From: Nitrospirota bacterium
GTDB taxonomy: Bacteria > Nitrospirota > UBA9217
Assembly: GCA_963749655.1 (NCBI GenBank)
Contig: CAVVOB010000030.1
Coordinates: forward strand, 64,001-128,000
Direction of reading: 5' to 3'
DNA length: 64,000 nt
A program made the position numbers and the translations under genes. How positions within the stretch are numbered: position 1 is the stretch's first letter; the number at the start of each line of letters is the position of its first letter. Of the stretch, positions 1 through 64,000 are shown in pieces. The notes under the pieces were generated by a model. That model did not search any database. It had not been told where the DNA came from and saw only the letters and a list, made by a program, of their open reading frames with translations.

Positions 1-359
1 CCCACGACGGCTCCATCAAAGCCGTGGCCGAGGGAATCGTCGACGGCGCTGCTGTCGACAGCCTGATCTGGCATTACCTGGAAAGAACGAACCCGGAGTT
101 CACGTCTCTGGCCAAAGTTATTCAGAAGTCCCCGCCCTACGGCATTCCGCCGGTGGTTGTTCCCAAAGAACTCGATCCTCAGCTCAAAGAGAGACTGCGC
201 GCAGTGCTGTTGAATGCCCACCGTGACGACAAAGGCCGGGCCATTCTCCACGGCATGATGATCGACCGGTTCGTGCCCATCAACGATTCCGCCTACGATT
301 CCATCAGGACCATGAAGGTCTGGGTGGCCCAGCATAGTAAGAAAACGGCGGGCAAATAG
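1..359 (+). CDS. Phosphate/phosphonate-type ABC substrate-binding protein (PhnD-like), 5'-truncated by window edge
   Basis: AVAEGIVDGAAVDSL...SPPYGIPPVVV...F.PINDSAYD resembles the PhnD-family C-terminal lobe; directly upstream of a sensor gene. Confidence 0.7.
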   Translation, partial: HDGSIKAVAEGIVDGAAVDSLIWHYLERTNPEFTSLAKVIQKSPPYGIPPVVVPKELDPQLKERLRAVLLNAHRDDKGRAILHGMMIDRFVPINDSAYDSIRTMKVWVAQHSKKTAGK

Positions 360-362
360 CCC

Positions 363-1700
363 ATGGGCAAGGCCGGGCTTACCATAAAGATCTTCATGGC
401 CACGATCGCGATCGTCCTGTTCTTCGCGCTGGTCATGATCGTGTTCGCCAGGACCGTCCTCACCAGCACCCTCTACCGCACCCTCCAGAAGCGGGGCGTC
501 AGCATCGCGAAAAACATCGCCCAGAACAGCCTGAACCTGCTCCTCACCGAACGCTACGTCGAGCTCGAGCTGTTGGTCCGGGAACAGCAGGAATCGTCAG
601 AAGACATCGAGTACATCTATCTTCTGAATGCGCGGGGAGACGTTGCCGCGGACACGTTTCATGGCGGATTTCCAGCAGACCTGAGAGACGTGAACCGGCC
701 CAGGCCGGGACAGCAGGTGAGCATCCTGCGGCTCGACAGCGAGAAGGGGGTATTGTTCGACATCGCCGTCCCCCTTCTCAACGGCTCCGCCGGCGTGGCG
801 CATGTGGGCATGTCCGAGTTTCCGGTGAAAAGGGACGTGGAGCATGTCATCCGGCTCATCATCGGGATCGTCGTCATCGTGCTGGTCATCGGGATGGCCG
901 TTGCCGCGGCCCTTTCCGCGAGAATAACCAGGCCCCTCCGCGAGCTTGCGTCCGCCACGGTCGCCGTGCGCCACGGCAATCTGGCGGCGCGGGTCAAGGT
1001 CCGCTCAGAGGACGAGCTCGGCAACCTGGGGCAGGCGTTCAACGAAATGCTTGATGCGCGCCAGCAGGCCGAAGAAGGACTGAAAAAAAGCGAGCGCAAG
1101 CTGCGCGACATCACGGCCAGTCTGGGAGAGGGCGTCGTCGTGCTCGACGAAAAGGGGACCCTCGTATTCATGAACCCGGAAGCGGAGCAGCTGCTGGGGT
1201 GGAGCGAAGCGGACCTTGCGGGCAGGGATGTTCATGGGCTCGTACATCCTCATAAGACGGACGGAACTCCCCTGACGAGGGAAGAGTGTCCCTGTTTCAG
1301 GGCGCTCGCCATGGGCCAGACGATAGTGATCGATGACGACATCTTCATCCGCAAGGACGGGTCGCGCATTCCCGTTGCCTATATTTCCGCGCCGATCATG
1401 GAGAACGGCAAGGCGACGGCGATCGTGATCGCCTTTCGCGACATCACCCGGCAAAAGCAATATACGGCCGACCGGGAGCAGCTCATTCTTGCCTATGAGG
1501 ACGCGCTCGCGAACATCAAGACCCTCAAGGGCATGATGCCGATCTGCGCGTCCTGCAAAAGGATCCGCGACGATAAAGGCTACTGGAACCAGATAGAAAG
1601 CTATATCCGGGAGCACTCGGACGCCGAGTTCAGCCACGGCCTCTGCCCCGAATGCGCGCAGAGGATCTATCCCCAGTATTACAAAAAGGACGAAACTTGA
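363..1700 (+). CDS. Membrane sensor protein, 2 TM + HAMP + PAS + C-terminal Cys/His motif domain; no kinase domain
   Basis: HAMP (ITRPLREL...SEDELGNLGQAFNEM), PAS (GVVVLD...MNPEAEQLLGW), tail PICASCKRIRDDKGYW...SHGLCPEC. Confidence 0.8.
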   Translation: MGKAGLTIKIFMATIAIVLFFALVMIVFARTVLTSTLYRTLQKRGVSIAKNIAQNSLNLLLTERYVELELLVREQQESSEDIEYIYLLNARGDVAADTFHGGFPADLRDVNRPRPGQQVSILRLDSEKGVLFDIAVPLLNGSAGVAHVGMSEFPVKRDVEHVIRLIIGIVVIVLVIGMAVAAALSARITRPLRELASATVAVRHGNLAARVKVRSEDELGNLGQAFNEMLDARQQAEEGLKKSERKLRDITASLGEGVVVLDEKGTLVFMNPEAEQLLGWSEADLAGRDVHGLVHPHKTDGTPLTREECPCFRALAMGQTIVIDDDIFIRKDGSRIPVAYISAPIMENGKATAIVIAFRDITRQKQYTADREQLILAYEDALANIKTLKGMMPICASCKRIRDDKGYWNQIESYIREHSDAEFSHGLCPECAQRIYPQYYKKDET

Positions 1701-1732
1701 CAGCCCGCAGATGCCGGAGGGATAATTTCTTC

Positions 1733-2281
1733 ATGAAACGAGCGCTGCTGTCTATAATCGCCCTGGTTGTCCTTGCCGCCTGCGCGCCTGTCCTGGACCA
1801 ACAGCTGATGAGGGCGGGGACGCGCGAAGTGCCTTTTAACAGGCTCGAGGCAGCGCCAACGGAGTACAAGGGAAGGCTGTACATTCTCGGCGGGATGATT
1901 GTAGGCACCCGTTTGACGGAAGCAGGGTCCCAGATCGAGGCGCTCTACGCGCCGGTGGACAGCCGGGGGTATCTCGAGGAAGGTGGGCAGCTCAGGGGCA
2001 GGTTCTTCGCGATCTATCCGCGGTCAAAGGGCATGCTCGATCCCGAGATCTACCGGAAGGGGAGGCAGATCACCCTTGCAGGCGAGTTCGTTGATGTAAA
2101 AAAGGGGAAGATCGATGAGATGGAATACCTTTATCCCGTGTTCGAGATAAAACAGATCTACCTCTGGTCAGAGTATCGGCATTACGATTATCCGCCCTAT
2201 CCCTACTATTACTCCCCGCCCTTCCTGTACGATCCCTGGGGGAGGCCCTATCCGAATCCGTACTGGCCGCCGCCGTGGTAG
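1733..2281 (+). CDS. Slp/YeaY family outer-membrane lipoprotein
   Basis: Lipobox LAAC; GGMIV, GRFFA...LDPEIY.KGRQITLAG, YLYPVF..KQIYLW motifs; Pro/Tyr-rich tail. Confidence 0.8.
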   Translation: MKRALLSIIALVVLAACAPVLDQQLMRAGTREVPFNRLEAAPTEYKGRLYILGGMIVGTRLTEAGSQIEALYAPVDSRGYLEEGGQLRGRFFAIYPRSKGMLDPEIYRKGRQITLAGEFVDVKKGKIDEMEYLYPVFEIKQIYLWSEYRHYDYPPYPYYYSPPFLYDPWGRPYPNPYWPPPW

Positions 2282-2286
2282 CGGCT

Positions 2287-2526
2287 TCATGGCGACAGGT
2301 GCTGCCATTCGAGCGATGCTTCGTCGTAGCGGATGCGGTGTTGGATTCCGTCACTGCCTTTGACCTCGAAATAGCGCATCAGGACCCGGTCTTCCAGACT
2401 TTCTTCGAGCCAATGATCGAGGACCTCCACAACATCGATGCGGAGCCCGCGAAGAGCGAAGGTCACGGGCCGTTCGTTGCCGATGCGGCCTGAGTAGCTT
2501 ATGACATCGATCCGTTCGATATGCAT
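2287..2526 (-). CDS. Small conserved hypothetical protein (YSG..NERP..F...V.EVLD.W...YF.V type)
   Basis: 79-aa ORF from ATG 2526 with recognisable small beta-protein pattern. Confidence 0.6.
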   Translation of the reverse strand: MHIERIDVISYSGRIGNERPVTFALRGLRIDVVEVLDHWLEESLEDRVLMRYFEVKGSDGIQHRIRYDEASLEWQHLSP

Positions 2527-2658
2527 GGGCGCCTTTCCGGCTTTGCCTGTAATTTGGTGTAAAGCGCAACTATCATCAGAAACAAGCTGTTGAGACAATC
2601 ATAGAACAAAAATAGGATTGTTGCAGACTATCGAAGCGCGAGGGATTTCCGGACTACT

Positions 2659-2689
2659 AACTTAAAACTAAAAACTCAGAACTCAAAAC
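2659..2689. repeat. Heptamer-periodic repeat (AACTNAR)x4
   Basis: aacttaa aactaaa aactcag aactcaa aac. Confidence 0.7.
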
Positions 2690-2715
2690 GCTTTTTTGCT
2701 GAGCGGGAGGATGAA

Positions 2716-2886
2716 ATGATCTCACCTGAAACGATATATGACACCGTTGCCAAACTTGGCAAGACGCCGTGCTATCTCCTCCGTCACCCCTGGAACCAGA
2801 ACAAATCAGTGGTCGAAGGCGTTGAATGGGTTGATACGTGGAGCGAATTAACAAAAAGACTCTTGGCAAGAGTTGATACCAAATAA
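2716..2886 (+). pseudogene. Possible C-terminal fragment of a HAD-type 5'(3')-nucleotidase
   Basis: 56-aa ORF ...PETI...CYLLRHPWNQ...GVEWVDTWSEL resembles the NT5C-like C-terminus; no N-terminal part seen. Confidence 0.3.
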
Positions 2887-2999
2887 CGGCACATTAGGGG
2901 GGAGGCACAGGCAATGGGGTTTTGAATCGGATGATATTACTTCAAAAGCTCAGGACACCAAGGGGACATACTATGTCGCTCCTGTCAAGTGTAGCTGTC

Positions 3000-3216
3000 A
3001 GCGGGTCAGACATCAGAAATTAAGTTATTGTTATAACCGTTGAACCTACCTTCCTACTTCTTCAACACCGTCCTCTTCTCCTCCAGTTCTTCCCCTTCGA
3101 AGGAAGGATTAGCGGGTCAGACATCAGAAATTAAGTTATCGTTATAAGAGTTGGACCTATCTTCCTACTTCTTCAACATCGTCCTCTTCCTCCAGTTTTT
3201 CCCCTTCGCGGGAAAG
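3000..3216. repeat. Diverged tandem duplication (~106 bp x2) that includes the last ~16 codons of nadB
   Basis: Both copies (3000 and 3111) begin AGCGGGTCAGACATCAGAAATTAAGTTAT and contain CTTCCTACTTCTTCAACA. Confidence 0.9.
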
Positions 3217-4736
3217 TCCATCCTATAATGCGCGCCGACGCTGCCTTCGCGGAGCAGGGCCGAGCGGGTGATGAGCGTCGAAGCAAGGATCATATTCTTG
3301 AGCTCGAAAATAGTGCGATCGCAGCACAGGTTTTTGGTCATGCGGTCCCACTTCCGCAGTTGCTTGAGCGCGACAGTCAGGTCCTTCTTGTTCCGCACGA
3401 TCCCTGCTTTTTCCCACATAAGCTTCTTGAGTGCAGCGCGAATATTGGCGATGTCCCGCGTTGTCGCGGAAGAACTGGATTCTTTTTCAGACAACAGGGA
3501 GAGTTTTGACAGGTCTTTCCGGTCAGGATGCTTCCGCGCATACCGCGCGGCAGCCAGCCCCGCACGCTCGCCGTAGACCAGGCCTTCCAATAATGAGTTG
3601 CTGGCAAGACGGTTTGCTCCGTGCACGCCGGTGCAGGCTGTTTCGCCTGCCGCGTACAGACCCGGGATGGTAGTGGCTCCCCAGAGGTCGGTTCTCACAC
3701 CGCCCATCATGTAGTGGGCCGCGGGGGACACGGGAATGGGCTCTGAAGTGATGTCGATGCCGAGGTCTTTGCAGGTCCGGTAAATGCGCGGAAAGCGCTT
3801 CATTATATAATCAGCGTTCAAATGGGTCATGTCCAGATATACGTGGCTTGATCCAGTTGCATGCATCTCGGAATGAATGGCGCGGGTGACCACGTCGCGC
3901 GGGGCAAGCTCCCGCGCGGGATGGTAGCTGTCCATGAAGCGGAGCCCCTGGACGTTCCTGAGCATGCCGCCTTCGCCCCGCATGGCCTCGGAGAGCAGGA
4001 ACTGCGGAGCGCCTTTGCGATACAATGCGGTCGGGTGGAACTGGACGAACTCCATATCCACGAGCTCGGCGCCGGCGCGGAAGGCCATGGCCATGCCGTC
4101 GCCCGTGGCAACGGCGGGATTCGTCGTTCTTTCGTAGAGCTGTCCCGATCCGCCGGTGGCGAGCAGCACGGCCCGGGCTGAAATAACGAGCACCTTTTTC
4201 AGCTTCTGCTGGCAGACCACGGCGCCGACGCAGCGTCCATCCCGGATGATCAGGTCCCGTGTAAAGGCGAAGTCGATCTTGGATACGGTCTGCGTTGCAC
4301 GCACCTTGTCGATCAAAACGCGCATGATCTCCTTGCCCGTCGAGTCGCCCTGGGCATGGAGAATCCTCCGTTTGGAGTGGGCCGCTTCCTGCGTGAAGGC
4401 GAGCCTGGTGCCTTCCTTGTCGAATTCCGCGCCCCAGAAGATGAGCTCGCGGATGCGCGTAGGGCCTTCTTCCACGAGGGTGCCCACGGCCTTGCGGATG
4501 CAGAGGCCGTCGCCGGCCTTTATCGTGTCGTCGAAATGGATCGAGATCTCGTCTTCATCGGAAAGCGCCACGGCAACGCCGCCCTGGGCATATTCGCTGC
4601 TGCTCTCCGTGGGCGCGTCCTTGGTCACGACGAGCACGTCGCCGTTCTGCGCAAGCTCGAGCGCCGCCCGGAGCCCGGCCACGCCGCCGCCGATGATCAG
4701 GAAATCGGTTGATATGTGTTCGGTCGCGTAGTTCAT
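3165..4736 (-). CDS. nadB: L-aspartate oxidase
   Basis: GGGVAG FAD motif, SSEYAQGG, AAHS, EFVQFHPT, HYMMGG, TGVHGANRLASNSLLEG; start MNYATEH at 4736. Confidence 0.95.
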   Translation of the reverse strand: MNYATEHISTDFLIIGGGVAGLRAALELAQNGDVLVVTKDAPTESSSEYAQGGVAVALSDEDEISIHFDDTIKAGDGLCIRKAVGTLVEEGPTRIRELIFWGAEFDKEGTRLAFTQEAAHSKRRILHAQGDSTGKEIMRVLIDKVRATQTVSKIDFAFTRDLIIRDGRCVGAVVCQQKLKKVLVISARAVLLATGGSGQLYERTTNPAVATGDGMAMAFRAGAELVDMEFVQFHPTALYRKGAPQFLLSEAMRGEGGMLRNVQGLRFMDSYHPARELAPRDVVTRAIHSEMHATGSSHVYLDMTHLNADYIMKRFPRIYRTCKDLGIDITSEPIPVSPAAHYMMGGVRTDLWGATTIPGLYAAGETACTGVHGANRLASNSLLEGLVYGERAGLAAARYARKHPDRKDLSKLSLLSEKESSSSATTRDIANIRAALKKLMWEKAGIVRNKKDLTVALKQLRKWDRMTKNLCCDRTIFELKNMILASTLITRSALLREGSVGAHYRMDFPAKGKNWRKRTMLKK

Positions 4737-4740
4737 TTCG

Positions 4741-4825
4741 AATGCGGAATGCATGGGGCAGAGTGCAGAGGGCATGAGGGGAAATACCGACGTTACCCTG
4801 TGCTCGTTGCTCTCTGCGCTATGCC
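4741..4825. repeat. Heptamer-periodic imperfect inverted repeat between lipoprotein gene and nadB
   Basis: gcatggggcagagtgcagagggcatg ... ccctgtgctcgttgctctctgcgctatgc. Confidence 0.6.
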
Positions 4826-4827
4826 GG

Positions 4828-5298
4828 TCATTTTCCCGGAGTCTGCCCCGGCTGAGGGACAAAGGGGTTCTTGCCGTCGATCGAGACGAGCTTGTAGTCC
4901 TTCGGTTCGAACACAAGGGTCACCCGCGCGCCGTCTTTCTGGCTCGCACCGTCCGCAGCCACCCACTCCGCCTCGCAGGTGAAGGTCGGTTTGATCTGTC
5001 CCGCCTGATCCATTAGGATGATCATCTTGGAGTAATTGATGGAGAGATGGACGGTCTTATACCGGGTGAACACCGCGCCCAGCGACTTGGAAAAAGCATC
5101 GCGGCCCTTGTAGGCGCCGGACACATCGTCCATGAAGGCGTTGAGATTCTTTGCATCGTAGGACTTGTTCAGCGATCGGAGAACGGAAAGGACATCCCTG
5201 CTTTTGGCCAGCTCCTGGCCGGGAGCTTTCTTGTCGCTGCAGGAGGAAAAAAGAACGAGTACGACAATGAGTGCTGCGAGGGAGAGCATGCGTTTCAT
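4828..5298 (-). CDS. Hypothetical lipoprotein (NTF2-like fold possible)
   Basis: Signal peptide with lipobox FSSC; GGAGG upstream. Confidence 0.7.
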   Translation of the reverse strand: MKRMLSLAALIVVLVLFSSCSDKKAPGQELAKSRDVLSVLRSLNKSYDAKNLNAFMDDVSGAYKGRDAFSKSLGAVFTRYKTVHLSINYSKMIILMDQAGQIKPTFTCEAEWVAADGASQKDGARVTLVFEPKDYKLVSIDGKNPFVPQPGQTPGK

Positions 5299-5324
5299 GG
5301 GGCCTCCGGAAGGTTCAAAACTCA

Positions 5325-5430
5325 GTTTCGAGTTTCGGGGTTGGTTCTGGTTGTCGGGTTCGGGTTCTGGTTCTGGATTCGGGAGTTTGAGTTTTTAGTT
5401 TTGAGTTTCAAGCTTCAGGTTTCACGTTTA
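5325..5430. repeat. G/T-rich heptamer-periodic repeat tract
   Basis: gtttcga gtttcgg ... tttttag ttttgag tttcaag cttcagg tttcacg. Confidence 0.65.
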
Positions 5431-5478
5431 GAACGATAGATATCATTCCACATTGGTCTGGAGGCTTCTGATTCGCCA

Positions 5479-8280
5479 CTATAGTATCTTTTTCAGAAAC
5501 TGTCCAGTATGGGATTTCGGCGCGCGGGCCACTTCCTCGGGAGTTCCCTGGGCCACGATCTGGCCGCCGCCGTCCCCGCCCTCGGGGCCGAGGTCTATGA
5601 TCCAGTCCGCGGTCTTGATCACGTCGAGGTTGTGCTCGATCACCACGACCGTATTTCCGGCGTTGACGAGCTGGTTCAGCATGTCGAGCAGCTTCTGCGT
5701 GTCCGCGAAGTGAAGGCCCGTCGTCGGCTCGTCGAGGATGTAGAGCGTGCGCCCCGTGGCGCGGCGCGAGAGCTCCTTCGACAGCTTGACGCGCTGCGAT
5801 TCACCGCCCGAAAGCGTCGTGGCCGACTGTCCCAGCGTGATGTATCCGAGGCCGACCTCCATGAGCGTCTGGAGCTTCGACCGGACGGGCGGGACGTTCT
5901 GGAAGAACTCGAGGGCCTGCTCCACGGTCATGGCGAGCACGTCGGCGATGTTCTTGCCCTTGTACCGGATGTCGAGGGTCTCGCGGTTGTAGCGGCTGCC
6001 CTGGCATACGTCGCAGGTCACGTACACGTCGGGCAGGAAGTGCATCTCGATCTTGATGAGGCCGTCTCCCTCGCAGGCTTCGCACCGGCCGCCCTTGACG
6101 TTGAAACTGTAGCGGCCCGCCTTGTAGCCGCGCACCCGCGACTCCGGGAGCTGGGCGAAGAGCTCGCGGACCGGGCTGAAGACGCCGGTGTAGGTGGCCG
6201 GGTTCGAGCGCGGCGTCCGGCCGATGGGCGACTGGTCGATGTCGATGACCTTGTCGATGTGCTCCAGTCCCTTGATGTCCTTGTGCTTGCCCGCCCGCTC
6301 CGTGGAGCGGTAGAGGCGCTGCGCCAGGGCGCGGTACAGGATGTCGACGACCAGGGTGCTCTTGCCGGAGCCCGACACGCCGGTCACGCAGGTGAAGATG
6401 CCGAGGGGAAAGGGGACGGTGATGCTCCGGAGATTGTTCTCCGTTGCGCCTACGATGCTGATCGACTTGTTGGACGTCCGGCGGGAGGGCGGTACGTCGA
6501 TGTAAGCCTTCCCCGAAAGATACTGGCCGGTGAGCGACTCCGGCACCCGCTGCACTTCCTGCGGGGTCCCCTGGGCCACGATCTCGCCGCCGTGCACGCC
6601 CGCGCCCGGCCCCATGTCGATCACGTGGTCCGCCGAGCGGATGGTCTCCTCGTCGTGCTCCACCACGAGGACGGTGTTGCCGAGATCGCGCAGCCGGAAC
6701 AGCGTGTCCAGGAGTCGCCGGTTGTCCCGCTGGTGCAGGCCGATGGACGGCTCGTCGAGAATGTACAGAACGCCGACGAGAGAGGAGCCGATCTGGGTGG
6801 CCAGCCGGATGCGCTGTCCCTCGCCGCCGGACAGCGTGGCTGCGCCCCGCTCCAGGGTCAGGTAGTCGAGGCCCACGTGCACCATGAAGCCGAGGCGCTC
6901 GCGGATCTCTTTCAGGATCCGCTGGGCAATGGCCCGCTCCTTGTCCGTGAGCTTCAGCTCCCCGAAAAAGGCCAGCGCCTGCCTGATGCTCATGCGGGTG
7001 ATCTCGTGAATGTTCAAGCCGGCGACCTTGATGGAAAGGGACTCTTTCCGCAGCCTGCTTCCCTCGCAATCCGGACAGGTCTGGTAGTTCATGTACTGCT
7101 CCAGCTCCCATTGGATGGCGTAGGAATCGGTCTCGTCGTAGCGGTGCTTCAGGTTCTCGATGACCCCTTCGAAGGGCTTGCAGGCCGCTCCCCGCCGCCC
7201 CGCCGAGGCTCCGGCCCCCGTTCTCGCCGGTGCCGTGAAGGAGCATCTTCTGCTGCGCGGCCGACAGATTCCGGAAGGGGGTATTGACGTCGAAGCCGCA
7301 CCCGTCGGCAATGGAGTGGAGCATGTCGTAGTGATAGACCGAGGTGCGCTTGGCCCACGGCTTTATCGCCCCTTCCCGGAGCGAAAGGTTCGGGTTCGGG
7401 ACGATGAGGTCCGGATCGAATTCGAGGAGCCCTCCCAGGCCGTCGCAGGTGGGGCAGGCGCCCTGGGGGCTGTTGAAGGAGAAGCTGTTGGGCGCGATGT
7501 CGGGATAGCTGATGTTGTCGACGATGCAGGCCAGCTTCTCGCTGTAGAGAAGGTCCTTCTTCTGGTCCACAAGGTTGATGAGGACGATGCCCTCGGCCTG
7601 CCGGAGGGCCGTCTCGATGCTTTCTGCAAGCCGCCGCTCCACGCCGGGCTTGATCACGAGCCGGTCGATCACGATCTCGATGTCGTGCTTCTTCTTCTTG
7701 TCCATCGGGACCGGCTCGGAGAGGTCCTTGATCACGCCGTCGATCCGGGCCCGCACGTACCCCGACGCGCCCGCGGCCATCAGCTCCTTCTTATACTCGC
7801 CCTTCCGGCCGCGCACGATCGGCGCCAGCACCTGGATGCGCTGGTTTCCCGCGGCAGGGCCATGACCGCATCGGTGATCTGCTGGACCGTCTGGGCGGCG
7901 ATCTCGCGGCCGCATTTGTAGCAGAAGGGCTTGCCGATGCGGGCGTAGAGGAGGCGCAGGTAGTCGTAGACCTCGGTAACGGTGCCGACGGTCGAACGGG
8001 GGTTCTTGCTCGTGGTTTTCTGCTCGATGGCGATGGCGGGCGACAGGCCGTCGATGGAGTCCACGTCCGGCTTGTCCATCTGGCCCAGGAACTGCCGGGC
8101 GTAAGCCGAAAGGCTTTCGACATAGCGCCGCTGGCCCTCGGCGTAGATCGTGTCGAAGGCGAGCGATGATTTGCCCGAACCCGACAAACCGGTGATGACG
8201 ACCAGCTTGTCCCGCGGGATCTCGAGGTCGATGTTTTTAAGATTGTGCTGGCGGCAGCCCTTAAGAATGATCTTGTTCAT
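5479..8280 (-). CDS. uvrA: Excinuclease ABC subunit A; reading frame broken by two 1-bp indels (~7840, ~7185)
   Basis: [15 protein letters not shown], Zn fingers, [28 protein letters not shown] spread over three ORFs in different frames. Confidence 0.95.
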
Positions 8281-8310
8281 AGGAATAGCGGAATCACGAA
8301 GCGAAAGATA

Positions 8311-8339
8311 ATTGTACCACCGGGCATGGGTGGAGTAAA
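8311..8339 (-). promoter_or_regulatory. Putative sigma70 promoter for uvrA
   Basis: Minus strand TTTACT-17-TACAAT with TG extension. Confidence 0.45.
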
Positions 8340-8548
8340 GAAATTTATAGCGCACAGGCCTTCGCGGGGAACGGCGCAGGGGGCGGTTTACGCGGCGGAA
8401 AAGCAGGGCGGCGAGGTCCTTCAGAGAGGGGATGAACGCTTGTCGGCACCGCCTCCGCCGGCGCCGATGCGCCGGAGGTTGCAGCGTTGCTTGCCTATTC
8501 TATAATCAAAAACATTGCGCTCATTTATATTATTTATAGGCAAAATTC

Positions 8549-8577
8549 TTGACAATGATTTTTCGTTGTGTTAACTT
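8549..8577 (+). promoter_or_regulatory. Putative sigma70 promoter of the atp operon
   Basis: TTGACA-17-TAACTT with TG extension; AT-rich upstream tract. Confidence 0.55.
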
Positions 8578-8633
8578 TTTTCACACTTTAAAAGGCCAAA
8601 CAAGCGTTTCTCTGTCTGAGAGGAAACTGCATT

Positions 8634-9060
8634 ATGATAGATATCAACTTCAACACTTCTTATCCAGCTCGTCAACTTCCTTGTTCTGCTCGTCGTCCTC
8701 CATATCATTCTTTTCAAGCCCATCCGGCAGGTCATGCAGGAGCGCGAGCAGGGGATCAGCTCCGCGCTGGGCGATGCCAGGAATGCGTCGGAGCGCATGC
8801 AGAGCCTCCTCGACGGTTATAATACCTCGCTGGCCGAGGCCAAGCAGAAGGCGACAACCGTCTACAATACCGGCTACCAGCAGGGCCTTGATGCGCAGCG
8901 CGAGATGATCTCCGCCGAGCGCGCCAAAGCCTCGGAGATGCTCGATAAGGCCCGCGCCGAGGTCTCTTCGGCATCCGCCGCCGCGAGGGCGGATCTCAAG
9001 AAAGAGGCGGAGCGGCTGTCCCAGGAGATCACCTCCAAGCTGCTCGGAAGGGCGGTGTAG
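8634..9060 (+). CDS. atpF: ATP synthase F0 subunit b' (1-bp frameshift near 8651)
   Basis: MIDINF + LLIQLVNFLVLLVVLHIILFKPIRQVMQERE joined across an extra base; first gene of atp operon. Confidence 0.85.
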
Positions 9061-9074
9061 CCGTGGGGAATACC

Positions 9075-9653
9075 ATGCTGAAGAAATCCATATCATATGT
9101 CCTTGCTCGCAGCCTGTGTTCTGGCCGCGGGATTTGCCTTTGCATCGGAAGCAGCCGAGGGCGGCCATGAAACCATGACGTTCATGGGGGACTGGTTCCC
9201 GAGGCTCGTCAATTTCGGCATCATCGCCTTCGTCGTGGTCTACTTCATGAGAAAGCCTGTCCGCGATTTCTTCGCGAACCGGACCGCCGAGATCGCAAAG
9301 GCCATGCAGGAATCCAGGGAAGCCCGCGACCGCGCCGTTTCGGCCCTGGCCGAGATGGAGCGGAAGATCAAAGACCTCGAGGCGGAGACGGCGCGCCTGG
9401 TGGCTGATGCGCAGGTCCGCGGCGAGAAGGACCGCCAGGCGCTTATCGAGGAAGGCAAGCGGGTCGCCCAGGAAGTACAGGCGCAGGTCAAGGACGGCAT
9501 CGACATCGAAGTGCAGAAAGCCAAGTCCGCCCTTGCCATGGAGGCCTCGCTCCTTTCCATCGAGCTGGCCGAGGGCAAGATCAAAGAAAAGATCAGCAGC
9601 CAGGACCATGAGCGCATTGTGAAGGAATACGTCGCCAAAGTGGGAGGCAAGGG

Positions 9654-9657
<4 letters not shown>
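9075..9657 (+). CDS. atpF: ATP synthase F0 subunit b (probable 1-bp indel near 9102; alternative start 9097)
   Basis: AFASEAAEGGH...PRLVNFGII...KPVRDFF..R; coiled coil. Confidence 0.85.
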
Positions 9658-11733
<2,076 letters not shown>

Positions 11734-11736
11734 GAC

Positions 11737-11806
11737 AGTTTAGTGTTTCGTGTTTAGCGTTTCGAGTGACTTCAAACCCGAAACCCAGAACGCGGAACTC
11801 GGAACC
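11737..11806. repeat. Heptamer-periodic inverted-repeat element in atpA-atpG spacer
   Basis: gtttagt gtttcgt gtttagc gtttcga ... aacccga aacccag aacgcgg aactcgg aac. Confidence 0.8.
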
Positions 11807-11817
11807 AGGACGAAAAC

Positions 11818-12684
11818 ATGCCCAGCTTAAGAGATATTAAAAGAAAGATCACGAGCGTCAAGAAGACCCAGCAGATCACGAAGGCCATGAAGATGGTGGC
11901 CGCGGCGAAGCTTCGCCGCTCCCAGGAGCGGGTCATCGCGGCGCGGCCGTATGCGCGCAAGATGCTCGCCGTGATCGCGAACCTTGCCGGCCGTGTCGAG
12001 CGGGCGCAGCATCCGCTGCTCGCCAAGCGGGAACCGAAGCAGGTGAAGCTCCTCGTGCTCACGTCCGACCGCGGCCTCTGCGGCGCTTACAACACCAACA
12101 TCCTGCGCAAAGCGGTCGAGGCGGTCAAGACGTTCAAGGCCGAAGGCAAGGATGTCAAGGTGAATATCGTGGGCAGAAAAGGGCGCGACTTCTTCCGCAA
12201 GCGCCCGGCCTATACGCTCGGCAAGGTGTGGTCCGACCTCGGCATGGTGGACTACGAGAAGGCCGCCGACGTGGGCAAGAACATCGTCGACCGTTTCATT
12301 GCCGGCGATACCGATGAAGTATACCTGCTCTATAACGAGTTCAAGAGCGTGATCCAGCAGAAAGTCACCCTGGAGAAGCTCCTTCCGGTGGAACCGCCTG
12401 CGGAAGCCGATCCCTTCATGGCTGCCGTGGACTATCTGTACGAGCCCAATCCGGAAGCGATCCTGGGTTCCATCCTGCCGAAGCACATCGAGGTTCAGGT
12501 ATACCGTTCGATGCTGGAAAGCCAGGCCAGCGAGATGGGCGCGCGCATGACGGCTATGGACTCCGCGACCCGAAATGCCAGGGACATGATAGACCGGCTT
12601 ACGCTGAAGTACAACAAACAGCGTCAGGCCGCTATCACCAAGGAGATATCGGAGATCGTCGGCGGGGCGGAAGCATTGAAGTAA
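11818..12684 (+). CDS. atpG: ATP synthase gamma subunit
   Basis: QITKAMKMVAAAKL, DRGLCG, RMTAMDSAT, RQAAITKEISE. Confidence 0.99.
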   Translation: MPSLRDIKRKITSVKKTQQITKAMKMVAAAKLRRSQERVIAARPYARKMLAVIANLAGRVERAQHPLLAKREPKQVKLLVLTSDRGLCGAYNTNILRKAVEAVKTFKAEGKDVKVNIVGRKGRDFFRKRPAYTLGKVWSDLGMVDYEKAADVGKNIVDRFIAGDTDEVYLLYNEFKSVIQQKVTLEKLLPVEPPAEADPFMAAVDYLYEPNPEAILGSILPKHIEVQVYRSMLESQASEMGARMTAMDSATRNARDMIDRLTLKYNKQRQAAITKEISEIVGGAEALK

Positions 12685-12686
12685 AT

Positions 12687-14224
<1,538 letters not shown>

Positions 14225-14254
14225 AAATTGAGCGCTGAGGATTGGAAAAAGAAC

Positions 14255-14680
14255 ATGGTCGCTGAAAAAGGGAAAATGCTTCTCGAAATAGTTGCGCCGA
14301 GCCGACAGGTCGTCCGGTCCGAGCATGTGGATGAAGTCATTGCGCCCGGAAGCGAGGGTGAATTCGGAGTCCTGCCGGGGCACACGCCGTACCTGACCAC
14401 GCTCAAGGTCGGCATGCTTTCCTACCGCGAAGGCACGACATGGCACCATCTCGCCGTGGACTGGGGATATGCCGAAGTCGGGCCCGACCGGGTCGTTATC
14501 CTGGCCGAAGGCGCGGACCGGGCCACGGAAATCGACATTTCCGAAGCCAGACTTGCCAAGGAACGGGCGGAAAAGGCCCTCAGCGAAAAACTGGATCACG
14601 CGGATTACGAGAAAAACCGCATAGAGCTGCTCCGCGCCATGATCAGGATCCAGGTGGCCGAAAAGCACGGACAAAAATAA
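14255..14680 (+). CDS. atpC: ATP synthase epsilon subunit
   Basis: LLEIVAP, PGSEGEFGVLPGHTP, GYAEV. Confidence 0.95.
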   Translation: MVAEKGKMLLEIVAPSRQVVRSEHVDEVIAPGSEGEFGVLPGHTPYLTTLKVGMLSYREGTTWHHLAVDWGYAEVGPDRVVILAEGADRATEIDISEARLAKERAEKALSEKLDHADYEKNRIELLRAMIRIQVAEKHGQK

Positions 14681-14706
14681 GAAGCCGAAAGCTACTCCTG
14701 TTCATC

Positions 14707-14744
14707 AAAAAAAGGCAGCCTCCACCGGGGCTGTCTTTTTTTTT
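14707..14744 (+). terminator. Rho-independent terminator after atpC (bidirectional shape)
   Basis: A-run, GGCAGCC...GGCTGTC stem, T9. Confidence 0.85.
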
Positions 14745-14780
14745 GAGTTCAGGACCGATTGCCGGAGGATGGGAAACCGC

Positions 14781-14817
14781 TTGACACCTCGCCCGGTTAA
14801 ATTTATAATTATTCCAA
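14781..14817 (+). promoter_or_regulatory. Consensus sigma70 promoter overlapped by a PerR/Fur-type box
   Basis: TTGACA(14781)-17-TATAAT(14804); TTATAATTATTCCAA (14803-14817) vs Per box TTATAATNATTATAA. Confidence 0.8.
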
Positions 14818-14829
14818 AGTAGAAAAAAC

Positions 14830-15255
14830 ATGGACATAAACAACGATCAGCAGAAGGAACCGAATGTCCGCCTGAAACGGACGCCGCAACGACTCGCGAT
14901 CCTCGAGTACCTGGATGGCAACACATCGCATCCCTCGGCCGAGGATATTTACCGGGCGGTGTCCAAGAAGTATCGTTCGATGTCTTTTGCGACCGTATAC
15001 AACACTCTTCATACCCTGACGCGCGCCGGGGTGCTCCGGGAGCTCACCATTGATCCGGAGCGAAAACGCTATGATCCCGATACGAGCCATCACCACCATC
15101 TGATCTGCATCAGCTGCGGAAAAGTGTTCGATGTTCCCGAAGAGATCCGCGTCGATCCGCCGAAGACGATGCAGGAAGACTTCACGGTCGTCGGGAACCA
15201 TGTCGAGTTTTACGGATATTGCGGTGTCTGCAGAAAAAAGCGAAACCGGTACCTG
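14830..15255 (+). CDS. perR: PerR/Fur family transcriptional regulator (reads through in frame into fprA as assembled; end approximate)
   Basis: TPQRLAIL, HPSAEDIY, ATVYNTL, HHHLIC..C, YGYC..C. Confidence 0.85.
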
Positions 15256-15315
15256 ACCGCTGCGCGTCCGGCGCAGCAAACAACCAGGGAAAGAGTGAGT
15301 CGACAGGAGGCCGCC

Positions 15316-16566
15316 ATGCGCGCTGTTGAAATTAAACCGAAAATCTACTGGGTAGGAGCGATCGATTGGGCGGTCCGCGATTTTCACGGCTATATTACGC
15401 CGAACGGCACTTCCTACAATAATTATCTGATCGTGGACAAGCAGGTCACGCTCGTCGACACGGTCAAGCACGATTTCTCCGAATATACCCTCGACAACAT
15501 CCGCAGCCTCGTCGATCCCGCTGCAATCGAGAATGTCATCATCAATCACATCGAAAACGACCACATGTCGAGCATCGACAGGATCATGGAGCTCGCTCCG
15601 AAGGCGACGATCTACATTACCGCCCGCGGCAAAAAGGGGCTTGACCGCTTCTTCGACACGTCCCGCTGGAACTTCAAGATCGTCAAGACCGGGGACACGC
15701 TCAGTACGGGCACTAAAACGATCACCTTCCTGGAAACGCCCATGCTTCACTGGCCCGACTCCATGATGAGCTATGTGGCGGAGGACAAGCTCCTGATCAG
15801 CCAGGATGCCTTCGGCCAGCACCTTGCTTCATCGGCCCGGTTCGACGACGAGTACTGCGATCAATATTCCGTGACCGGCCTCGAACACGCGGTGCGCGAC
15901 TATTATGCCAACATCCTTATGCCCTTCGGTTCGCTGGTCAAGGCCAAGATTGCCGAGGTCCGGAAGCTGGGGCTGGAGATTTCGATGATCGCGCCCGACC
16001 ACGGGATCATCTGGCGGCGGGACCCTGAAAAGATCCTTCAGATGTACCTCGACATGGCGAACGACAAAGCGGACCTCCGGGTCGTGATCGTGTACGACAC
16101 GATGTGGCACAGCACGGAACACATGACCATTCCCCTCATGCAGGGGATCAGGGCCGCCGGCGTCGACGTCGATGTTCTGAAGCTCAGGGCAACGCCGATG
16201 AGCAAGGCGATCAAGGGCATATGGGAATCGCGGGCCATGCTCGTGGGTACGCCGACCTTGAACAACATCATGTTCCCGAGCGTTGCCGAGTTTCTTACCC
16301 ACCTGAGGGGCCTCCGCCCCAAGAACAGGCTGGCCGCCGCCTTCGGCAGTTACGGGTGGGGCGGCGGCGCAGTCAAGGAGGCTTACGAAACTTTCAAGAA
16401 AATGGGGCTCGAAGTCGTCGAGCCGGGGGTTGAAGTGCTCTATCGGCCGAGTCCCGAGGACGATAAAAAGTGCTACGAGTTCGGCAAGATGTTTGCCGAA
16501 AAGACGAAAGAGTACCATAAGAAGTTCGACGGCCTGGGAGAGGGGCAGTGCCAGCCGGCGAAATAG
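15316..16566 (+). CDS. fprA: Flavodiiron protein (FprA, O2/NO reductase)
   Basis: [35 protein letters not shown], flavodoxin YDTMW.ST and FGSYGWGG; own RBS AGGAGG. Confidence 0.92.
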
Positions 16567-16678
16567 CAGCATGATTTCACACGACAATCAAAGACGGACA
16601 AAACAGGTCGTCACTCAGGTTTCGGCTTCGTTGCGGCACGCTGACAGCAGTATCAATTTTTTCAACCGGGAGGCTCTG

Positions 16679-16807
16679 ATGTGGAGATGCACCATCTGCG
16701 GATATGTGTATGATGAAGCGAAAGAAGGAACGAAGTTCGAGGAGCTCCCTGATGATTGGGCGTGCCCGGTGTGCAATGCACCCAAGGATGCGTTTGTGAG
16801 GATGTAG
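16679..16807 (+). CDS. Rubredoxin
   Basis: CTICGYVYD...[13 protein letters not shown]. Confidence 0.95.
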
Positions 16808-16829
16808 AAAAGAGTAATGAATGAACCAT

Positions 16830-16860
16830 AAAAAAGCGAGCCTCAAACAGGCTCGCTTTT
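16830..16860 (+). terminator. Rho-independent terminator
   Basis: AAAAGCGAGCCT-caaac-AGGCTCGCTTTT. Confidence 0.85.
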
Positions 16861-17010
16861 CTTGTTATATGAGAATCCGACATGAGGAGTTCATCGGCTG
16901 CTTCTTCCTGAACAATGCGGGTTGTCATTCCTCACAACACTCATAGTTACCTTCCGAAGTTGATACCGCATACCCCGAAAATACCCCGCTGGAATACCCC
17001 GCTGGAATCG

Positions 17011-17089
17011 TTGACATTGTTTCGCATCAAGCATATATTCGTCTGGGAAAGAGAAGCCTGTTGACATGGTCATTGCTAAACTCGATATT
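17011..17089 (+). promoter_or_regulatory. Two tandem sigma70-like promoters facing the downstream cassette-like gene
   Basis: TTGACA(17011)-17-TATATT and TTGACA(17061)-17-GATATT. Confidence 0.55.
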
Positions 17090-17214
17090 AACGGATTTCC
17101 GTGGATATTGAGTTGGCCCCAACTAGACAAATGTTAGTTAAACAGTAAATGAAAATGAGCCATTAATATCAGGTGGAAACATTTCTCAGCATCTCCAAAA
17201 AAGGAGACATTATA

Positions 17215-18122
17215 ATGTATCGCTTTCTAGCCGGATGGATCGTAATCGTCCTTTTTTCTGGCCTGGTTTTTCTTTCGGAAGTGAAGAAAGCAGACCAGAA
17301 AACGAGCCGGCGAAGATTCAGGATCAAAGTGGAGAAACTGAACAGGTTAAAAAAATAGGCCCATATGTAATAGAAGGAAAACGTATTGCTATCATAGCTC
17401 ATATTAGAGAGCGTGAAGGGTATGTACTTCCAAGTAGTTACTTTGAGATACAAGATGAAGCTGGAGTATCCCATTGTAAACAAGGATTGGGATTTATTCC
17501 CGGATTATCTACCAATATAGAAGGGGCATTTAAACTCGAAGGCAAAAGTGGGGAAGGTCTGATAATTTATTTCGATTCCGGACCAACTGCCCCGTCCGCA
17601 GGAAAATCTTTTCAAATTTTTGGACTAGAGAAAGGGAATATAAAGCCTTTATCACTTCCAATCACTGTTTACGGAAATTTTGAGCAATTACCAAAAAAAA
17701 AATCTGATCAAGTACTTAAGCTCTTGGACGGTGATCTCATAAAGGCAAAAGTGTGGAAGGGGCTGATTGGAGTAGTGGTCCCCCTCTTGGTAGATTTGAA
17801 GAGATTGACGATTGTGCCGCTAAATAACAACGGCATTTTTGATATTTACCTTGGGTCAGACCCAGATAAACCTTATAAATTACCACGCTCTTTTTATCGA
17901 GACCATAATTTAAATGCGAAGATAGAAAAAATTGATATATTAAAAGGCACGGATGTCCATTTTTTAAAAGCTTTTGCCGATGTCCGGCTGAAACAAGACT
18001 GGGCACCTGTTCTAGATGTCGATGTTTCAAATCTGTGGCTCAAGGTAAAAATCAACGGTCAGGAAGGATGGCTTAATGATCTTGATGATTTTATTAACCT
18101 TGGGTTGAGTCCGAGTGGCTAA
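17215..18122 (+). CDS. Low-GC secreted hypothetical protein (frameshift in T-runs near 17255-17275); probable gene cassette
   Basis: RBS AAGGAG, signal peptide MYRFLAGWIVIVLF joins the long ORF; C-terminal WLKVKINGQEGWL (SH3-like); followed by attC. Confidence 0.6.
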
Positions 18123-18159
18123 CAAGGTAGGTTTGCTAGAACGAAGTGAAAACTGACGA

Positions 18160-18217
18160 TTCTAACCATTCGGCTAGAGGGTCGCGAAAACCGCGCACCT
18201 CAGCCGAGCCGTTCATT
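18160..18217 (+). other. Integron attC-like site
   Basis: TTCTAAC...TCGGCT(A)GAGG GTCGCG AAAA CCGCGCACCTCAGCCGA..GTTCATT: AAC/GTT cores, paired arms with an extrahelical base. Confidence 0.7.
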
Positions 18218-18457
18218 TGCAAGTTAAAACCGGTAATACACAGGATCTCTGATGGTCACAGTTTGCGCAGTAGTTATATATGGATAAAGCAAAATTTATT
18301 TCTTCCTGAACTGTTGAAGCTGCAAGTCCTGCCATCTTTCAATCTTTCACTTCGGTAAGCATCAGCTGATATCCCGAGTAAACCCGTCATTCAAACATTG
18401 ACAACATTTTGTATAAGGCATAATATTCGTTAAAATAATGAATTTGGTTTTACCTAT

Positions 18458-19910
18458 ATGAAAAATCTCTTAGAAGTTCCAATTACATCAGTAACCGCGC
18501 TTACCGCCTGAACGCGCCGTGGTTGTCATGCGTGCCATTCTTCGATCTGAATGCGCATACGCCAAGCTGAGTCCAGCTGTATTGACGATCTCTTCTCGAC
18601 TCACGATCGCGGACGGCGGCATTGACGCGGAAATCAATGTCCCGACCGGGATTACGGTGCCGCACAGATTGCATCTTTCAGCTCGGGCTCACTGGATTCC
18701 AGATCAAGTCTGGAACAGCATTCAAGCCCTGGACATCGAGCGCGATCCGTGGCGAACTGCTTGACAGCCACGGGGAACTGTCCTCCGAGGTGGAGCGACT
18801 TGTACGCCGTCGTGGTCGCTATACACTGCTTTGCACGGGCCATGACCTAACCCCGGAACAGCGTAATGATTCTCGGCACCAGATTGCTGTAGTACTGTCG
18901 GAAATGGGAGTCGATGGATACGATGACCTGATCGAAGTTTCGGCGCGAGTCAGATTGCGGAATTTGCGGAGCGCTATCCGGGAACAGCATCCCTTCTGAC
19001 AGTCGATCCGATTCAGGAAGCCTGGGTCTTTGAGGAATGGCGACAGGATGCTCATTTGGCAAATGCTTTCGAGGCTTCTCCGGATCAGGATGAAATAATT
19101 GCCCGGATTCGGGCAGGTCTGCAGGGCGACATCAAACATATTCGCGTTCTCGGAGAGCCCGGCCTGGGGAAGACACGCATTGTTCTGGAGTCCGTTAAAG
19201 ACGAAAATATCGCACCATACGTGCTTTACATACCGCACGGCTCACAGTTCGGGCAGACAAAACTCTTTCGCCAGCTGCTGAAAAGCGGCTATAGCAAGCC
19301 GCTCGATACTTGTCATCGACGAGCTGCCAGAGTCTGAGATGGCAGATATTTGGAGGCATTTGAAACCTCGTTGCGGTAGCCTGAAGATAGTGTCACTGGA
19401 TCATGGAAGAGATGAAACCCGCGATGAGGAAATTGAACGACTCCACGCCCCGCTTCTGCCGGACGAGACCATTAAAGAGATACTGATCAGACCGAGTCGG
19501 CGAATCACGAGAGATCGATCGATGGGTCGCGATTTGCGAAGGGTCTCCGCGTGTTGCGTTGGCCGTCGGAGACAATCTGCGGGCAAATCCAGACGACATC
19601 CTGAAACCACCATCCACGGTGCCAATTTGGGCGAGGTTCCTGCATGGCTACGGTCGCCGGGAGGAAGGGTTCGCAAGGCAGATCGATTGTGTCGCCCAGC
19701 ATCTGGCCCTGTTCAGCCGATTTGGTTATGAAGCTCCTGTAGGAGAAGAAGCGGTATACATCGCCGAACAGATTCGCAAGGTCGATCCGACGATAGGATG
19801 GGCGCGGTTTCAGGAAATCATTCAAAGTCTTCGTTCGAGAAGAGTACTCCAGGGAAGCAGGACGCTCTTCTTCGTGCCAAAAGCCCTCCACATTTATCTG
19901 TGGAAACAAG
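18458..19910 (+). pseudogene. PD-(D/E)xK-like nuclease + P-loop (STAND-like) NTPase, multiply frameshifted and 3'-truncated
   Basis: DGGIDA...FQIKSG, Walker A GEPGLGKT, Walker B-like LVIDEL across 5-6 ORF pieces; stops at the Y1 element. Confidence 0.65.
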
Positions 19911-19919
19911 AAAGACATT

Positions 19920-21002
19920 GGGGACGTTGTGTCCGGAGTGTCATTATGCTTGACAACCATCACCTCTTCACATAGACTTGCTCCATGCCACGTCAGGCGA
20001 GATTAGATGTCCCCGGCGCGCTCCATCACATCATGGTGCGGGGGAATGACAAAACGAAAATATTCAGAGACGACGAAGACAAGGCGCGTTTTCTCGAACG
20101 TCTTGGTCAAAACATTGAGGAGGGAAAGAGCGCTGTTTATGCTTGGGTGCTCATGGACAACCACATTCATATCCTCTTCAAAAGCGGGGAAGACGGCATC
20201 TCGACCGTCATGAGAAAACTCCTCACTTGGTATGCCCAGTATTTCAATCGCAGGCACGGCCGAACCGGCCATTTGTTTGAAAATCGCTATAAATCTATCC
20301 TCTGCGATGAAGACAACTATCTGCTTGCCCTTATTCGATATATTCATCTTAACCCTGTCCGCGCGAAGCTTGTAGCGAACCTTGAGCAATTGGACCGCTA
20401 TCGTTGGACCGGCCACAGAGCGATCATCGGAAAGATGAGTCATGCATGGATGGACGTTGATCGAGTTCTGGCCGAGTTTGGATCGACCCGGCGTAAGGCA
20501 CTGCATGAGTATCGTCGTTTCATGCAGGAGGGCTTTGGTCAGGGGCGGCTGCCGGAACTTACCGGGGGCGGTTTGATAAGAAGCAAGGGCGGCTGGTCGC
20601 AAGTTCTCTCGTCGCGGCGAAGCGGACAAAGGGATGAATACGATGAGCGTATATTGGGCAGTGGCGACTTCGTGAATAGCATCCTGAAAGAAACAGAAGA
20701 AAAAACGAAGCATCAATTGAAACTCCGGCGAAGCGGCAGGACGCTCGCCTCAATCGTCGAGGAAGAATGTAAAAAAGGGGTGATAAGTCCGAACGAACTC
20801 AAAGGCGGCGGGCGTCGCAGAAAGATAAGCGAACTCAGAACAACGATAGCCAAAAGAGGAAGGGATGAGCTTGGTTTATCGCTTGCAGAAATTGCGCGGC
20901 ATGTGGGAGTGAATACGTCGAGCATCCGCAAGGCAATTTTAAAAAGGGAAGGGACGAAATAGAAGGTATGGCCATCAATGACACTCGGGACACAACGTCC
21001 CC
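19920..21002 (+). mobile_element. Y1/HUH transposase element bounded by 26-bp terminal inverted repeats
   Basis: GGGGACGTTGTGTCCGGAGTGTCATT (19920-19945) vs reverse complement of 20977-21002, 25/26 identical. Confidence 0.8.
19985..20962 (+). CDS. RAYT-like tyrosine (Y1) transposase with C-terminal HTH
   Basis: MPRQAR, HHIMVRGN, LMDNHIH (HUH), GHLFENRY, RYIHLNPVRA; C-terminal LSLAEIARHVG. Confidence 0.9.
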   Translation: MPRQARLDVPGALHHIMVRGNDKTKIFRDDEDKARFLERLGQNIEEGKSAVYAWVLMDNHIHILFKSGEDGISTVMRKLLTWYAQYFNRRHGRTGHLFENRYKSILCDEDNYLLALIRYIHLNPVRAKLVANLEQLDRYRWTGHRAIIGKMSHAWMDVDRVLAEFGSTRRKALHEYRRFMQEGFGQGRLPELTGGGLIRSKGGWSQVLSSRRSGQRDEYDERILGSGDFVNSILKETEEKTKHQLKLRRSGRTLASIVEEECKKGVISPNELKGGGRRRKISELRTTIAKRGRDELGLSLAEIARHVGVNTSSIRKAILKREGTK

Positions 21003-21044
21003 GAAGTTGCGCTATTCCGAAAGGATCATTGATAAGTGAGATCG

Positions 21045-22768
21045 ATGTCCTCATTGAAACAGATATTGCTGCTCGTCCCCATCGGCTTGTTCTTGAATGC
21101 TTGCGGGCCAAGTAATCTTCATATTGCTGCGTACAGAGGCAATAATCAGGATGTTTTATCACTTATAGCCACTGGTAAAGATATTAACGAAAAAGGGGAC
21201 AATGGTTGGACCCCGCTTATAATTGCGGCCATTAAGGGGCATACTGACACTGTAAAAATATTATTAGAAAAGGGAGCTGATATTGATGCACGAGATATCG
21301 ATGGGAGAACAGCATTGATGTATGCCGTAATTTTTGGACGTGAAAAGGCAACCAAATTGCTTCTGGAAAAGGGGGCTAATCCAAACGTAAAAGGTAAAGG
21401 ATTTACCCCCCTGATTCTTTCAATAAATGCAGGACAATCGGATATTGCTTTAATTCTTCTTTTTCACGGCGCAGACCCTAACTTAAAATACTCGATCGAT
21501 AATATGAATCTTACAGCTCTCATGATAGCGGCCAATAAAGGTGATGTTAAGGTCGCACGCGAACTAATTAAGAAGGGCGTAGATATAAATGTCAGAACAA
21601 TTATGGGGCTTTCCGCTTTAGACTATGCGAAAAATAAGGGTAATGCCGAAATGATTAAGATGCCACATTCAACTTTGAAGTGCAACGATTGAGCGAGCAA
21701 CTTCCAGGGGTGTTTTGAACCCCAGACATTTTCTCGCCGATTGTTAATCAGCCGCTCGATTCTTTTTATCTGATCTTTGTCAATCTTACTGAAGTCAGTG
21801 CCCTTTGGCAAGTAGCGACGAATGAGACCATTGATCTGCTCATTTGACCCACGCTGCCAGGACGCATAGGGATCAGCGAAGTAGCATTTAAGACCAAGTG
21901 CGGCTGTCAGCTTTGCGTGATCGGCATTCTCGGTGCCATTATCCAGCGTGAGCGTTCGCCTTCCCTCTGCAGGCAGTTTACGAAGCGCACGGGTAACTGC
22001 CTTATTCGTTTCGGCAGCAGTCTTGCCTTTGAGCTTCGAGAGTCGAAGGAGTCGAGTCGTCCGTTCGGTCAGGCTATGCAAGGCTGCTTTACTGCTGCGG
22101 GAGATTAGAGTATCCCCCTCCCAATGACCAGCTTGTTTCCGGTGGTCAGCAGCCTTCGGCCTGGCATCAATGGAAATCCTACAGGGAATCTTGGTTTTTC
22201 TCACTTTTCTCCCTTTGCCCTTAATGCGGCGTTTCCGATGGGCGCGACAGAGTTGGGAGATAAGTTGCTCACGATCGGGAGTGTCCTGATGGTAAATGAA
22301 CTGGTAGATCGCCTCATGGCTGATCGACTGACCGGTTTTCTTTAAACGACCAGCGATGATCTCCGGTGACCAACCCAGCTTCAGCTTTCGCCTGACGTAT
22401 TGCTGAATCTTCTTGCTCTTCAGCAAGGGCCTGCTATGACGTGCTGTTAGCTTTCTCTCAGCAGACCGCTTGTGAGCCTGACACGGCGTATAGCAGCAGT
22501 ACTCAGTCGAAGCGTTTCGACTCAGCTCCCGAGAGATCGTTCCCTTATCGCGGTCGATCATCCGGGCAATTTCGGAGGGGCCTTTGCCCTCCCAATGCAT
22601 TGATGCTATGAGCTCTCGCTCAGCTTCGGTAAGTTGAACATAGGTTTTTGACATGGCCACTTAGGATAGCAGATTCCTTCCTGCCCTCCCAAGTGTTGCA
22701 CTTCACAATTGAACTTGCGGATGTTACTAGAGGCTGGCGCGCTCGAATTTAACAAGCGTGTTGAGTAA
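21045..22768 (+). pseudogene. Ankyrin-repeat lipoprotein interrupted by IS30
   Basis: Lipobox LNAC, several GxTPL/TALM ankyrin repeats; frame resumes after the IS as MLLEAGALEFNKRVE* (stop 22766-22768). Confidence 0.85.
21662..22719 (-). mobile_element. IS30-family element, copy 1 (1058 bp, 3-bp TSD GAT); transposase 22660-~21669 with a late frameshift
   Basis: Imperfect TIRs, GAT at 21659-21661 and 22720-22722; GHWEGD, DNGTE, WQRGSNE..NGLIRRYLPKG. Confidence 0.95.
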
Positions 22769-23062
22769 TTTCGATGAATTTTCTCCTCCACCAGACAGGT
22801 CGGTAGGCCTAAACAAAATAGGGGCCATTGATAGGTGACGTGTTTTCATCTTCCTTGCTGGTATTGACATGTCAGCTCTCTTTGCTCGCTTATTTTAACG
22901 GTAATTGGTAGTTTTTCTACTCTTGCATATCACCCCCATAGCAGCATGTGTAACCACAAGATTGCTGTTTGTCCGCCGCATAACCCTGATTCCGTTTGAC
23001 ACCCTTTCCGCAAACTTCTATAATCTTACGAATCTTGACAGTACATGCGCGGAGGATTCCCC

Positions 23063-23776
23063 ATGCCTGAGAACCGCAGAAAAAGCGTCAAGGAATGGCC
23101 CGAAGACGAACGTCCGAGGGAGCGGCTCCTGAAGCACGGACCGGCCGCTCTTTCCGATGCGCAGCTGCTTGCCATCATCATCCGGAACGGCAGGGGCGGC
23201 CGGTCCGCAGTCGATCTGGGCATGGAGCTTCTGGAAAAGTTCGGCGGCCTGGACGGCATCGCGCAGGCGGGCATCAACGAGATCTGCGGCAAGGACGGCG
23301 TCAAGGGCATCGGACCGGCCAAGGCCGCGGAGATCAGGGCCGCAATCGAGCTCGGACGGCGGTATCAGAAGCCGAACCTGGCAGGCGCTTCCTTCTGCTC
23401 CAGCGAAGACGTGGCCTCTTACTATCGCCCGCGCATGAAGGACCTCAAAAAAGAAGTCTTCAGATGCGCGCTCCTTGACGTCAAGAACAGGATCATCCGC
23501 GACGAGATAGTCTCGATCGGCAGCCTCACTGCGTCCATCGTCCATCCCCGCGACACGTTCAAGACCGCCATCCGAGAGTCGGCAGCCGCCGTCATCTTCA
23601 TTCATAATCATCCCAGCGGCGACATCCGGCCGAGCCAGGAAGACATCCTGCTGACCCGGCGCCTTACCCAGGCCGGGGAAGTGATCGGCATCCAGGTGCT
23701 CGACCATATCATCGTGGGCGATCAGAATTATTTCAGTTTCCGCGACAACGGATTGATCAACAAGACCGGTCCCTGA
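23063..23776 (+). CDS. radC: RadC family JAB-domain protein
   Basis: ERPRERL, LSDAQLLA, HhH GIGPAKA, HNHPSGD..PS.ED, LDHIIVG. Confidence 0.95.
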   Translation: MPENRRKSVKEWPEDERPRERLLKHGPAALSDAQLLAIIIRNGRGGRSAVDLGMELLEKFGGLDGIAQAGINEICGKDGVKGIGPAKAAEIRAAIELGRRYQKPNLAGASFCSSEDVASYYRPRMKDLKKEVFRCALLDVKNRIIRDEIVSIGSLTASIVHPRDTFKTAIRESAAAVIFIHNHPSGDIRPSQEDILLTRRLTQAGEVIGIQVLDHIIVGDQNYFSFRDNGLINKTGP

Positions 23777-23906
23777 TCAAAGGAAACATGCGGTTTTTCC
23801 GCGGCAGAACAGGCGGATTTTTGATACAATTAATTCAATACACACCAATTGGACGGCAGTACATCACAGACCGTTGTCCTCTATCCCCCCTTTACAGGAG
23901 GTTGTC

Positions 23907-24305
23907 GTGAAAGCGTGCTTTGGATTGATGGTTTTCATGCTGTGTCTGGCCTGGTCCATGCCTGTTTTTGCCGAACAGGTCTCCCACCACGGGACCACGG
24001 CGGAAGTCAACGGCAAGGCCGTGATATGCATCTCCTGCCATGACGGCTCCCTGGCGCACGTCGTATCATACTGCACGGTAAAGTGCGATTTCAGCACATC
24101 CCATGCCATTTTAAAACGCTATCCTCCCCCCGGAAAGGAGCGTGACTATGCACCGGCCGGCGTACTGGCAGCGGAAGGCATCAAGCTCGAGAGGGACCAG
24201 GTCACCTGCATCTCCTGCCACGATCTGAAAAATCCGGGGGAAAATCACCTCGTCAGGGCTAAAAGCGGAAAGAACCTCTGCAGGATCTGTCATGTCAGAC
24301 AGTGA
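23907..24305 (+). CDS. Small periplasmic multiheme c-type cytochrome
   Basis: Signal peptide; CISCH, CISCH, CRICH plus a CTVKC...H segment. Confidence 0.8.
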   Translation: MKACFGLMVFMLCLAWSMPVFAEQVSHHGTTAEVNGKAVICISCHDGSLAHVVSYCTVKCDFSTSHAILKRYPPPGKERDYAPAGVLAAEGIKLERDQVTCISCHDLKNPGENHLVRAKSGKNLCRICHVRQ

Positions 24306-24490
24306 AGAGTGCCGCTCCGGCATGCTTTTCGCAAATGACCGCAAGAGGTCCCCAGTTTTTTTCTGATGAAAACAATCCCCCGTTGTTCGCTATGCATCCG
24401 AAACGGAGCGAGACGAGTGCCCGGTCGTGCGGCCTGCCGGATGTCGCTGCCGGGAGCGTGAAATTGCCGATGTCCGCCTGAACGCCTATT

Positions 24491-25744
24491 ATGCACAACG
24501 ATCTGATGATCATTATAATTGTTTCGATAATAGCTTCCCTGGTGTGCTGCATTGTTTTGTTCCTCGGCGCGAGCGTTGTGCGCAGGATATGGAACGACCG
24601 CAGGTACGAAGAACTTGACACCCTTCGGCGGGAGTTCCGGCTCCGTATCGCCCCTCTGCTCGATGAGAGGGGCAAGGGGGGGGGCGCGGGTCTGTGTGCC
24701 CCGAGAGGCTCGCTTGCGTGGCAGGCGCTCGAAGAAGTGCTTTTGGAGGCGGCAGATCGCGAGACCCGCGGCAATTCCCTTGCAGGATTATTCATCCGGC
24801 TCGGATACGTCGCCTTTTATGAAGACCGTCTTCGCAGCAGAAATGTCCTGATCCGGGCATCAGCCATCGACAAGCTCGGCAGAATGCGGTCCCCGTCATC
24901 TACACCGAAGCTCCTGCCTTTTCTCGATACGGCAAATCCCGAACTCCTGTCGGTAACAGTCCGTGCACTCAGCAGAATAGGCGCGCAGGAGGGGCTCGCC
25001 TCTATCGTGCAGCGCCTGCCGGACCTGCTCACGAAATCACTCGTGACGCGCAAGACCATGGAGACCGCGCTCCTCAACTTCGGCGCAGCGGCAATTGCGC
25101 CTCTTATCGCCGGCAACCTTGAACAGGCGGACCCCTGGGTCGCATCCTGCGTGCTGGAGACGCTGTCCCATCTTCAGCCGGACAGCCGGTCGGTGCAGAT
25201 GGCGATCACGCACCTCCAAAGCCCGAATCCCGAGGTGAGGAGCAAAGCGCTGAAAGTTCTCGGGCGTTCCGGTCAGATCCTGCCGGCGAACGCTGCTGAT
25301 TACATCCTTCCGCTTCTCGACGACCCGGTCTGGTTCGTCCGGCTCCAGGCGATCAAGTCCGCGGGCGCTGTGGGCGGCGCGGCGGTCGCAGTACCGCTGG
25401 GCAAGCTCCTGTTCGACACAAACTGGCACGTGCGGAGCGAGGCCGTGCTTGTTCTGGCGCGGTTCGGCGACAGTGTCGTTGATGTGTTCCTTGACGCGCT
25501 GAGGACCGATGATGTCTATGCCAAAGAAAGCATCTGCGAGGAGATCGAGATCACCGGGTTCGCGGACAGGCTCATCGAACACCTTGACGGCCGGGGCCGC
25601 ATGCGGACGACGTCCGGTGAAATTCTGCGGATCATGCATTCCCGCCGCTTCTCCTCCCCTTTGACGACGTATCTGGAAACCGGGCAAAACGAGCGGATCA
25701 AGACTGAAGTGAGAACCTTGCTGGCTGAAGGCGCGAGGTCATGA
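24491..25744 (+). CDS. Membrane-anchored HEAT-repeat protein
   Basis: N-terminal TM; repeated VR..A...LG / D..W.VR motifs. Confidence 0.85.
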   Translation: MHNDLMIIIIVSIIASLVCCIVLFLGASVVRRIWNDRRYEELDTLRREFRLRIAPLLDERGKGGGAGLCAPRGSLAWQALEEVLLEAADRETRGNSLAGLFIRLGYVAFYEDRLRSRNVLIRASAIDKLGRMRSPSSTPKLLPFLDTANPELLSVTVRALSRIGAQEGLASIVQRLPDLLTKSLVTRKTMETALLNFGAAAIAPLIAGNLEQADPWVASCVLETLSHLQPDSRSVQMAITHLQSPNPEVRSKALKVLGRSGQILPANAADYILPLLDDPVWFVRLQAIKSAGAVGGAAVAVPLGKLLFDTNWHVRSEAVLVLARFGDSVVDVFLDALRTDDVYAKESICEEIEITGFADRLIEHLDGRGRMRTTSGEILRIMHSRRFSSPLTTYLETGQNERIKTEVRTLLAEGARS

Positions 25745-27198
25745 AAAGCGCGGCAATAACGTTCATTATCTGGTTCAATTACTTCGTCGGAGCATATTTC
25801 GGCGTGGTGAATACGATCTACGCCTGTCTTCTGGCGCTGGCGCTGGTCGCCATTCTGCGCCATATCCGGCGCATCAAATATTCGCCCCACAGAGATTTTC
25901 ATTCCTCCCCGGAAACGCCGCCAGTCTCGATCCTGATACCGCTCCATAACGAAGAGAAGATCGTCGTCAGGAGCATCCGTGCGGCGCTTGCCGGCACCTA
26001 CCCGTCCTTCGAAGTGATCGCGATCAATGACGGATCCCAGGACGGGACCCTGCAGGCCGTTATCCGGGAATTCCGCCTCAGGAAGGTCGACCGGGTGTAC
26101 CGGAGCTTTCTCCGGACCGAGGCGGTCAAGGACTTCTATGCCAGTAATGAGACTCCCCACCTCCTGGTCATCGACAAGGAACAGGGAGGAAAGGCCGACG
26201 CGCTCAATTGCGGCATCAATGTGTCCCGTTCTCCCTACTTCTGTTCGGTTGATGCGGATTCCCTGCTGGAGAAAGACGCCCTTATCAGGCTCATGACGCC
26301 TGTCCTGGAAAGTCACGTGCCGGTGGTCGCCTGCGGAGGAGTTGTCCGCGTTTTGAACGGCGTTCAGCTTAAGGACGAGATCTCCATCGGGGAGATCGAG
26401 CTTCCCGACCGGCCGATAGCCCTCTTCCAGATCGTCGAATATCTTCGCGGATTCCTGTTCGGCCGGGTGGGGTGGGACGCCCTGAACTCCCTGCTGATCA
26501 TCTCGGGAACGTTCTCGTTGTTTATGAAACAGGCCATCATCGAGGCGGGAGGGTTCAGAATCGGGAATGTATCGGAGGACATGGAGATCATCGTGCGGCT
26601 CCACCGGCTGCGGATGCAGCAGGGCAGACCGTACAGGATCCGCTTCATATCCGATCCGATCTGCTGGACCGAAGCGCCGGAAAAGCTCGGGATGCTGGCC
26701 CGGCAGCGCAGACGCTGGCACCTCGGGCTGATGCAGAGCCTGTGGCAGCACCGCGGCATGTTCCTGAATCCGCGGTACGGGCGCATCGGCATGATCGTGA
26801 TGCCTTATTACCTCCTCTTCGAAGTCCTCGGTCCCGTTATCGAAGTGGTCGGGTACATCGCGGTATTCCTGTCCTATCTTCTGGGTATGCTCGACACCCG
26901 GTTTCTCATGCTCTTCTTCACCCTGGCCATCTTCTACGGCGTATTCCTCTCGACGGCCGGAATATTCCTCGAAGAGCTTACCTACCGCAGGTATCCCGCA
27001 TGGAGGCACATGTTCCGCCTCCTGCTGTACGGCGTGTTCGAGAATTTCGGCTACCGGCAGATCAATTCCTTCTGGAGACTCCAGGCGGCATTCAATTATG
27101 TGACCGGCAGGACCAGCTGGGAATATGTCCAGCACAAAGGAAGCGCTTCTGCGAAACCCGATCGAATTGCGTCCGGGACGGTTCCTCAGACCCGCTGA
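25741..27198 (+). CDS. Processive GT2 glycosyltransferase (PgaC/IcaA/NfrB-like synthase)
   Basis: NDGS.D, GGKADALN, DAD, SED, QRRRW; multiple TMs. Confidence 0.92.
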   Translation: MKSAAITFIIWFNYFVGAYFGVVNTIYACLLALALVAILRHIRRIKYSPHRDFHSSPETPPVSILIPLHNEEKIVVRSIRAALAGTYPSFEVIAINDGSQDGTLQAVIREFRLRKVDRVYRSFLRTEAVKDFYASNETPHLLVIDKEQGGKADALNCGINVSRSPYFCSVDADSLLEKDALIRLMTPVLESHVPVVACGGVVRVLNGVQLKDEISIGEIELPDRPIALFQIVEYLRGFLFGRVGWDALNSLLIISGTFSLFMKQAIIEAGGFRIGNVSEDMEIIVRLHRLRMQQGRPYRIRFISDPICWTEAPEKLGMLARQRRRWHLGLMQSLWQHRGMFLNPRYGRIGMIVMPYYLLFEVLGPVIEVVGYIAVFLSYLLGMLDTRFLMLFFTLAIFYGVFLSTAGIFLEELTYRRYPAWRHMFRLLLYGVFENFGYRQINSFWRLQAAFNYVTGRTSWEYVQHKGSASAKPDRIASGTVPQTR

Positions 27199-27294
27199 GG
27201 CGGACGGCTCCGGCGGGACGAGAACCACAGCGCGGCCATCGGAGAGCTGTAGCGGGCAGGCAATCATTTCCCACACGAGGGAGCAATCTCCGCT

Positions 27295-28596
27295 ATGATG
27301 ATCCTTCTTGCAATAAGCCTCGTCGCTGCAATCGCGGACGGCGACGCCGCCATGACGAAAGGCGATTATGAGACTGCCGCGCACTCTTATCGCGCGGAGG
27401 CTGACGCCCATCCGGAATCCTATGACGTAAAGTTCAAGCTGGCGCGGGCCCTTTCGTTCTCGAACCACCGCGAGGAGGCAGTGAAGATATATACGGAACT
27501 GCTTGCGGAGAGTCCGGAGAATTCCGATCTGCTCCTTGCACGCGGCCGAACGTATGCGTGGGATGGCCGCTGGGCCGAGGCGGAAAAAGATTTGAGGGCG
27601 GTCACAACGCGGCTGCCGGCTTACGGCGATGCCTGGTCCGCCCTGGGAGATGTCTATCTCTGGAGCGATCGCCCAGCCGACGCTGTGAGCGCATACGGGA
27701 AATGGATAGCGGCAAGCCCCGATGATCCCCGGGCCTCTATTGCCCGGGCCCGGGCCCGGCGTGCGGCCGGAGACACGGCCCTGGCCCGCGCGGATTTTGA
27801 AGCGGCGCGGACCCACGGGGCGCCCGACAGCGAGATCGACGAATATCTTTCCACACTTCAGCGGCGGGTCGAGCCCGAAGCTGCGTCGCCCGCTCAGTAC
27901 CAATGGCTGCTGAACCTGTCGGCGGGTACGAGCAGGTTCTCGCCGGTTACCGGCGAATGGAACTATTATGACGCTTCGCTCCGCCGTTACTGGAAAACCG
28001 CGTCCCTGGCCTTCGAATACCTTGAATCCCAGCGGTTCCAGACCGAAGATCACGCCTTTGCGCTCGATGCCTATGTTGACGTCTGGCCGCGCGCCTATGC
28101 GAACCTGCGGATGCAGTATGGACCCCGCGCCGTGCTTTTCCCGAATGACGCCTACCGCGCCGAATTGTTTCAGGGGGTCGGCAAGGGGTGGGAGCTTTCC
28201 GCGAGCTACGACCACATGGACTTCGGGGAAACGAATGTGGACATGTACGGAGCAGGCCTGGGGAAATACATCGGAGACTGGTATCTCCGGTGGAAGGTCC
28301 TTCTGATCCCCGCGCCGGCGAACACGCTGGCAGTATCTCACCGGTATCTCGTCCGGTATTACTATGCCGGCAACGGCGACGACTACATCGAGGCGAACGG
28401 CGGTTACGGCGAGGGCGGCGAGTATTTCCAGGGCACGGGGATCATCGAGACGGCAAGGAACCACGGCTACGGAGCGGCCTTCCAGAAATATGTTACCCCG
28501 CAGTGGGGCTTCAAGGTGACGGCCGGCTACGGGGAGAACAATGTCTATCCCTTTACGGAACGGTATGTTTCGGCCAATCTTTTGAGGCGTTGGTGA
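27295..28596 (+). CDS. TPR + YaiO-family outer-membrane beta-barrel protein
   Basis: Signal peptide, TPRs, beta-strand C-terminus ending in W; LDAY..VW...YAN and ELFQG.G.GWELSA patterns. Confidence 0.75.
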   Translation: MMILLAISLVAAIADGDAAMTKGDYETAAHSYRAEADAHPESYDVKFKLARALSFSNHREEAVKIYTELLAESPENSDLLLARGRTYAWDGRWAEAEKDLRAVTTRLPAYGDAWSALGDVYLWSDRPADAVSAYGKWIAASPDDPRASIARARARRAAGDTALARADFEAARTHGAPDSEIDEYLSTLQRRVEPEAASPAQYQWLLNLSAGTSRFSPVTGEWNYYDASLRRYWKTASLAFEYLESQRFQTEDHAFALDAYVDVWPRAYANLRMQYGPRAVLFPNDAYRAELFQGVGKGWELSASYDHMDFGETNVDMYGAGLGKYIGDWYLRWKVLLIPAPANTLAVSHRYLVRYYYAGNGDDYIEANGGYGEGGEYFQGTGIIETARNHGYGAAFQKYVTPQWGFKVTAGYGENNVYPFTERYVSANLLRRW

Positions 28597-28608
28597 AAAA
28601 CCTGTGAT

Positions 28609-30720
28609 ATGATGAGTCTCGTGCGGAGAGTTTCTATCTGCCGGGCACACCCCTTGAGCGACATGCCCCAACAATCATCTGAAAAAACTCTTATCGAAAA
28701 GCTGAAGAACGGCGCGGCCCTCTTCTGCAGCCTGTCCCTGGCGCTGCTCGTCTCCGGCGCCGCACTGCGCGTCCTGGAGCTCCTGTATTTCTTCGGGACC
28801 CACCGGATACCTGCCGATGTCCTGGCCGTTGTTTTCCAGGCGCTCCTTTTCGACGCCCTGTCGTTCGCGGAACTGCTTCCCCTTCTGTTCGTTCCGTTCT
28901 TCCTGGTCTACCTCGGGTCAAGGAACGCTGCCTGCCGATACCGCGTCTACGACGCTCTGGGCACGATCGTCCTGGTCCTCTCCGCCCTGCTGGTCAAGTA
29001 TTTCAATACAACGCTCGTTCCCCTGGGGTCCGACCTTTTCGGCTATACGCCGAAGGAAATAGCGGAAACCGCGGGGGGCGGCGCCACGATCGACGTGATG
29101 ACAATTCTCCTTTTGATCGTGCCTCCGGTACTGTTCTGGAGGACGCTCACGTTCGTGGCGAGACGGAGGCCGCTCCCGCACGCCGCCTCTCTGGCCGTTC
29201 TCGGGGCAGGCGTCATCCTGCTTGCTTCGGTGTCCGTGCTGCCTGCCAGGTCCGTCTTTACCTCGCAACTGTCCTACGATCTGGCGTTGAACAAGCCGGC
29301 CTATTTCATAAAGGACTCTGTTTCCTATCTTTCAAGATCCCTGAAGGACAATTCTTCCTCCGATTCCCCCTCCGTCTTCCGCAGCACGACAAAGCAGCAG
29401 GCGATCAGGCCGACGAACAACCAGCAAAAAACTACGGGCTTCACCTATGTCGATCCCGAGTATCCCTTCCTCCGGAAAGATGAGACTCCCGATGTCCTGG
29501 GGAAATTTTTTACGATCAATTCCAAGAGGCCGCCGAATATCGTCTTCGTGCTCGTGGAGGGGCTGGGCGCGGCCTTCAGCGGCCCCCGGGCATACCTCGG
29601 CAGCTTTACGCCGTTCCTCGACGAACTGGCGAAAAAGAGCCTCTTCTGGGAGAATTTTCTGGCGACCCAGGGCCGCACCTTTGCCGCGCTCCCGTCGATT
29701 CTGGCCTCCCTGCCCTATGCAAGCCAGGGGTTCAGCGATCTGAAGCAAAAAATGCCGAGGCATCTGTCGCTCATGAGCATCCTGAAGCACAACGGGTACC
29801 GTCTGAGGTTCTCTATCGGCAGCGACCCCGATTTTGACGACGAGCGGCTGTTTCTGCAGAAGCAGGGAGTGGACGTCATCGTCGGCAAAGACGACTACGA
29901 CGGCACCTATGTTGTCGCGCCGGGCACAAGCTGGGGATATCCCGACCGGGAGGTCATGCGGAAGGCCCTGGAAGGGGAGCGCCGGGACTCGCGTCAGCCC
30001 TATGTCTCGTTCGTCCAGACGATGAGCATGCATACTTCCTATTCCATCCCCGATCAGGACCTCTACCGCAGACGTTTCGAGGAGCGGATGACGGCGCTCG
30101 GTTTTGACGAGGCAAAAAAGGAGCGGCACCGCGAGTACCGGGACATTTACGCGACCATCCTGTATGCAGATGATGCCCTGCGCTTTTTCTTCGAGGGCTA
30201 CAAAAAGCTTTCCGCCTACGAGAACACGATCTTCATCGTTACGGGAGACCACCGCCTGCCGGAGATCGAGATGTCCACCAAGATAGACCGCTTCCATGTG
30301 CCGCTGATCATCTTTTCACCCCTGCTCAAGCGCCCGCTGCAGATCGAATCGATCTCCTCGCAGCTTGATATTACGCCGTCCCTGCTGGCATTTCTCCGCA
30401 AGAACTATGGGCTCGACACTCCGTCCCTGGTCACCTGGGTAGGTGCGGGTCTGGACACGGACCCGTCCTTCAGAAACCTTCATTCCTATCCGCTCAAGCA
30501 TACGAAGACCAACTTGATAGATTACATTTCGGGGATGTATTTTTTGGACCAGGACGTCCTGTTCTCGATCGGCAAGGACATGGACCTGGAGCCTGTTGCG
30601 GACGAGAAGAAAAAGAAGGAGCTGATCGCGGAATTCGACCGATACAAATCCATGAACGACAGGTTCATCCGGGAATTAAAACTGATGCCGGACAGCCTGT
30701 ATGAACGCTATCATCCCTGA
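28609..30720 (+). CDS. LTA synthase / sulfatase-family membrane protein
   Basis: About 5 TMs, PNIVFVLVEGL, GRTF (Thr nucleophile), TMSMH, TGDH, SQLDITP. Confidence 0.85.
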   Translation: MMSLVRRVSICRAHPLSDMPQQSSEKTLIEKLKNGAALFCSLSLALLVSGAALRVLELLYFFGTHRIPADVLAVVFQALLFDALSFAELLPLLFVPFFLVYLGSRNAACRYRVYDALGTIVLVLSALLVKYFNTTLVPLGSDLFGYTPKEIAETAGGGATIDVMTILLLIVPPVLFWRTLTFVARRRPLPHAASLAVLGAGVILLASVSVLPARSVFTSQLSYDLALNKPAYFIKDSVSYLSRSLKDNSSSDSPSVFRSTTKQQAIRPTNNQQKTTGFTYVDPEYPFLRKDETPDVLGKFFTINSKRPPNIVFVLVEGLGAAFSGPRAYLGSFTPFLDELAKKSLFWENFLATQGRTFAALPSILASLPYASQGFSDLKQKMPRHLSLMSILKHNGYRLRFSIGSDPDFDDERLFLQKQGVDVIVGKDDYDGTYVVAPGTSWGYPDREVMRKALEGERRDSRQPYVSFVQTMSMHTSYSIPDQDLYRRRFEERMTALGFDEAKKERHREYRDIYATILYADDALRFFFEGYKKLSAYENTIFIVTGDHRLPEIEMSTKIDRFHVPLIIFSPLLKRPLQIESISSQLDITPSLLAFLRKNYGLDTPSLVTWVGAGLDTDPSFRNLHSYPLKHTKTNLIDYISGMYFLDQDVLFSIGKDMDLEPVADEKKKKELIAEFDRYKSMNDRFIRELKLMPDSLYERYHP

Positions 30721-30752
30721 CATGACCGTATGATAAGCGAAGGAGCACACCT

Positions 30753-31604
30753 GTGACCGCGGCGAGGAACGACCAAACGGGTACCGGTCAGGAACCCCGA
30801 TTCGTTGACGCTCATGTGCACATCAGGGCTGTCCGGGGTCTGGCAGACCTCAGGAGCGCCCGTGTCGCGGCCGCGCGGGATGCAGGCACGCGGGCAGGAA
30901 CGGGCCTGGCTGTCGCCGCATCATCTCGGGGTCAGGGAACACCGCTTATTAGTTCAGCAGGAAAGGCGCTTTATAAAAAAGGGGGATACGGCTCGGCCTT
31001 CGGCATTCCCGTGGAGAGCATCGAAGACATCCGGCGCGAAATAGTCGTGCTCAAATTGGCGGGAGCTGGTATAATCAAGGCCATGGCATCAGGGCTGGTC
31101 AGCCTCGTTGCGAGGGACACCGTCACGCCGGGCGGATTCACGCATCAGGAACTTGCCGCGCTGGTGCAGGAAGCGAACGCGCTGGGCCTTCCGGTCATGG
31201 CGCATGCCAACGGAGAGGACGCCATTATTGCCGCTGCAGAGACCGGCGTGCGGTCCATCGAGCACGGTTTTTTCATGTCGCCGCGGGCGCTCGACGCCAT
31301 GGCGAAACGGGGCGTCTTCTGGGTGCCCACGGTCGGAGCGCTGGTGCGGGCCCTGGAGTCCGGGAACGTCTCACCGGACATGAAAGTCCATATCCGGGAG
31401 CTGATCCGCAGCCACCTCGCGATGATCGCACAGGCTCACGCGAGGGGCGTCTCGATGGCCATCGGCACTGATTGTGTCCTGCCGGATCCGGGCTACGGGA
31501 AGGCTTATCAAGAAGAGCTTGCGTACTTCGAAGAGGCCGGTCTTTCCTCCTCTGCGGTCCTGGAGATCGCCTGCAGCAGCGGTGCGAAGCTGTTGGGAGT
31601 ATAA
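30753..31604 (+). CDS. Amidohydrolase-family protein
   Basis: DAHVH, IKAMASG, MAHANG, SIEHG, IGTD. Confidence 0.8.
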   Translation: MTAARNDQTGTGQEPRFVDAHVHIRAVRGLADLRSARVAAARDAGTRAGTGLAVAASSRGQGTPLISSAGKALYKKGGYGSAFGIPVESIEDIRREIVVLKLAGAGIIKAMASGLVSLVARDTVTPGGFTHQELAALVQEANALGLPVMAHANGEDAIIAAAETGVRSIEHGFFMSPRALDAMAKRGVFWVPTVGALVRALESGNVSPDMKVHIRELIRSHLAMIAQAHARGVSMAIGTDCVLPDPGYGKAYQEELAYFEEAGLSSSAVLEIACSSGAKLLGV

Positions 31605-31707
31605 ACAAGGGGCCGGGTCCAAGGGCCGAGTCCACAGTCGTACGCCTCGGACCGGACCCCGCGTCTCAGGCTCCTCCATCTCTGTCGCTTTCGAAAAAAT
31701 CAAATTT

Positions 31708-31789
31708 TACCGCAGAGCCAGCAGAGAACGCAGAGTATATTTTATAAATAATAACGAATTTCTCTGCGACCTCGGCGTTCTCCGCGGTT
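31708..31789. repeat. Nonamer-periodic inverted-repeat element
   Basis: accgcagagccagcagagaacgcagag ... ctctgcgacctcggcgttctccgcggt. Confidence 0.75.
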
Positions 31790-31834
31790 GAAAAGCTTTT
31801 TACGAATTTGTCAATCTTGTCTTCGGAGGTTCTC

Positions 31835-32914
31835 ATGCGAATCGGAGTTCTGTCAGGCGGAGGCGATGCCCCCGGACTCAATGCGGTCATCAGGGCCGTC
31901 ACCAAGACCGCGATCTTCAAGTACGGGTGGGAAGTGATCGGCATCATTGACGGGTTCGAGGGACTGCTCACTCCGACGAAGTCGCGTCAGCTCACGTCGT
32001 GGAATACACGGGGCATTATCTTTGTGGGCGGCACCATCCTCGGCACCACCAACCGGGGCAATCCGTTCGCGCACAAAACCGTGGTCAACAACCGGGAGAT
32101 CGTGGAGGACATGTCCGCTGTTGTTCTGAACAACATCAGGGAGCTGGGGCTCGATGTGCTGGTGGTTATCGGCGGCGACGGCTCCCTCAAGATCGGCTCG
32201 GGCCTGCAGAAGCTGGGCGTCCCGGTCATCGGCGTGCCCAAGACCATCGACAATGACCTCATGGCGACCCACGTCACCTTCGGCTTCCAGACAGCGGTGG
32301 ACACGGCGACGGAAGCGCTCGACAAGCTCCATACGACCGCGGAAAGCCACCAGCGGGTCATCGTGCTCGAAGTGATGGGGCGCTACGCCGGATGGATCGC
32401 CCTTGAAGCCGGCATGGCGGGGAGCGCCGATGTCATACTCATCCCGGAAATTCCTTTCAGCTTCGAGAAAGTCACGGAAAAGCTGCTCGAGCGGAAAAAA
32501 GGCGGCAGCAAGTCCAGCATCGTGGTCGTGGCCGAGGGCGCAAAGCCCGCGGGCGGCGAAATGGCTGTACGGGAAAAAGCGGCCGACGGGTACGTGCTGA
32601 GGCTGGGCGGCATGGGCGAGATCGTGGCCAGCGAGATCACGAAGCGCGCCTGCATCGAAACGCGGGTGACCGTGCTCGGCCACCTGCAGCGCGGCGGCAG
32701 CCCCTGTTCCTTCGACCGCCTGCTGGCGACCCGCTACGGCGCGGCGGCGGTCGAGCTCATTGCGCGGAAAAAATTCGGCGAGATGGTCTCCTACCAGCCG
32801 CCGGTCATAACCTCGGTGCCGCTCGAGAGCGCCATCAGCCAGCTCAAGCTCGTCGATCCGGACGGAGAACTCGTCAAACTCGCCGAGGGCATGGGAGTGA
32901 GCTTCGGACGATGA
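31835..32914 (+). CDS. pfkA: 6-phosphofructokinase (group III type)
   Basis: GGGDAPGLN, GGTILGT, GGDGS, PKTIDND, EVMGR, LGHLQRGG. Confidence 0.93.
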   Translation: MRIGVLSGGGDAPGLNAVIRAVTKTAIFKYGWEVIGIIDGFEGLLTPTKSRQLTSWNTRGIIFVGGTILGTTNRGNPFAHKTVVNNREIVEDMSAVVLNNIRELGLDVLVVIGGDGSLKIGSGLQKLGVPVIGVPKTIDNDLMATHVTFGFQTAVDTATEALDKLHTTAESHQRVIVLEVMGRYAGWIALEAGMAGSADVILIPEIPFSFEKVTEKLLERKKGGSKSSIVVVAEGAKPAGGEMAVREKAADGYVLRLGGMGEIVASEITKRACIETRVTVLGHLQRGGSPCSFDRLLATRYGAAAVELIARKKFGEMVSYQPPVITSVPLESAISQLKLVDPDGELVKLAEGMGVSFGR

Positions 32915-34053
32915 ACCTCTTCTTTCTCATGATCTTCGCCGTCTACGGCGGCATGCATGTCTATGCGTTCCTGCGCGCGCGAAGCGTCCTGCACTTCAGC
33001 CTGCCGGCGGGCATCGCGATCGCTGCATTCATGCTGGTCATGATCGCCTCCCTTTTCATCATCAGGCAGCTCGAGTACCTCGGCTACGAGGTTTCCGCCC
33101 GCCTGTTTGCCTATTGTTCCTATTTCTGGCTGGCGGGATTGTTCCTCTTTGTCTGCGGCTCGCTTGTCCTGGACGGCGCCAACGGGCTTCTGCGGGCCGC
33201 GGGCTGGGCCTTCCGCTTCGAGCACGCCGCCCTCCTTATCTCCCCGCGACCCTCCTTTTTTACGGCCCTCGGGCTTTCCGTTGTCATCTGCGCGTACGGA
33301 TATTTCGAAGCCCGTCATATCGGCGTGGAGAAGGTCGTGATCGAGACGTCCAAGCTGCCCGCGGGAACGGAGCGGCTCACCATCGCCCAGATCAGCGACG
33401 TTCACCTCGGCCTCATAATCCGCTGCTCCCGTCTCGGCGCCATGCTGGAAGCAGTCAAGGCCGCGAAACCCGATATTTTCATTTCCAGCGGCGATCTCGT
33501 CGATGCGCAGCTCAACCACCTGCCGGGCCTTGCCGAACTCCTGCGGGAGATCAAGCCCCGGTACGGCAGCTACGCCATCACCGGAAACCATGAATACTAC
33601 GCCGGCATCGATAAAGCGCTGGCGTTCACCCGCGAAGCCGGTTTCCGGGTGCTGCGGAACGAAGCGGTCCAGGCAGGGCCGATCACGATCGCCGGTGTCG
33701 ACGATCACACGGCCGTTCAGCTCCGGCTCGAAAACCCCGTGGCGGAAGACAGTCTGCTGAAGACGCTCCCGAAGGACCGGTTCACCCTGTTTCTGAAGCA
33801 CCAGCCCCATATCCTGCCTTCCACGATTGGTTTATTCGACCTCCAGATGTCCGGCCACACACACAAGGGGCAGATATTTCCCTTTTCCCTTCTCGTGCGC
33901 CTAAGCTTCCCGTTGCTTGCGGGTGATTATGACCTGGGCAAGGGGTCCCGCCTTCATGTCAGCCGCGGGACCGGCACCTGGGGCCCTCCGATCCGGTTTC
34001 TTTCTCCGCCGGAAGTGACGGTGTACGAAATTGTGAGAAAGTTCGGACAATGA
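32911..34053 (+). CDS. Membrane metallophosphoesterase (YkuE/YaeI-like)
   Basis: SDVH, GDLVD, GNHE, SGHTH.GQ, SRG.G.WGPP.R; N-terminal TMs. Confidence 0.9.
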   Translation: MNLFFLMIFAVYGGMHVYAFLRARSVLHFSLPAGIAIAAFMLVMIASLFIIRQLEYLGYEVSARLFAYCSYFWLAGLFLFVCGSLVLDGANGLLRAAGWAFRFEHAALLISPRPSFFTALGLSVVICAYGYFEARHIGVEKVVIETSKLPAGTERLTIAQISDVHLGLIIRCSRLGAMLEAVKAAKPDIFISSGDLVDAQLNHLPGLAELLREIKPRYGSYAITGNHEYYAGIDKALAFTREAGFRVLRNEAVQAGPITIAGVDDHTAVQLRLENPVAEDSLLKTLPKDRFTLFLKHQPHILPSTIGLFDLQMSGHTHKGQIFPFSLLVRLSFPLLAGDYDLGKGSRLHVSRGTGTWGPPIRFLSPPEVTVYEIVRKFGQ

Positions 34054-34249
34054 GCGATTAAAATTGCGAATTGCGGATTGCTGAAATCAGGACAACGAGT
34101 CGGCAGGGTGGAAAGCTTTTCGGCTTGAACAACATCAATAAGCAACAGTCCTTCTCCGCGCAGACCTGTGACACCTCGCTTCATTATTGGATTTGCGCCT
34201 GATTGGACCGGGGTATGGTGCGTTCAGCAGAGGCCGGCTCATGCGTATA

Positions 34250-34519
34250 TCAAGGTGTGTACTTCGGCGTCCGTGAACGGCCGCCGGGGATGACGAACCG
34301 GTCGCGAATGATCCGCCGGAGGCGGGGCGAATAAATCAGATCGAACGCTTCTTCCTTGCCGGGAAACAGGCTGAGCGCCGCGCGCTTTGTGTTTTTCATG
34401 ATCTCGAAGGCCTCATGCAGGGTGAGATCCGCCTGCTGCATGAGAACGGCCTGGTTCAGGTCCACGATCCACCTCAACATCCGCAGCCTTCGCTCTTCTT
34501 CCCGAAGGGCTTCGTTCAT
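34250..34519 (-). CDS. Small conserved hypothetical protein
   Basis: RBS AAGGA; MNEALREE...LFPGKEEAFDLIYSPRLRRII. Confidence 0.65.
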   Translation of the reverse strand: MNEALREEERRLRMLRWIVDLNQAVLMQQADLTLHEAFEIMKNTKRAALSLFPGKEEAFDLIYSPRLRRIIRDRFVIPGGRSRTPKYTP

Positions 34520-34671
34520 CGTTTTGTCCCTTTCCTTTTGAAATGATCCTGCCGGAAACATGATACTGCTGCGGAAATAATTTTTCAAGAGCCTGCGAAG
34601 CGGCGGTTGCGTCGTGTCCGGGCGAAAACCTGCGGCAGCCGATCGGGAGCGAATGGCGGGCAACGGGGAGG

Positions 34672-36165
34672 CTACTGGGCAGGCGTCGACTTTTTCTGGG
34701 GAAGCCGGTCGGTTCCCGTGGGAAGCTCTATCGTGAACGATGCGCCTCCGTCCTCGGCGGCGTCGAGGCGGATTGCGCCGCCGTGTTCGGTGACGATACC
34801 GTGGGCGATGGAAAGACCGAGGCCGGTGCCGATGCCGACCGGTTTTGTCGTGAAGAAGGGATCGAAGATCTTTGCCGCCACCTTCTGCGGTATGCCGGGT
34901 CCGTTGTCGCTCACCTTGATCACGACCCGCCGGCTTGCCTTGTCGAAGCGGGTGACGAACCGGATCCTGCCTTTGGTCTGGCCGCCGTCCACGATCGCCT
35001 GCTCGGCGTTCAAGAGCAGGTTCAGGACGACCTGCTGGATTTGCTGGGCGTCCACGAAAACCGTAGAAACGGGATCGTATTCCCGCACGATCTGGATGTT
35101 GTTGGACTTGAGCCAGTAGCTTCTGAGGTCGATGGCGCGGTCGATGATGTCGTTGATGGTCTCCAGGCTCTTCGAGGGCGTGCGCTGCCGCGAGAAGGTC
35201 AGGAGGTTGTCGACGATCTTCTTGCACCGCTCGGCGCTGTCCAGGATCTTCTTGAGCTCGGCCTTCACGGCCTCGTCGGTCACTTTCATGCTGAGGAGTT
35301 CGGTGTACGCGATGGTGCCCGTGAGGGGGTTGTTGATCTCGTGGGCGACGCCCGATACGAGCAGGCCGATCGACGCAAGCTTGTCTGCGTGGTACAGCTG
35401 GTCTTTCAGCCGCCTGACCTCGGTGATGTTCTTCATGACATGGATCGTCAGGGGGCGGCTGTCCTCGCGGAGCGGGAAGATGCTGATCTGGAAGATTTCG
35501 TCGCCGATCTTTTTCTCGTAGATCCGGGGAGCGCCGCTGTCCAGTACGTCCTTCATCGTCGCGGCGCTGGGAAGCTCGAGGTCGAAGACGTCGCTCAGCC
35601 GGTTGCCGACGATTTCCCGCGGATGCTTCCCGATGGAAGCGGCAAAGGAATGGTTCACCTTGATCAGGATCTGGTCGTGGTCCAGAACGAAGATATAGTC
35701 CGTGATGGCGTCGATGATGGACATCCACTGTTTCTGGCTGTGCAGGATCGCCCGGGACCGCTCGGCGTTCTCGTGGGCGGCCTCGAACCGCGTTATGACC
35801 TGCTCGGCAACAAGCGGGTAGATGTCGACCGCGTCGGAGGAGATGCATTCGAACGCCCCGTCGCGGAGCGCCTGGAGCACGATGTCACTGCGTATCTGCT
35901 CGGTCATCATGACCACCGGAGCCGAATGCTGGGCAGATTCGAGGCGCGCCATGATCTCAAAGGCATCCATGCCGCAGCGCGCATGATCGAAGAACACCGC
36001 ATCCACGGTCTCCTGCTTGACGACCTCGATGCCAGCTTCGGGAGTGGACGCAAACAGCAGCCGGGTTCCTGCTGCGGACCGCGCAAAGGCCGCGCTGATC
36101 CGCGCGCGCCGATCGTCGCCGGAAGCGATGAAAAGGATCCTATGTTCAATCCTTCTTGGCGACAA
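34672..36165 (-). CDS. REC-PAS-histidine kinase (NtrB-like)
   Basis: N-terminal receiver, PAS, GVAHEINNPL, NLLLNAEQA, DNGPG, FFTTK..GTGLGL; RBS AGGAGG before TTG. Confidence 0.9.
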   Translation of the reverse strand: MSPRRIEHRILFIASGDDRRARISAAFARSAAGTRLLFASTPEAGIEVVKQETVDAVFFDHARCGMDAFEIMARLESAQHSAPVVMMTEQIRSDIVLQALRDGAFECISSDAVDIYPLVAEQVITRFEAAHENAERSRAILHSQKQWMSIIDAITDYIFVLDHDQILIKVNHSFAASIGKHPREIVGNRLSDVFDLELPSAATMKDVLDSGAPRIYEKKIGDEIFQISIFPLREDSRPLTIHVMKNITEVRRLKDQLYHADKLASIGLLVSGVAHEINNPLTGTIAYTELLSMKVTDEAVKAELKKILDSAERCKKIVDNLLTFSRQRTPSKSLETINDIIDRAIDLRSYWLKSNNIQIVREYDPVSTVFVDAQQIQQVVLNLLLNAEQAIVDGGQTKGRIRFVTRFDKASRRVVIKVSDNGPGIPQKVAAKIFDPFFTTKPVGIGTGLGLSIAHGIVTEHGGAIRLDAAEDGGASFTIELPTGTDRLPQKKSTPAQ

Positions 36166-36603
36166 AAAGAATATCTATCCTCCTGTTTGAGGTCCACCGA
36201 GCCGCTCCCGAAAAAAAACCGTCGCCCAGGGACGTCACTACGCCCCGCTGGTCGCGGCTGATGGCGTTCCCTTTCAGTATAGCAAATTTCGTGAAAGCCC
36301 CCCTGACTTCCTTCTCCGGCGCAACACCGGCATAATCGGGCGTCGTCGGTCCGACGATGACCGGCATGGCGAAGGAGTCCGTTTTCGCCGCCTTAACGCC
36401 GTGTTCACGGTCCGAAGAAGCGTTCGAGCTTCCCCAGGTCCACGCTCCCGTTGCGCTAAATAGTCATGCCCAAAAATTCAGCCCGCCGTCTTATGCTATA
36501 ATGGAAGAGTTTGAACAAATTTCGCCGTGATTGCGGGGCAATCGCGGTCGCGGCAATTCAGCTGTCAGCTGAAAACCGTGCCGGGCAATTCGAGGCCAGC
36601 TTC

Positions 36604-37689
36604 ATGAACGCCATTCCCATCAGACAGACCGGGCAGCTGCTGTCGCTGTTCACGAACGGCACGGAGACGCTGCCGCTCGCAGCGGGCGAGATCGTGACCG
36701 CCGAAGTGCTGGGAACGGGCGCGGGCAATGTCGCCACGGTCAGGCTGAAGAACGCGGTGCTCGACGTGCAGACCGACGTTTCCCTCCGGAAGGGCGACCT
36801 TCTCACGCTGCGCGTCGAGAAGCAGGAGAACGCGGTCTACCTGCGGCTTACCGGCAGCGCGGACCAGTCCGCTTCGGTCAGGAATGCGGCGCTCTCGGCG
36901 CTTGCCGGGTTCGAGAAGCTCAAGCCTGCGACAGAGTCGATTACGGAGCTCGTCAGCCTTCTCTCCCGGCTTCCCGAGGGGCTCAGGGAGAACCTTCCCG
37001 AAATCGACGTCATCAGCTCGTTCCTGCTGCAGATCGACCGTCTCTCGGGCAAGACCTTGAAGGGCATGGTCGAGAACGGCGGCGTATTTTTCGAGAGCAA
37101 GCTCCGCATCCTGGCCTATGGGCTTGAGGCCGACGGCATGACCGCTGATATCGAGGCAGGCCGCATCATTGCCGGCGACCTCAAGGCCGCGCTCCTGCGT
37201 CTCAAGGACACGCTGCTCTCGCCGTCGGTGCTCGAGAGCCTCTCGACGCGGGTCAGCACCGGCGATCTCCTGTCCGCGCTGAACGCCGTCCTGCGGAACA
37301 TCGAATATTGCCAGCTCCAGTCGAAACTCACCGATTCCCTCCATTTTTTCCTGCCGCTCGTCTGGCAGCAGCTGAAGGACGGTGAAATCATCATGCGGGA
37401 GTACGATCACGGCAAGCAGGGTGAGCGGTCCTATGCCTGCACGGTTTCACTCGATCTCGAACGCGCCGGCAAGGTCCGCGTGGACATGCTTTTCCAGGGC
37501 GGCTACATTCACGTGACCTGCGCGGCCGAGAACAGTGGTTTTTCGCAGATCCTTCAGGACGGCGCACAAGCGCTCGAAGGGCAGTTTAAGGCGTCGGGGA
37601 TCAGGCTTGGCCATCTCTCCGTTCGGCACGAGCCGGGACTGGACCTTCGCAAGGAATATAAGGGTGGGGGATTAAGCATCAGGGCGTGA
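36604..37689 (+). CDS. FliK-like (hook-length control) protein
   Basis: ENGGVFFESKL, DLKAALL, C-terminal LDLERAGKVRV; adjacent to FlhB-cytoplasmic-like gene. Confidence 0.65.
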   Translation: MNAIPIRQTGQLLSLFTNGTETLPLAAGEIVTAEVLGTGAGNVATVRLKNAVLDVQTDVSLRKGDLLTLRVEKQENAVYLRLTGSADQSASVRNAALSALAGFEKLKPATESITELVSLLSRLPEGLRENLPEIDVISSFLLQIDRLSGKTLKGMVENGGVFFESKLRILAYGLEADGMTADIEAGRIIAGDLKAALLRLKDTLLSPSVLESLSTRVSTGDLLSALNAVLRNIEYCQLQSKLTDSLHFFLPLVWQQLKDGEIIMREYDHGKQGERSYACTVSLDLERAGKVRVDMLFQGGYIHVTCAAENSGFSQILQDGAQALEGQFKASGIRLGHLSVRHEPGLDLRKEYKGGGLSIRA

Positions 37690-37696
37690 AAAGCAT

Positions 37697-37928
37697 GCAG
37701 CCACGGATGAAGAGCATGTAACCACGGATGAACACTGATAAACACGGATGACTCAAGGTTAAAGAAAACGCCTGAATCTTCGGCTGGTGGTCATGATAAG
37801 AGAGTTTGTAACCACGGATGAACACTGATGAACACGGATGACTCAAGGGTTAAGGAAAAACACCAGGTGAAGTTTTCATGCAGACCCGGATGTTGATTTG
37901 GCGTTTTAACCGTGTTCATCCGTGGTTA
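37697..37928. repeat. Nonamer-periodic element: two ~45-bp direct repeats (37717, 37807) and an inverted arm
   Basis: TGTAACCACGGATGAACACTGATRAACACGGATGACTCAAGG x2; ACCGTGTTCATCCGTGGTTA. Confidence 0.85.
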
Positions 37929-37973
37929 TAATAAAAGAGTTTGAATCTGCCGTAACCAGGACGAGGGAATGAA

Positions 37974-38237
37974 GTGAAGGACAACCGGGAAAAAGCAGCG
38001 GCGCTGAAATACCGGAAAGGCGTCGATTCCGCGCCCTCCGTCGTTGCCAAGGGCAGGGGGCTCGTGGCCAAGAAGATCATCGACCTTGCCCGGAAGAACG
38101 GCGTGCCGGTCCATGAAGACCGCAACCTGATCGAGCTCCTCTCGACGATCGAGCTGTACGAGGAGATCCCGACGGAGCTGTACAAGGCCGTTGCAGAGGT
38201 CCTTGCCTATATCTACCGGATGAGCAACCAGCTCTGA
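37974..38237 (+). CDS. EscU/YscU/FlhB cytoplasmic-domain-like protein
   Basis: AAALKY...AP.VVAKG.G..A.KII..A....VP, EIP.ELY.AVAEVL. Confidence 0.88.
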   Translation: MKDNREKAAALKYRKGVDSAPSVVAKGRGLVAKKIIDLARKNGVPVHEDRNLIELLSTIELYEEIPTELYKAVAEVLAYIYRMSNQL

Positions 38238-38270
38238 TCCGTTTCCGCGGGAAGCCGCGTTTCCGGCTCA

Positions 38271-40422
38271 TCAGAAGGGAACAGCGTGCTTTGATTTCGC
38301 GTCGAGGATCCGCCTCACCACGGACAGCAGGTTGTAGGATTCGAAAGGCTTCTGCAGAAATCCGTCGATGTCCTTGATGTCCTCTTTTTCCGCCACATAC
38401 TTCGTGTAGCCCGAAACTGCAAGCACCTTTACTTCCGGATGGATCGCCTTCACCTGTCGGATCAGCTCCTTCCCGTCCAGGCGCGGCATGACGATGTCCG
38501 TGATGAGCAGCGCCGTTTCGTGGAAAATCCTCCGGTAGATGTCCAGGGCCACGGTGGGATCGCTGGTCGCGAACACCTTGTAGCCGTGGCTTTCCAGCGC
38601 CTCCCGCATGATGTCCAGAATGTCTTCCTCGTCGTCGACCACCAGGAGCGTTTCCTTTCCCATGGTCGGCGCGATGCGGGCTTCCGCCATGATCGCTGCG
38701 GAGGGTGAGGCCGGAAGGTAGACCGTGAAGATGCTTCCGGTGCCGACCGTGCTCTGGACGGCGAGAAATCCCTGGTGGTCCTTGACGGCTCCGTAGACCA
38801 TGGAAAGTCCGAGCCCCGTGCCCTTCCCCTGTTCCTTGGTCGTGAAGAACGGCTCGAAGATCTTGCTCACGATCTCCTGGGGTATTCCCGCAGCCGGTGT
38901 CCGTGACGCTCAGTATCACGTATTCTCCCGGCGGCACATAGGGCGGAACGTTCGGCATCTTTCTGACGACCGTCTTCGCCTCGGTCTTGATGGAGATGCG
39001 GCCGCCGGTGGGCATGGCGTCGCGGGAGTTGACGATGAAGTTCATGATGACCTGCTCCATCTGGTTCGCATCGCCCTGGATCAGCGGGAGGCGGTTGTCC
39101 AGCTCGACGGTCATGCTGATCTTCTTGTCGATGACCTGTTCCAGCAGCTTCACCGTGTCGTAAACCACGTCGTTCAGATTGAGCGGAGTCAGCTCGTATT
39201 TGCTCTTTCGGGAGAAGCCCAGCAGCTTGGAGATCATCCGTCCGGCCCTTCGGGACGCGTCCTCGATGACGCCGATGCTGCGCAGGGAGCGGTCGTCGAG
39301 CGTCGAGGATTTCCGTACGATGGCCGCGTGCCCGAGGATGGCGGTGAGGATGTTGTTGAAGTCGTGGGCGATGCCGCCGGCCAGGACGCCGATGGACTCC
39401 ATTTTCTGGGACTGGAACAGGTGCTCCTGGAACTTCTTCTTTTCCGTGATATCGCGGTAGAACGACTGGATATAGGTCGCATCGCCGATGGTGACGGCCT
39501 TGGCGCTGATTTCGAAGTGAACGGAGGACCCGTCGCGTTTGTTGTGGCGGGCTTCAAACACCAGCGATTCGCCGTCCAGGATCCGGCGCATCCGTTCGGC
39601 CATCTTGTCCCGGTCGCCGGCGTCCTCCAGCAGCCTGATGTGGGTGCCGATGAGCGTTTCCCGCGTGAAGCCGTGCATCTCGCAGGCCCGCTCATTTGCG
39701 TTCACGATGATGCTGCTCCTGTCGAGGACGATGATGCCGTCGGTCGCGTTCTCGAACAGCGCCCGGTGCCACTGCTCCGACTCGTGCAGCTCCTTCGTCC
39801 GCTCCTCGACCATGCTTTTGAGCTGCGAGGAGTAGGCCTCGAGCTGCAGCTTGTCCTGGGAGAGGTCGTACTCCAGGGAGAGGTTCTGCACGTACAGTTT
39901 ATAATTCACGTACCGCCACAGGAGGCCTCCGCCTATGGTGGCCGCGAGAAATACGCTGTTATTGATGAAAATGCTCGGATTGGTGATCGTATCGAGCGCC
40001 AAAATGGGAATTACGTAAATGGCATAGATTATTCCCGCCAGCACAAGCGACAACCGCAGGGAAATGGGGAGCAGCCCGAAGAGAAAGACATACACGATCA
40101 TCAAACCCGCATAGTAGGGGGACTGATGGCCGCCGAAGGAGAGAATCATCAATTCGACCATCGTTGAGATCGCTATCGTGGCCGCAACAATAATGACGTT
40201 GAAAACGGGGATTTTCTTGTAGAGAAAATACAAGCCGATGTAAACTGCGGAGGTGGCCACCCGATAGAGAATGAACCGCTTGAAATTTTCGGGCGTGACG
40301 AAGTAATCCAGGAAGCCGAGCATCAAGATGCCCAGCGTGGCGAAGAGCAGGAGCTTTTCAAAGAAAAGACGCGACGCATCCTGCAGATGCTGCTGGATAT
40401 AGCGTTCTTTATCGGAGCTCAT
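38271..40422 (-). CDS. Hybrid sensor kinase: multi-TM (PhcS-like) input + PAS + HisKA/HATPase + REC; frameshift near 38880
   Basis: ~6 TMs with [30 protein letters not shown] | [15 protein letters not shown], receiver LVVDDE..ITD..KPF. Confidence 0.88.
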
Positions 40423-40439
40423 CGTAGCGCTACTTTAGC

Positions 40440-41855
40440 CTACTTTTTCCCTTTAATCAAGATCATCTTTGCCGTACCGTAGCCGACGTATGCGGTACCG
40501 GAAATCCCGAGGCCCAGGGTTGTCCAGTGCCCGGCCAGGTACAGCCCGCCGATGAAAAGCGGTTTGCGCATGCTGGGCACGGCCAGCTGCTCCGGCATAG
40601 CTGCCCATCCCAGCGAAGCGCCTTCATAATTCAGCGTGTATCGGAACAGGGTCTGCGGAGTGGCTGCATCGCGGCAGACGATATGCTTCGATAAGCCGGG
40701 GACCGCGCGCTTTTCGATGACGTCGATGAACGCTTCCCGCCAGGCGGCCTTGTTCTCTTTCCAGAAAGCCGCGTTCTTAAAAGGCGCGAGGATAAGGGCC
40801 GTCAGTGTCGAGGCATCGCGGCCGATCCGCAGCGCGATCCCGCTGAAACTCCCCTGGTCCCGGGTCCGCATATCGTGAAACATTTTTTCGATGTCGTAAT
40901 GCTCGGAGAAAAAGAAAAACGTCCCCGGCGTGCAGGGGGGCGTAAAAGCCTCATCGAGGCCCAGGTATACGATGAAATTGGACATCGAAGGCGTCATGCC
41001 TTCCAGTCCGGCGCGGAAATCCCGGTCGACGCAGGCGCCGTCCAGGAGCTCGAGAAAGGTCTGCCTGGCATCGCAGTCCGATATCACCTGTCGCGCCTGC
41101 ACGAAGCCGGCGGTGTCGAGCGTGACGCCGCTGACAGCCGCGTCACGCACGGTGATTTTTGTCGCGGTTGTCGACAGCCGCAGGTCTCCGCCCAGTTCCC
41201 TGAACCGTTCCGCAAGAACGTCGGACAGGGCCTGCATTCCGCCTTCCGGGTAATAGCCGCCGTCGAAGAGGAATTCGGAATACAATTTGGCGCCGACAAA
41301 TGCGGATATCATGGACGGCGGGAGCGCCCCGATTCCCAGGAAAGGCAGGGACAGGAGCGCCTTCAACTTCTCATCGTTGAAATACAGGTCCAGCAATGCC
41401 TTGAAGGTCAGGCGTCTTAATTTGGCGAAGGAGGAGGGGTGGGAATCCCTCAAGAGGTTGAAAAAATCCCCGAGCCGCGTTCTCTCGGAAGGAAATGCCG
41501 CCTGAAATTCATCGACCGTCCTCGCATAATCGTTCCAGAATGAAACCGAGTAATCCGGGGTGTTGATCACGTCCGAGGGATCCGGTCGTGTAATCCGCAA
41601 CCGCCGGTCGACGCCGATTTCCTGAAGGATCTTCCTCATCATTCCTTCCTGCCGGTAGGACCCGAAGCAGTGAGGGGCGGCATCGAAAAGGAATCCGTTT
41701 CTTCTGAAGGAAGTGCAATAGCCGCCCGGTTTATGATGCCGTTCCGCGATCATCACCTTCATCCCGGCTTTTGCGAGAAAGCAGCCGCAGACCAGGCCGC
41801 CGATGCCGGCGCCGATGACGACGGCATCGTAGGGGGGCTGGTCAGTTTTTCCCAT
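40440..41855 (-). CDS. Phytoene-desaturase (CrtI)-like FAD oxidoreductase
   Basis: GAGIGG, PGGYCTSF.R.GF.FD, YYP.GG, ATP.T..RYT.N..GA, GLYLAGHW. Confidence 0.85.
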   Translation of the reverse strand: MGKTDQPPYDAVVIGAGIGGLVCGCFLAKAGMKVMIAERHHKPGGYCTSFRRNGFLFDAAPHCFGSYRQEGMMRKILQEIGVDRRLRITRPDPSDVINTPDYSVSFWNDYARTVDEFQAAFPSERTRLGDFFNLLRDSHPSSFAKLRRLTFKALLDLYFNDEKLKALLSLPFLGIGALPPSMISAFVGAKLYSEFLFDGGYYPEGGMQALSDVLAERFRELGGDLRLSTTATKITVRDAAVSGVTLDTAGFVQARQVISDCDARQTFLELLDGACVDRDFRAGLEGMTPSMSNFIVYLGLDEAFTPPCTPGTFFFFSEHYDIEKMFHDMRTRDQGSFSGIALRIGRDASTLTALILAPFKNAAFWKENKAAWREAFIDVIEKRAVPGLSKHIVCRDAATPQTLFRYTLNYEGASLGWAAMPEQLAVPSMRKPLFIGGLYLAGHWTTLGLGISGTAYVGYGTAKMILIKGKK

Positions 41856-42105
41856 GAGCGGACCTTTCGGTCAGCAGCCTGTTGACCAGCGTGACCGCCT
41901 GGTTCACGGTCGTTATTTTCGGAACATCCTCATCCCTGACCGAGAGTTTGAACTTCTTTTCGAGCGCTACCGTGATTTCGATGGCCTTGATGGAATCTAT
42001 TTCCAGGTCCTCGAAAAAATGAGTGTCCGGTTTTATCTCGGCTTCGTCGAATCCCGAGATGTCCGCAATGATGGAAATGATCTGCTGCTCAATGGGGTCA
42101 GACAT
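41842..42105 (-). CDS. Acyl carrier protein
   Basis: DLEIDSI (Ser attachment site), acidic, 87 aa. Confidence 0.92.
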   Translation of the reverse strand: MSDPIEQQIISIIADISGFDEAEIKPDTHFFEDLEIDSIKAIEITVALEKKFKLSVRDEDVPKITTVNQAVTLVNRLLTERSAHGKN

Positions 42106-42124
42106 GGTTCTCCGCAATCCTTTC

Positions 42125-43354
42125 TTAATCGGGGATGAACTTTTTTATGGCCAGCGAGGCATTGTTGCCGCCGAAGGCGTAGGAATTGTTGAGTGCGCAG
42201 TCGACCGTATGGCTTCGCGACGCGTTCGGCACGCAGTCGATATCGCATTCCGGGTCGGGCGTCTCGAAGTTCATGGTCGGCGGCACGACATCGTGCGTGA
42301 CCGCGAGGGCGCAGGCGATCGCTTCAAGCGCCGAAGCCGCTCCCATGGCATGGCCGAGCATGGACTTGATCGAACTGACGGGGATCGCGCGCAGCCGGTC
42401 GCCGAACACGATCCGCATGGCAGCGCACTCGGCGCGGTCGTTCGTTGCCGTACCCGTGCCGTGGGCGCTGATATAATCTACGTCGTCCCCGCTGATTCCC
42501 GATTCCTTCATCGCCTTTCGCATGCACCCGGCTATTCCCTCGACAGAGGCGTTCGTCATATGGTGGGCGTCGCAGCTCAGGCCGTAACCCGCTATTTCAG
42601 CGTAGATCGGAGCTCCCCGTTCGAGCGCGCTCCCGAGAGATTCCAGGACGAGGAAACCGGCCCCCTCGGCCACCATCATACCTTTTCTGTTCTTGTCAAA
42701 AGGCCGGCATTTTTCCGGCGCCACGGCGGAGAACTGGTTGAAACCCGTGAAGGAGATGCGGGAAAAGGCATCCGATGCGCCGGCCAGCACGATATCCGCC
42801 CTGCCGAGCCGGATAAGATCATAACCGTATCCGATGGCGTAGTTGCCTGCAGCGCAGGCCGTGGAAAACATGACGTTCGGGCCGGTGAGCCGCAGCTCCC
42901 GGGCGATGATTGCCGGCGTTGTGTGCGTAGGCAGCTGGCCGATCAGCTCACGAGCCACGCGGCCTTTGTTCAGAAGGATATCGTCGATCCTCTCTATTGA
43001 CTGGATCGAGCCGGTCGTGGTGCCGCAGCAGGTTCCCGCTGTTGCTCCGGCGAGCTCTTCCGGCGACAAGGAGGCATCCTTTACCGCAAGAACAGCCGCT
43101 GCAAGGGCCATCTGGGTCGCCCGGCTGAGCGAAGCCAGGCGGTCGCGGGCAATGAAGTCCTCGGGTCTGAAATCCTTCACTTCACCGCCGAAATGGGTGA
43201 AGTAGGCGGAGGTATCGAACGACGATACCTCGCTGATGCCGGATTTTCCCCGGAGGAGGCCGGTCCAGAATTCATCCTTGCCGATGCCGAGGGAGGAAAT
43301 GACCCCGAGGCCGGTAATGACCACGCGCTGGTTATGTGGCGCCGTCTCTTTCAT
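42125..43354 (-). CDS. Beta-ketoacyl-ACP synthase (FabF-like, active KS)
   Basis: STACAAG, HGTGT..ND, KSMLGH, AFGG.N. Confidence 0.93.
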   Translation of the reverse strand: MKETAPHNQRVVITGLGVISSLGIGKDEFWTGLLRGKSGISEVSSFDTSAYFTHFGGEVKDFRPEDFIARDRLASLSRATQMALAAAVLAVKDASLSPEELAGATAGTCCGTTTGSIQSIERIDDILLNKGRVARELIGQLPTHTTPAIIARELRLTGPNVMFSTACAAGNYAIGYGYDLIRLGRADIVLAGASDAFSRISFTGFNQFSAVAPEKCRPFDKNRKGMMVAEGAGFLVLESLGSALERGAPIYAEIAGYGLSCDAHHMTNASVEGIAGCMRKAMKESGISGDDVDYISAHGTGTATNDRAECAAMRIVFGDRLRAIPVSSIKSMLGHAMGAASALEAIACALAVTHDVVPPTMNFETPDPECDIDCVPNASRSHTVDCALNNSYAFGGNNASLAIKKFIPD

Positions 43355-43412
43355 CGTTCCTGTGCCGTGACCGTCCTGCGAGCGACGCCGTGACATGCCG
43401 GTTGAACCGTCG

Positions 43413-44270
43413 TCAGCGTTTTTTGCATAAAAACCGTGCGTACTTGAGAAAGTCGTAATGGGTTTCGATCATGACCCTGAAGTAGCGGAGCGATTTGCTG
43501 AAATACTCTTCAGGCGCCGCCTTCAGATAAACGCGGGACATCTGCAGTTCCCGCAGGCGGGCGCGGAGACCGCGGTCGACGATGTCGGTCGTATCTTCTG
43601 CGAGCAGGACGTCGAAACCCGCCTCTTCCAGGAGCGCCCGGGTCTCGGCAATCGTATTCTGGAACCAGACCCCGTCGGCATAGGTGCCGGGAAAGTCGCC
43701 TCCCGCCCTGGTGAGGTCGCCTTTATCGCCCCGCGTCCAGTCGTGGAAACCCATGATGCCGTTCTTTTTCAGCACCCTCCGGAGCCCTGCAAGCGCGGTC
43801 TTCTTGTCGCTCCAGTGGCAGATGGTTTCATTGTGAAATATCCGGTCGAACGATTCATCGGAAAAGTCGACGCCATGAACGTCCTTCACGAGCCGTTCCG
43901 TCAGGCCGTCCACCCCTTCGAGGCGGTCGCAGGCTTTCGCTTTTTCTATCTGCACAGGGTTGATGTCGAAACCGACGATCCTGCACCGGAACATTTTTGC
44001 GATCAACCGTGTGGGGGCGCCGTTGCCGCATCCCGCGTCCAGGACGACGTGCTGCGGCGATATCTCCATCATCCGGAGCAGCTTCTCCACCTCATGCTGC
44101 AAGTGGTGGGACATGCTTTCCGTGTCGAAGATCCTCCTGTCCAGACTTCCGGGGTCGACGCCGAAGGCCTGATACAGCCGGCGCAGTTCTTCCGCCGAAT
44201 ACACCGGGAACCCGATGTTATGGGAGTAGCTTCGGATGATGTTCCCTACTACCTTGTCTTCAATCCCCAT
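43413..44270 (-). CDS. Class I SAM-dependent methyltransferase
   Basis: VLDAGCGNG, GFDIN, SFDRI. Confidence 0.85.
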   Translation of the reverse strand: MGIEDKVVGNIIRSYSHNIGFPVYSAEELRRLYQAFGVDPGSLDRRIFDTESMSHHLQHEVEKLLRMMEISPQHVVLDAGCGNGAPTRLIAKMFRCRIVGFDINPVQIEKAKACDRLEGVDGLTERLVKDVHGVDFSDESFDRIFHNETICHWSDKKTALAGLRRVLKKNGIMGFHDWTRGDKGDLTRAGGDFPGTYADGVWFQNTIAETRALLEEAGFDVLLAEDTTDIVDRGLRARLRELQMSRVYLKAAPEEYFSKSLRYFRVMIETHYDFLKYARFLCKKR

Positions 44271-44721
44271 CAGCGCGCTCCGGCCCCTCGTGTTCCTTGA
44301 CGCTGAACACCAGCTCCGCCTCCGCAATTTTTTCCCCGTCGACGAAAGCCTCGCCCGAGACAAAGGCGCCCGTCGGAAGGGTCTTTACGTTTTCGATCCG
44401 GATCCTCAGCTGATCTCCCGGCACTGCCGGTTGGAGAAACCGCGCCTTGACCGAGCCGAAGTAATAGAGCGGTTTGGGTCCGCTGCGCGTCTGGGCCACG
44501 GCAAAAAGGACGATCGCCGTCTGCGCCATGGCCTCCAGAATGAGCGCCCCCGGCAGGATGGCCTTCCCGGGAAAGTGTCCCTGGAAGACCATGTCGTTGC
44601 CCGAAACGTTCTTTATTGCCACCGCGAACTTTCCCGGCTCGACCTCGAGCACCCGGTCGATCATGATAAAGGGAAAGCGCTGCGGTATGAGTTTCTGGAT
44701 CTCTTCGAAATCAAGCTGCAT
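44260..44721 (-). CDS. 3-hydroxyacyl-ACP dehydratase (FabZ-like)
   Basis: PQRFPFIMIDRV, GHFPG..ILPG.LILEAMAQ. Confidence 0.92.
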   Translation of the reverse strand: MQLDFEEIQKLIPQRFPFIMIDRVLEVEPGKFAVAIKNVSGNDMVFQGHFPGKAILPGALILEAMAQTAIVLFAVAQTRSGPKPLYYFGSVKARFLQPAVPGDQLRIRIENVKTLPTGAFVSGEAFVDGEKIAEAELVFSVKEHEGPERADGD

Positions 44722-44732
44722 CGCCACCCGTC

Positions 44733-45959
44733 CTATCGGCCCACGATCACGGCCGAATTCTGGCCGTAGGGATCCGCAGAGGTCACCAGCACGTTTCTGA
44801 TTTTTTTCTCCCGTGCAGGGCCGGACACGACGTCGAGGTCGCACAGGGAGTCTTGTTCACGATAGTTCGCAACCGGCGGGACCACTCCCTCGTGGACCAT
44901 ACCCGCAGCCGCAGCCAGCGCGAGGGCGCCCGAAGCGGAGAAGGATTCTCCGATCATGGACTTGATCGCCGTTGCAGGTATCCCGGAAGCGCGGTCGCCG
45001 AAGAGGTCCCTGAGAACGGCCGCTTCCATGCGGTCGAGCCCGGGCGTCGAATTGGCAGAGCAGCAAAGGCAGTCGATGTCCGCGGGGCCGAGCGCGGCTT
45101 CACGGAGCGCCTGGGAGACGGCCCGGTGCAGGCCCTCCCCCTTGTGGCTGAAGTCGGCCTCTGCGGAAGGGTCGAAGGAATTGCCGCAGCCCAGGACGCG
45201 GGCGAGAATGTCGGCTCCCCTGCGGAGGGCGTACGCTTCTCTTTCGAGCACCAGGACGGCGGCGCCCTCGGACAGGACCATCCCGTTCCTCCTCGCGTCG
45301 AAGGGGCAGCAGAGCGGCGCGGTCCCGTCCAGGCCCGACAGCCACCGGAGCTCGTGAAAAAGCCGGAAGGTGTCCTCGCAGAGCTCTTCGACTCCTCCAG
45401 CGAGCACCACGTCGGCCCTGCCGAGGTTTATGAAATCCGACGCATACGCCACCGCGTCCAGGCCGGCGCAGAAACCCGTGGAGACGGTGCTGCTGAAGCC
45501 CCTGATCTTGAACCGGATCGATACCTGGCTGGCCGGTGAGTTGATGACCGTATTGGGAAAGTGCGAGGGATTGACGAATCGCGGCCCGTCCACGAGGCTG
45601 GAGCGGTCGAACCGGGCGATGCTGTCGAGGCTTCCGAAGGTTGTCCCGATGGAGACCCCTATTGAGCCGGTGTTGTCTTCCGTGATTGCGACCCGGCTGT
45701 CGTCCACAGCGAGCCGGGCGGCCGAGCAGAGCAGCCGGGTGCTCCGGTCGAGGTCGCGGAGCCCCTTTTTCCCCAGAAGCGGCAGCGGATCAAAATCCGT
45801 GATCTCGCCGGCCGTGCTCACGCGAAAGGCCCCGGTGTCGAACAGGGTAATGGGCCGGAACCCTGTTTTCCCCCGGAACAGGCCGTCCCAGTAGGCTGTT
45901 CTGCCTGCTGCAATGGGGGAGAGGACCCCGACGCCGGTTATGGCAATCCCCGTTCTCAT
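44733..45959 (-). CDS. Inactive KS homolog / chain-length-factor-like subunit
   Basis: KS fold, but STGFCAG, SANST and KSMIGE replace STACAAG, HGTGT and KSMLGH. Confidence 0.8.
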   Translation of the reverse strand: MRTGIAITGVGVLSPIAAGRTAYWDGLFRGKTGFRPITLFDTGAFRVSTAGEITDFDPLPLLGKKGLRDLDRSTRLLCSAARLAVDDSRVAITEDNTGSIGVSIGTTFGSLDSIARFDRSSLVDGPRFVNPSHFPNTVINSPASQVSIRFKIRGFSSTVSTGFCAGLDAVAYASDFINLGRADVVLAGGVEELCEDTFRLFHELRWLSGLDGTAPLCCPFDARRNGMVLSEGAAVLVLEREAYALRRGADILARVLGCGNSFDPSAEADFSHKGEGLHRAVSQALREAALGPADIDCLCCSANSTPGLDRMEAAVLRDLFGDRASGIPATAIKSMIGESFSASGALALAAAAGMVHEGVVPPVANYREQDSLCDLDVVSGPAREKKIRNVLVTSADPYGQNSAVIVGR

Positions 45960-45966
45960 GGCCGAA

Positions 45967-46719
45967 TTATATTCCCATTCCCCCGTCGAGCTGCACGGTC
46001 TGGCCGGTTATATACCCTGCGTCGTCGCTCAGCAGAAAAAGCACTGCCTGCGCCACTTCTTCGGCAGTGCCGAACCTTCGGAGCGGGATCATGTCCAGGA
46101 ACTTTTCCCTGCTCTTCCCGCCGAGCTCGTGCGTCATCTCGGTCTCGACAAAACCGGGCGCGACCGCGTTTACCCGGACATTATAAGGGGCCGCTTCGCG
46201 CGCCAGCGCTTTGGTGAAGCCGATCACGCCGGCCTTGGCCGCGGCGTAATTGACCTGCCCGGGCAGGGGGTGAATGCCGCTTACCGAGGCGATGTTCACG
46301 ATGCTTCCGCTCTTTTGCTTGAGCAGGGTAATGATGCACGCCCGCGTGGTGTTGAAGACCCCCGTGAGGTTCGTATCGATCACGTCGGACCATTCTTCCG
46401 CAGTCATCATCATGAGCGACCGGTCGCGCGTGATCCCGGCATTGTTGACCAGGGCGTCGAGTCTGCCGAACCTGCTTTTCACGTCTTCGACAAGGGCCTT
46501 TGCGCCCTCGAGGTCCCGCACATCAAGCTGAAAAGGGAGCGCTTGTCTGCCGGTCCCGGCGATCTCCTGTGACAACGCAGCCGCCGAGGCGCTGTCCCGG
46601 ACATAGGTGAAGGCGCAGTCGGCGCCGGCACCGCAGATCGCGCGCACAACGGCGCGCCCGATGCCCCGCGTCCCGCCGGTCACGAGCGCAACCTTGTTGG
46701 AAAGTGTCTTGTGCTCCAG
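45967..46719 (-). CDS. 3-oxoacyl-ACP reductase (FabG-like); probable CTG start
   Basis: ALVTGGTRGIG, NNAGITRD, YAAAK, VAPGF; AGGAGG 5 nt upstream of CTG 46719. Confidence 0.92.
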   Translation of the reverse strand: MEHKTLSNKVALVTGGTRGIGRAVVRAICGAGADCAFTYVRDSASAAALSQEIAGTGRQALPFQLDVRDLEGAKALVEDVKSRFGRLDALVNNAGITRDRSLMMMTAEEWSDVIDTNLTGVFNTTRACIITLLKQKSGSIVNIASVSGIHPLPGQVNYAAAKAGVIGFTKALAREAAPYNVRVNAVAPGFVETEMTHELGGKSREKFLDMIPLRRFGTAEEVAQAVLFLLSDDAGYITGQTVQLDGGMGI

Positions 46720-46825
46720 GATCGCCTCCTCGCCCTCGGCGGGCTCCCCGCTCTATGAAGCAGCGAATCTCACTATATCATTATCCGCTTTCCGTTACAA
46801 GACGAAGGATGAGCGTCGCCGCGCT

Positions 46826-47878
46826 TCACTTCTTCGTCGCGGTGTAGAAGACGATCGAGCCGGAATCGACGCGGCTCATGGACAGCGCAGAGTCCGGAAT
46901 GCCCGCCTGGCGAAGCAGCCTGACGAAATCCTTTTCCTTGCGCTGAAGGAAGCCGTCCCAGTCCACGAGCCAGTGGAATATCTCGGCGCGGTAACGGTCC
47001 GCATCCTTGAACGCGGCGATGAGCTTGCCGCCGTCGTTCAGCATCCCGTAGAGCGAGGACAGCAGTTTTACGAGAAAATCGTCGGGCAGATAGTCGAAAA
47101 AGCCGATGCTGTATATGACGTCCTGTTTGCCGAATTCCGCCTGCGCCGTCTCGTGGTCGAACATCCGGAGCGCGTTGTACTGCCGCACATCAGCCTGGTC
47201 CGCGGTGAGTCCGGCGTAGGTCAGCCGGTCGAGGGAAAAATCGAGGGCCTCGGGGTCCAGGTCCACGCAGGTGAACTTTGCGCCCGAGGTTTTGATGTCC
47301 TGGGCCAGCTCGAAGACTTCCCTGCACGAGCCGCAGGCGATGTCGAGCACCTTCAGATCGCGGCGCCCGAGCAGCTCGTTTTTCAGGAGGTCGCGCAGTG
47401 TGGCGACGCGTTCCCGCACACCCACGCCCAGGGCCGTGGTGAGCAGATACTTATCGAGATAGTAGCCGATGCCGCTGGACATCGGCATGTTCTTGTACGC
47501 CAACTCCAGGGTCATGAAGTCCCCCTGCTGTCCGTTGGGCCAGGTCCTGGTCCGGTTGATGCAGTAGCTTTTGGAAAGCATCGGGTGCGTTCTGTCGCGA
47601 AAGGAGACCTGGGCGTTCTTCACGCTCAGCGGGTCGTCCATTTCCCGTTCTACCTGCGCGCACGCTTCAAGCATGGAATCGGTGAGGACCGTCACTTCGT
47701 CGAGGATTGCCTCGCGGTCGGTTCCGGGCCGCAAACACCGTGATTCGCAGTCCTTCAGTTGTTCCAGATACTGATCGATCTTCTCGTTAAACCGCTCCAC
47801 ATACGTCGCCGGCCTGTCCTGAACCAGGCCGGAATGCTCCAGAACTGCCTCTCTGTGATAGGTTAATACGTTCTGCAT
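46826..47878 (-). CDS. PhcB-like class I SAM methyltransferase (fatty-acid methyl ester signal synthase family)
   Basis: WP.G..GDF..LE, VLDIACGSCRE, DLDPEAL, IYSIGFFDYL.D, L.DGG.L, VDW...R. Confidence 0.7.
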   Translation of the reverse strand: MQNVLTYHREAVLEHSGLVQDRPATYVERFNEKIDQYLEQLKDCESRCLRPGTDREAILDEVTVLTDSMLEACAQVEREMDDPLSVKNAQVSFRDRTHPMLSKSYCINRTRTWPNGQQGDFMTLELAYKNMPMSSGIGYYLDKYLLTTALGVGVRERVATLRDLLKNELLGRRDLKVLDIACGSCREVFELAQDIKTSGAKFTCVDLDPEALDFSLDRLTYAGLTADQADVRQYNALRMFDHETAQAEFGKQDVIYSIGFFDYLPDDFLVKLLSSLYGMLNDGGKLIAAFKDADRYRAEIFHWLVDWDGFLQRKEKDFVRLLRQAGIPDSALSMSRVDSGSIVFYTATKK

Positions 47879-48222
47879 TGTGTTGCCTCCTCGTTATGGG
47901 TTGTTTTTAATTGCACGGTTGTTTGGGTATAAGATGAAAGTAGCGGGCGCGATGAGTTGAAAGGGGGATGACGCAGAAATTCGGCAAGGATTGTCCGGCC
48001 ATGAGGCGCGTGAGAAAGGACGCGTGACACTACACTGTGCAAGCGGCCGCCTGCTCCGCTTACGTTCGCATAAATCACCATGCATGAAAGTTCCCCCCCG
48101 GGAAAAAACCAGAACTGATCCTGGAGCCCGACAGCGGGGAGCCCTGAAAGGATTCGCAAGGATCGAACCCCGGGTTTCCGCAGATAAAGGCCGCCAGGAA
48201 AACAAAAATATTTTGCGTGCAT

Positions 48223-48250
48223 ATTATACATAAGTACTGTTTGTTGTAAA
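48223..48250 (-). promoter_or_regulatory. Putative sigma70 promoter for the phcB-like/FAS operon
   Basis: Minus strand TTTACA-16-TATAAT in AT-rich DNA. Confidence 0.45.
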
Positions 48251-48507
48251 GAACGTATTGAATGATACTGCGGATTTTTATTCAGGGAGGTGATTTGGAT
48301 TGCAAAACTAAAACTTTATGATTATTGCTAATTGTGCCTTTTTGTTCACTAATAAGCGACTCGCGGTGCCAAAATTCTTGGTCAGCATCGTCGGCAGGGC
48401 AACGAGGGGTCCTTTGGGGGGGGGGGCGAAATCAGGACAGATCGGGTTCGCGGGACCGGGGAGGGTTCCCGGGGTTTGCGCATCAAAGGCATATGCTGAT
48501 CCGGAGT

Positions 48508-49038
48508 CTATTTTCTTTTGTAGAGGCCCATCAGCTCTGCCTGCGCCAGGATGTGGCCCTTCATCGCCTTTTCGAGGGCCGCCTTCGAAGCTCCCTGATC
48601 GAGCGACGGCGCAGCATCGAGTGCGTAGAGCTTGAAGAAGTACCGGTGCGTGCCCGACGGAGGGCAGGGGCCGCCATAGGCTTTTCTCCTGAAGTCGGTC
48701 ATGCCCTGCAATGCGCCTGCCGGGGCCGAGTTCTCCCCGATCTCCTTCGTGGCGGGGCTGATGTTCCAGACCACCCAGTGCACCCACGTCCCTGCAGGAG
48801 CGTCGGGATCGTCGACGATCAGGGCGAGGGATTTTGTTCCAGCCGGTACGTCTCCGATCGTGAGCGGCGGATTTATATCCGAACCGTCGCAGGTATATTT
48901 TGCAGGGATGCTGCCGCCGGGAGTAAATGCCGGGCTTGATAACGTCAGCGTGCTCATAGGACCAGCCTCCATGTTCGCGAAGGAAAGAGCAATGGCTGCA
49001 ACAATGAACAGGACCGAGTCTTTTTGTCCGCTACCCAT
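48508..49038 (-). CDS. YbhB/YbcL (PEBP/RKIP) family protein
   Basis: YTCDG...PPL, DDPDAP.G.WVHW, YGGPCPP.G.HRY.F. Confidence 0.93.
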   Translation of the reverse strand: MGSGQKDSVLFIVAAIALSFANMEAGPMSTLTLSSPAFTPGGSIPAKYTCDGSDINPPLTIGDVPAGTKSLALIVDDPDAPAGTWVHWVVWNISPATKEIGENSAPAGALQGMTDFRRKAYGGPCPPSGTHRYFFKLYALDAAPSLDQGASKAALEKAMKGHILAQAELMGLYKRK

Positions 49039-49109
49039 GCTGTCATCCTTCCGTATTCACATTCGCAGAGAACACCATTATTCCTAAAGGATAGCACAAC
49101 GGGCATGAG

Positions 49110-49151
49110 GAAAAAATAGAGGGCAGGCCTGGTCTTCAGACCTGCCCTGCA
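49110..49151 (-). terminator. Terminator after cold-shock gene
   Basis: AGGGCAGGTCTG...CAGGCCTGCCCT stem followed by T-run on minus strand. Confidence 0.75.
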
Positions 49152-49166
49152 GCGGAAGGACGGTCC

Positions 49167-49373
49167 TTACGCCGCTTTGGTGACATGTGTTGCCTTGAGC
49201 CCTTTCGGGCTTTCTACAACCTCGAAAGAAACCTCCTCGCCTTCCGCGAGGGTCTTGTACCCGTCGATCTCGATTTCGCTGTAATGCACAAAGACGTCGC
49301 CGCCGCCGTCTTTTTCTATGAATCCAAAGCCCTTGGACTCATTGAACCATTTTACTTTGCCATGTGTTGCCAT
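49167..49373 (-). CDS. Cold-shock protein (CspA family)
   Basis: [22 protein letters not shown]. Confidence 0.96.
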
Positions 49374-49419
49374 ATACCGCGCCTCCTTACTGTCGTGAAG
49401 TCCGGATTGCGAAAACACA

Positions 49420-49451
49420 AAAGCCGCGAAGCTAAAAGTCTTCGCGGCCTT
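49420..49451 (-). promoter_or_regulatory. Strong hairpin + T-tract in csp 5' leader
   Basis: AAGGCCGCGAAG-acttttag-CTTCGCGGCTTT then TGTGTTTT. Confidence 0.55.
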
Positions 49452-49530
49452 TCGTACTGCAAAAAACTTCCGAACCTCTGTATATATGTTGACTCTCAGG
49501 AGGAGAGATGTCAAGAGAGAAGAGAATATT

Positions 49531-49643
49531 TGCCACAGAGTGCAGAGAGGGCACAGAGAAAACGACCATGGACACGATCTTCCCCAGGAGGTCCGGCGTG
49601 GTCGATTTGAACTAAAAACTAAGAACTCAAAACTAAGAACTGC
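49531..49643. repeat. Adjacent nonamer (CACAGAG) and heptamer (AACTNAR) repeat arms
   Basis: gccacagagtgcagagagggcacagag; aactaaa aactaag aactcaa aactaag aact. Confidence 0.65.
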
Positions 49644-49683
49644 CTTAAGGTCTATCCGCAGATGACGAAGAAAATATGATCTC

Positions 49684-49713
49684 TTGACAAGTGAACATGT
49701 GTTCACCTATAAT
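49684..49713 (+). promoter_or_regulatory. Sigma70 promoter with LexA-type operator in the spacer
   Basis: TTGACA-18-TATAAT; GTGAAC-ATGT-GTTCAC (49691-49706) matches GAAC-N4-GTTC. Confidence 0.8.
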
Positions 49714-49762
49714 AGGGCCATCGGATGGATGCTTGTGTTCGTCCGGCAGGAAAGAAGGTCTT

Positions 49763-50311
49763 ATGCATACTAGTACGCCCACCGCCTTGAAGGTATTCCA
49801 TCGCCTTGAAGATCTCGCCAATAAATCCCGCAACGAAGAAAAGAGAAGATTGGACCCCGTTGCCGTGCCGCACGAATACCGGGTCCTGGGCCTCGTGGAA
49901 GCGGGGTGGCCGAGCCCGGCAGAGGAGGAGCTCCGGGACACGCTCTCGCTCGACGAATTCCTGGTCCAGAACCCCGACGCCTCGTTCCTGCTCAAGGTCT
50001 CCGGAGATTCCATGACCGGCGCAGGGATCATGCCCGGCGACCTGGTGATCGTGGACCGCGGCCAGACCGCGAAGAGCGGCGACATCGTGATCGCCGAGGT
50101 GGACGGCGAGTGGACCATGAAGTTCCTGAAAAAGAGCGGCGACGCGGTGTACCTGGTGCCCGCGAACCCCAAGTATAAACCCATCAAACCGCAGCGCGAA
50201 CTCAAGATCACCGGCGTGGTCACGGCGGTGGTGCGGAAGTACCAGCGGGGTTCGAGCGACAGGGGCAGGGGAGGCGGGACAAAGGTTTCGGGACAGACGG
50301 ACGGAGAATAG
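49763..50311 (+). CDS. UmuD/LexA-like S24 autopeptidase without an obvious HTH
   Basis: VEAGWPSPA (Ala-Gly cleavage site), VSGDSM (Ser), WTMK (Lys). Confidence 0.88.
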   Translation: MHTSTPTALKVFHRLEDLANKSRNEEKRRLDPVAVPHEYRVLGLVEAGWPSPAEEELRDTLSLDEFLVQNPDASFLLKVSGDSMTGAGIMPGDLVIVDRGQTAKSGDIVIAEVDGEWTMKFLKKSGDAVYLVPANPKYKPIKPQRELKITGVVTAVVRKYQRGSSDRGRGGGTKVSGQTDGE

Positions 50312-50400
50312 CGGCGGGGACTGATGTCACATCAAGGCGGTCCGGAAAAACACATTTCTGTTTGCCTTCGTCCGGAATTCGTGATTTAATGGGGTGCGCG

Positions 50401-50738
50401 GTGAAGACGCGGCTGATCATCAAAGCGGGAAAACCGGGGACCAAACGGCTCGTAGAAAAATATGGCGACGCTCTGCTGTGCGTCCGCTTCAGGTATGATT
50501 CGTCGTCGCATCAGCGGTTGAAGACAGTCGAGCTGGTCGTGGAAAAGACCGAATGGACCCCTGCTCCGCAGCGCTATGCAGGAGACACTCTGGTTCCTCT
50601 GCGCATCGGGGTCGCCGACATGTCCGCACGGTCACAGGCCAAGGCAGCGGGAGGTCGATGGGACCCGGAGAAGAGGCTGTGGTTCGTAAGATACGATAAG
50701 GTCGCGGGAAGCACGCTGGAAAATTATATATATGTGAT
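50401..50738 (+). CDS. Conserved hypothetical protein (PGTK..YG..L.CVR.RYD; C-terminal DUF5710-like GGRWDP..RLW); last codon hit by IS insertions
   Basis: GTG start; removing both ISs restores ...ENYIYV-TAG. Confidence 0.7.
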
Positions 50739-52074
50739 CAGTACTGTCCGGTTGTTACGTAAATAGATTCAATTGGTTATCGTCATGCTGCTCCATTTCA
50801 CGATCTATGGTTTCCTGAACCACTTGAGAAATAGACTTTTTCTCAAACAGGTTCACCTCCAAAATCTGTAGAATTGTGTGGAGACTTCCAGGAAGGTTCA
50901 AACGCTTCTTGACAATCGCCACGAGAAGATAAACGCTGACGGCTGTCCAGATTCTGAATTTTGACCGCGTTGGGCGATGTGCCAAAGAACGATTTGATCC
51001 TCAGGTGTTGCTTGATCCACTTGAAGAATAGCTCCACTTGCCATCGCGACCGATAGATGTCCGCTACAGTCTTCGCTGGCAGAAGGAAGTTGTTTGTAAG
51101 AAACACGAGGCGCTTGTCCCGTTCGATATCGTAATAGCGAACCCGGCGCATGGGATCGGGATAGGCCAATCGAGAATTGAACCCGACGAGCACAACGGTT
51201 TGATCGGCTTGGACTCCGATGGTTTTGTCGACCGGTGCAGAATATATACGACGAAGCCTTTGATTGTGCTTCGTCCGGATCACGAAGTAGGCCGAGAGCT
51301 GATTGATACGATAAAGCCGTTCGAAATCGAGATAGGCGCGGTCCATGGTATAGACCGAATCGGCTTTTATAGGAACGGCATCCATCATATTGACGTCGTG
51401 AACGCTTGCGGGAGTGACGAAAATAAAGGTCGGAATCGACCCCTGGACATTGAGCAGCGTATGGATCTTGACAGCTGCCTTCTTCTTGCGAAACGTGGCC
51501 CATGGGAATGTCGAGAGACACAGATCGATAACCGTTGAGTCCAGGGCATAGATCGCGAGTTTTAGGTCCAGGCCAAGTTCCTCGTTTCGGTAGAGGGAGC
51601 TGGCCTCGTTGATGAGCATGTACCCGAAGTCTTGATAGATTCGAAAGTCGCGAAGCTCGTTGGCATCCGCCAAGGTAGATTTGGCAATCTTGCCTCGGAA
51701 TGCCCATGTGATAGAGCTTCTGGCGATGTGAGTTCAGACACGTTACGATATCGCGCAGGCTTTCTCGATAGGTCAATTGCGCGAATGCCATGCAGAGCAA
51801 CTGATCGAGACATGAAAAGCTCCTGACCTTGTGAGTTGCCCTGATAGCGATTCACGCATTGATTGAACTCGTACCGTCGGCAGATGTTGAATCAGTTGAG
51901 CAAAGACCGTTTTCCCGGAATTCATCCCTGTCCCTCCTCAGGCAGTGTTGAGGGTGGATTATAAGATGAATTCAGAGAAACGAAGTTCAAATCGAAAAGT
52001 TGCATTTTGGCCATTATCTTTTTGTATTACTGTAGGTTATCGCGTTTCAGAAAAACGATAACCGGACACTACTG
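50739..52074 (-). mobile_element. IS4-family element, 15-bp TIRs, 9-bp TSD ATATGTGAT; transposase 51925-50755 with several frameshifts
   Basis: CAGTACTGTCCGGTT / AACCGGACACTACTG; TSD at 50730-50738 and 52075-52083; ALDST, DRAY, Y..RW.VELFFKWIKQ. Confidence 0.93.
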
Positions 52075-52080
52075 ATATGT

Positions 52081-53952
52081 GATGAACTCGTAAGAAGTCA
52101 CGCAGCATGAAGAGCCGCATGCCGTATCTCAGCCCCTCGCAAGCAGTCGAAAGGCCTGATCGTACGGAAAACACGCTGCAATCGCTCTTTGACAGCACAA
52201 GACAACATGGTAAAAACGGATGTGGGGGCTGATTCTCCTCCGGTTTCTCGTTTCTGGAACGCTGCTGCCCGGATGATATTGATTCCAGCGGCTTTCAGGT
52301 ATGCGGCGAAGCTCACAGCAGACATGCCTCAGACGCGAAGATTCTTAAGTCCGGTCAAGCGATCAAGCTGGGACATCGTCCCTTCAATACCCGCTCGGAA
52401 GCGGTACCGGTCCCGAAATTCGGGGGATGCTTCGTACACACGTCGCTGGGCAAGACGGATCGCGTTATCGTCATACCTGAGAGAGCGTCCTTTTTTGACG
52501 GGCTTCGTCGGACACGTTTTCTTGCGGGAACAGCCTCGACAGGTCCTTTTTGAAAAGAACGCGATGTGCCTATCATCGAGGCATTGGGTATGTTCCGGCA
52601 CACGTCCTGCCGGGCATAAGGTGACTTCGCGCTCGCTGTTCATGGTGAATTCTGTGAGCGAAAAGGCCGTAGGTCCTGCACCCTTGACCGGTGAAACAAT
52701 TTCAACACCCAGAGTCTCTGCCTTCCGGCAGTTTTCGACACCGCCGTAAAGGGTATCGGCAAGGGCTTCCTTCGGCTTCAGGCCAAGCTTCGCAGTGGTT
52801 TCGATGAGTGGGATCAAGGCATGTGCGTCGCGCTTGTGTGCAGGTTCGGCGATCACCGCAGTAATCAAATTCAGGGTGTCGGCGTCTTCGGAAGTGTCAT
52901 AGCTTTCGGCCACCTGCATCTGATAGCCTTGGCCCTTATAGCCGTTATATCCGGCATCAGGGTCGGAAGGGTTCTGCAACGAGTCGGACGGCACTTCTTT
53001 GTTCGCTTTGACCGAAACCTGAGTTGTATGAGTGTCAACTCGTTCCAAGATGCATTGTTCCTGAAGCAGACGGACAAGCAGCTGATAACTGGTCATGGTG
53101 ACAACCGGCTCGTTACCCGTGAATCGCTCAACGAGGGTGAATAGATCCGCAGCCAGGTCGGCGAGTGTCTTCATCGATTCTGAAGGCTTGACCATCGAGA
53201 AGACGGCCTCTCCCTGTTTGGTCATGTACCGGTCGGATAGGGCCTTATCCAAAGCTGCGGAGAGATCTTTATGATGGCGCTTGAGGTTTACGAGGAACTT
53301 CTTGATGGTCTTGACGAACAGCCCGATCCGGCCTAGATGACGCATGTTGGAAAAGATATGGACCGAGTCGAAGCGCTGCTTCGAGACATCGACTTTGAAC
53401 ACATCAGCAAGCTTCTTCGTAACTTCGTCGAAGATGTCCTGGTACAAGTTCCGCTCGGTCAGGACATTCCGCATGGTCCAGAGGGTTTTGGGACTGACAT
53501 AGGCGTCGGCATCGGCAGTACTGGTGATGTTCAAGGCGTAATGCCACTGCAGGTTATAGGCGAACTGGTCTACTGCTTCCTCGTCGGTCAGATCGTGCAT
53601 CTGCTGGATCACCATGAGGCCGAGCATGGCGTAAAGCTCCTTGGTCGGGGCTCCCATGAGCGGATCATACGTGGAGAACACCTTCTCGACTGGAAGTGTG
53701 GGAAGGATGTGCCCCCGGAAAATATTTGCCCAAGACGCCTCGATGCGTTGCTTCCGCTTGGGTCCTAAGAAGGGAAACGGGTCGAACATGTCGGGGGTTT
53801 TGTGATCCTTGATATGGATCATGTCGGCTCCTTAGGTGCAATGAGTGATACTGTTGTGTATCACAAAACCCCTTGTGCTGCAAAGGAAATATGATGATTC
53901 GCGTAACGTTTGTTTGGATGAGTCATCTCAATTCTGTTTTTACGAGACCATC
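52081..53952 (-). mobile_element. IS1182/ISNCY-like DDE element; transposase 53822-52098 with frameshift near 52327; probable 4-bp TSD ATGT
   Basis: Ends GATGAACTCGTAAGAAG / GTTTTTACGAGACCATC; R.DS.H, SLQNPSDPDA.Y, AD..YG, Y..RAGIEGT. Confidence 0.85.
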
Positions 53953-53969
53953 ATGTGTAGATGATCGAG

Positions 53970-53995
53970 GCCGTAGAGATAATAACTTGTTAGTT
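53970..53995 (+). other. Candidate attI-like core site (G|TTAGTT) at start of cassette region
   Basis: GTTAGTT at 53989-53995 just before the first low-GC gene; same heptamer precedes the cassette at 17133. Confidence 0.35.
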
Positions 53996-54044
53996 TTCAA
54001 ATACGAGAAGTCAATTCCTATTCAATTGCTTTTTGGAGATGCAG

Positions 54045-55952
54045 ATGGATTTTGCCGAAATTAACAAGTTCGCACGCCTAGCTTTTTCTACAAAAGAAAT
54101 GGCAAAATCATGCGTAGAGACTTTTGCCCGTAGCGCAATAGAAGAGGAAAAAAAGAAAATTAAGGGCGGTGATAATTGGATAGATTCGTGGCTTGAATAC
54201 TATTCTGTTCGCGTAAAAGATTATTCGTCAAGTGCCGTTGACATCATTTTTAAACATGCCGAATCTGAAATAGAAACATTATTTCTTGGTACGCTCTTGT
54301 TAGCATACCTTCGTTCAAATCCCATGGGCCTTATATTTAAAGGACCATTGAAAAATGTGAACAAAGATTTGAAAGGATTAAGAGACGATATAAATAATTC
54401 GCTAGCCTACTGGAATATGTTCGCAAGTTCAATTGTGAAGTGCAACACCTGGGATAGCAACAAGGAATCTGCTATCCTAGATGACTATGTCAAAAACCTA
54501 TGTTCATCTTACCGAAGCTGAGCGTGAGATCATAGCAAGTATGCACTGGGAGGGCAAAGGCCCCTCCGAAATTGCCCGGACGATCGGCCGCGACAAGGGA
54601 ACGATCTCCCGCGAGCTTAGACGTAACGCCTCTCAGGGATATAGCTGTTACACCCCCTGTCAGGCGCAAAAACGATCGGTTCAGAGAAAACTGACAGCAC
54701 GTCATAGCCGGCCGTTGCTTAAGAGCAAGAAGATCCAGCGCTACGTCAGGCAAAAGCTGAAACTAGGCTGGTCCCCGGAGATCATCGCCGGTCGCTTAAA
54801 GAAAAACGGTCAGTCGATAAGCCATGAAGCGATCTATCAGTTTATTTACCATCGGGACACTCCCGATGGTAATCAACTTATCTCCCAACTCTGTCGCGCC
54901 CATCGGAAACGGCGCATTAAGGGAAAAGGGAGAAAAGTACGAAAAACCAAGATTCCCAATAGGGTTCCGATTGCTGCTAGGCCAAAGGCCGTTGACCAGC
55001 GTAAGCAAGTCGGTCATTGGGAGAGCGATACAATAATCTCTCGCAAAAGCAAGGTAGCGCTTCACAGCATGACCGAACGTGTAACCCGGCTACTTCGGCT
55101 GACGAAGATAAAAAGTAAGTCAGCCGCCGAAACGAATAAGGCGGTCACAAAAGTACTCAAGAAGCTTCCGCCTAAGGCGAAAAGAACGCTCACCATGGAC
55201 AATGGCACGGAGAACGCCAGTCACGAAGTGCTGACAGAAACACTTGGCATCAAGTGCTACTTCGCATATCCCTATGCTGCATGGCAACGTGGTTCGAATG
55301 AGCAGGTAAATGGCCTCATCCGCCGCTACTTGCCAAAGGGAACCGACTTCAGTAAGATTGACAAAGATCAGATCAAAAAGATCGAGAAGCTAATTAACAA
55401 TCGACCCAGAAAATGTCTGGGATTTAAAACACCAGTAGAAGTTGCTAGCTCATTTGTTGCACTTCAAAGTTGAATGTGGCGTTTGAAAAGGAGTGTGGCG
55501 AAGGTAAATCGTTTGATGATTTTAGTTCCTGGTTATCATCATTAGAAAAGAAAGTTGGCCGTAAGATACCGTTTAAAGAACAACTAATTGAAACGGTGTC
55601 GCTTGATCAAATTCAAATATTTGATACTTTTCATTTGGCTGTTCAAGCCACTTTCCCGGATATCAAGGTTAATGGCAAGCACATCAGAACGGATATTCTA
55701 ATTTGGATTCCCAAAATGGAAAACGTTCAGATTGTCATTGAATGTGATGGTTTCCAGACTCACGGAGAAAAGGATAAATTCATATCTGATCGCAAAAGAG
55801 ACAGAGCTTTAAAAACAAATGGTTTCGAGGTTCTAAGGTATTCAGGTAGTGAAATTTACAATGATCCCATAAAAAGCAGCTACGACTTGTTTGATTTTAT
55901 TCAAGGCAAATGGAAGGCGATCAAAGAAAATCAACAGCAAAAGCGTAACTGA
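54045..55952 (+). pseudogene. DUF559/Vsr-like endonuclease-domain protein interrupted by IS30; probable gene cassette
   Basis: YWNM|FEKECG rejoins in frame after IS removal; DILI..IVIECDG..H....DRKRDR.L...GF.VLR.SGSEI. Confidence 0.8.
54422..55480 (+). mobile_element. IS30-family element, copy 2 (1059 bp, TSD GTT), intact transposase 54481-55473
   Basis: CGCAAGTTCAATTGTGAAGTGCAAC / GTTGCACTTCAAAGTTGAATGTGGC; GTT at 54419-54421 and 55481-55483. Confidence 0.96.
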
Positions 55953-55993
55953 ACCAAACTACGCTGCTCATATATATTATTGCGAAGCTGATA

Positions 55994-56049
55994 TTCCAAC
56001 CAGCCGGTCCACAGCGACGCGCCAGAAGGCGGCGCGTGACCGGCGCGTT
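55994..56049 (+). other. Integron attC site
   Basis: TTCCAAC CAGCCGGTC(C)AC AGCGACGCGCC AGAA GGCGGCGCGTGACCGGC GC GTT: AAC/GTT cores, paired L arms with extrahelical base. Confidence 0.8.
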
Positions 56050-56266
56050 GAGCCTGTAGGAAAAGTCCTGAAAAGGCCTTTTTTGCACTTCCAAGACAGC
56101 GACGAATTTTTGCTGATGCTAATAGGAATGGCGATGGCGACGATTCTGAGCCCTAATGACAGGCTCATTCTCACTCGGCCATCATCGAACGACATTGCGG
56201 CAGTTTAATCGCGATATGCGAAGACTGGCGCGTTGGGGTTCAAAAAGGGACTTATTCTACAGACTC
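56050..56266. mobile_element. 217-bp MITE with 19-bp TIRs inserted at the attC GTT core
   Basis: GAGCCTGTAGGAAAAGTCC vs GAGTCTGTAGAATAAGTCC (16/19); GTT on both sides. Confidence 0.75.
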
Positions 56267-56557
56267 GTTGAGTCTGTGCTTATCCAACGTATCTCGCTCT
56301 CTATGGTATGGAGTTTGTGTTGCCCCCGGCAAGAAAAAAGAGCGTAAGTTATTCGGCTTTAATCTTCCAAAATCTGGTATGTCTCGTTATGCGGCTCATT
56401 TCTTCGGTACCTTTGTCACCCTGCTCTTGCTTTTACCGATGGGCTGGGCATTTTATGAGGCTGTTGTTTCCCCAGGAAAACAGGTGCAGTTTATCGATAA
56501 TATAATGTACAGTAGAATTCTTCCGCCTATACTGACGAGGCGACGGGCGCAGAACCC

Positions 56558-56848
56558 TTACGCCGCTCGTCGCAAAGCGGCCTTCAGCGCCTTGCGCTTG
56601 TCCTTTAGCCGCCACAAATCATAGGTCGTTTGCATATTGAGCCATGTCTGTGCCGTGGAGCCAAAGACCAATTCAAGACGGAGGGCCATTTCAGGAGTAA
56701 CAGCGCCCTTTCCATTGAGGATCTTATACAATGTCTTTCGCGAAACACCAAGCAGGTCTGCCGCATCAGCGACGGACAGGCCTTTCGGCTCCAAACAGAG
56801 CCCTTTTATTAATTCTCCCGGATGGGCCGGATTGTGCATTGTAGCCAT
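56558..56848 (-). CDS. higA: HigA family antitoxin
   Basis: [20 protein letters not shown]...WLNMQ..YDL. Confidence 0.93.
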
Positions 56849-56858
56849 GAGATTCTCC

Positions 56859-57137
56859 TTAATGATAATCTTCGTAATTTACAACGTGCGCGTTGCCGTT
56901 TTCAAACCGGAACGTTACCCGCCAGTTTGCCTGAACGGTCACGGCCCAAGAATCGTTCCGTGTTCCCTTTAGTTTGTGCAGTTTTAACGCCGGCAACCTC
57001 ATACCCTCCACCGTTGGTGCGGCGTCAAGGAGACTTAGAATTAACCGGAGCTTAGCGGCGTGAATCGCCTGAATCCCCGAAACGCTTCCCGTGCGATAGA
57101 AGCGTTCGAGGCCTTTATGAGTAAAGGAAGCGATCAC
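56859..57137 (-). CDS. higB: HigB/RelE family toxin
   Basis: [18 protein letters not shown]....[14 protein letters not shown]......V.YEDYH. Confidence 0.93.
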
Positions 57138-57143
57138 GGATAA

Positions 57144-57172
57144 ATTGTAACCTAAAGGGTAACAAGAGTCAA
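57144..57172 (-). promoter_or_regulatory. higBA promoter with palindromic operator; predicts a leaderless transcript
   Basis: TTGACT-17-TACAAT ending 6 nt before GTG; TTGTAACC-N5-GGTAACAA. Confidence 0.65.
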
Positions 57173-57230
57173 GCTTTTTTCTGTCAAGCTTTTTTCAAGC
57201 ATGCGGTTTAGTGCTTTAAATAAACGATGA

Positions 57231-57260
57231 TTCCAACTAGCGGCTCGACAGCGACGCGTT
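57231..57260 (+). other. Internally deleted attC remnant
   Basis: TTCCAACTAGCGGCTCGACAGCGACGCGTT matches the left arm of the 55994 attC, then jumps to the GTT core. Confidence 0.55.
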
Positions 57261-57395
57261 GAAGGTGTAGGAAAAGTCGTTTTGTGCTATACTGGCGCCG
57301 TCGAAACGCACTTCTGAGTCATAAAAACCCCTCACCCATGGGAGATGCATGGCGGAGTACAAACACTATGACTATTCGCAAGGCAAGTTTATCCG
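57261..57395 (+). mobile_element. Left end and transposase N-terminal fragment of an IS1182-like element
   Basis: GAAGGTGTAGGAAAAGTC resembles the MITE TIR; ATG 57349 MAEYKHYDYSQGKFI then truncated. Confidence 0.55.
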
Positions 57396-57619
57396 ATTGA
57401 TGAAGAGTATGCCATGGGCGAAGGAGTGGCATTAAAGATTAAGATAGATGAAAGTTCATGATGTAATTAATAACCATGACAGGCGACACAACAATCGGCT
57501 CGATTCTGTCCGCTTCGCCAGCGGGTTCATCTTCGCGGTTAACCGAAGAAAAGTAGAGTGATCGGCCAGGAACCGAAATTTGTGCAGCAGAGGTACTGAG
57601 TTTAATTCGAGGGACAACT

Positions 57620-57988
57620 ATGCTCAAAGCGCTTTGGACAGCCATGCTTGTTTTCATTCCATTCGGAGTATTCGTTCTAATCACTTCTTTCATCCTGAAT
57701 ATCCCTTCCATCTATCGTTTCTTGCACGCGAAGAGTTACGTTCTTTATTCTCTCGCTTGCGGGCATTGCACTGACATGCCTGTATTTCTATACTCTCAAT
57801 CGCACGCTGGTTCAGAAAGTCGAGGTGATCGCTCAGTGGCAGCCCCTGGTTCGCTGGATCGCCGTCATCGTGATCGGGACCGGGGCGGCAGTGATCGTCA
57901 GCGTTGTTTTTTTGGTCGTTGTCCTTCTCATTGCGTATATAGCCACGTATGGAAAACGCATGACGTAGGCATTTCTCAACTGTTCTGA
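57620..57988 (+). CDS. Small membrane protein, probably frameshifted
   Basis: Hydrophobic N-terminal segments; further TM-like sequence in another frame. Confidence 0.4.
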   Translation: MLKALWTAMLVFIPFGVFVLITSFILNIPSIYRFLHAKSYVLYSLACGHCTDMPVFLYSQSHAGSESRGDRSVAAPGSLDRRHRDRDRGGSDRQRCFFGRCPSHCVYSHVWKTHDVGISQLF

Positions 57989-58179
57989 GTATCATGTAGC
58001 TTTGGGGATGGCCCGTGAATTCCGCCTCCTGCGGCATTGAACATGACAGAAACTTATGAACCAAGAGGGATGATGCTTATCAGATGTCACGCTTATAGTT
58101 TTTGTTACGCGCCGGCCGATACGCGGCGTGTGAACTTCGCTTTATCCGTAGAAAAATTTTATATAACAGGAGGCGAAGA

Positions 58180-59394
58180 TTGAGAACCGTTAAGTGTATT
58201 CTGATGCTGGCATTCGCGGGTTTTTTGACCGCCTGTGCAACAACTCACTCAACAAATTCTGCACAGCAGGCAAGGCCGCCGTTGAGCGACAATTCCCTCG
58301 ACTCCCAGCTGGATGAGCTCAGTCGGAAGATCAGCGGCAATTTATCCCAGCAGACAAAGCCCAAGATCGCGGTGATCGAATTTACCGATCTGAGTGGGAA
58401 CGTCACCGATCTGGGGAAATTTCTTGCCGAGGAATTGACCACGAAACTGTTTACTGCGGGAAAATTTCAGGTAATCGAACGACGCCTCATTGAAAAAATA
58501 CTGAAAGAGCAACAGCTGAGCATGACCGGGGTGGTGGACGAGAAGACGGCCATGAAAGTCGGATCGCTTCTGGGCGTCGACGTCATCGCGACCGGGACGA
58601 CCGCCGATCTTGGAGCAAGCGTCAAGGTCAATGCCAGGACTATTTCCGTCGGAAAGGGGACCGTTTTCTCCGTTGCTTCGGTCATGATTGCAAAGAACGA
58701 TCAGGTAAAGATGCTAATGGGAAAATACGTCGGGCCCGCGACAGTTGTCAGCGCCTTGCGGGAGCGCGATATCAGCGGCACTTGGAAATTTGTCTGCTGC
58801 AGCGGCAAGTACTGGGGAGAAATCGATCTGACCCTGGACGAGAACAACAAGATAAAAGGCCAGTTCTACGACATGGCCAACAAGTCAGGCGGTACGATCG
58901 ACGGGACCGTCAAGGGCGACGACGTCCTCTTTACCCGAAATAAAGGCGAACAGGACTACAAACTTACGCTCAGCGCCGACGGGAAAACCATGTCGGGATT
59001 TTTTGTGGGCATTCACGACGGCTCCGTGGGGACCGAGGTAGCGATGACCAGAAAGAGCCCGCCGGACGCGCCATCGGGAGAAAAAGCATTTACCCAGTGG
59101 AGGGGAGCTGACGAGTTCGGCAGGGAAATGGACCGGTACTGGAAGGACGGCTATTACCCGGCCGTTGTGGAGGGACGCAACCATGAAGGGCGGAACGAGT
59201 TCAGAGCTACTGTACAGCCCTTTCCTAAAAGGGCCTGGTGGTTCTACTGGTGGTATGACCAAACAGGAAGCTCTTACGAGGAGCACAGGAAAAGGCTGAC
59301 AGCGGAAGGCTTCCGGGAAATTCATGTGCAAATATTCACGGACCGTGAGGGCATGCGGAAATATCAGACTTGCTGGATTAAATACGGATCATAA
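58180..59394 (+). CDS. CsgG/FlgO-like lipoprotein with extra C-terminal domains
   Basis: RBS AGGAGG + TTG, lipobox LTAC, KIAVIEF, F.VIER..I..IL.EQ.L...G.VD. Confidence 0.75.
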   Translation: MRTVKCILMLAFAGFLTACATTHSTNSAQQARPPLSDNSLDSQLDELSRKISGNLSQQTKPKIAVIEFTDLSGNVTDLGKFLAEELTTKLFTAGKFQVIERRLIEKILKEQQLSMTGVVDEKTAMKVGSLLGVDVIATGTTADLGASVKVNARTISVGKGTVFSVASVMIAKNDQVKMLMGKYVGPATVVSALRERDISGTWKFVCCSGKYWGEIDLTLDENNKIKGQFYDMANKSGGTIDGTVKGDDVLFTRNKGEQDYKLTLSADGKTMSGFFVGIHDGSVGTEVAMTRKSPPDAPSGEKAFTQWRGADEFGREMDRYWKDGYYPAVVEGRNHEGRNEFRATVQPFPKRAWWFYWWYDQTGSSYEEHRKRLTAEGFREIHVQIFTDREGMRKYQTCWIKYGS

Positions 59395-59422
59395 GTCCCC
59401 TGTTGTCGAAAAGGAGAGGCAA

Positions 59423-60478
59423 TTGAAAATTCTCTATGGGTTGCCAAGCGAGGGCATGGGGCATGCCACTCGCAGCAATGTAATCGTATCACACCTTATA
59501 AAGAAACACGATGTGAGGATCGCAACGAGCGACAGGGCATACGTGTTCATGAAAGAACGCTTTCCCGACAGGGTTTATGAAATAAAAGGCTTTCATCTTG
59601 CTTACAGCAACGGAGGTGTTTCAAAATACCGCACGGCATCGATGCTGCTGAAAAACGGGCCGAAGGACCTGGTTGCCAATCTCCGGAAGTATCGACTGGT
59701 TCACAAAGAGTTCAAGCCGGACCTGGTGATCTCCGATTTCGACTCGTTTACGTTTTTCTTTGCCAAGCTCAACAAGATACCCCTCATCAGCATTGATAAT
59801 ATACAGGCGGTAAACCGCTGCACGCTTGATTTCCCGATCCCCGGATCAGAGAGGCAAAGTTATCAAATTGCCAGAAATATTGTTAAGGCGAAAGTGCCCA
59901 ATGCCGATTACTATTTGATCACCTCGTTTTTTAAAGCGCAGACAAAGAAAAAGAACACTTCACTCGTGCCGCCTATTCTCAGAGAGAAAATACTCAATAC
60001 AACCGGAAAACCAGGAGAGCACATACTTGTTTATCAGACTTCATCGAGCCAGAATAATATCATTCAGGTGCTGAACCGGATTTCGAATATGCCTTTTATC
60101 GTTTATGGATTCAATAAGAGCGAAATCCGCAACAATGTCACCTTAAAGAAATTCAGCGAGGACGGTTTTATCGAGGACCTTGCTTCAGCAAAGGCGGTAA
60201 TCTCCAATGGAGGCTTTTCCCTTCTGAGCGAGGCGGTTTATTTAAAAAAGCCCGTATGCAGCGTGCCGATAAAGGGACAATTCGAGCAATACGTCAATGC
60301 GGCGTATATCGAAAAATGTGGCTATGGAAGACATCTGCAGGAGTTTTCCGTTGACGGGATAAAATCATTCCTGTTTGATGTTGATACGTTTCAGAACAAC
60401 GTCAGCCGGTATGCACAGAACGGCAATAATGAAACGTTCCAAAAGCTCGATGAGATCATGACTCTGGTTACGAAGTAG
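59423..60478 (+). CDS. GT-B glycosyltransferase (MJ1255/VC2487-like)
   Basis: EGMGHATRS, PDLVISDF, ISIDN, NGGFSL.SEA, VP..GQFEQ..NA. Confidence 0.85.
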   Translation: MKILYGLPSEGMGHATRSNVIVSHLIKKHDVRIATSDRAYVFMKERFPDRVYEIKGFHLAYSNGGVSKYRTASMLLKNGPKDLVANLRKYRLVHKEFKPDLVISDFDSFTFFFAKLNKIPLISIDNIQAVNRCTLDFPIPGSERQSYQIARNIVKAKVPNADYYLITSFFKAQTKKKNTSLVPPILREKILNTTGKPGEHILVYQTSSSQNNIIQVLNRISNMPFIVYGFNKSEIRNNVTLKKFSEDGFIEDLASAKAVISNGGFSLLSEAVYLKKPVCSVPIKGQFEQYVNAAYIEKCGYGRHLQEFSVDGIKSFLFDVDTFQNNVSRYAQNGNNETFQKLDEIMTLVTK

Positions 60479-60481
60479 GAC

Positions 60482-61023
60482 ATGATGGAAATAAAGCAAA
60501 AACCACGGTACCTTGAGCCGGCGCTTCTTCTTTCGTGGGTCGCGCTGACGGCATTTTTCTTCTCGGAAGTCGAGATCCAGATTGAAGGCGCCGCAGGCTG
60601 GGCTTCCAGCCTCCCCACCTGGAGGATAGAGAATCACTGGCTGCTCGATATATTCTGGGGCGGCAGGCCGATGACCGGGTATCATGCGTGGGTGTTCAGC
60701 TTTATGTTCCTCGTATTTCATCTCGGCGTGTTCATCAATCTCAAGTGGTCGCTGAGGATAGAAGCCAGAATAGTCGCAGCCCTCATGCTCTTCTGGATCA
60801 TAGAGGACTTTCTCTGGTTTGTACTGAACCCGGCTTTTGGAATCGATAATTTCTCCCGGAATAAGATCCCTGGCATAAACAATGGTTCTTGAGTATGCCT
60901 GTTGATTACTGGACGTTTACCGTTGTGTCGGCGCTTTTGATGTGGTTGTCTTACGCAAAATTCACGGGCAAAAGAAACAGCGTCAAATCGGGCAATAAAC
61001 GTGCGGCGCCTGACAACAAATAA
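60482..61023 (+). CDS. Conserved membrane protein (frameshift near 60869)
   Basis: EIQIEG..GWA..LPTW, TGYH, EDFLWFVLNP; continues IPWHKQWF..PVDYW to TAA 61021-61023. Confidence 0.7.
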
Positions 61024-61037
61024 TAGAAGGAGACGAC

Positions 61038-61640
61038 GTGGACTCGAACTTCGATCTTGAGGCGAAACCTCTGGCCAGGGCGCTGATTTCATCTGCAGTG
61101 AAAGCGATAGTTCCCGCAGCAGAGCCGGATACGGTTCGTGCGCCGATAACACACAGGGACCTGCTGCAGCTCGGAATAACGCAGTTTGCACAGGCCATCT
61201 CAGACAAGGCGCTCCTGGTGCTGGGACGAAGCAGTATCTCTTCGAGCAACGTTCTGCCTGGAGACGCCCCTGTTATAATCGGCTTCAGTCTGTTCGTGAT
61301 GCTGGGGATAGTACAAGCGCTGAGCAAGGAGGGCATTCCTGTTGACGTAAAGGAGCTGACGGAACGGTTGATCGAGCAGCAGCTGTATCAAAAGATCGGG
61401 ACAACGGACAACGATCCAGCCGCAAAAAAGGAAATTCTTGAAATTTCCCGGATAGCGACGCAGATACCGGGCCAGATCGTCGAAACCGCAAAAGGGGAAG
61501 TGGAAGAGCTTTTCAGCAAATGCTATTCGGTGCTTCCCGGATTTGTGCAGGGCGATGATGAAACCAGGGGGCAGCTCATGCCGATATTCGGAACCGCACT
61601 GCATGTGCTTTTACAGGCGAAGGTCGAGCCGAATCGTTAA
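61038..61640 (+). CDS. Hypothetical protein
   Basis: RBS AGGAG + GTG, 200-aa helical ORF in operon context. Confidence 0.6.
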   Translation: MDSNFDLEAKPLARALISSAVKAIVPAAEPDTVRAPITHRDLLQLGITQFAQAISDKALLVLGRSSISSSNVLPGDAPVIIGFSLFVMLGIVQALSKEGIPVDVKELTERLIEQQLYQKIGTTDNDPAAKKEILEISRIATQIPGQIVETAKGEVEELFSKCYSVLPGFVQGDDETRGQLMPIFGTALHVLLQAKVEPNR

Positions 61641-61684
61641 AGTACTTTACGAACCAACATCTTGAATTTTAAGTCAAGTTTTGC

Positions 61685-61793
61685 AACCACAGGTCCGGCT
61701 TCGCCGGACACACAGATGAACACAGGTGAAAAGTTTTAAGCAAGTTTAATAAATTTGTTTCTATCCGTGTTTATCCGTGTTCATCTGTGGTTA
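61685..61793. repeat. Nonamer-periodic inverted-repeat element
   Basis: aaccacagg...cacacagatgaacacagg ... atccgtgtttatccgtgttcatctgtggtt. Confidence 0.75.
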
Positions 61794-61946
61794 CAAATTT
61801 CATTGGTCTGAGGCTTGCCTCGTTAAACTTTGATAGCCTGGTAAAAATTCGTCATTTCCGCTTGTCGGGAATCCTGTTGCCGCAAAATACACTGATAAGA
61901 TACGATTCCGGACAAGCTCCGACTGGTCGGGGCAGGCCGGCAGTTG

Positions 61947-61975
61947 GTAGGTTGGGCACCGGGGCCGTGCCCAAC
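61947..61975 (+). repeat. GTAG-type REP
   Basis: GTAG GTTGGGCAC cggggcc GTGCCCAAC. Confidence 0.8.
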
Positions 61976-62009
61976 AAATCAAGCAGAAACTGATCACGGA
62001 AGCTGACGG

Positions 62010-62552
62010 ATGCGTTATAAACGATCAAATGCTTCAGGTGCCACATATTTCTTTACGGTTGTTACACACGAGCGCCGAAGACTATTATGCGACGGCGAAA
62101 ACCCCCATCTGTTGAAGGCTGCATTTGAAACCGTGAGGGAGAGACATCCATTTACGATAGACGCAATCGTATTGCTTCCTGACCATATTCATTGTCTTTG
62201 GACCCTGCCTCGGAACGATGACGATTTTTCAAATCGATGGATGTTGATTAAAGGCATTTTTACCCGAACATGCAATGATCCGCTGCAAAGCGCGCCGAGT
62301 CCGAGCAGAACCATGAAAAGAGAACGAAATATCTGGCAGCGGCGCTTCTGGGAACACCAGATACGGGATGATGACGATCGTAAACGTCACACAGACTACA
62401 TTCACTACAACCCGGTGAAGCATGGTCTGGCCGCGTCTCCTTTTGCCTGGTGTTTTTCGAGCTTTCATCGACTTGTAAAGGAAGGTGTCTACCATCCGGA
62501 GTGGGGCGCAAAGGATCAGATAGATTTTGATAAAACTATCGGACGTGAATGA
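62010..62552 (+). CDS. REP-associated tyrosine transposase (RAYT/TnpA-REP)
   Basis: YFFTVVT, VLLPDHIH, WQRRFWEH.IRD, DYIHYNPVKHG, SSF. Confidence 0.93.
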   Translation: MRYKRSNASGATYFFTVVTHERRRLLCDGENPHLLKAAFETVRERHPFTIDAIVLLPDHIHCLWTLPRNDDDFSNRWMLIKGIFTRTCNDPLQSAPSPSRTMKRERNIWQRRFWEHQIRDDDDRKRHTDYIHYNPVKHGLAASPFAWCFSSFHRLVKEGVYHPEWGAKDQIDFDKTIGRE

Positions 62553-62558
62553 GAAAAT

Positions 62559-62589
62559 GTTGGGCTTCACTTTGTTCAGCCCAACCTAC
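62559..62589 (-). repeat. GTAG-type REP, inverted relative to 61947
   Basis: Reverse complement GTAG GTTGGGCT gaacaaagtga AGCCCAAC. Confidence 0.8.
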
Positions 62590-62669
62590 AACTCTTGCGT
62601 GATTTTCGACTCTTTATGAACCATCAAGATTAAGGCTGACTGCAGCTATGGCAGCATAAGAGGATACCG

Positions 62670-63242
62670 GTGAAGGAAACAGCACACGTTCATAAGGTCT
62701 TCGAGAAGGTCGCTTATTCGGAAACCGGATTATCCGGCGGGGAATTCGAAGATTGCACGTTCATAAACTGCAATTTCTCTGATGCCGACCTGTCCCACAG
62801 TCGTTTTGTTGACTGTCAGTTGATTGACTGCAATCTGAGCATGGCAAAGGTCACGCATGCCGGAATGAGCACAGTAGCTTTTCTGAACTGCAAGGTTGTG
62901 GGCGTCGATTTCAGCCGTTGCCTGCCCCTCCTGTTTGCGGTGAGCTTTGAGAAGTGCAGTCTGGACTATTCCATTTTCATCAAGAACAGGTTGAAGAAAA
63001 CGAAGTTCAAGGAATGCAGTATCAGGGAGGCGGACTTCACCGAAGCGGACCTGACAGGCGCATCCTTTGACAATTGCGACCTGTCGAATACCCTCTTTTG
63101 CCGTACAAATCTGAGCCAGGCGGATTTCAGAACGTCGCGCAATTACTCGATCAACCCTGAGCTGAACACGGTTCGGAAGGCGAAGTTCTCCTTTTCCGGA
63201 ATAGCCGGGTTGCTGCGCCAATACGATATAATAATAGAGTGA
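62670..63242 (+). CDS. Pentapeptide-repeat protein
   Basis: Repeated F.DC.F/ADL/ADF pentapeptides; NL..ADF..S.NY.I.P..N..KAKFS. Confidence 0.9.
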   Translation: MKETAHVHKVFEKVAYSETGLSGGEFEDCTFINCNFSDADLSHSRFVDCQLIDCNLSMAKVTHAGMSTVAFLNCKVVGVDFSRCLPLLFAVSFEKCSLDYSIFIKNRLKKTKFKECSIREADFTEADLTGASFDNCDLSNTLFCRTNLSQADFRTSRNYSINPELNTVRKAKFSFSGIAGLLRQYDIIIE

Positions 63243-63370
63243 AGGGCAGGCGCCTAAATCGGTTCAGCCGGCAGGTCGGGTAGAGAGCAACGAAACCCGA
63301 CATGAGTAGAGAAGCTGTCGGGTCACAAAGCGCGCCACTGCCCAAGCGTCCTGTTCAAAGGAGATTTGTT

Positions 63371-63625
63371 ATGCGTTGGCACGAAGCGTTCAACCAATCG
63401 GGTTTCTCAAAATTCCTCAACAGGCCGGCGGGCCGCATCTTTCGTTTGGTCGCCGGCACAGGCTTCCTCGTGGTAGGTTCCGTGTATCGGGACCATGCAC
63501 TCGGCGTGCTGTCCATGGCATGGAGCGTTCTCCCCTTGAGCGCGGGAGCGTTTGACATCTGCTTCATCAGCGCTGCGCTGGGTGGTCCGCTAGCCGGCGT
63601 AAAGATCCGCGGTAGGTACCGGTAA
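63371..63625 (+). CDS. Small membrane protein (YgaP/DUF2892-like)
   Basis: GRIFRLVAG, two TMs, PL.AG.FD.C. Confidence 0.65.
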   Translation: MRWHEAFNQSGFSKFLNRPAGRIFRLVAGTGFLVVGSVYRDHALGVLSMAWSVLPLSAGAFDICFISAALGGPLAGVKIRGRYR

Positions 63626-63787
63626 GTCGCCAGGTCGGGTAGAGCAGGGTGGTAGAACCAATGTGAAACCAGCAGGCATTGTCTGAAATACCGAAGGGCA
63701 GCATCTCCGGCGATCCCGGCTAAATCCAGCGTCGGAACTGATTGGTGGGAAAAAAGTCTGATGAAAATCACGTAAAGGAGATGCCAC

Positions 63788-64000
63788 ATGAGTGCCGCGA
63801 ACGCAATGCAGATAGTGCAGGAAGCCATAGAAGCGCAGGGCGGGATGGATTACTGGAACAGCCTTGGCGCGCTCGACGTGGAAATCACAGCCCGCGGATT
63901 CCTTTTCACTGCAAAGGGCCGGCCGATTCTGGACCGCGTCCGCATGCGGGCCTACACGAGCGAGCCGCGATTCGCCTTCTTTGATTTTCCGAAGCCCGGA
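63788..64000 (+). CDS. Hypothetical protein, 3'-truncated by window edge
   Basis: RBS AAGGAG; MSAANA...AIEAQGG...W open to the end of the window. Confidence 0.6.
   Translation, partial: MSAANAMQIVQEAIEAQGGMDYWNSLGALDVEITARGFLFTAKGRPILDRVRMRAYTSEPRFAFFDFPKPG

Follow-up and report, generated by a model that had tools for sequence, protein, structure and literature searches.

The 64,000-nt window analysed here, taken from a Nitrospirota genome, holds nine minus-strand genes running in one direction (positions 38271-47878): a methyltransferase (MT1), FabG, a chain-length-factor (CLF)-like ketosynthase (KS), FabZ, a second methyltransferase (MT2), an active KS, an acyl carrier protein (ACP), a CrtI-family flavoenzyme and a hybrid histidine kinase. 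ORF and domain analysis bore out the order and placement given in the original prediction, along with the tight packing it described: neighbouring genes overlap by 10, 11 or 14 nt or are separated by 7, 7, 16 or 17 nt, the sole long gap being 142 nt directly after MT1. The shared strand and close spacing suggest that the synthase and kinase genes are co-transcribed. A consensus scan alone located a sigma-70-like promoter candidate (TTTACA-16-TATAAT, 48223..48250, minus strand, 11/12 consensus matches) ~345 nt upstream of MT1, and an Rfam search of the operon leader returned no family. The next gene past the kinase is fliK-like and lies on the opposite strand, with no PhcR/PhcQ-like genes following in the window.

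The genes between MT1 and the kinase, all on the minus strand, combine acyl-chain assembly with putative tailoring functions. FabG (45967..46683) is a 3-oxoacyl-ACP reductase-type ketoreductase scoring 297.1 bits against the TIGR01830 cut-off of 297.75. The active FabF-like KS (42125..43396) has an intact Cys-His-His triad, whereas in the CLF-like partner (44733..45959) Phe replaces the catalytic Cys and both His residues are lost in alignment with the active KS. The pair is far closer to chains B (E 1.7e-137 for the KS) and C (E 1.4e-104 for the CLF-like partner) of PDB 9S5H than to any other solved ketosynthase (6KXD is next for the KS, E 1.4e-102); the two are putative heterodimer partners. 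Domain search and alignment also identified a dedicated ACP with the DSI serine motif (41842..42117) and a FabZ-type 3-hydroxyacyl-ACP dehydratase (44260..44724), which probably starts at Met41 of the long ORF, as relatives align from residue 39-45 on; compared with ordinary FabZ proteins, the anammox enzyme is not a closer match to it. In domain searches, MT2 (43413..44270) was a generic class I SAM methyltransferase and the flavoenzyme (40440..41855) a member of the CrtI/amine-oxidase family, of which residues 61-471 fall in a hypervariable block defined by divergence. The cassette encodes no enoyl reductase, and the domain search found no radical SAM domain in any of the nine proteins. Its ACP, KS, FabG and FabZ are second copies, the housekeeping set (including acpP on contig C24) being located on contigs C24 and C32.

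MT1 (46826..47878, minus strand; 350 aa) carries Pfam class I methyltransferase domains without an N-terminal PilZ-like domain and starts behind a strong ribosome-binding site (GAGGAGG, 7 nt ahead of the ATG). In the accessible text of two reports, Phc quorum sensing in Ralstonia and Cupriavidus comprises phcBSRQ and PhcA, with PhcB making methyl 3-hydroxymyristate or -palmitate and PhcS sensing it (PMC7694676, PMC2864759). We compared MT1 and the kinase directly with phcB-phcS genes fetched from five Ralstonia/Cupriavidus genomes. The methyltransferase profile gave a single strong match in each of the five (E 1e-37 to 1e-43), every time a gene of 463-464 aa with a kinase of 442-486 aa after it; in one genome, REC-HisKA-HATPase and REC genes come next, matching the phcBSRQ layout in the portion of PMC7694676 available to us. 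BLASTP aligned MT1 with the phcB-position gene at 26% identity (E 1e-18), extending into the helical domain ahead of the Rossmann fold, and hhalign gave 98.4% for MT1 versus PhcB and 99.8% for the wider family, compared to 2.6% for MT2, a negative control that is not PhcB-like. The BLASTP alignment and the hhalign alignment with PhcB both contain an R-x-x-T-x-P-x-G-x-x-GD-Y/F segment outside the SAM fold. On these comparisons MT1 groups with PhcB, as had been predicted, and is a specific relative with homology beyond the generic SAM fold. The full PhcB architecture is not present, since MT1 lacks the N-terminal ~130 residues of the approximately 464-aa PhcB. The 120 MT1 homologues among the matches listed are mostly about 350 aa (9 of these 120 carry the JGI automatic name for PhcB), and each of the 24 close homologues that were aligned matches MT1 across its whole length at 59-85% identity. 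More distant relatives are 450-490 aa long, with PilZ.

The final gene (38271..40422, minus strand) encodes a PhcS-like six-helix sensor (residues 1-200) followed by PAS, HisKA, HATPase_c and receiver domains; PhcS has neither PAS nor receiver. No Pfam model covers the membrane sensor domain, and its assignment comes from direct comparison with the PhcS membrane domain: BLASTP aligned the two over 183 residues (E 5e-10, identity about 26%), and hhalign gave 98.9% (E 2e-17) compared to 0.4% or less for reversed and shuffled controls. The multi-TM input had been described as bearing SPYYAGL, which is found at residues 101-107; in the BLASTP alignment an 11-residue kinase segment is matched to DGAESLYYAGL of PhcS, and the two share an S-x-YYAGL motif. 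Judged by sequence, the kinase N-terminus thus falls with PhcS, as anticipated, and its membrane domain is homologous to the PhcS-type polytopic sensor. The domains and motifs of the predicted hybrid kinase, including the HisKA H-box and the acceptor Asp of the receiver, are all present, though split over two frames in this assembly. The frame from 40422 covers TM-PAS-HisKA and the first part of HATPase_c before turning into Arg/Gly-rich nonsense, with the remaining HATPase_c and the receiver in another frame ending at 38271; the shift is one extra base in a GGGAA run (38885-38889) between DTGCG and IPQE, and 38271-47878 are the coordinates of the repaired reading. We found no public contigs bridging this site.

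Association of the two end genes extends well beyond this genome. Among 83 loci fetched by methyltransferase similarity alone and then scored for a downstream kinase, 52 had one, either directly after the methyltransferase (20 loci, the same order as phcB-phcS) or after an acyl cassette (32 loci). The kinase was missing in only three loci with 6 kb or more downstream, so it is syntenic in 52 of the 55 loci with enough sequence to judge, as the original prediction required. In the direct pairs the kinase matches full length at 37-53% identity. Since the gene arrangement recurs in dozens of loci, it is not due to chance. MT2 is an optional part of the cassette, occurring in only 2/32 cassette loci elsewhere (L032 and L047), and gene neighbours past the kinase vary in other loci. 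Most relatives have a PilZ domain at the N-terminal end of the synthase, and REC-HD (HD_5) regulators flank the methyltransferase-kinase pair in four loci (L025, L027, L039 and L059); the window itself has neither PilZ on MT1 nor an adjacent HD-type regulator. A literature search found no paper describing this type of cluster.

In pherotype ("dialect") quorum-sensing loci such as agr and com, the signal-making gene and the receptor's sensor domain diverge together. Our data show the same for the flavoenzyme body and kinase sensor domain, which vary as one block: between close relatives they are 33-55% and 38-50% identical, respectively, compared to 70-77% for the cytoplasmic part of the same kinase. 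Across 22 loci, divergence of the membrane domain correlated with that of the flavoenzyme at r = 0.63 versus r = 0.23 with the kinase's own cytoplasmic half, and the partial correlation between membrane domain and flavoenzyme (0.58) was equalled by none of 2000 permutations. The flavoenzyme gene adjoins the end of the kinase gene that encodes the sensor, and therefore a single recombination tract could produce this co-variation without a functional link.

Taken together, the homology of MT1 to PhcB and of the kinase to PhcS, their conserved pairing, operon-like packing and joint flavoenzyme/sensor divergence form the base for reading the locus as a Phc-type module for making a lipid ester and sensing it at the membrane, enlarged by a private acyl-chain assembly line, an interpretation we hold with somewhat better than even confidence. 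Its product would probably be a new lipid-ester signal that is both made and sensed. We infer each chemical and signalling step as follows. With the private ACP as carrier, the KS/CLF pair, FabG and FabZ would assemble an acyl chain of short or medium length, and this chain probably remains hydroxylated or unsaturated given the lack of an encoded enoyl reductase. The flavoenzyme (and here MT2) may then modify the chain, after which MT1 would methylate the carboxyl group and release a diffusible methyl ester. Within the membrane, this ester would be bound by the six-helix domain of the kinase, which is presumably co-transcribed, with a phosphorelay passing via the kinase's own receiver to a partner encoded elsewhere.

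A rather unlikely alternative casts the locus as a specialised lipid pathway that has its own homeostatic sensor: here the cassette would make an unusual membrane lipid or hydrocarbon, as in anammox and Desulfotalea clusters, MT1 would modify the product, and the kinase would monitor the membrane or an intermediate to regulate the operon without cell-to-cell signalling. The absence of a dedicated exporter within the operon is consistent with this, as is the KS/CLF affinity to 9S5H. In chain C of that structure the positions of Cys163 and His333 are occupied by Val and Glu, the residues given for Kuste3606 in the accessible part of PMC2649909, and entry 9S5I also holds an ACP chain; from these residues and chain contents 9S5H appears to correspond to the amxFabF2/amxFabFmut pair, which the available text of a preprint treats as membrane-lipid enzymes (bioRxiv 10.64898/2026.05.19.726425). 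Such clusters with phytoene-desaturase-like genes were moreover proposed to make polyunsaturated lipids, according to the same portion of PMC2649909. However, 20 loci keep the methyltransferase and kinase alone, indicating that the pair works without the lipid cassette; both end genes are homologous to a proven synthase/receptor pair; and block-wise enzyme/sensor divergence is predicted by signal specificity and unexpected for a sensor of bulk lipid.

PKS-embedded methyltransferase domains work on carrier-bound intermediates, and MT1 resembles such type I domains (one of its best plasmid matches, from Enterobacter, has 30% identity and E 2e-16) and the methyltransferase domain within a 2521-aa frame in another genome (G007); MT1 therefore need not be the releasing step. 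It could act on the ACP-bound chain, either in BioC-like priming (masking the malonyl carboxyl) or as a PKS-type C-/O-methyltransferase, and the product would then be no simple fatty acid methyl ester. A fold search also finds SgvM (alpha-keto C-methyltransferases) and the CurJ C-MT at TM about 0.5, and an anammox FAS-cluster methyltransferase binds its ACP according to the available part of PMC9821293. We consider this improbable, as the specific profile similarity is to the PhcB family, the shared segment lies outside the SAM fold and the enzyme lacks an adjacent private ACP in the 20 direct pairs. It is very improbable that the circuit is dead in the genome studied, with a real kinase frameshift, a product sensed by nobody or a decaying locus. 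The frameshift is present in the assembled sequence and two transposase genes lie 3-6 kb away, but all kinase and receiver motifs are kept in both halves with no other lesion, the shift falls in a GGGAA run, and orthologues are intact (720-727 aa in L004 and L008). A presumably essential gene, the housekeeping fabG of contig C24, is likewise split between two frames, which indicates indel errors in the assembly.

The preferred reading, a variant of the Phc module in an uncultured Nitrospirota bacterium, is suggested by the two Phc-type ends and the acyl line wedged between them. To our knowledge, Ralstonia and Cupriavidus are the only bacteria in which Phc signalling has been described, and there it uses ordinary 3-hydroxy fatty acids. 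Our data suggest that its synthase/receptor logic extends to Nitrospirota and to some genomes of Thermodesulfobacteriota and Aquificota, mostly uncultured groups important in nitrogen, sulfur and subsurface cycles, and that the signal may be custom-built by a private assembly line. The locus offers a concrete, expressible target for a new autoinducer chemotype, and its flavoenzyme and sensor domain a natural experiment on co-evolving signal and receptor specificity. As a tentative extension, which is possible but on balance doubtful, Nitrospirota and neighbouring phyla may hold a family of Phc-like lipid-ester quorum-sensing dialects, in which a swappable CrtI-like flavoenzyme and receptor membrane domain set the ester made and heard, c-di-GMP gates the synthase via PilZ in most members, and the KS/CLF-ACP-FabZ-flavoenzyme core makes small lipids for signalling or specialised lipids. 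The locus is relevant to the view that anammox Cluster I has a core confined to ladderane producers; if the dialect reading is true, the core is a more general cassette.

Several known systems share parts of this arrangement. Rpf/DSF signalling pairs a hybrid kinase, RpfC, with a REC-HD-GYP regulator, RpfG; the Nitrospirota locus resembles it in its putative fatty-acid-type signal, its hybrid kinase and a c-di-GMP link via REC-HD neighbours and PilZ in relatives, but has no RpfF-type crotonase. As in agr and com, close relatives differ far more in an enzyme and receptor-sensor block than in the sequence on either side of it, although those systems use peptides and the variable enzyme here is a flavoenzyme whose putative substrate is a lipid chain. 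Anammox Cluster I (Kuenenia kuste3603-3608) comprises ACP, FabZ, FabF, a non-canonical FabF, a phytoene-desaturase-like protein and a radical SAM protein in the accessible text of PMC4790861 and PMC2649909, with an amxFabF2/amxFabFmut heterodimer described in the available part of bioRxiv 10.64898/2026.05.19.726425. Our locus has the features of this kind of cluster, namely an active KS with a partner lacking Cys-His-His and a dedicated ACP, FabZ and phytoene-desaturase-like (CrtI-like) flavoenzyme; in place of a radical SAM gene it carries a PhcB-like methyltransferase, a generic one and a kinase. The highly reducing type II PKS of ishigamide (Iga11/Iga12, PDB 6KXD) likewise has a KS/CLF heterodimer, ACP, KR and DH without enoyl reductase, but it is more distant than 9S5H and the locus has no amide-forming or aryl-priming genes. 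Departures from the Phc model itself are real: the pair is interrupted by seven genes, MT1 is 350 aa long versus 464 in PhcB, the kinase is frameshifted and has added PAS and receiver domains, the Ralstonia comparator has PhcR (a REC-kinase hybrid) and PhcQ (REC) whereas neither follows the Nitrospirota kinase, the phylum is different, and the acyl substrate would come from a private pathway rather than housekeeping fatty acid synthesis. Yet the two systems share a homologous methyltransferase and polytopic sensor domain, with the synthase gene upstream of the kinase gene and co-oriented with it.

Gene and domain calls recovered all nine co-oriented minus-strand genes of the original prediction at 38271–47878, in a genome of 4.27 Mb (39 contigs, 86.6% completeness, 5.8% contamination); the nearest records to the window are uncultured Nitrospirota. 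The genes encode a 350-aa class I SAM methyltransferase (MT1); FabG, the only SDR of the cluster, which scores as FabG; a ketosynthase homologue (CLF) with Phe in place of the catalytic Cys and both His absent; FabZ; a second class I methyltransferase (MT2); a ketosynthase (KS) with an intact Cys-His-His triad; ACP; a flavoenzyme of the CrtI/amine-oxidase family; and a kinase in which ~6 membrane helices precede PAS, HisKA, HATPase_c and receiver domains. No enoyl reductase is encoded among the cluster genes. The KS, ACP, FabG and FabZ are extra copies: a housekeeping fabG-acpP-fabF set lies on another contig of this genome (C24), and a FabZ gene on a third (C32). Genes overlap by 10–14 nt or are separated by 7–17 nt, the sole exception being 142 nt after MT1. 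A GAGGAGG ribosome-binding site and a promoter-like site (48250–48223, minus strand, consensus score 11/12) precede MT1, and an Rfam scan of the 345-nt leader found no family.

Upstream of MT1, a PEBP-family gene (48508–49038) is conserved in the closest relatives (loci L001, L002, L003 and L009). The cspA thermoregulator RNA model matches weakly at 49117–49300 (24 bits against a gathering score of 78; E 0.006), overlapping the 3' end of a cold-shock-domain gene (49167–49706) and the terminator-like site immediately past it. Two minus-strand transposase genes follow, one (50843–51800; DUF4372 and DDE_Tnp_1) split over two overlapping frames and the other (52329–53822) carrying DUF772 and DDE_Tnp_1_6. 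Just outside the other end of the cluster are a minus-strand REC-PAS-HisKA-HATPase kinase (34672–36165) and a plus-strand hook-length gene resembling fliK (36511–37689), and in other genomes neither is conserved beside the cluster.

MT1 had been proposed as a relative of PhcB, the Ralstonia/Cupriavidus signal synthase. A Ralstonia PCR primer had no match in genome_contigs; Ralstonia/Cupriavidus genomes were identified via a GMI1000 megaplasmid gene, and five of them were searched using a profile built for the wider MT1 family. Every genome had exactly one strong hit (E 1e-37 to 1e-43), a gene of 463–464 aa followed by a kinase gene of 442–486 aa. In R. mannitolilytica, a REC-HisKA-HATPase gene and then a REC gene follow this pair; this gene order is that published for phcB-phcS-phcR-phcQ, and the matched gene agrees in size with PhcB (464–468 aa; PMC7694676, PMC2864759). 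MT1 is 26% identical to the gene at the phcB position (BLASTP, E 1e-18), in an alignment that takes in the helical stretch N-terminal to the SAM fold (INRTRTWPNGQQGDF versus VYRTFTKPLGYAGDY). Profile-profile comparison with PhcB, which bears out the proposed kinship, gave a 98.4% match for MT1's close family (E 1e-14) and 99.8% for the wider family (E 5e-30), whereas MT2, an ordinary methyltransferase used as a negative control, reached 2.6% against the same profile. General resources were less specific: a PDB sequence search with MT1 returned just a weak lysine methyltransferase match (E 0.003), a fold search of a library that holds no PhcB structure returned generic class I methyltransferases (TM ~0.5), Pfam has no family for the N-terminal part, and the name PhcB was absent among ten ~465-aa representatives looked up.

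The kinase N-terminus likewise groups with PhcS, the membrane receptor kinase, as predicted. Residues 1–200 are 26% identical to the PhcS membrane domain over 183 residues (E 5e-10), with an 11-residue stretch aligning to DGAESLYYAGL of PhcS, and a 36-sequence sensor profile matched a 5-sequence PhcS profile at 98.9% (E 2e-17, 195 columns); PhcS profiles reversed or column-shuffled as controls gave at most 0.4%. The motifs behind both assignments in the original prediction were correct, as these direct comparisons show. The sensor domain matches no named Pfam family, and its ESM Atlas neighbours are generic MASE-like domains, nothing more specific. A second PhcS-like kinase, which has no receiver, occurs elsewhere in the genome (C19:92823–97924, equivalent to L010:8823–13924) and is 43% identical over residues 4–506, sensor included. 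Its upstream neighbours are a REC-PilZ protein, a further flavoprotein of the amine-oxidase family and an unassigned ORF of 245 aa; there is no adjacent PhcB-like methyltransferase.

Pairing of the two genes extends well beyond the window. From ~394 relatives in genome_contigs, 80 were taken into a locus set picked by methyltransferase similarity alone, which comprised 83 distinct loci after removal of three duplicates; four frameshifted MAG loci were reassigned manually from their gene chains. Of the 83 loci, 52 have a same-strand kinase downstream of the methyltransferase and 28 stop less than 6 kb past the methyltransferase and are uninformative for the kinase; L062, L070 and L086, each with at least 6 kb downstream, contain no kinase match. 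In 20 loci the kinase follows directly, in the same order as phcB-phcS and with a full-length kinase match (37–53% identity), and in 32 an acyl cassette intervenes. CLF and KS are present in all 32 cassettes, ACP in 31, the flavoenzyme in 27, FabZ in 23, FabG in 15 and MT2 in two. The direct and cassette loci together show the methyltransferase-kinase pair to be the core and the assembly line an optional, variable insert. By record title, hosts of the pair are mostly Nitrospirota and Thermodesulfovibrionia, with some Thermodesulfobacteriota and one Aquificota; Nitrospinota and Planctomycetota records have the methyltransferase alone or are too short. The methyltransferase family occurs in 58 of 201 sampled genomes of the window's phylum and in every sampled genome of its genus (12/12; 14/14 in another count). 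A search of the available literature found no papers placing phc genes in Nitrospirota, Thermodesulfovibrio or Desulfobacterota.

Individual loci vary in further ways. Tandem PhcB-like methyltransferases, the first split into two pieces, precede a single kinase at L083:7298–9488. MT2 occupies the same place (FabZ-MT2-KS) in L032 and L047, where the flavoenzyme is absent; among the loci seen, only the window has both. Right behind the kinase in cassette loci L032, L037, L041, L045 and L047 is a convergent 326-aa ORF on the opposite strand, which is FabH-type (ACP_syn_III) in L032 and was assigned in the other four from equal size only; it may be a housekeeping gene or a cassette primer enzyme.

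More distant methyltransferases (~450–490 aa) carry an N-terminal Pfam PilZ domain in 31 of 34 members, with a consensus that keeps R-x-x-x-R and D-x-S-x-x-G. An HMM of this part matches 37 of the 52 paired loci, and it has been lost in the window's clade. Beside direct pairs with a PilZ-bearing methyltransferase, c-di-GMP-type regulators are found: REC-HD (HD_5) proteins in L025, L027, L039 and L059 and a PAS-GGDEF protein in L075. This arrangement hints that c-di-GMP feeds back on the making of the signal in relatives; a literature search for PhcB with PilZ returned nothing relevant.

Two adjacent segments of the cluster diverge together. In six close relatives, the kinase cytoplasmic part is 70–77% and FabG 75–77% identical to the window; the flavoenzyme body (residues 61–471) is 33–55% and the kinase sensor domain 38–50% identical. 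Across 22 loci with complete data (231 pairs, with the window's proteins as the column reference for all identities, and with non-independence among related loci), sensor identity followed the flavoenzyme (r 0.63) and not the cytoplasmic half of the same kinase (r 0.23). Given the cytoplasmic half and KS, the sensor/flavoenzyme partial r was 0.58 (reached in 0/2000 permutations), versus 0.31 for the CLF/flavoenzyme control (63/2000). For the methyltransferase, identity goes with the kinase core (r 0.86) rather than with the sensor. At the extreme, L003 and L009 are 96% identical in the kinase core and 83% in CLF, and 37% in the flavoenzyme and 36% in the sensor. Such co-divergence has the form expected of a signal-specificity block; since the two segments adjoin on the DNA, a single recombination tract could also explain it. 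GC3 of the block is slightly lower than that of its flanks (0.74 versus 0.75–0.89), and we claim no foreign origin from composition.

We regard a Phc-type circuit with a signal custom-built on a private ACP as the best reading, and as somewhat probable; its homology, pairing, packing and co-divergence are observed, and each chemical or signalling step is an inference. An acyl chain would be assembled on the private ACP and modified by the flavoenzyme (plus MT2 in the window); MT1 would then free it as a methyl ester, to be sensed by the hybrid kinase through its PhcS-like domain. A specialised lipid pathway accompanied by a homeostatic kinase is a possible but rather unlikely alternative. Some MT1 relatives are embedded in type I PKS, as would be expected if MT1 worked on carrier-bound intermediates instead of releasing the product, an option we consider improbable.

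The predicted hybrid kinase stands in its domains and multi-helix membrane input but not as one open frame: a single additional base within the run GGGAA (38885–38889) breaks the gene, with all kinase and receiver motifs kept across the two frames. The housekeeping fabG beside acpP and fabF (C24:163767–164472) is also split between two frames, which suggests indel errors in the assembly and makes such an error the likelier cause of the kinase split. No public contig from the three runs searched spans the site (short pieces only), and none of the five listed sequencing runs is recorded as RNA. That the kinase is genuinely broken here, which would be compatible with the other readings, seems improbable as well.

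The circuit we favour would draw on enzymes whose closest solved relatives are chains of PDB 9S5H: chain B for KS (E 1.7e-137) and chain C for CLF (E 1.4e-104). Other solved ketosynthases are far more distant, the next being the ishigamide KS/CLF entry 6KXD (E 1.4e-102); a KS structure prediction based on six sequences had low confidence (pLDDT 41). Chain C has Val and Glu at the Cys163 and His333 positions, as does Kuste3606 (Rattray et al., PMC2649909), and the sister entry 9S5I includes an ACP chain. From these residues and the chain content, we infer that both entries represent the amxFabF2/amxFabFmut heterodimer of anammox bacteria described in a 2026 preprint (bioRxiv 10.64898/2026.05.19.726425); neither code appears in its text or in the other papers searched. 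Crosslinking assays in that preprint reportedly show a preference for C6–C8 substrates, the only ground on which we guess that the chain made by the window cassette is short or of medium length. Kuenenia kuste3603–3608 encodes ACP, FabZ, FabF, a non-canonical FabF, a phytoene-desaturase-like protein and a radical SAM protein (PMC4790861), whereas the window cluster is without the radical SAM gene. The anammox cluster is termed unique to ladderane producers in the preprint; comparable clusters have been described in Desulfotalea, Geobacter and Pelobacter (PMC2649909).
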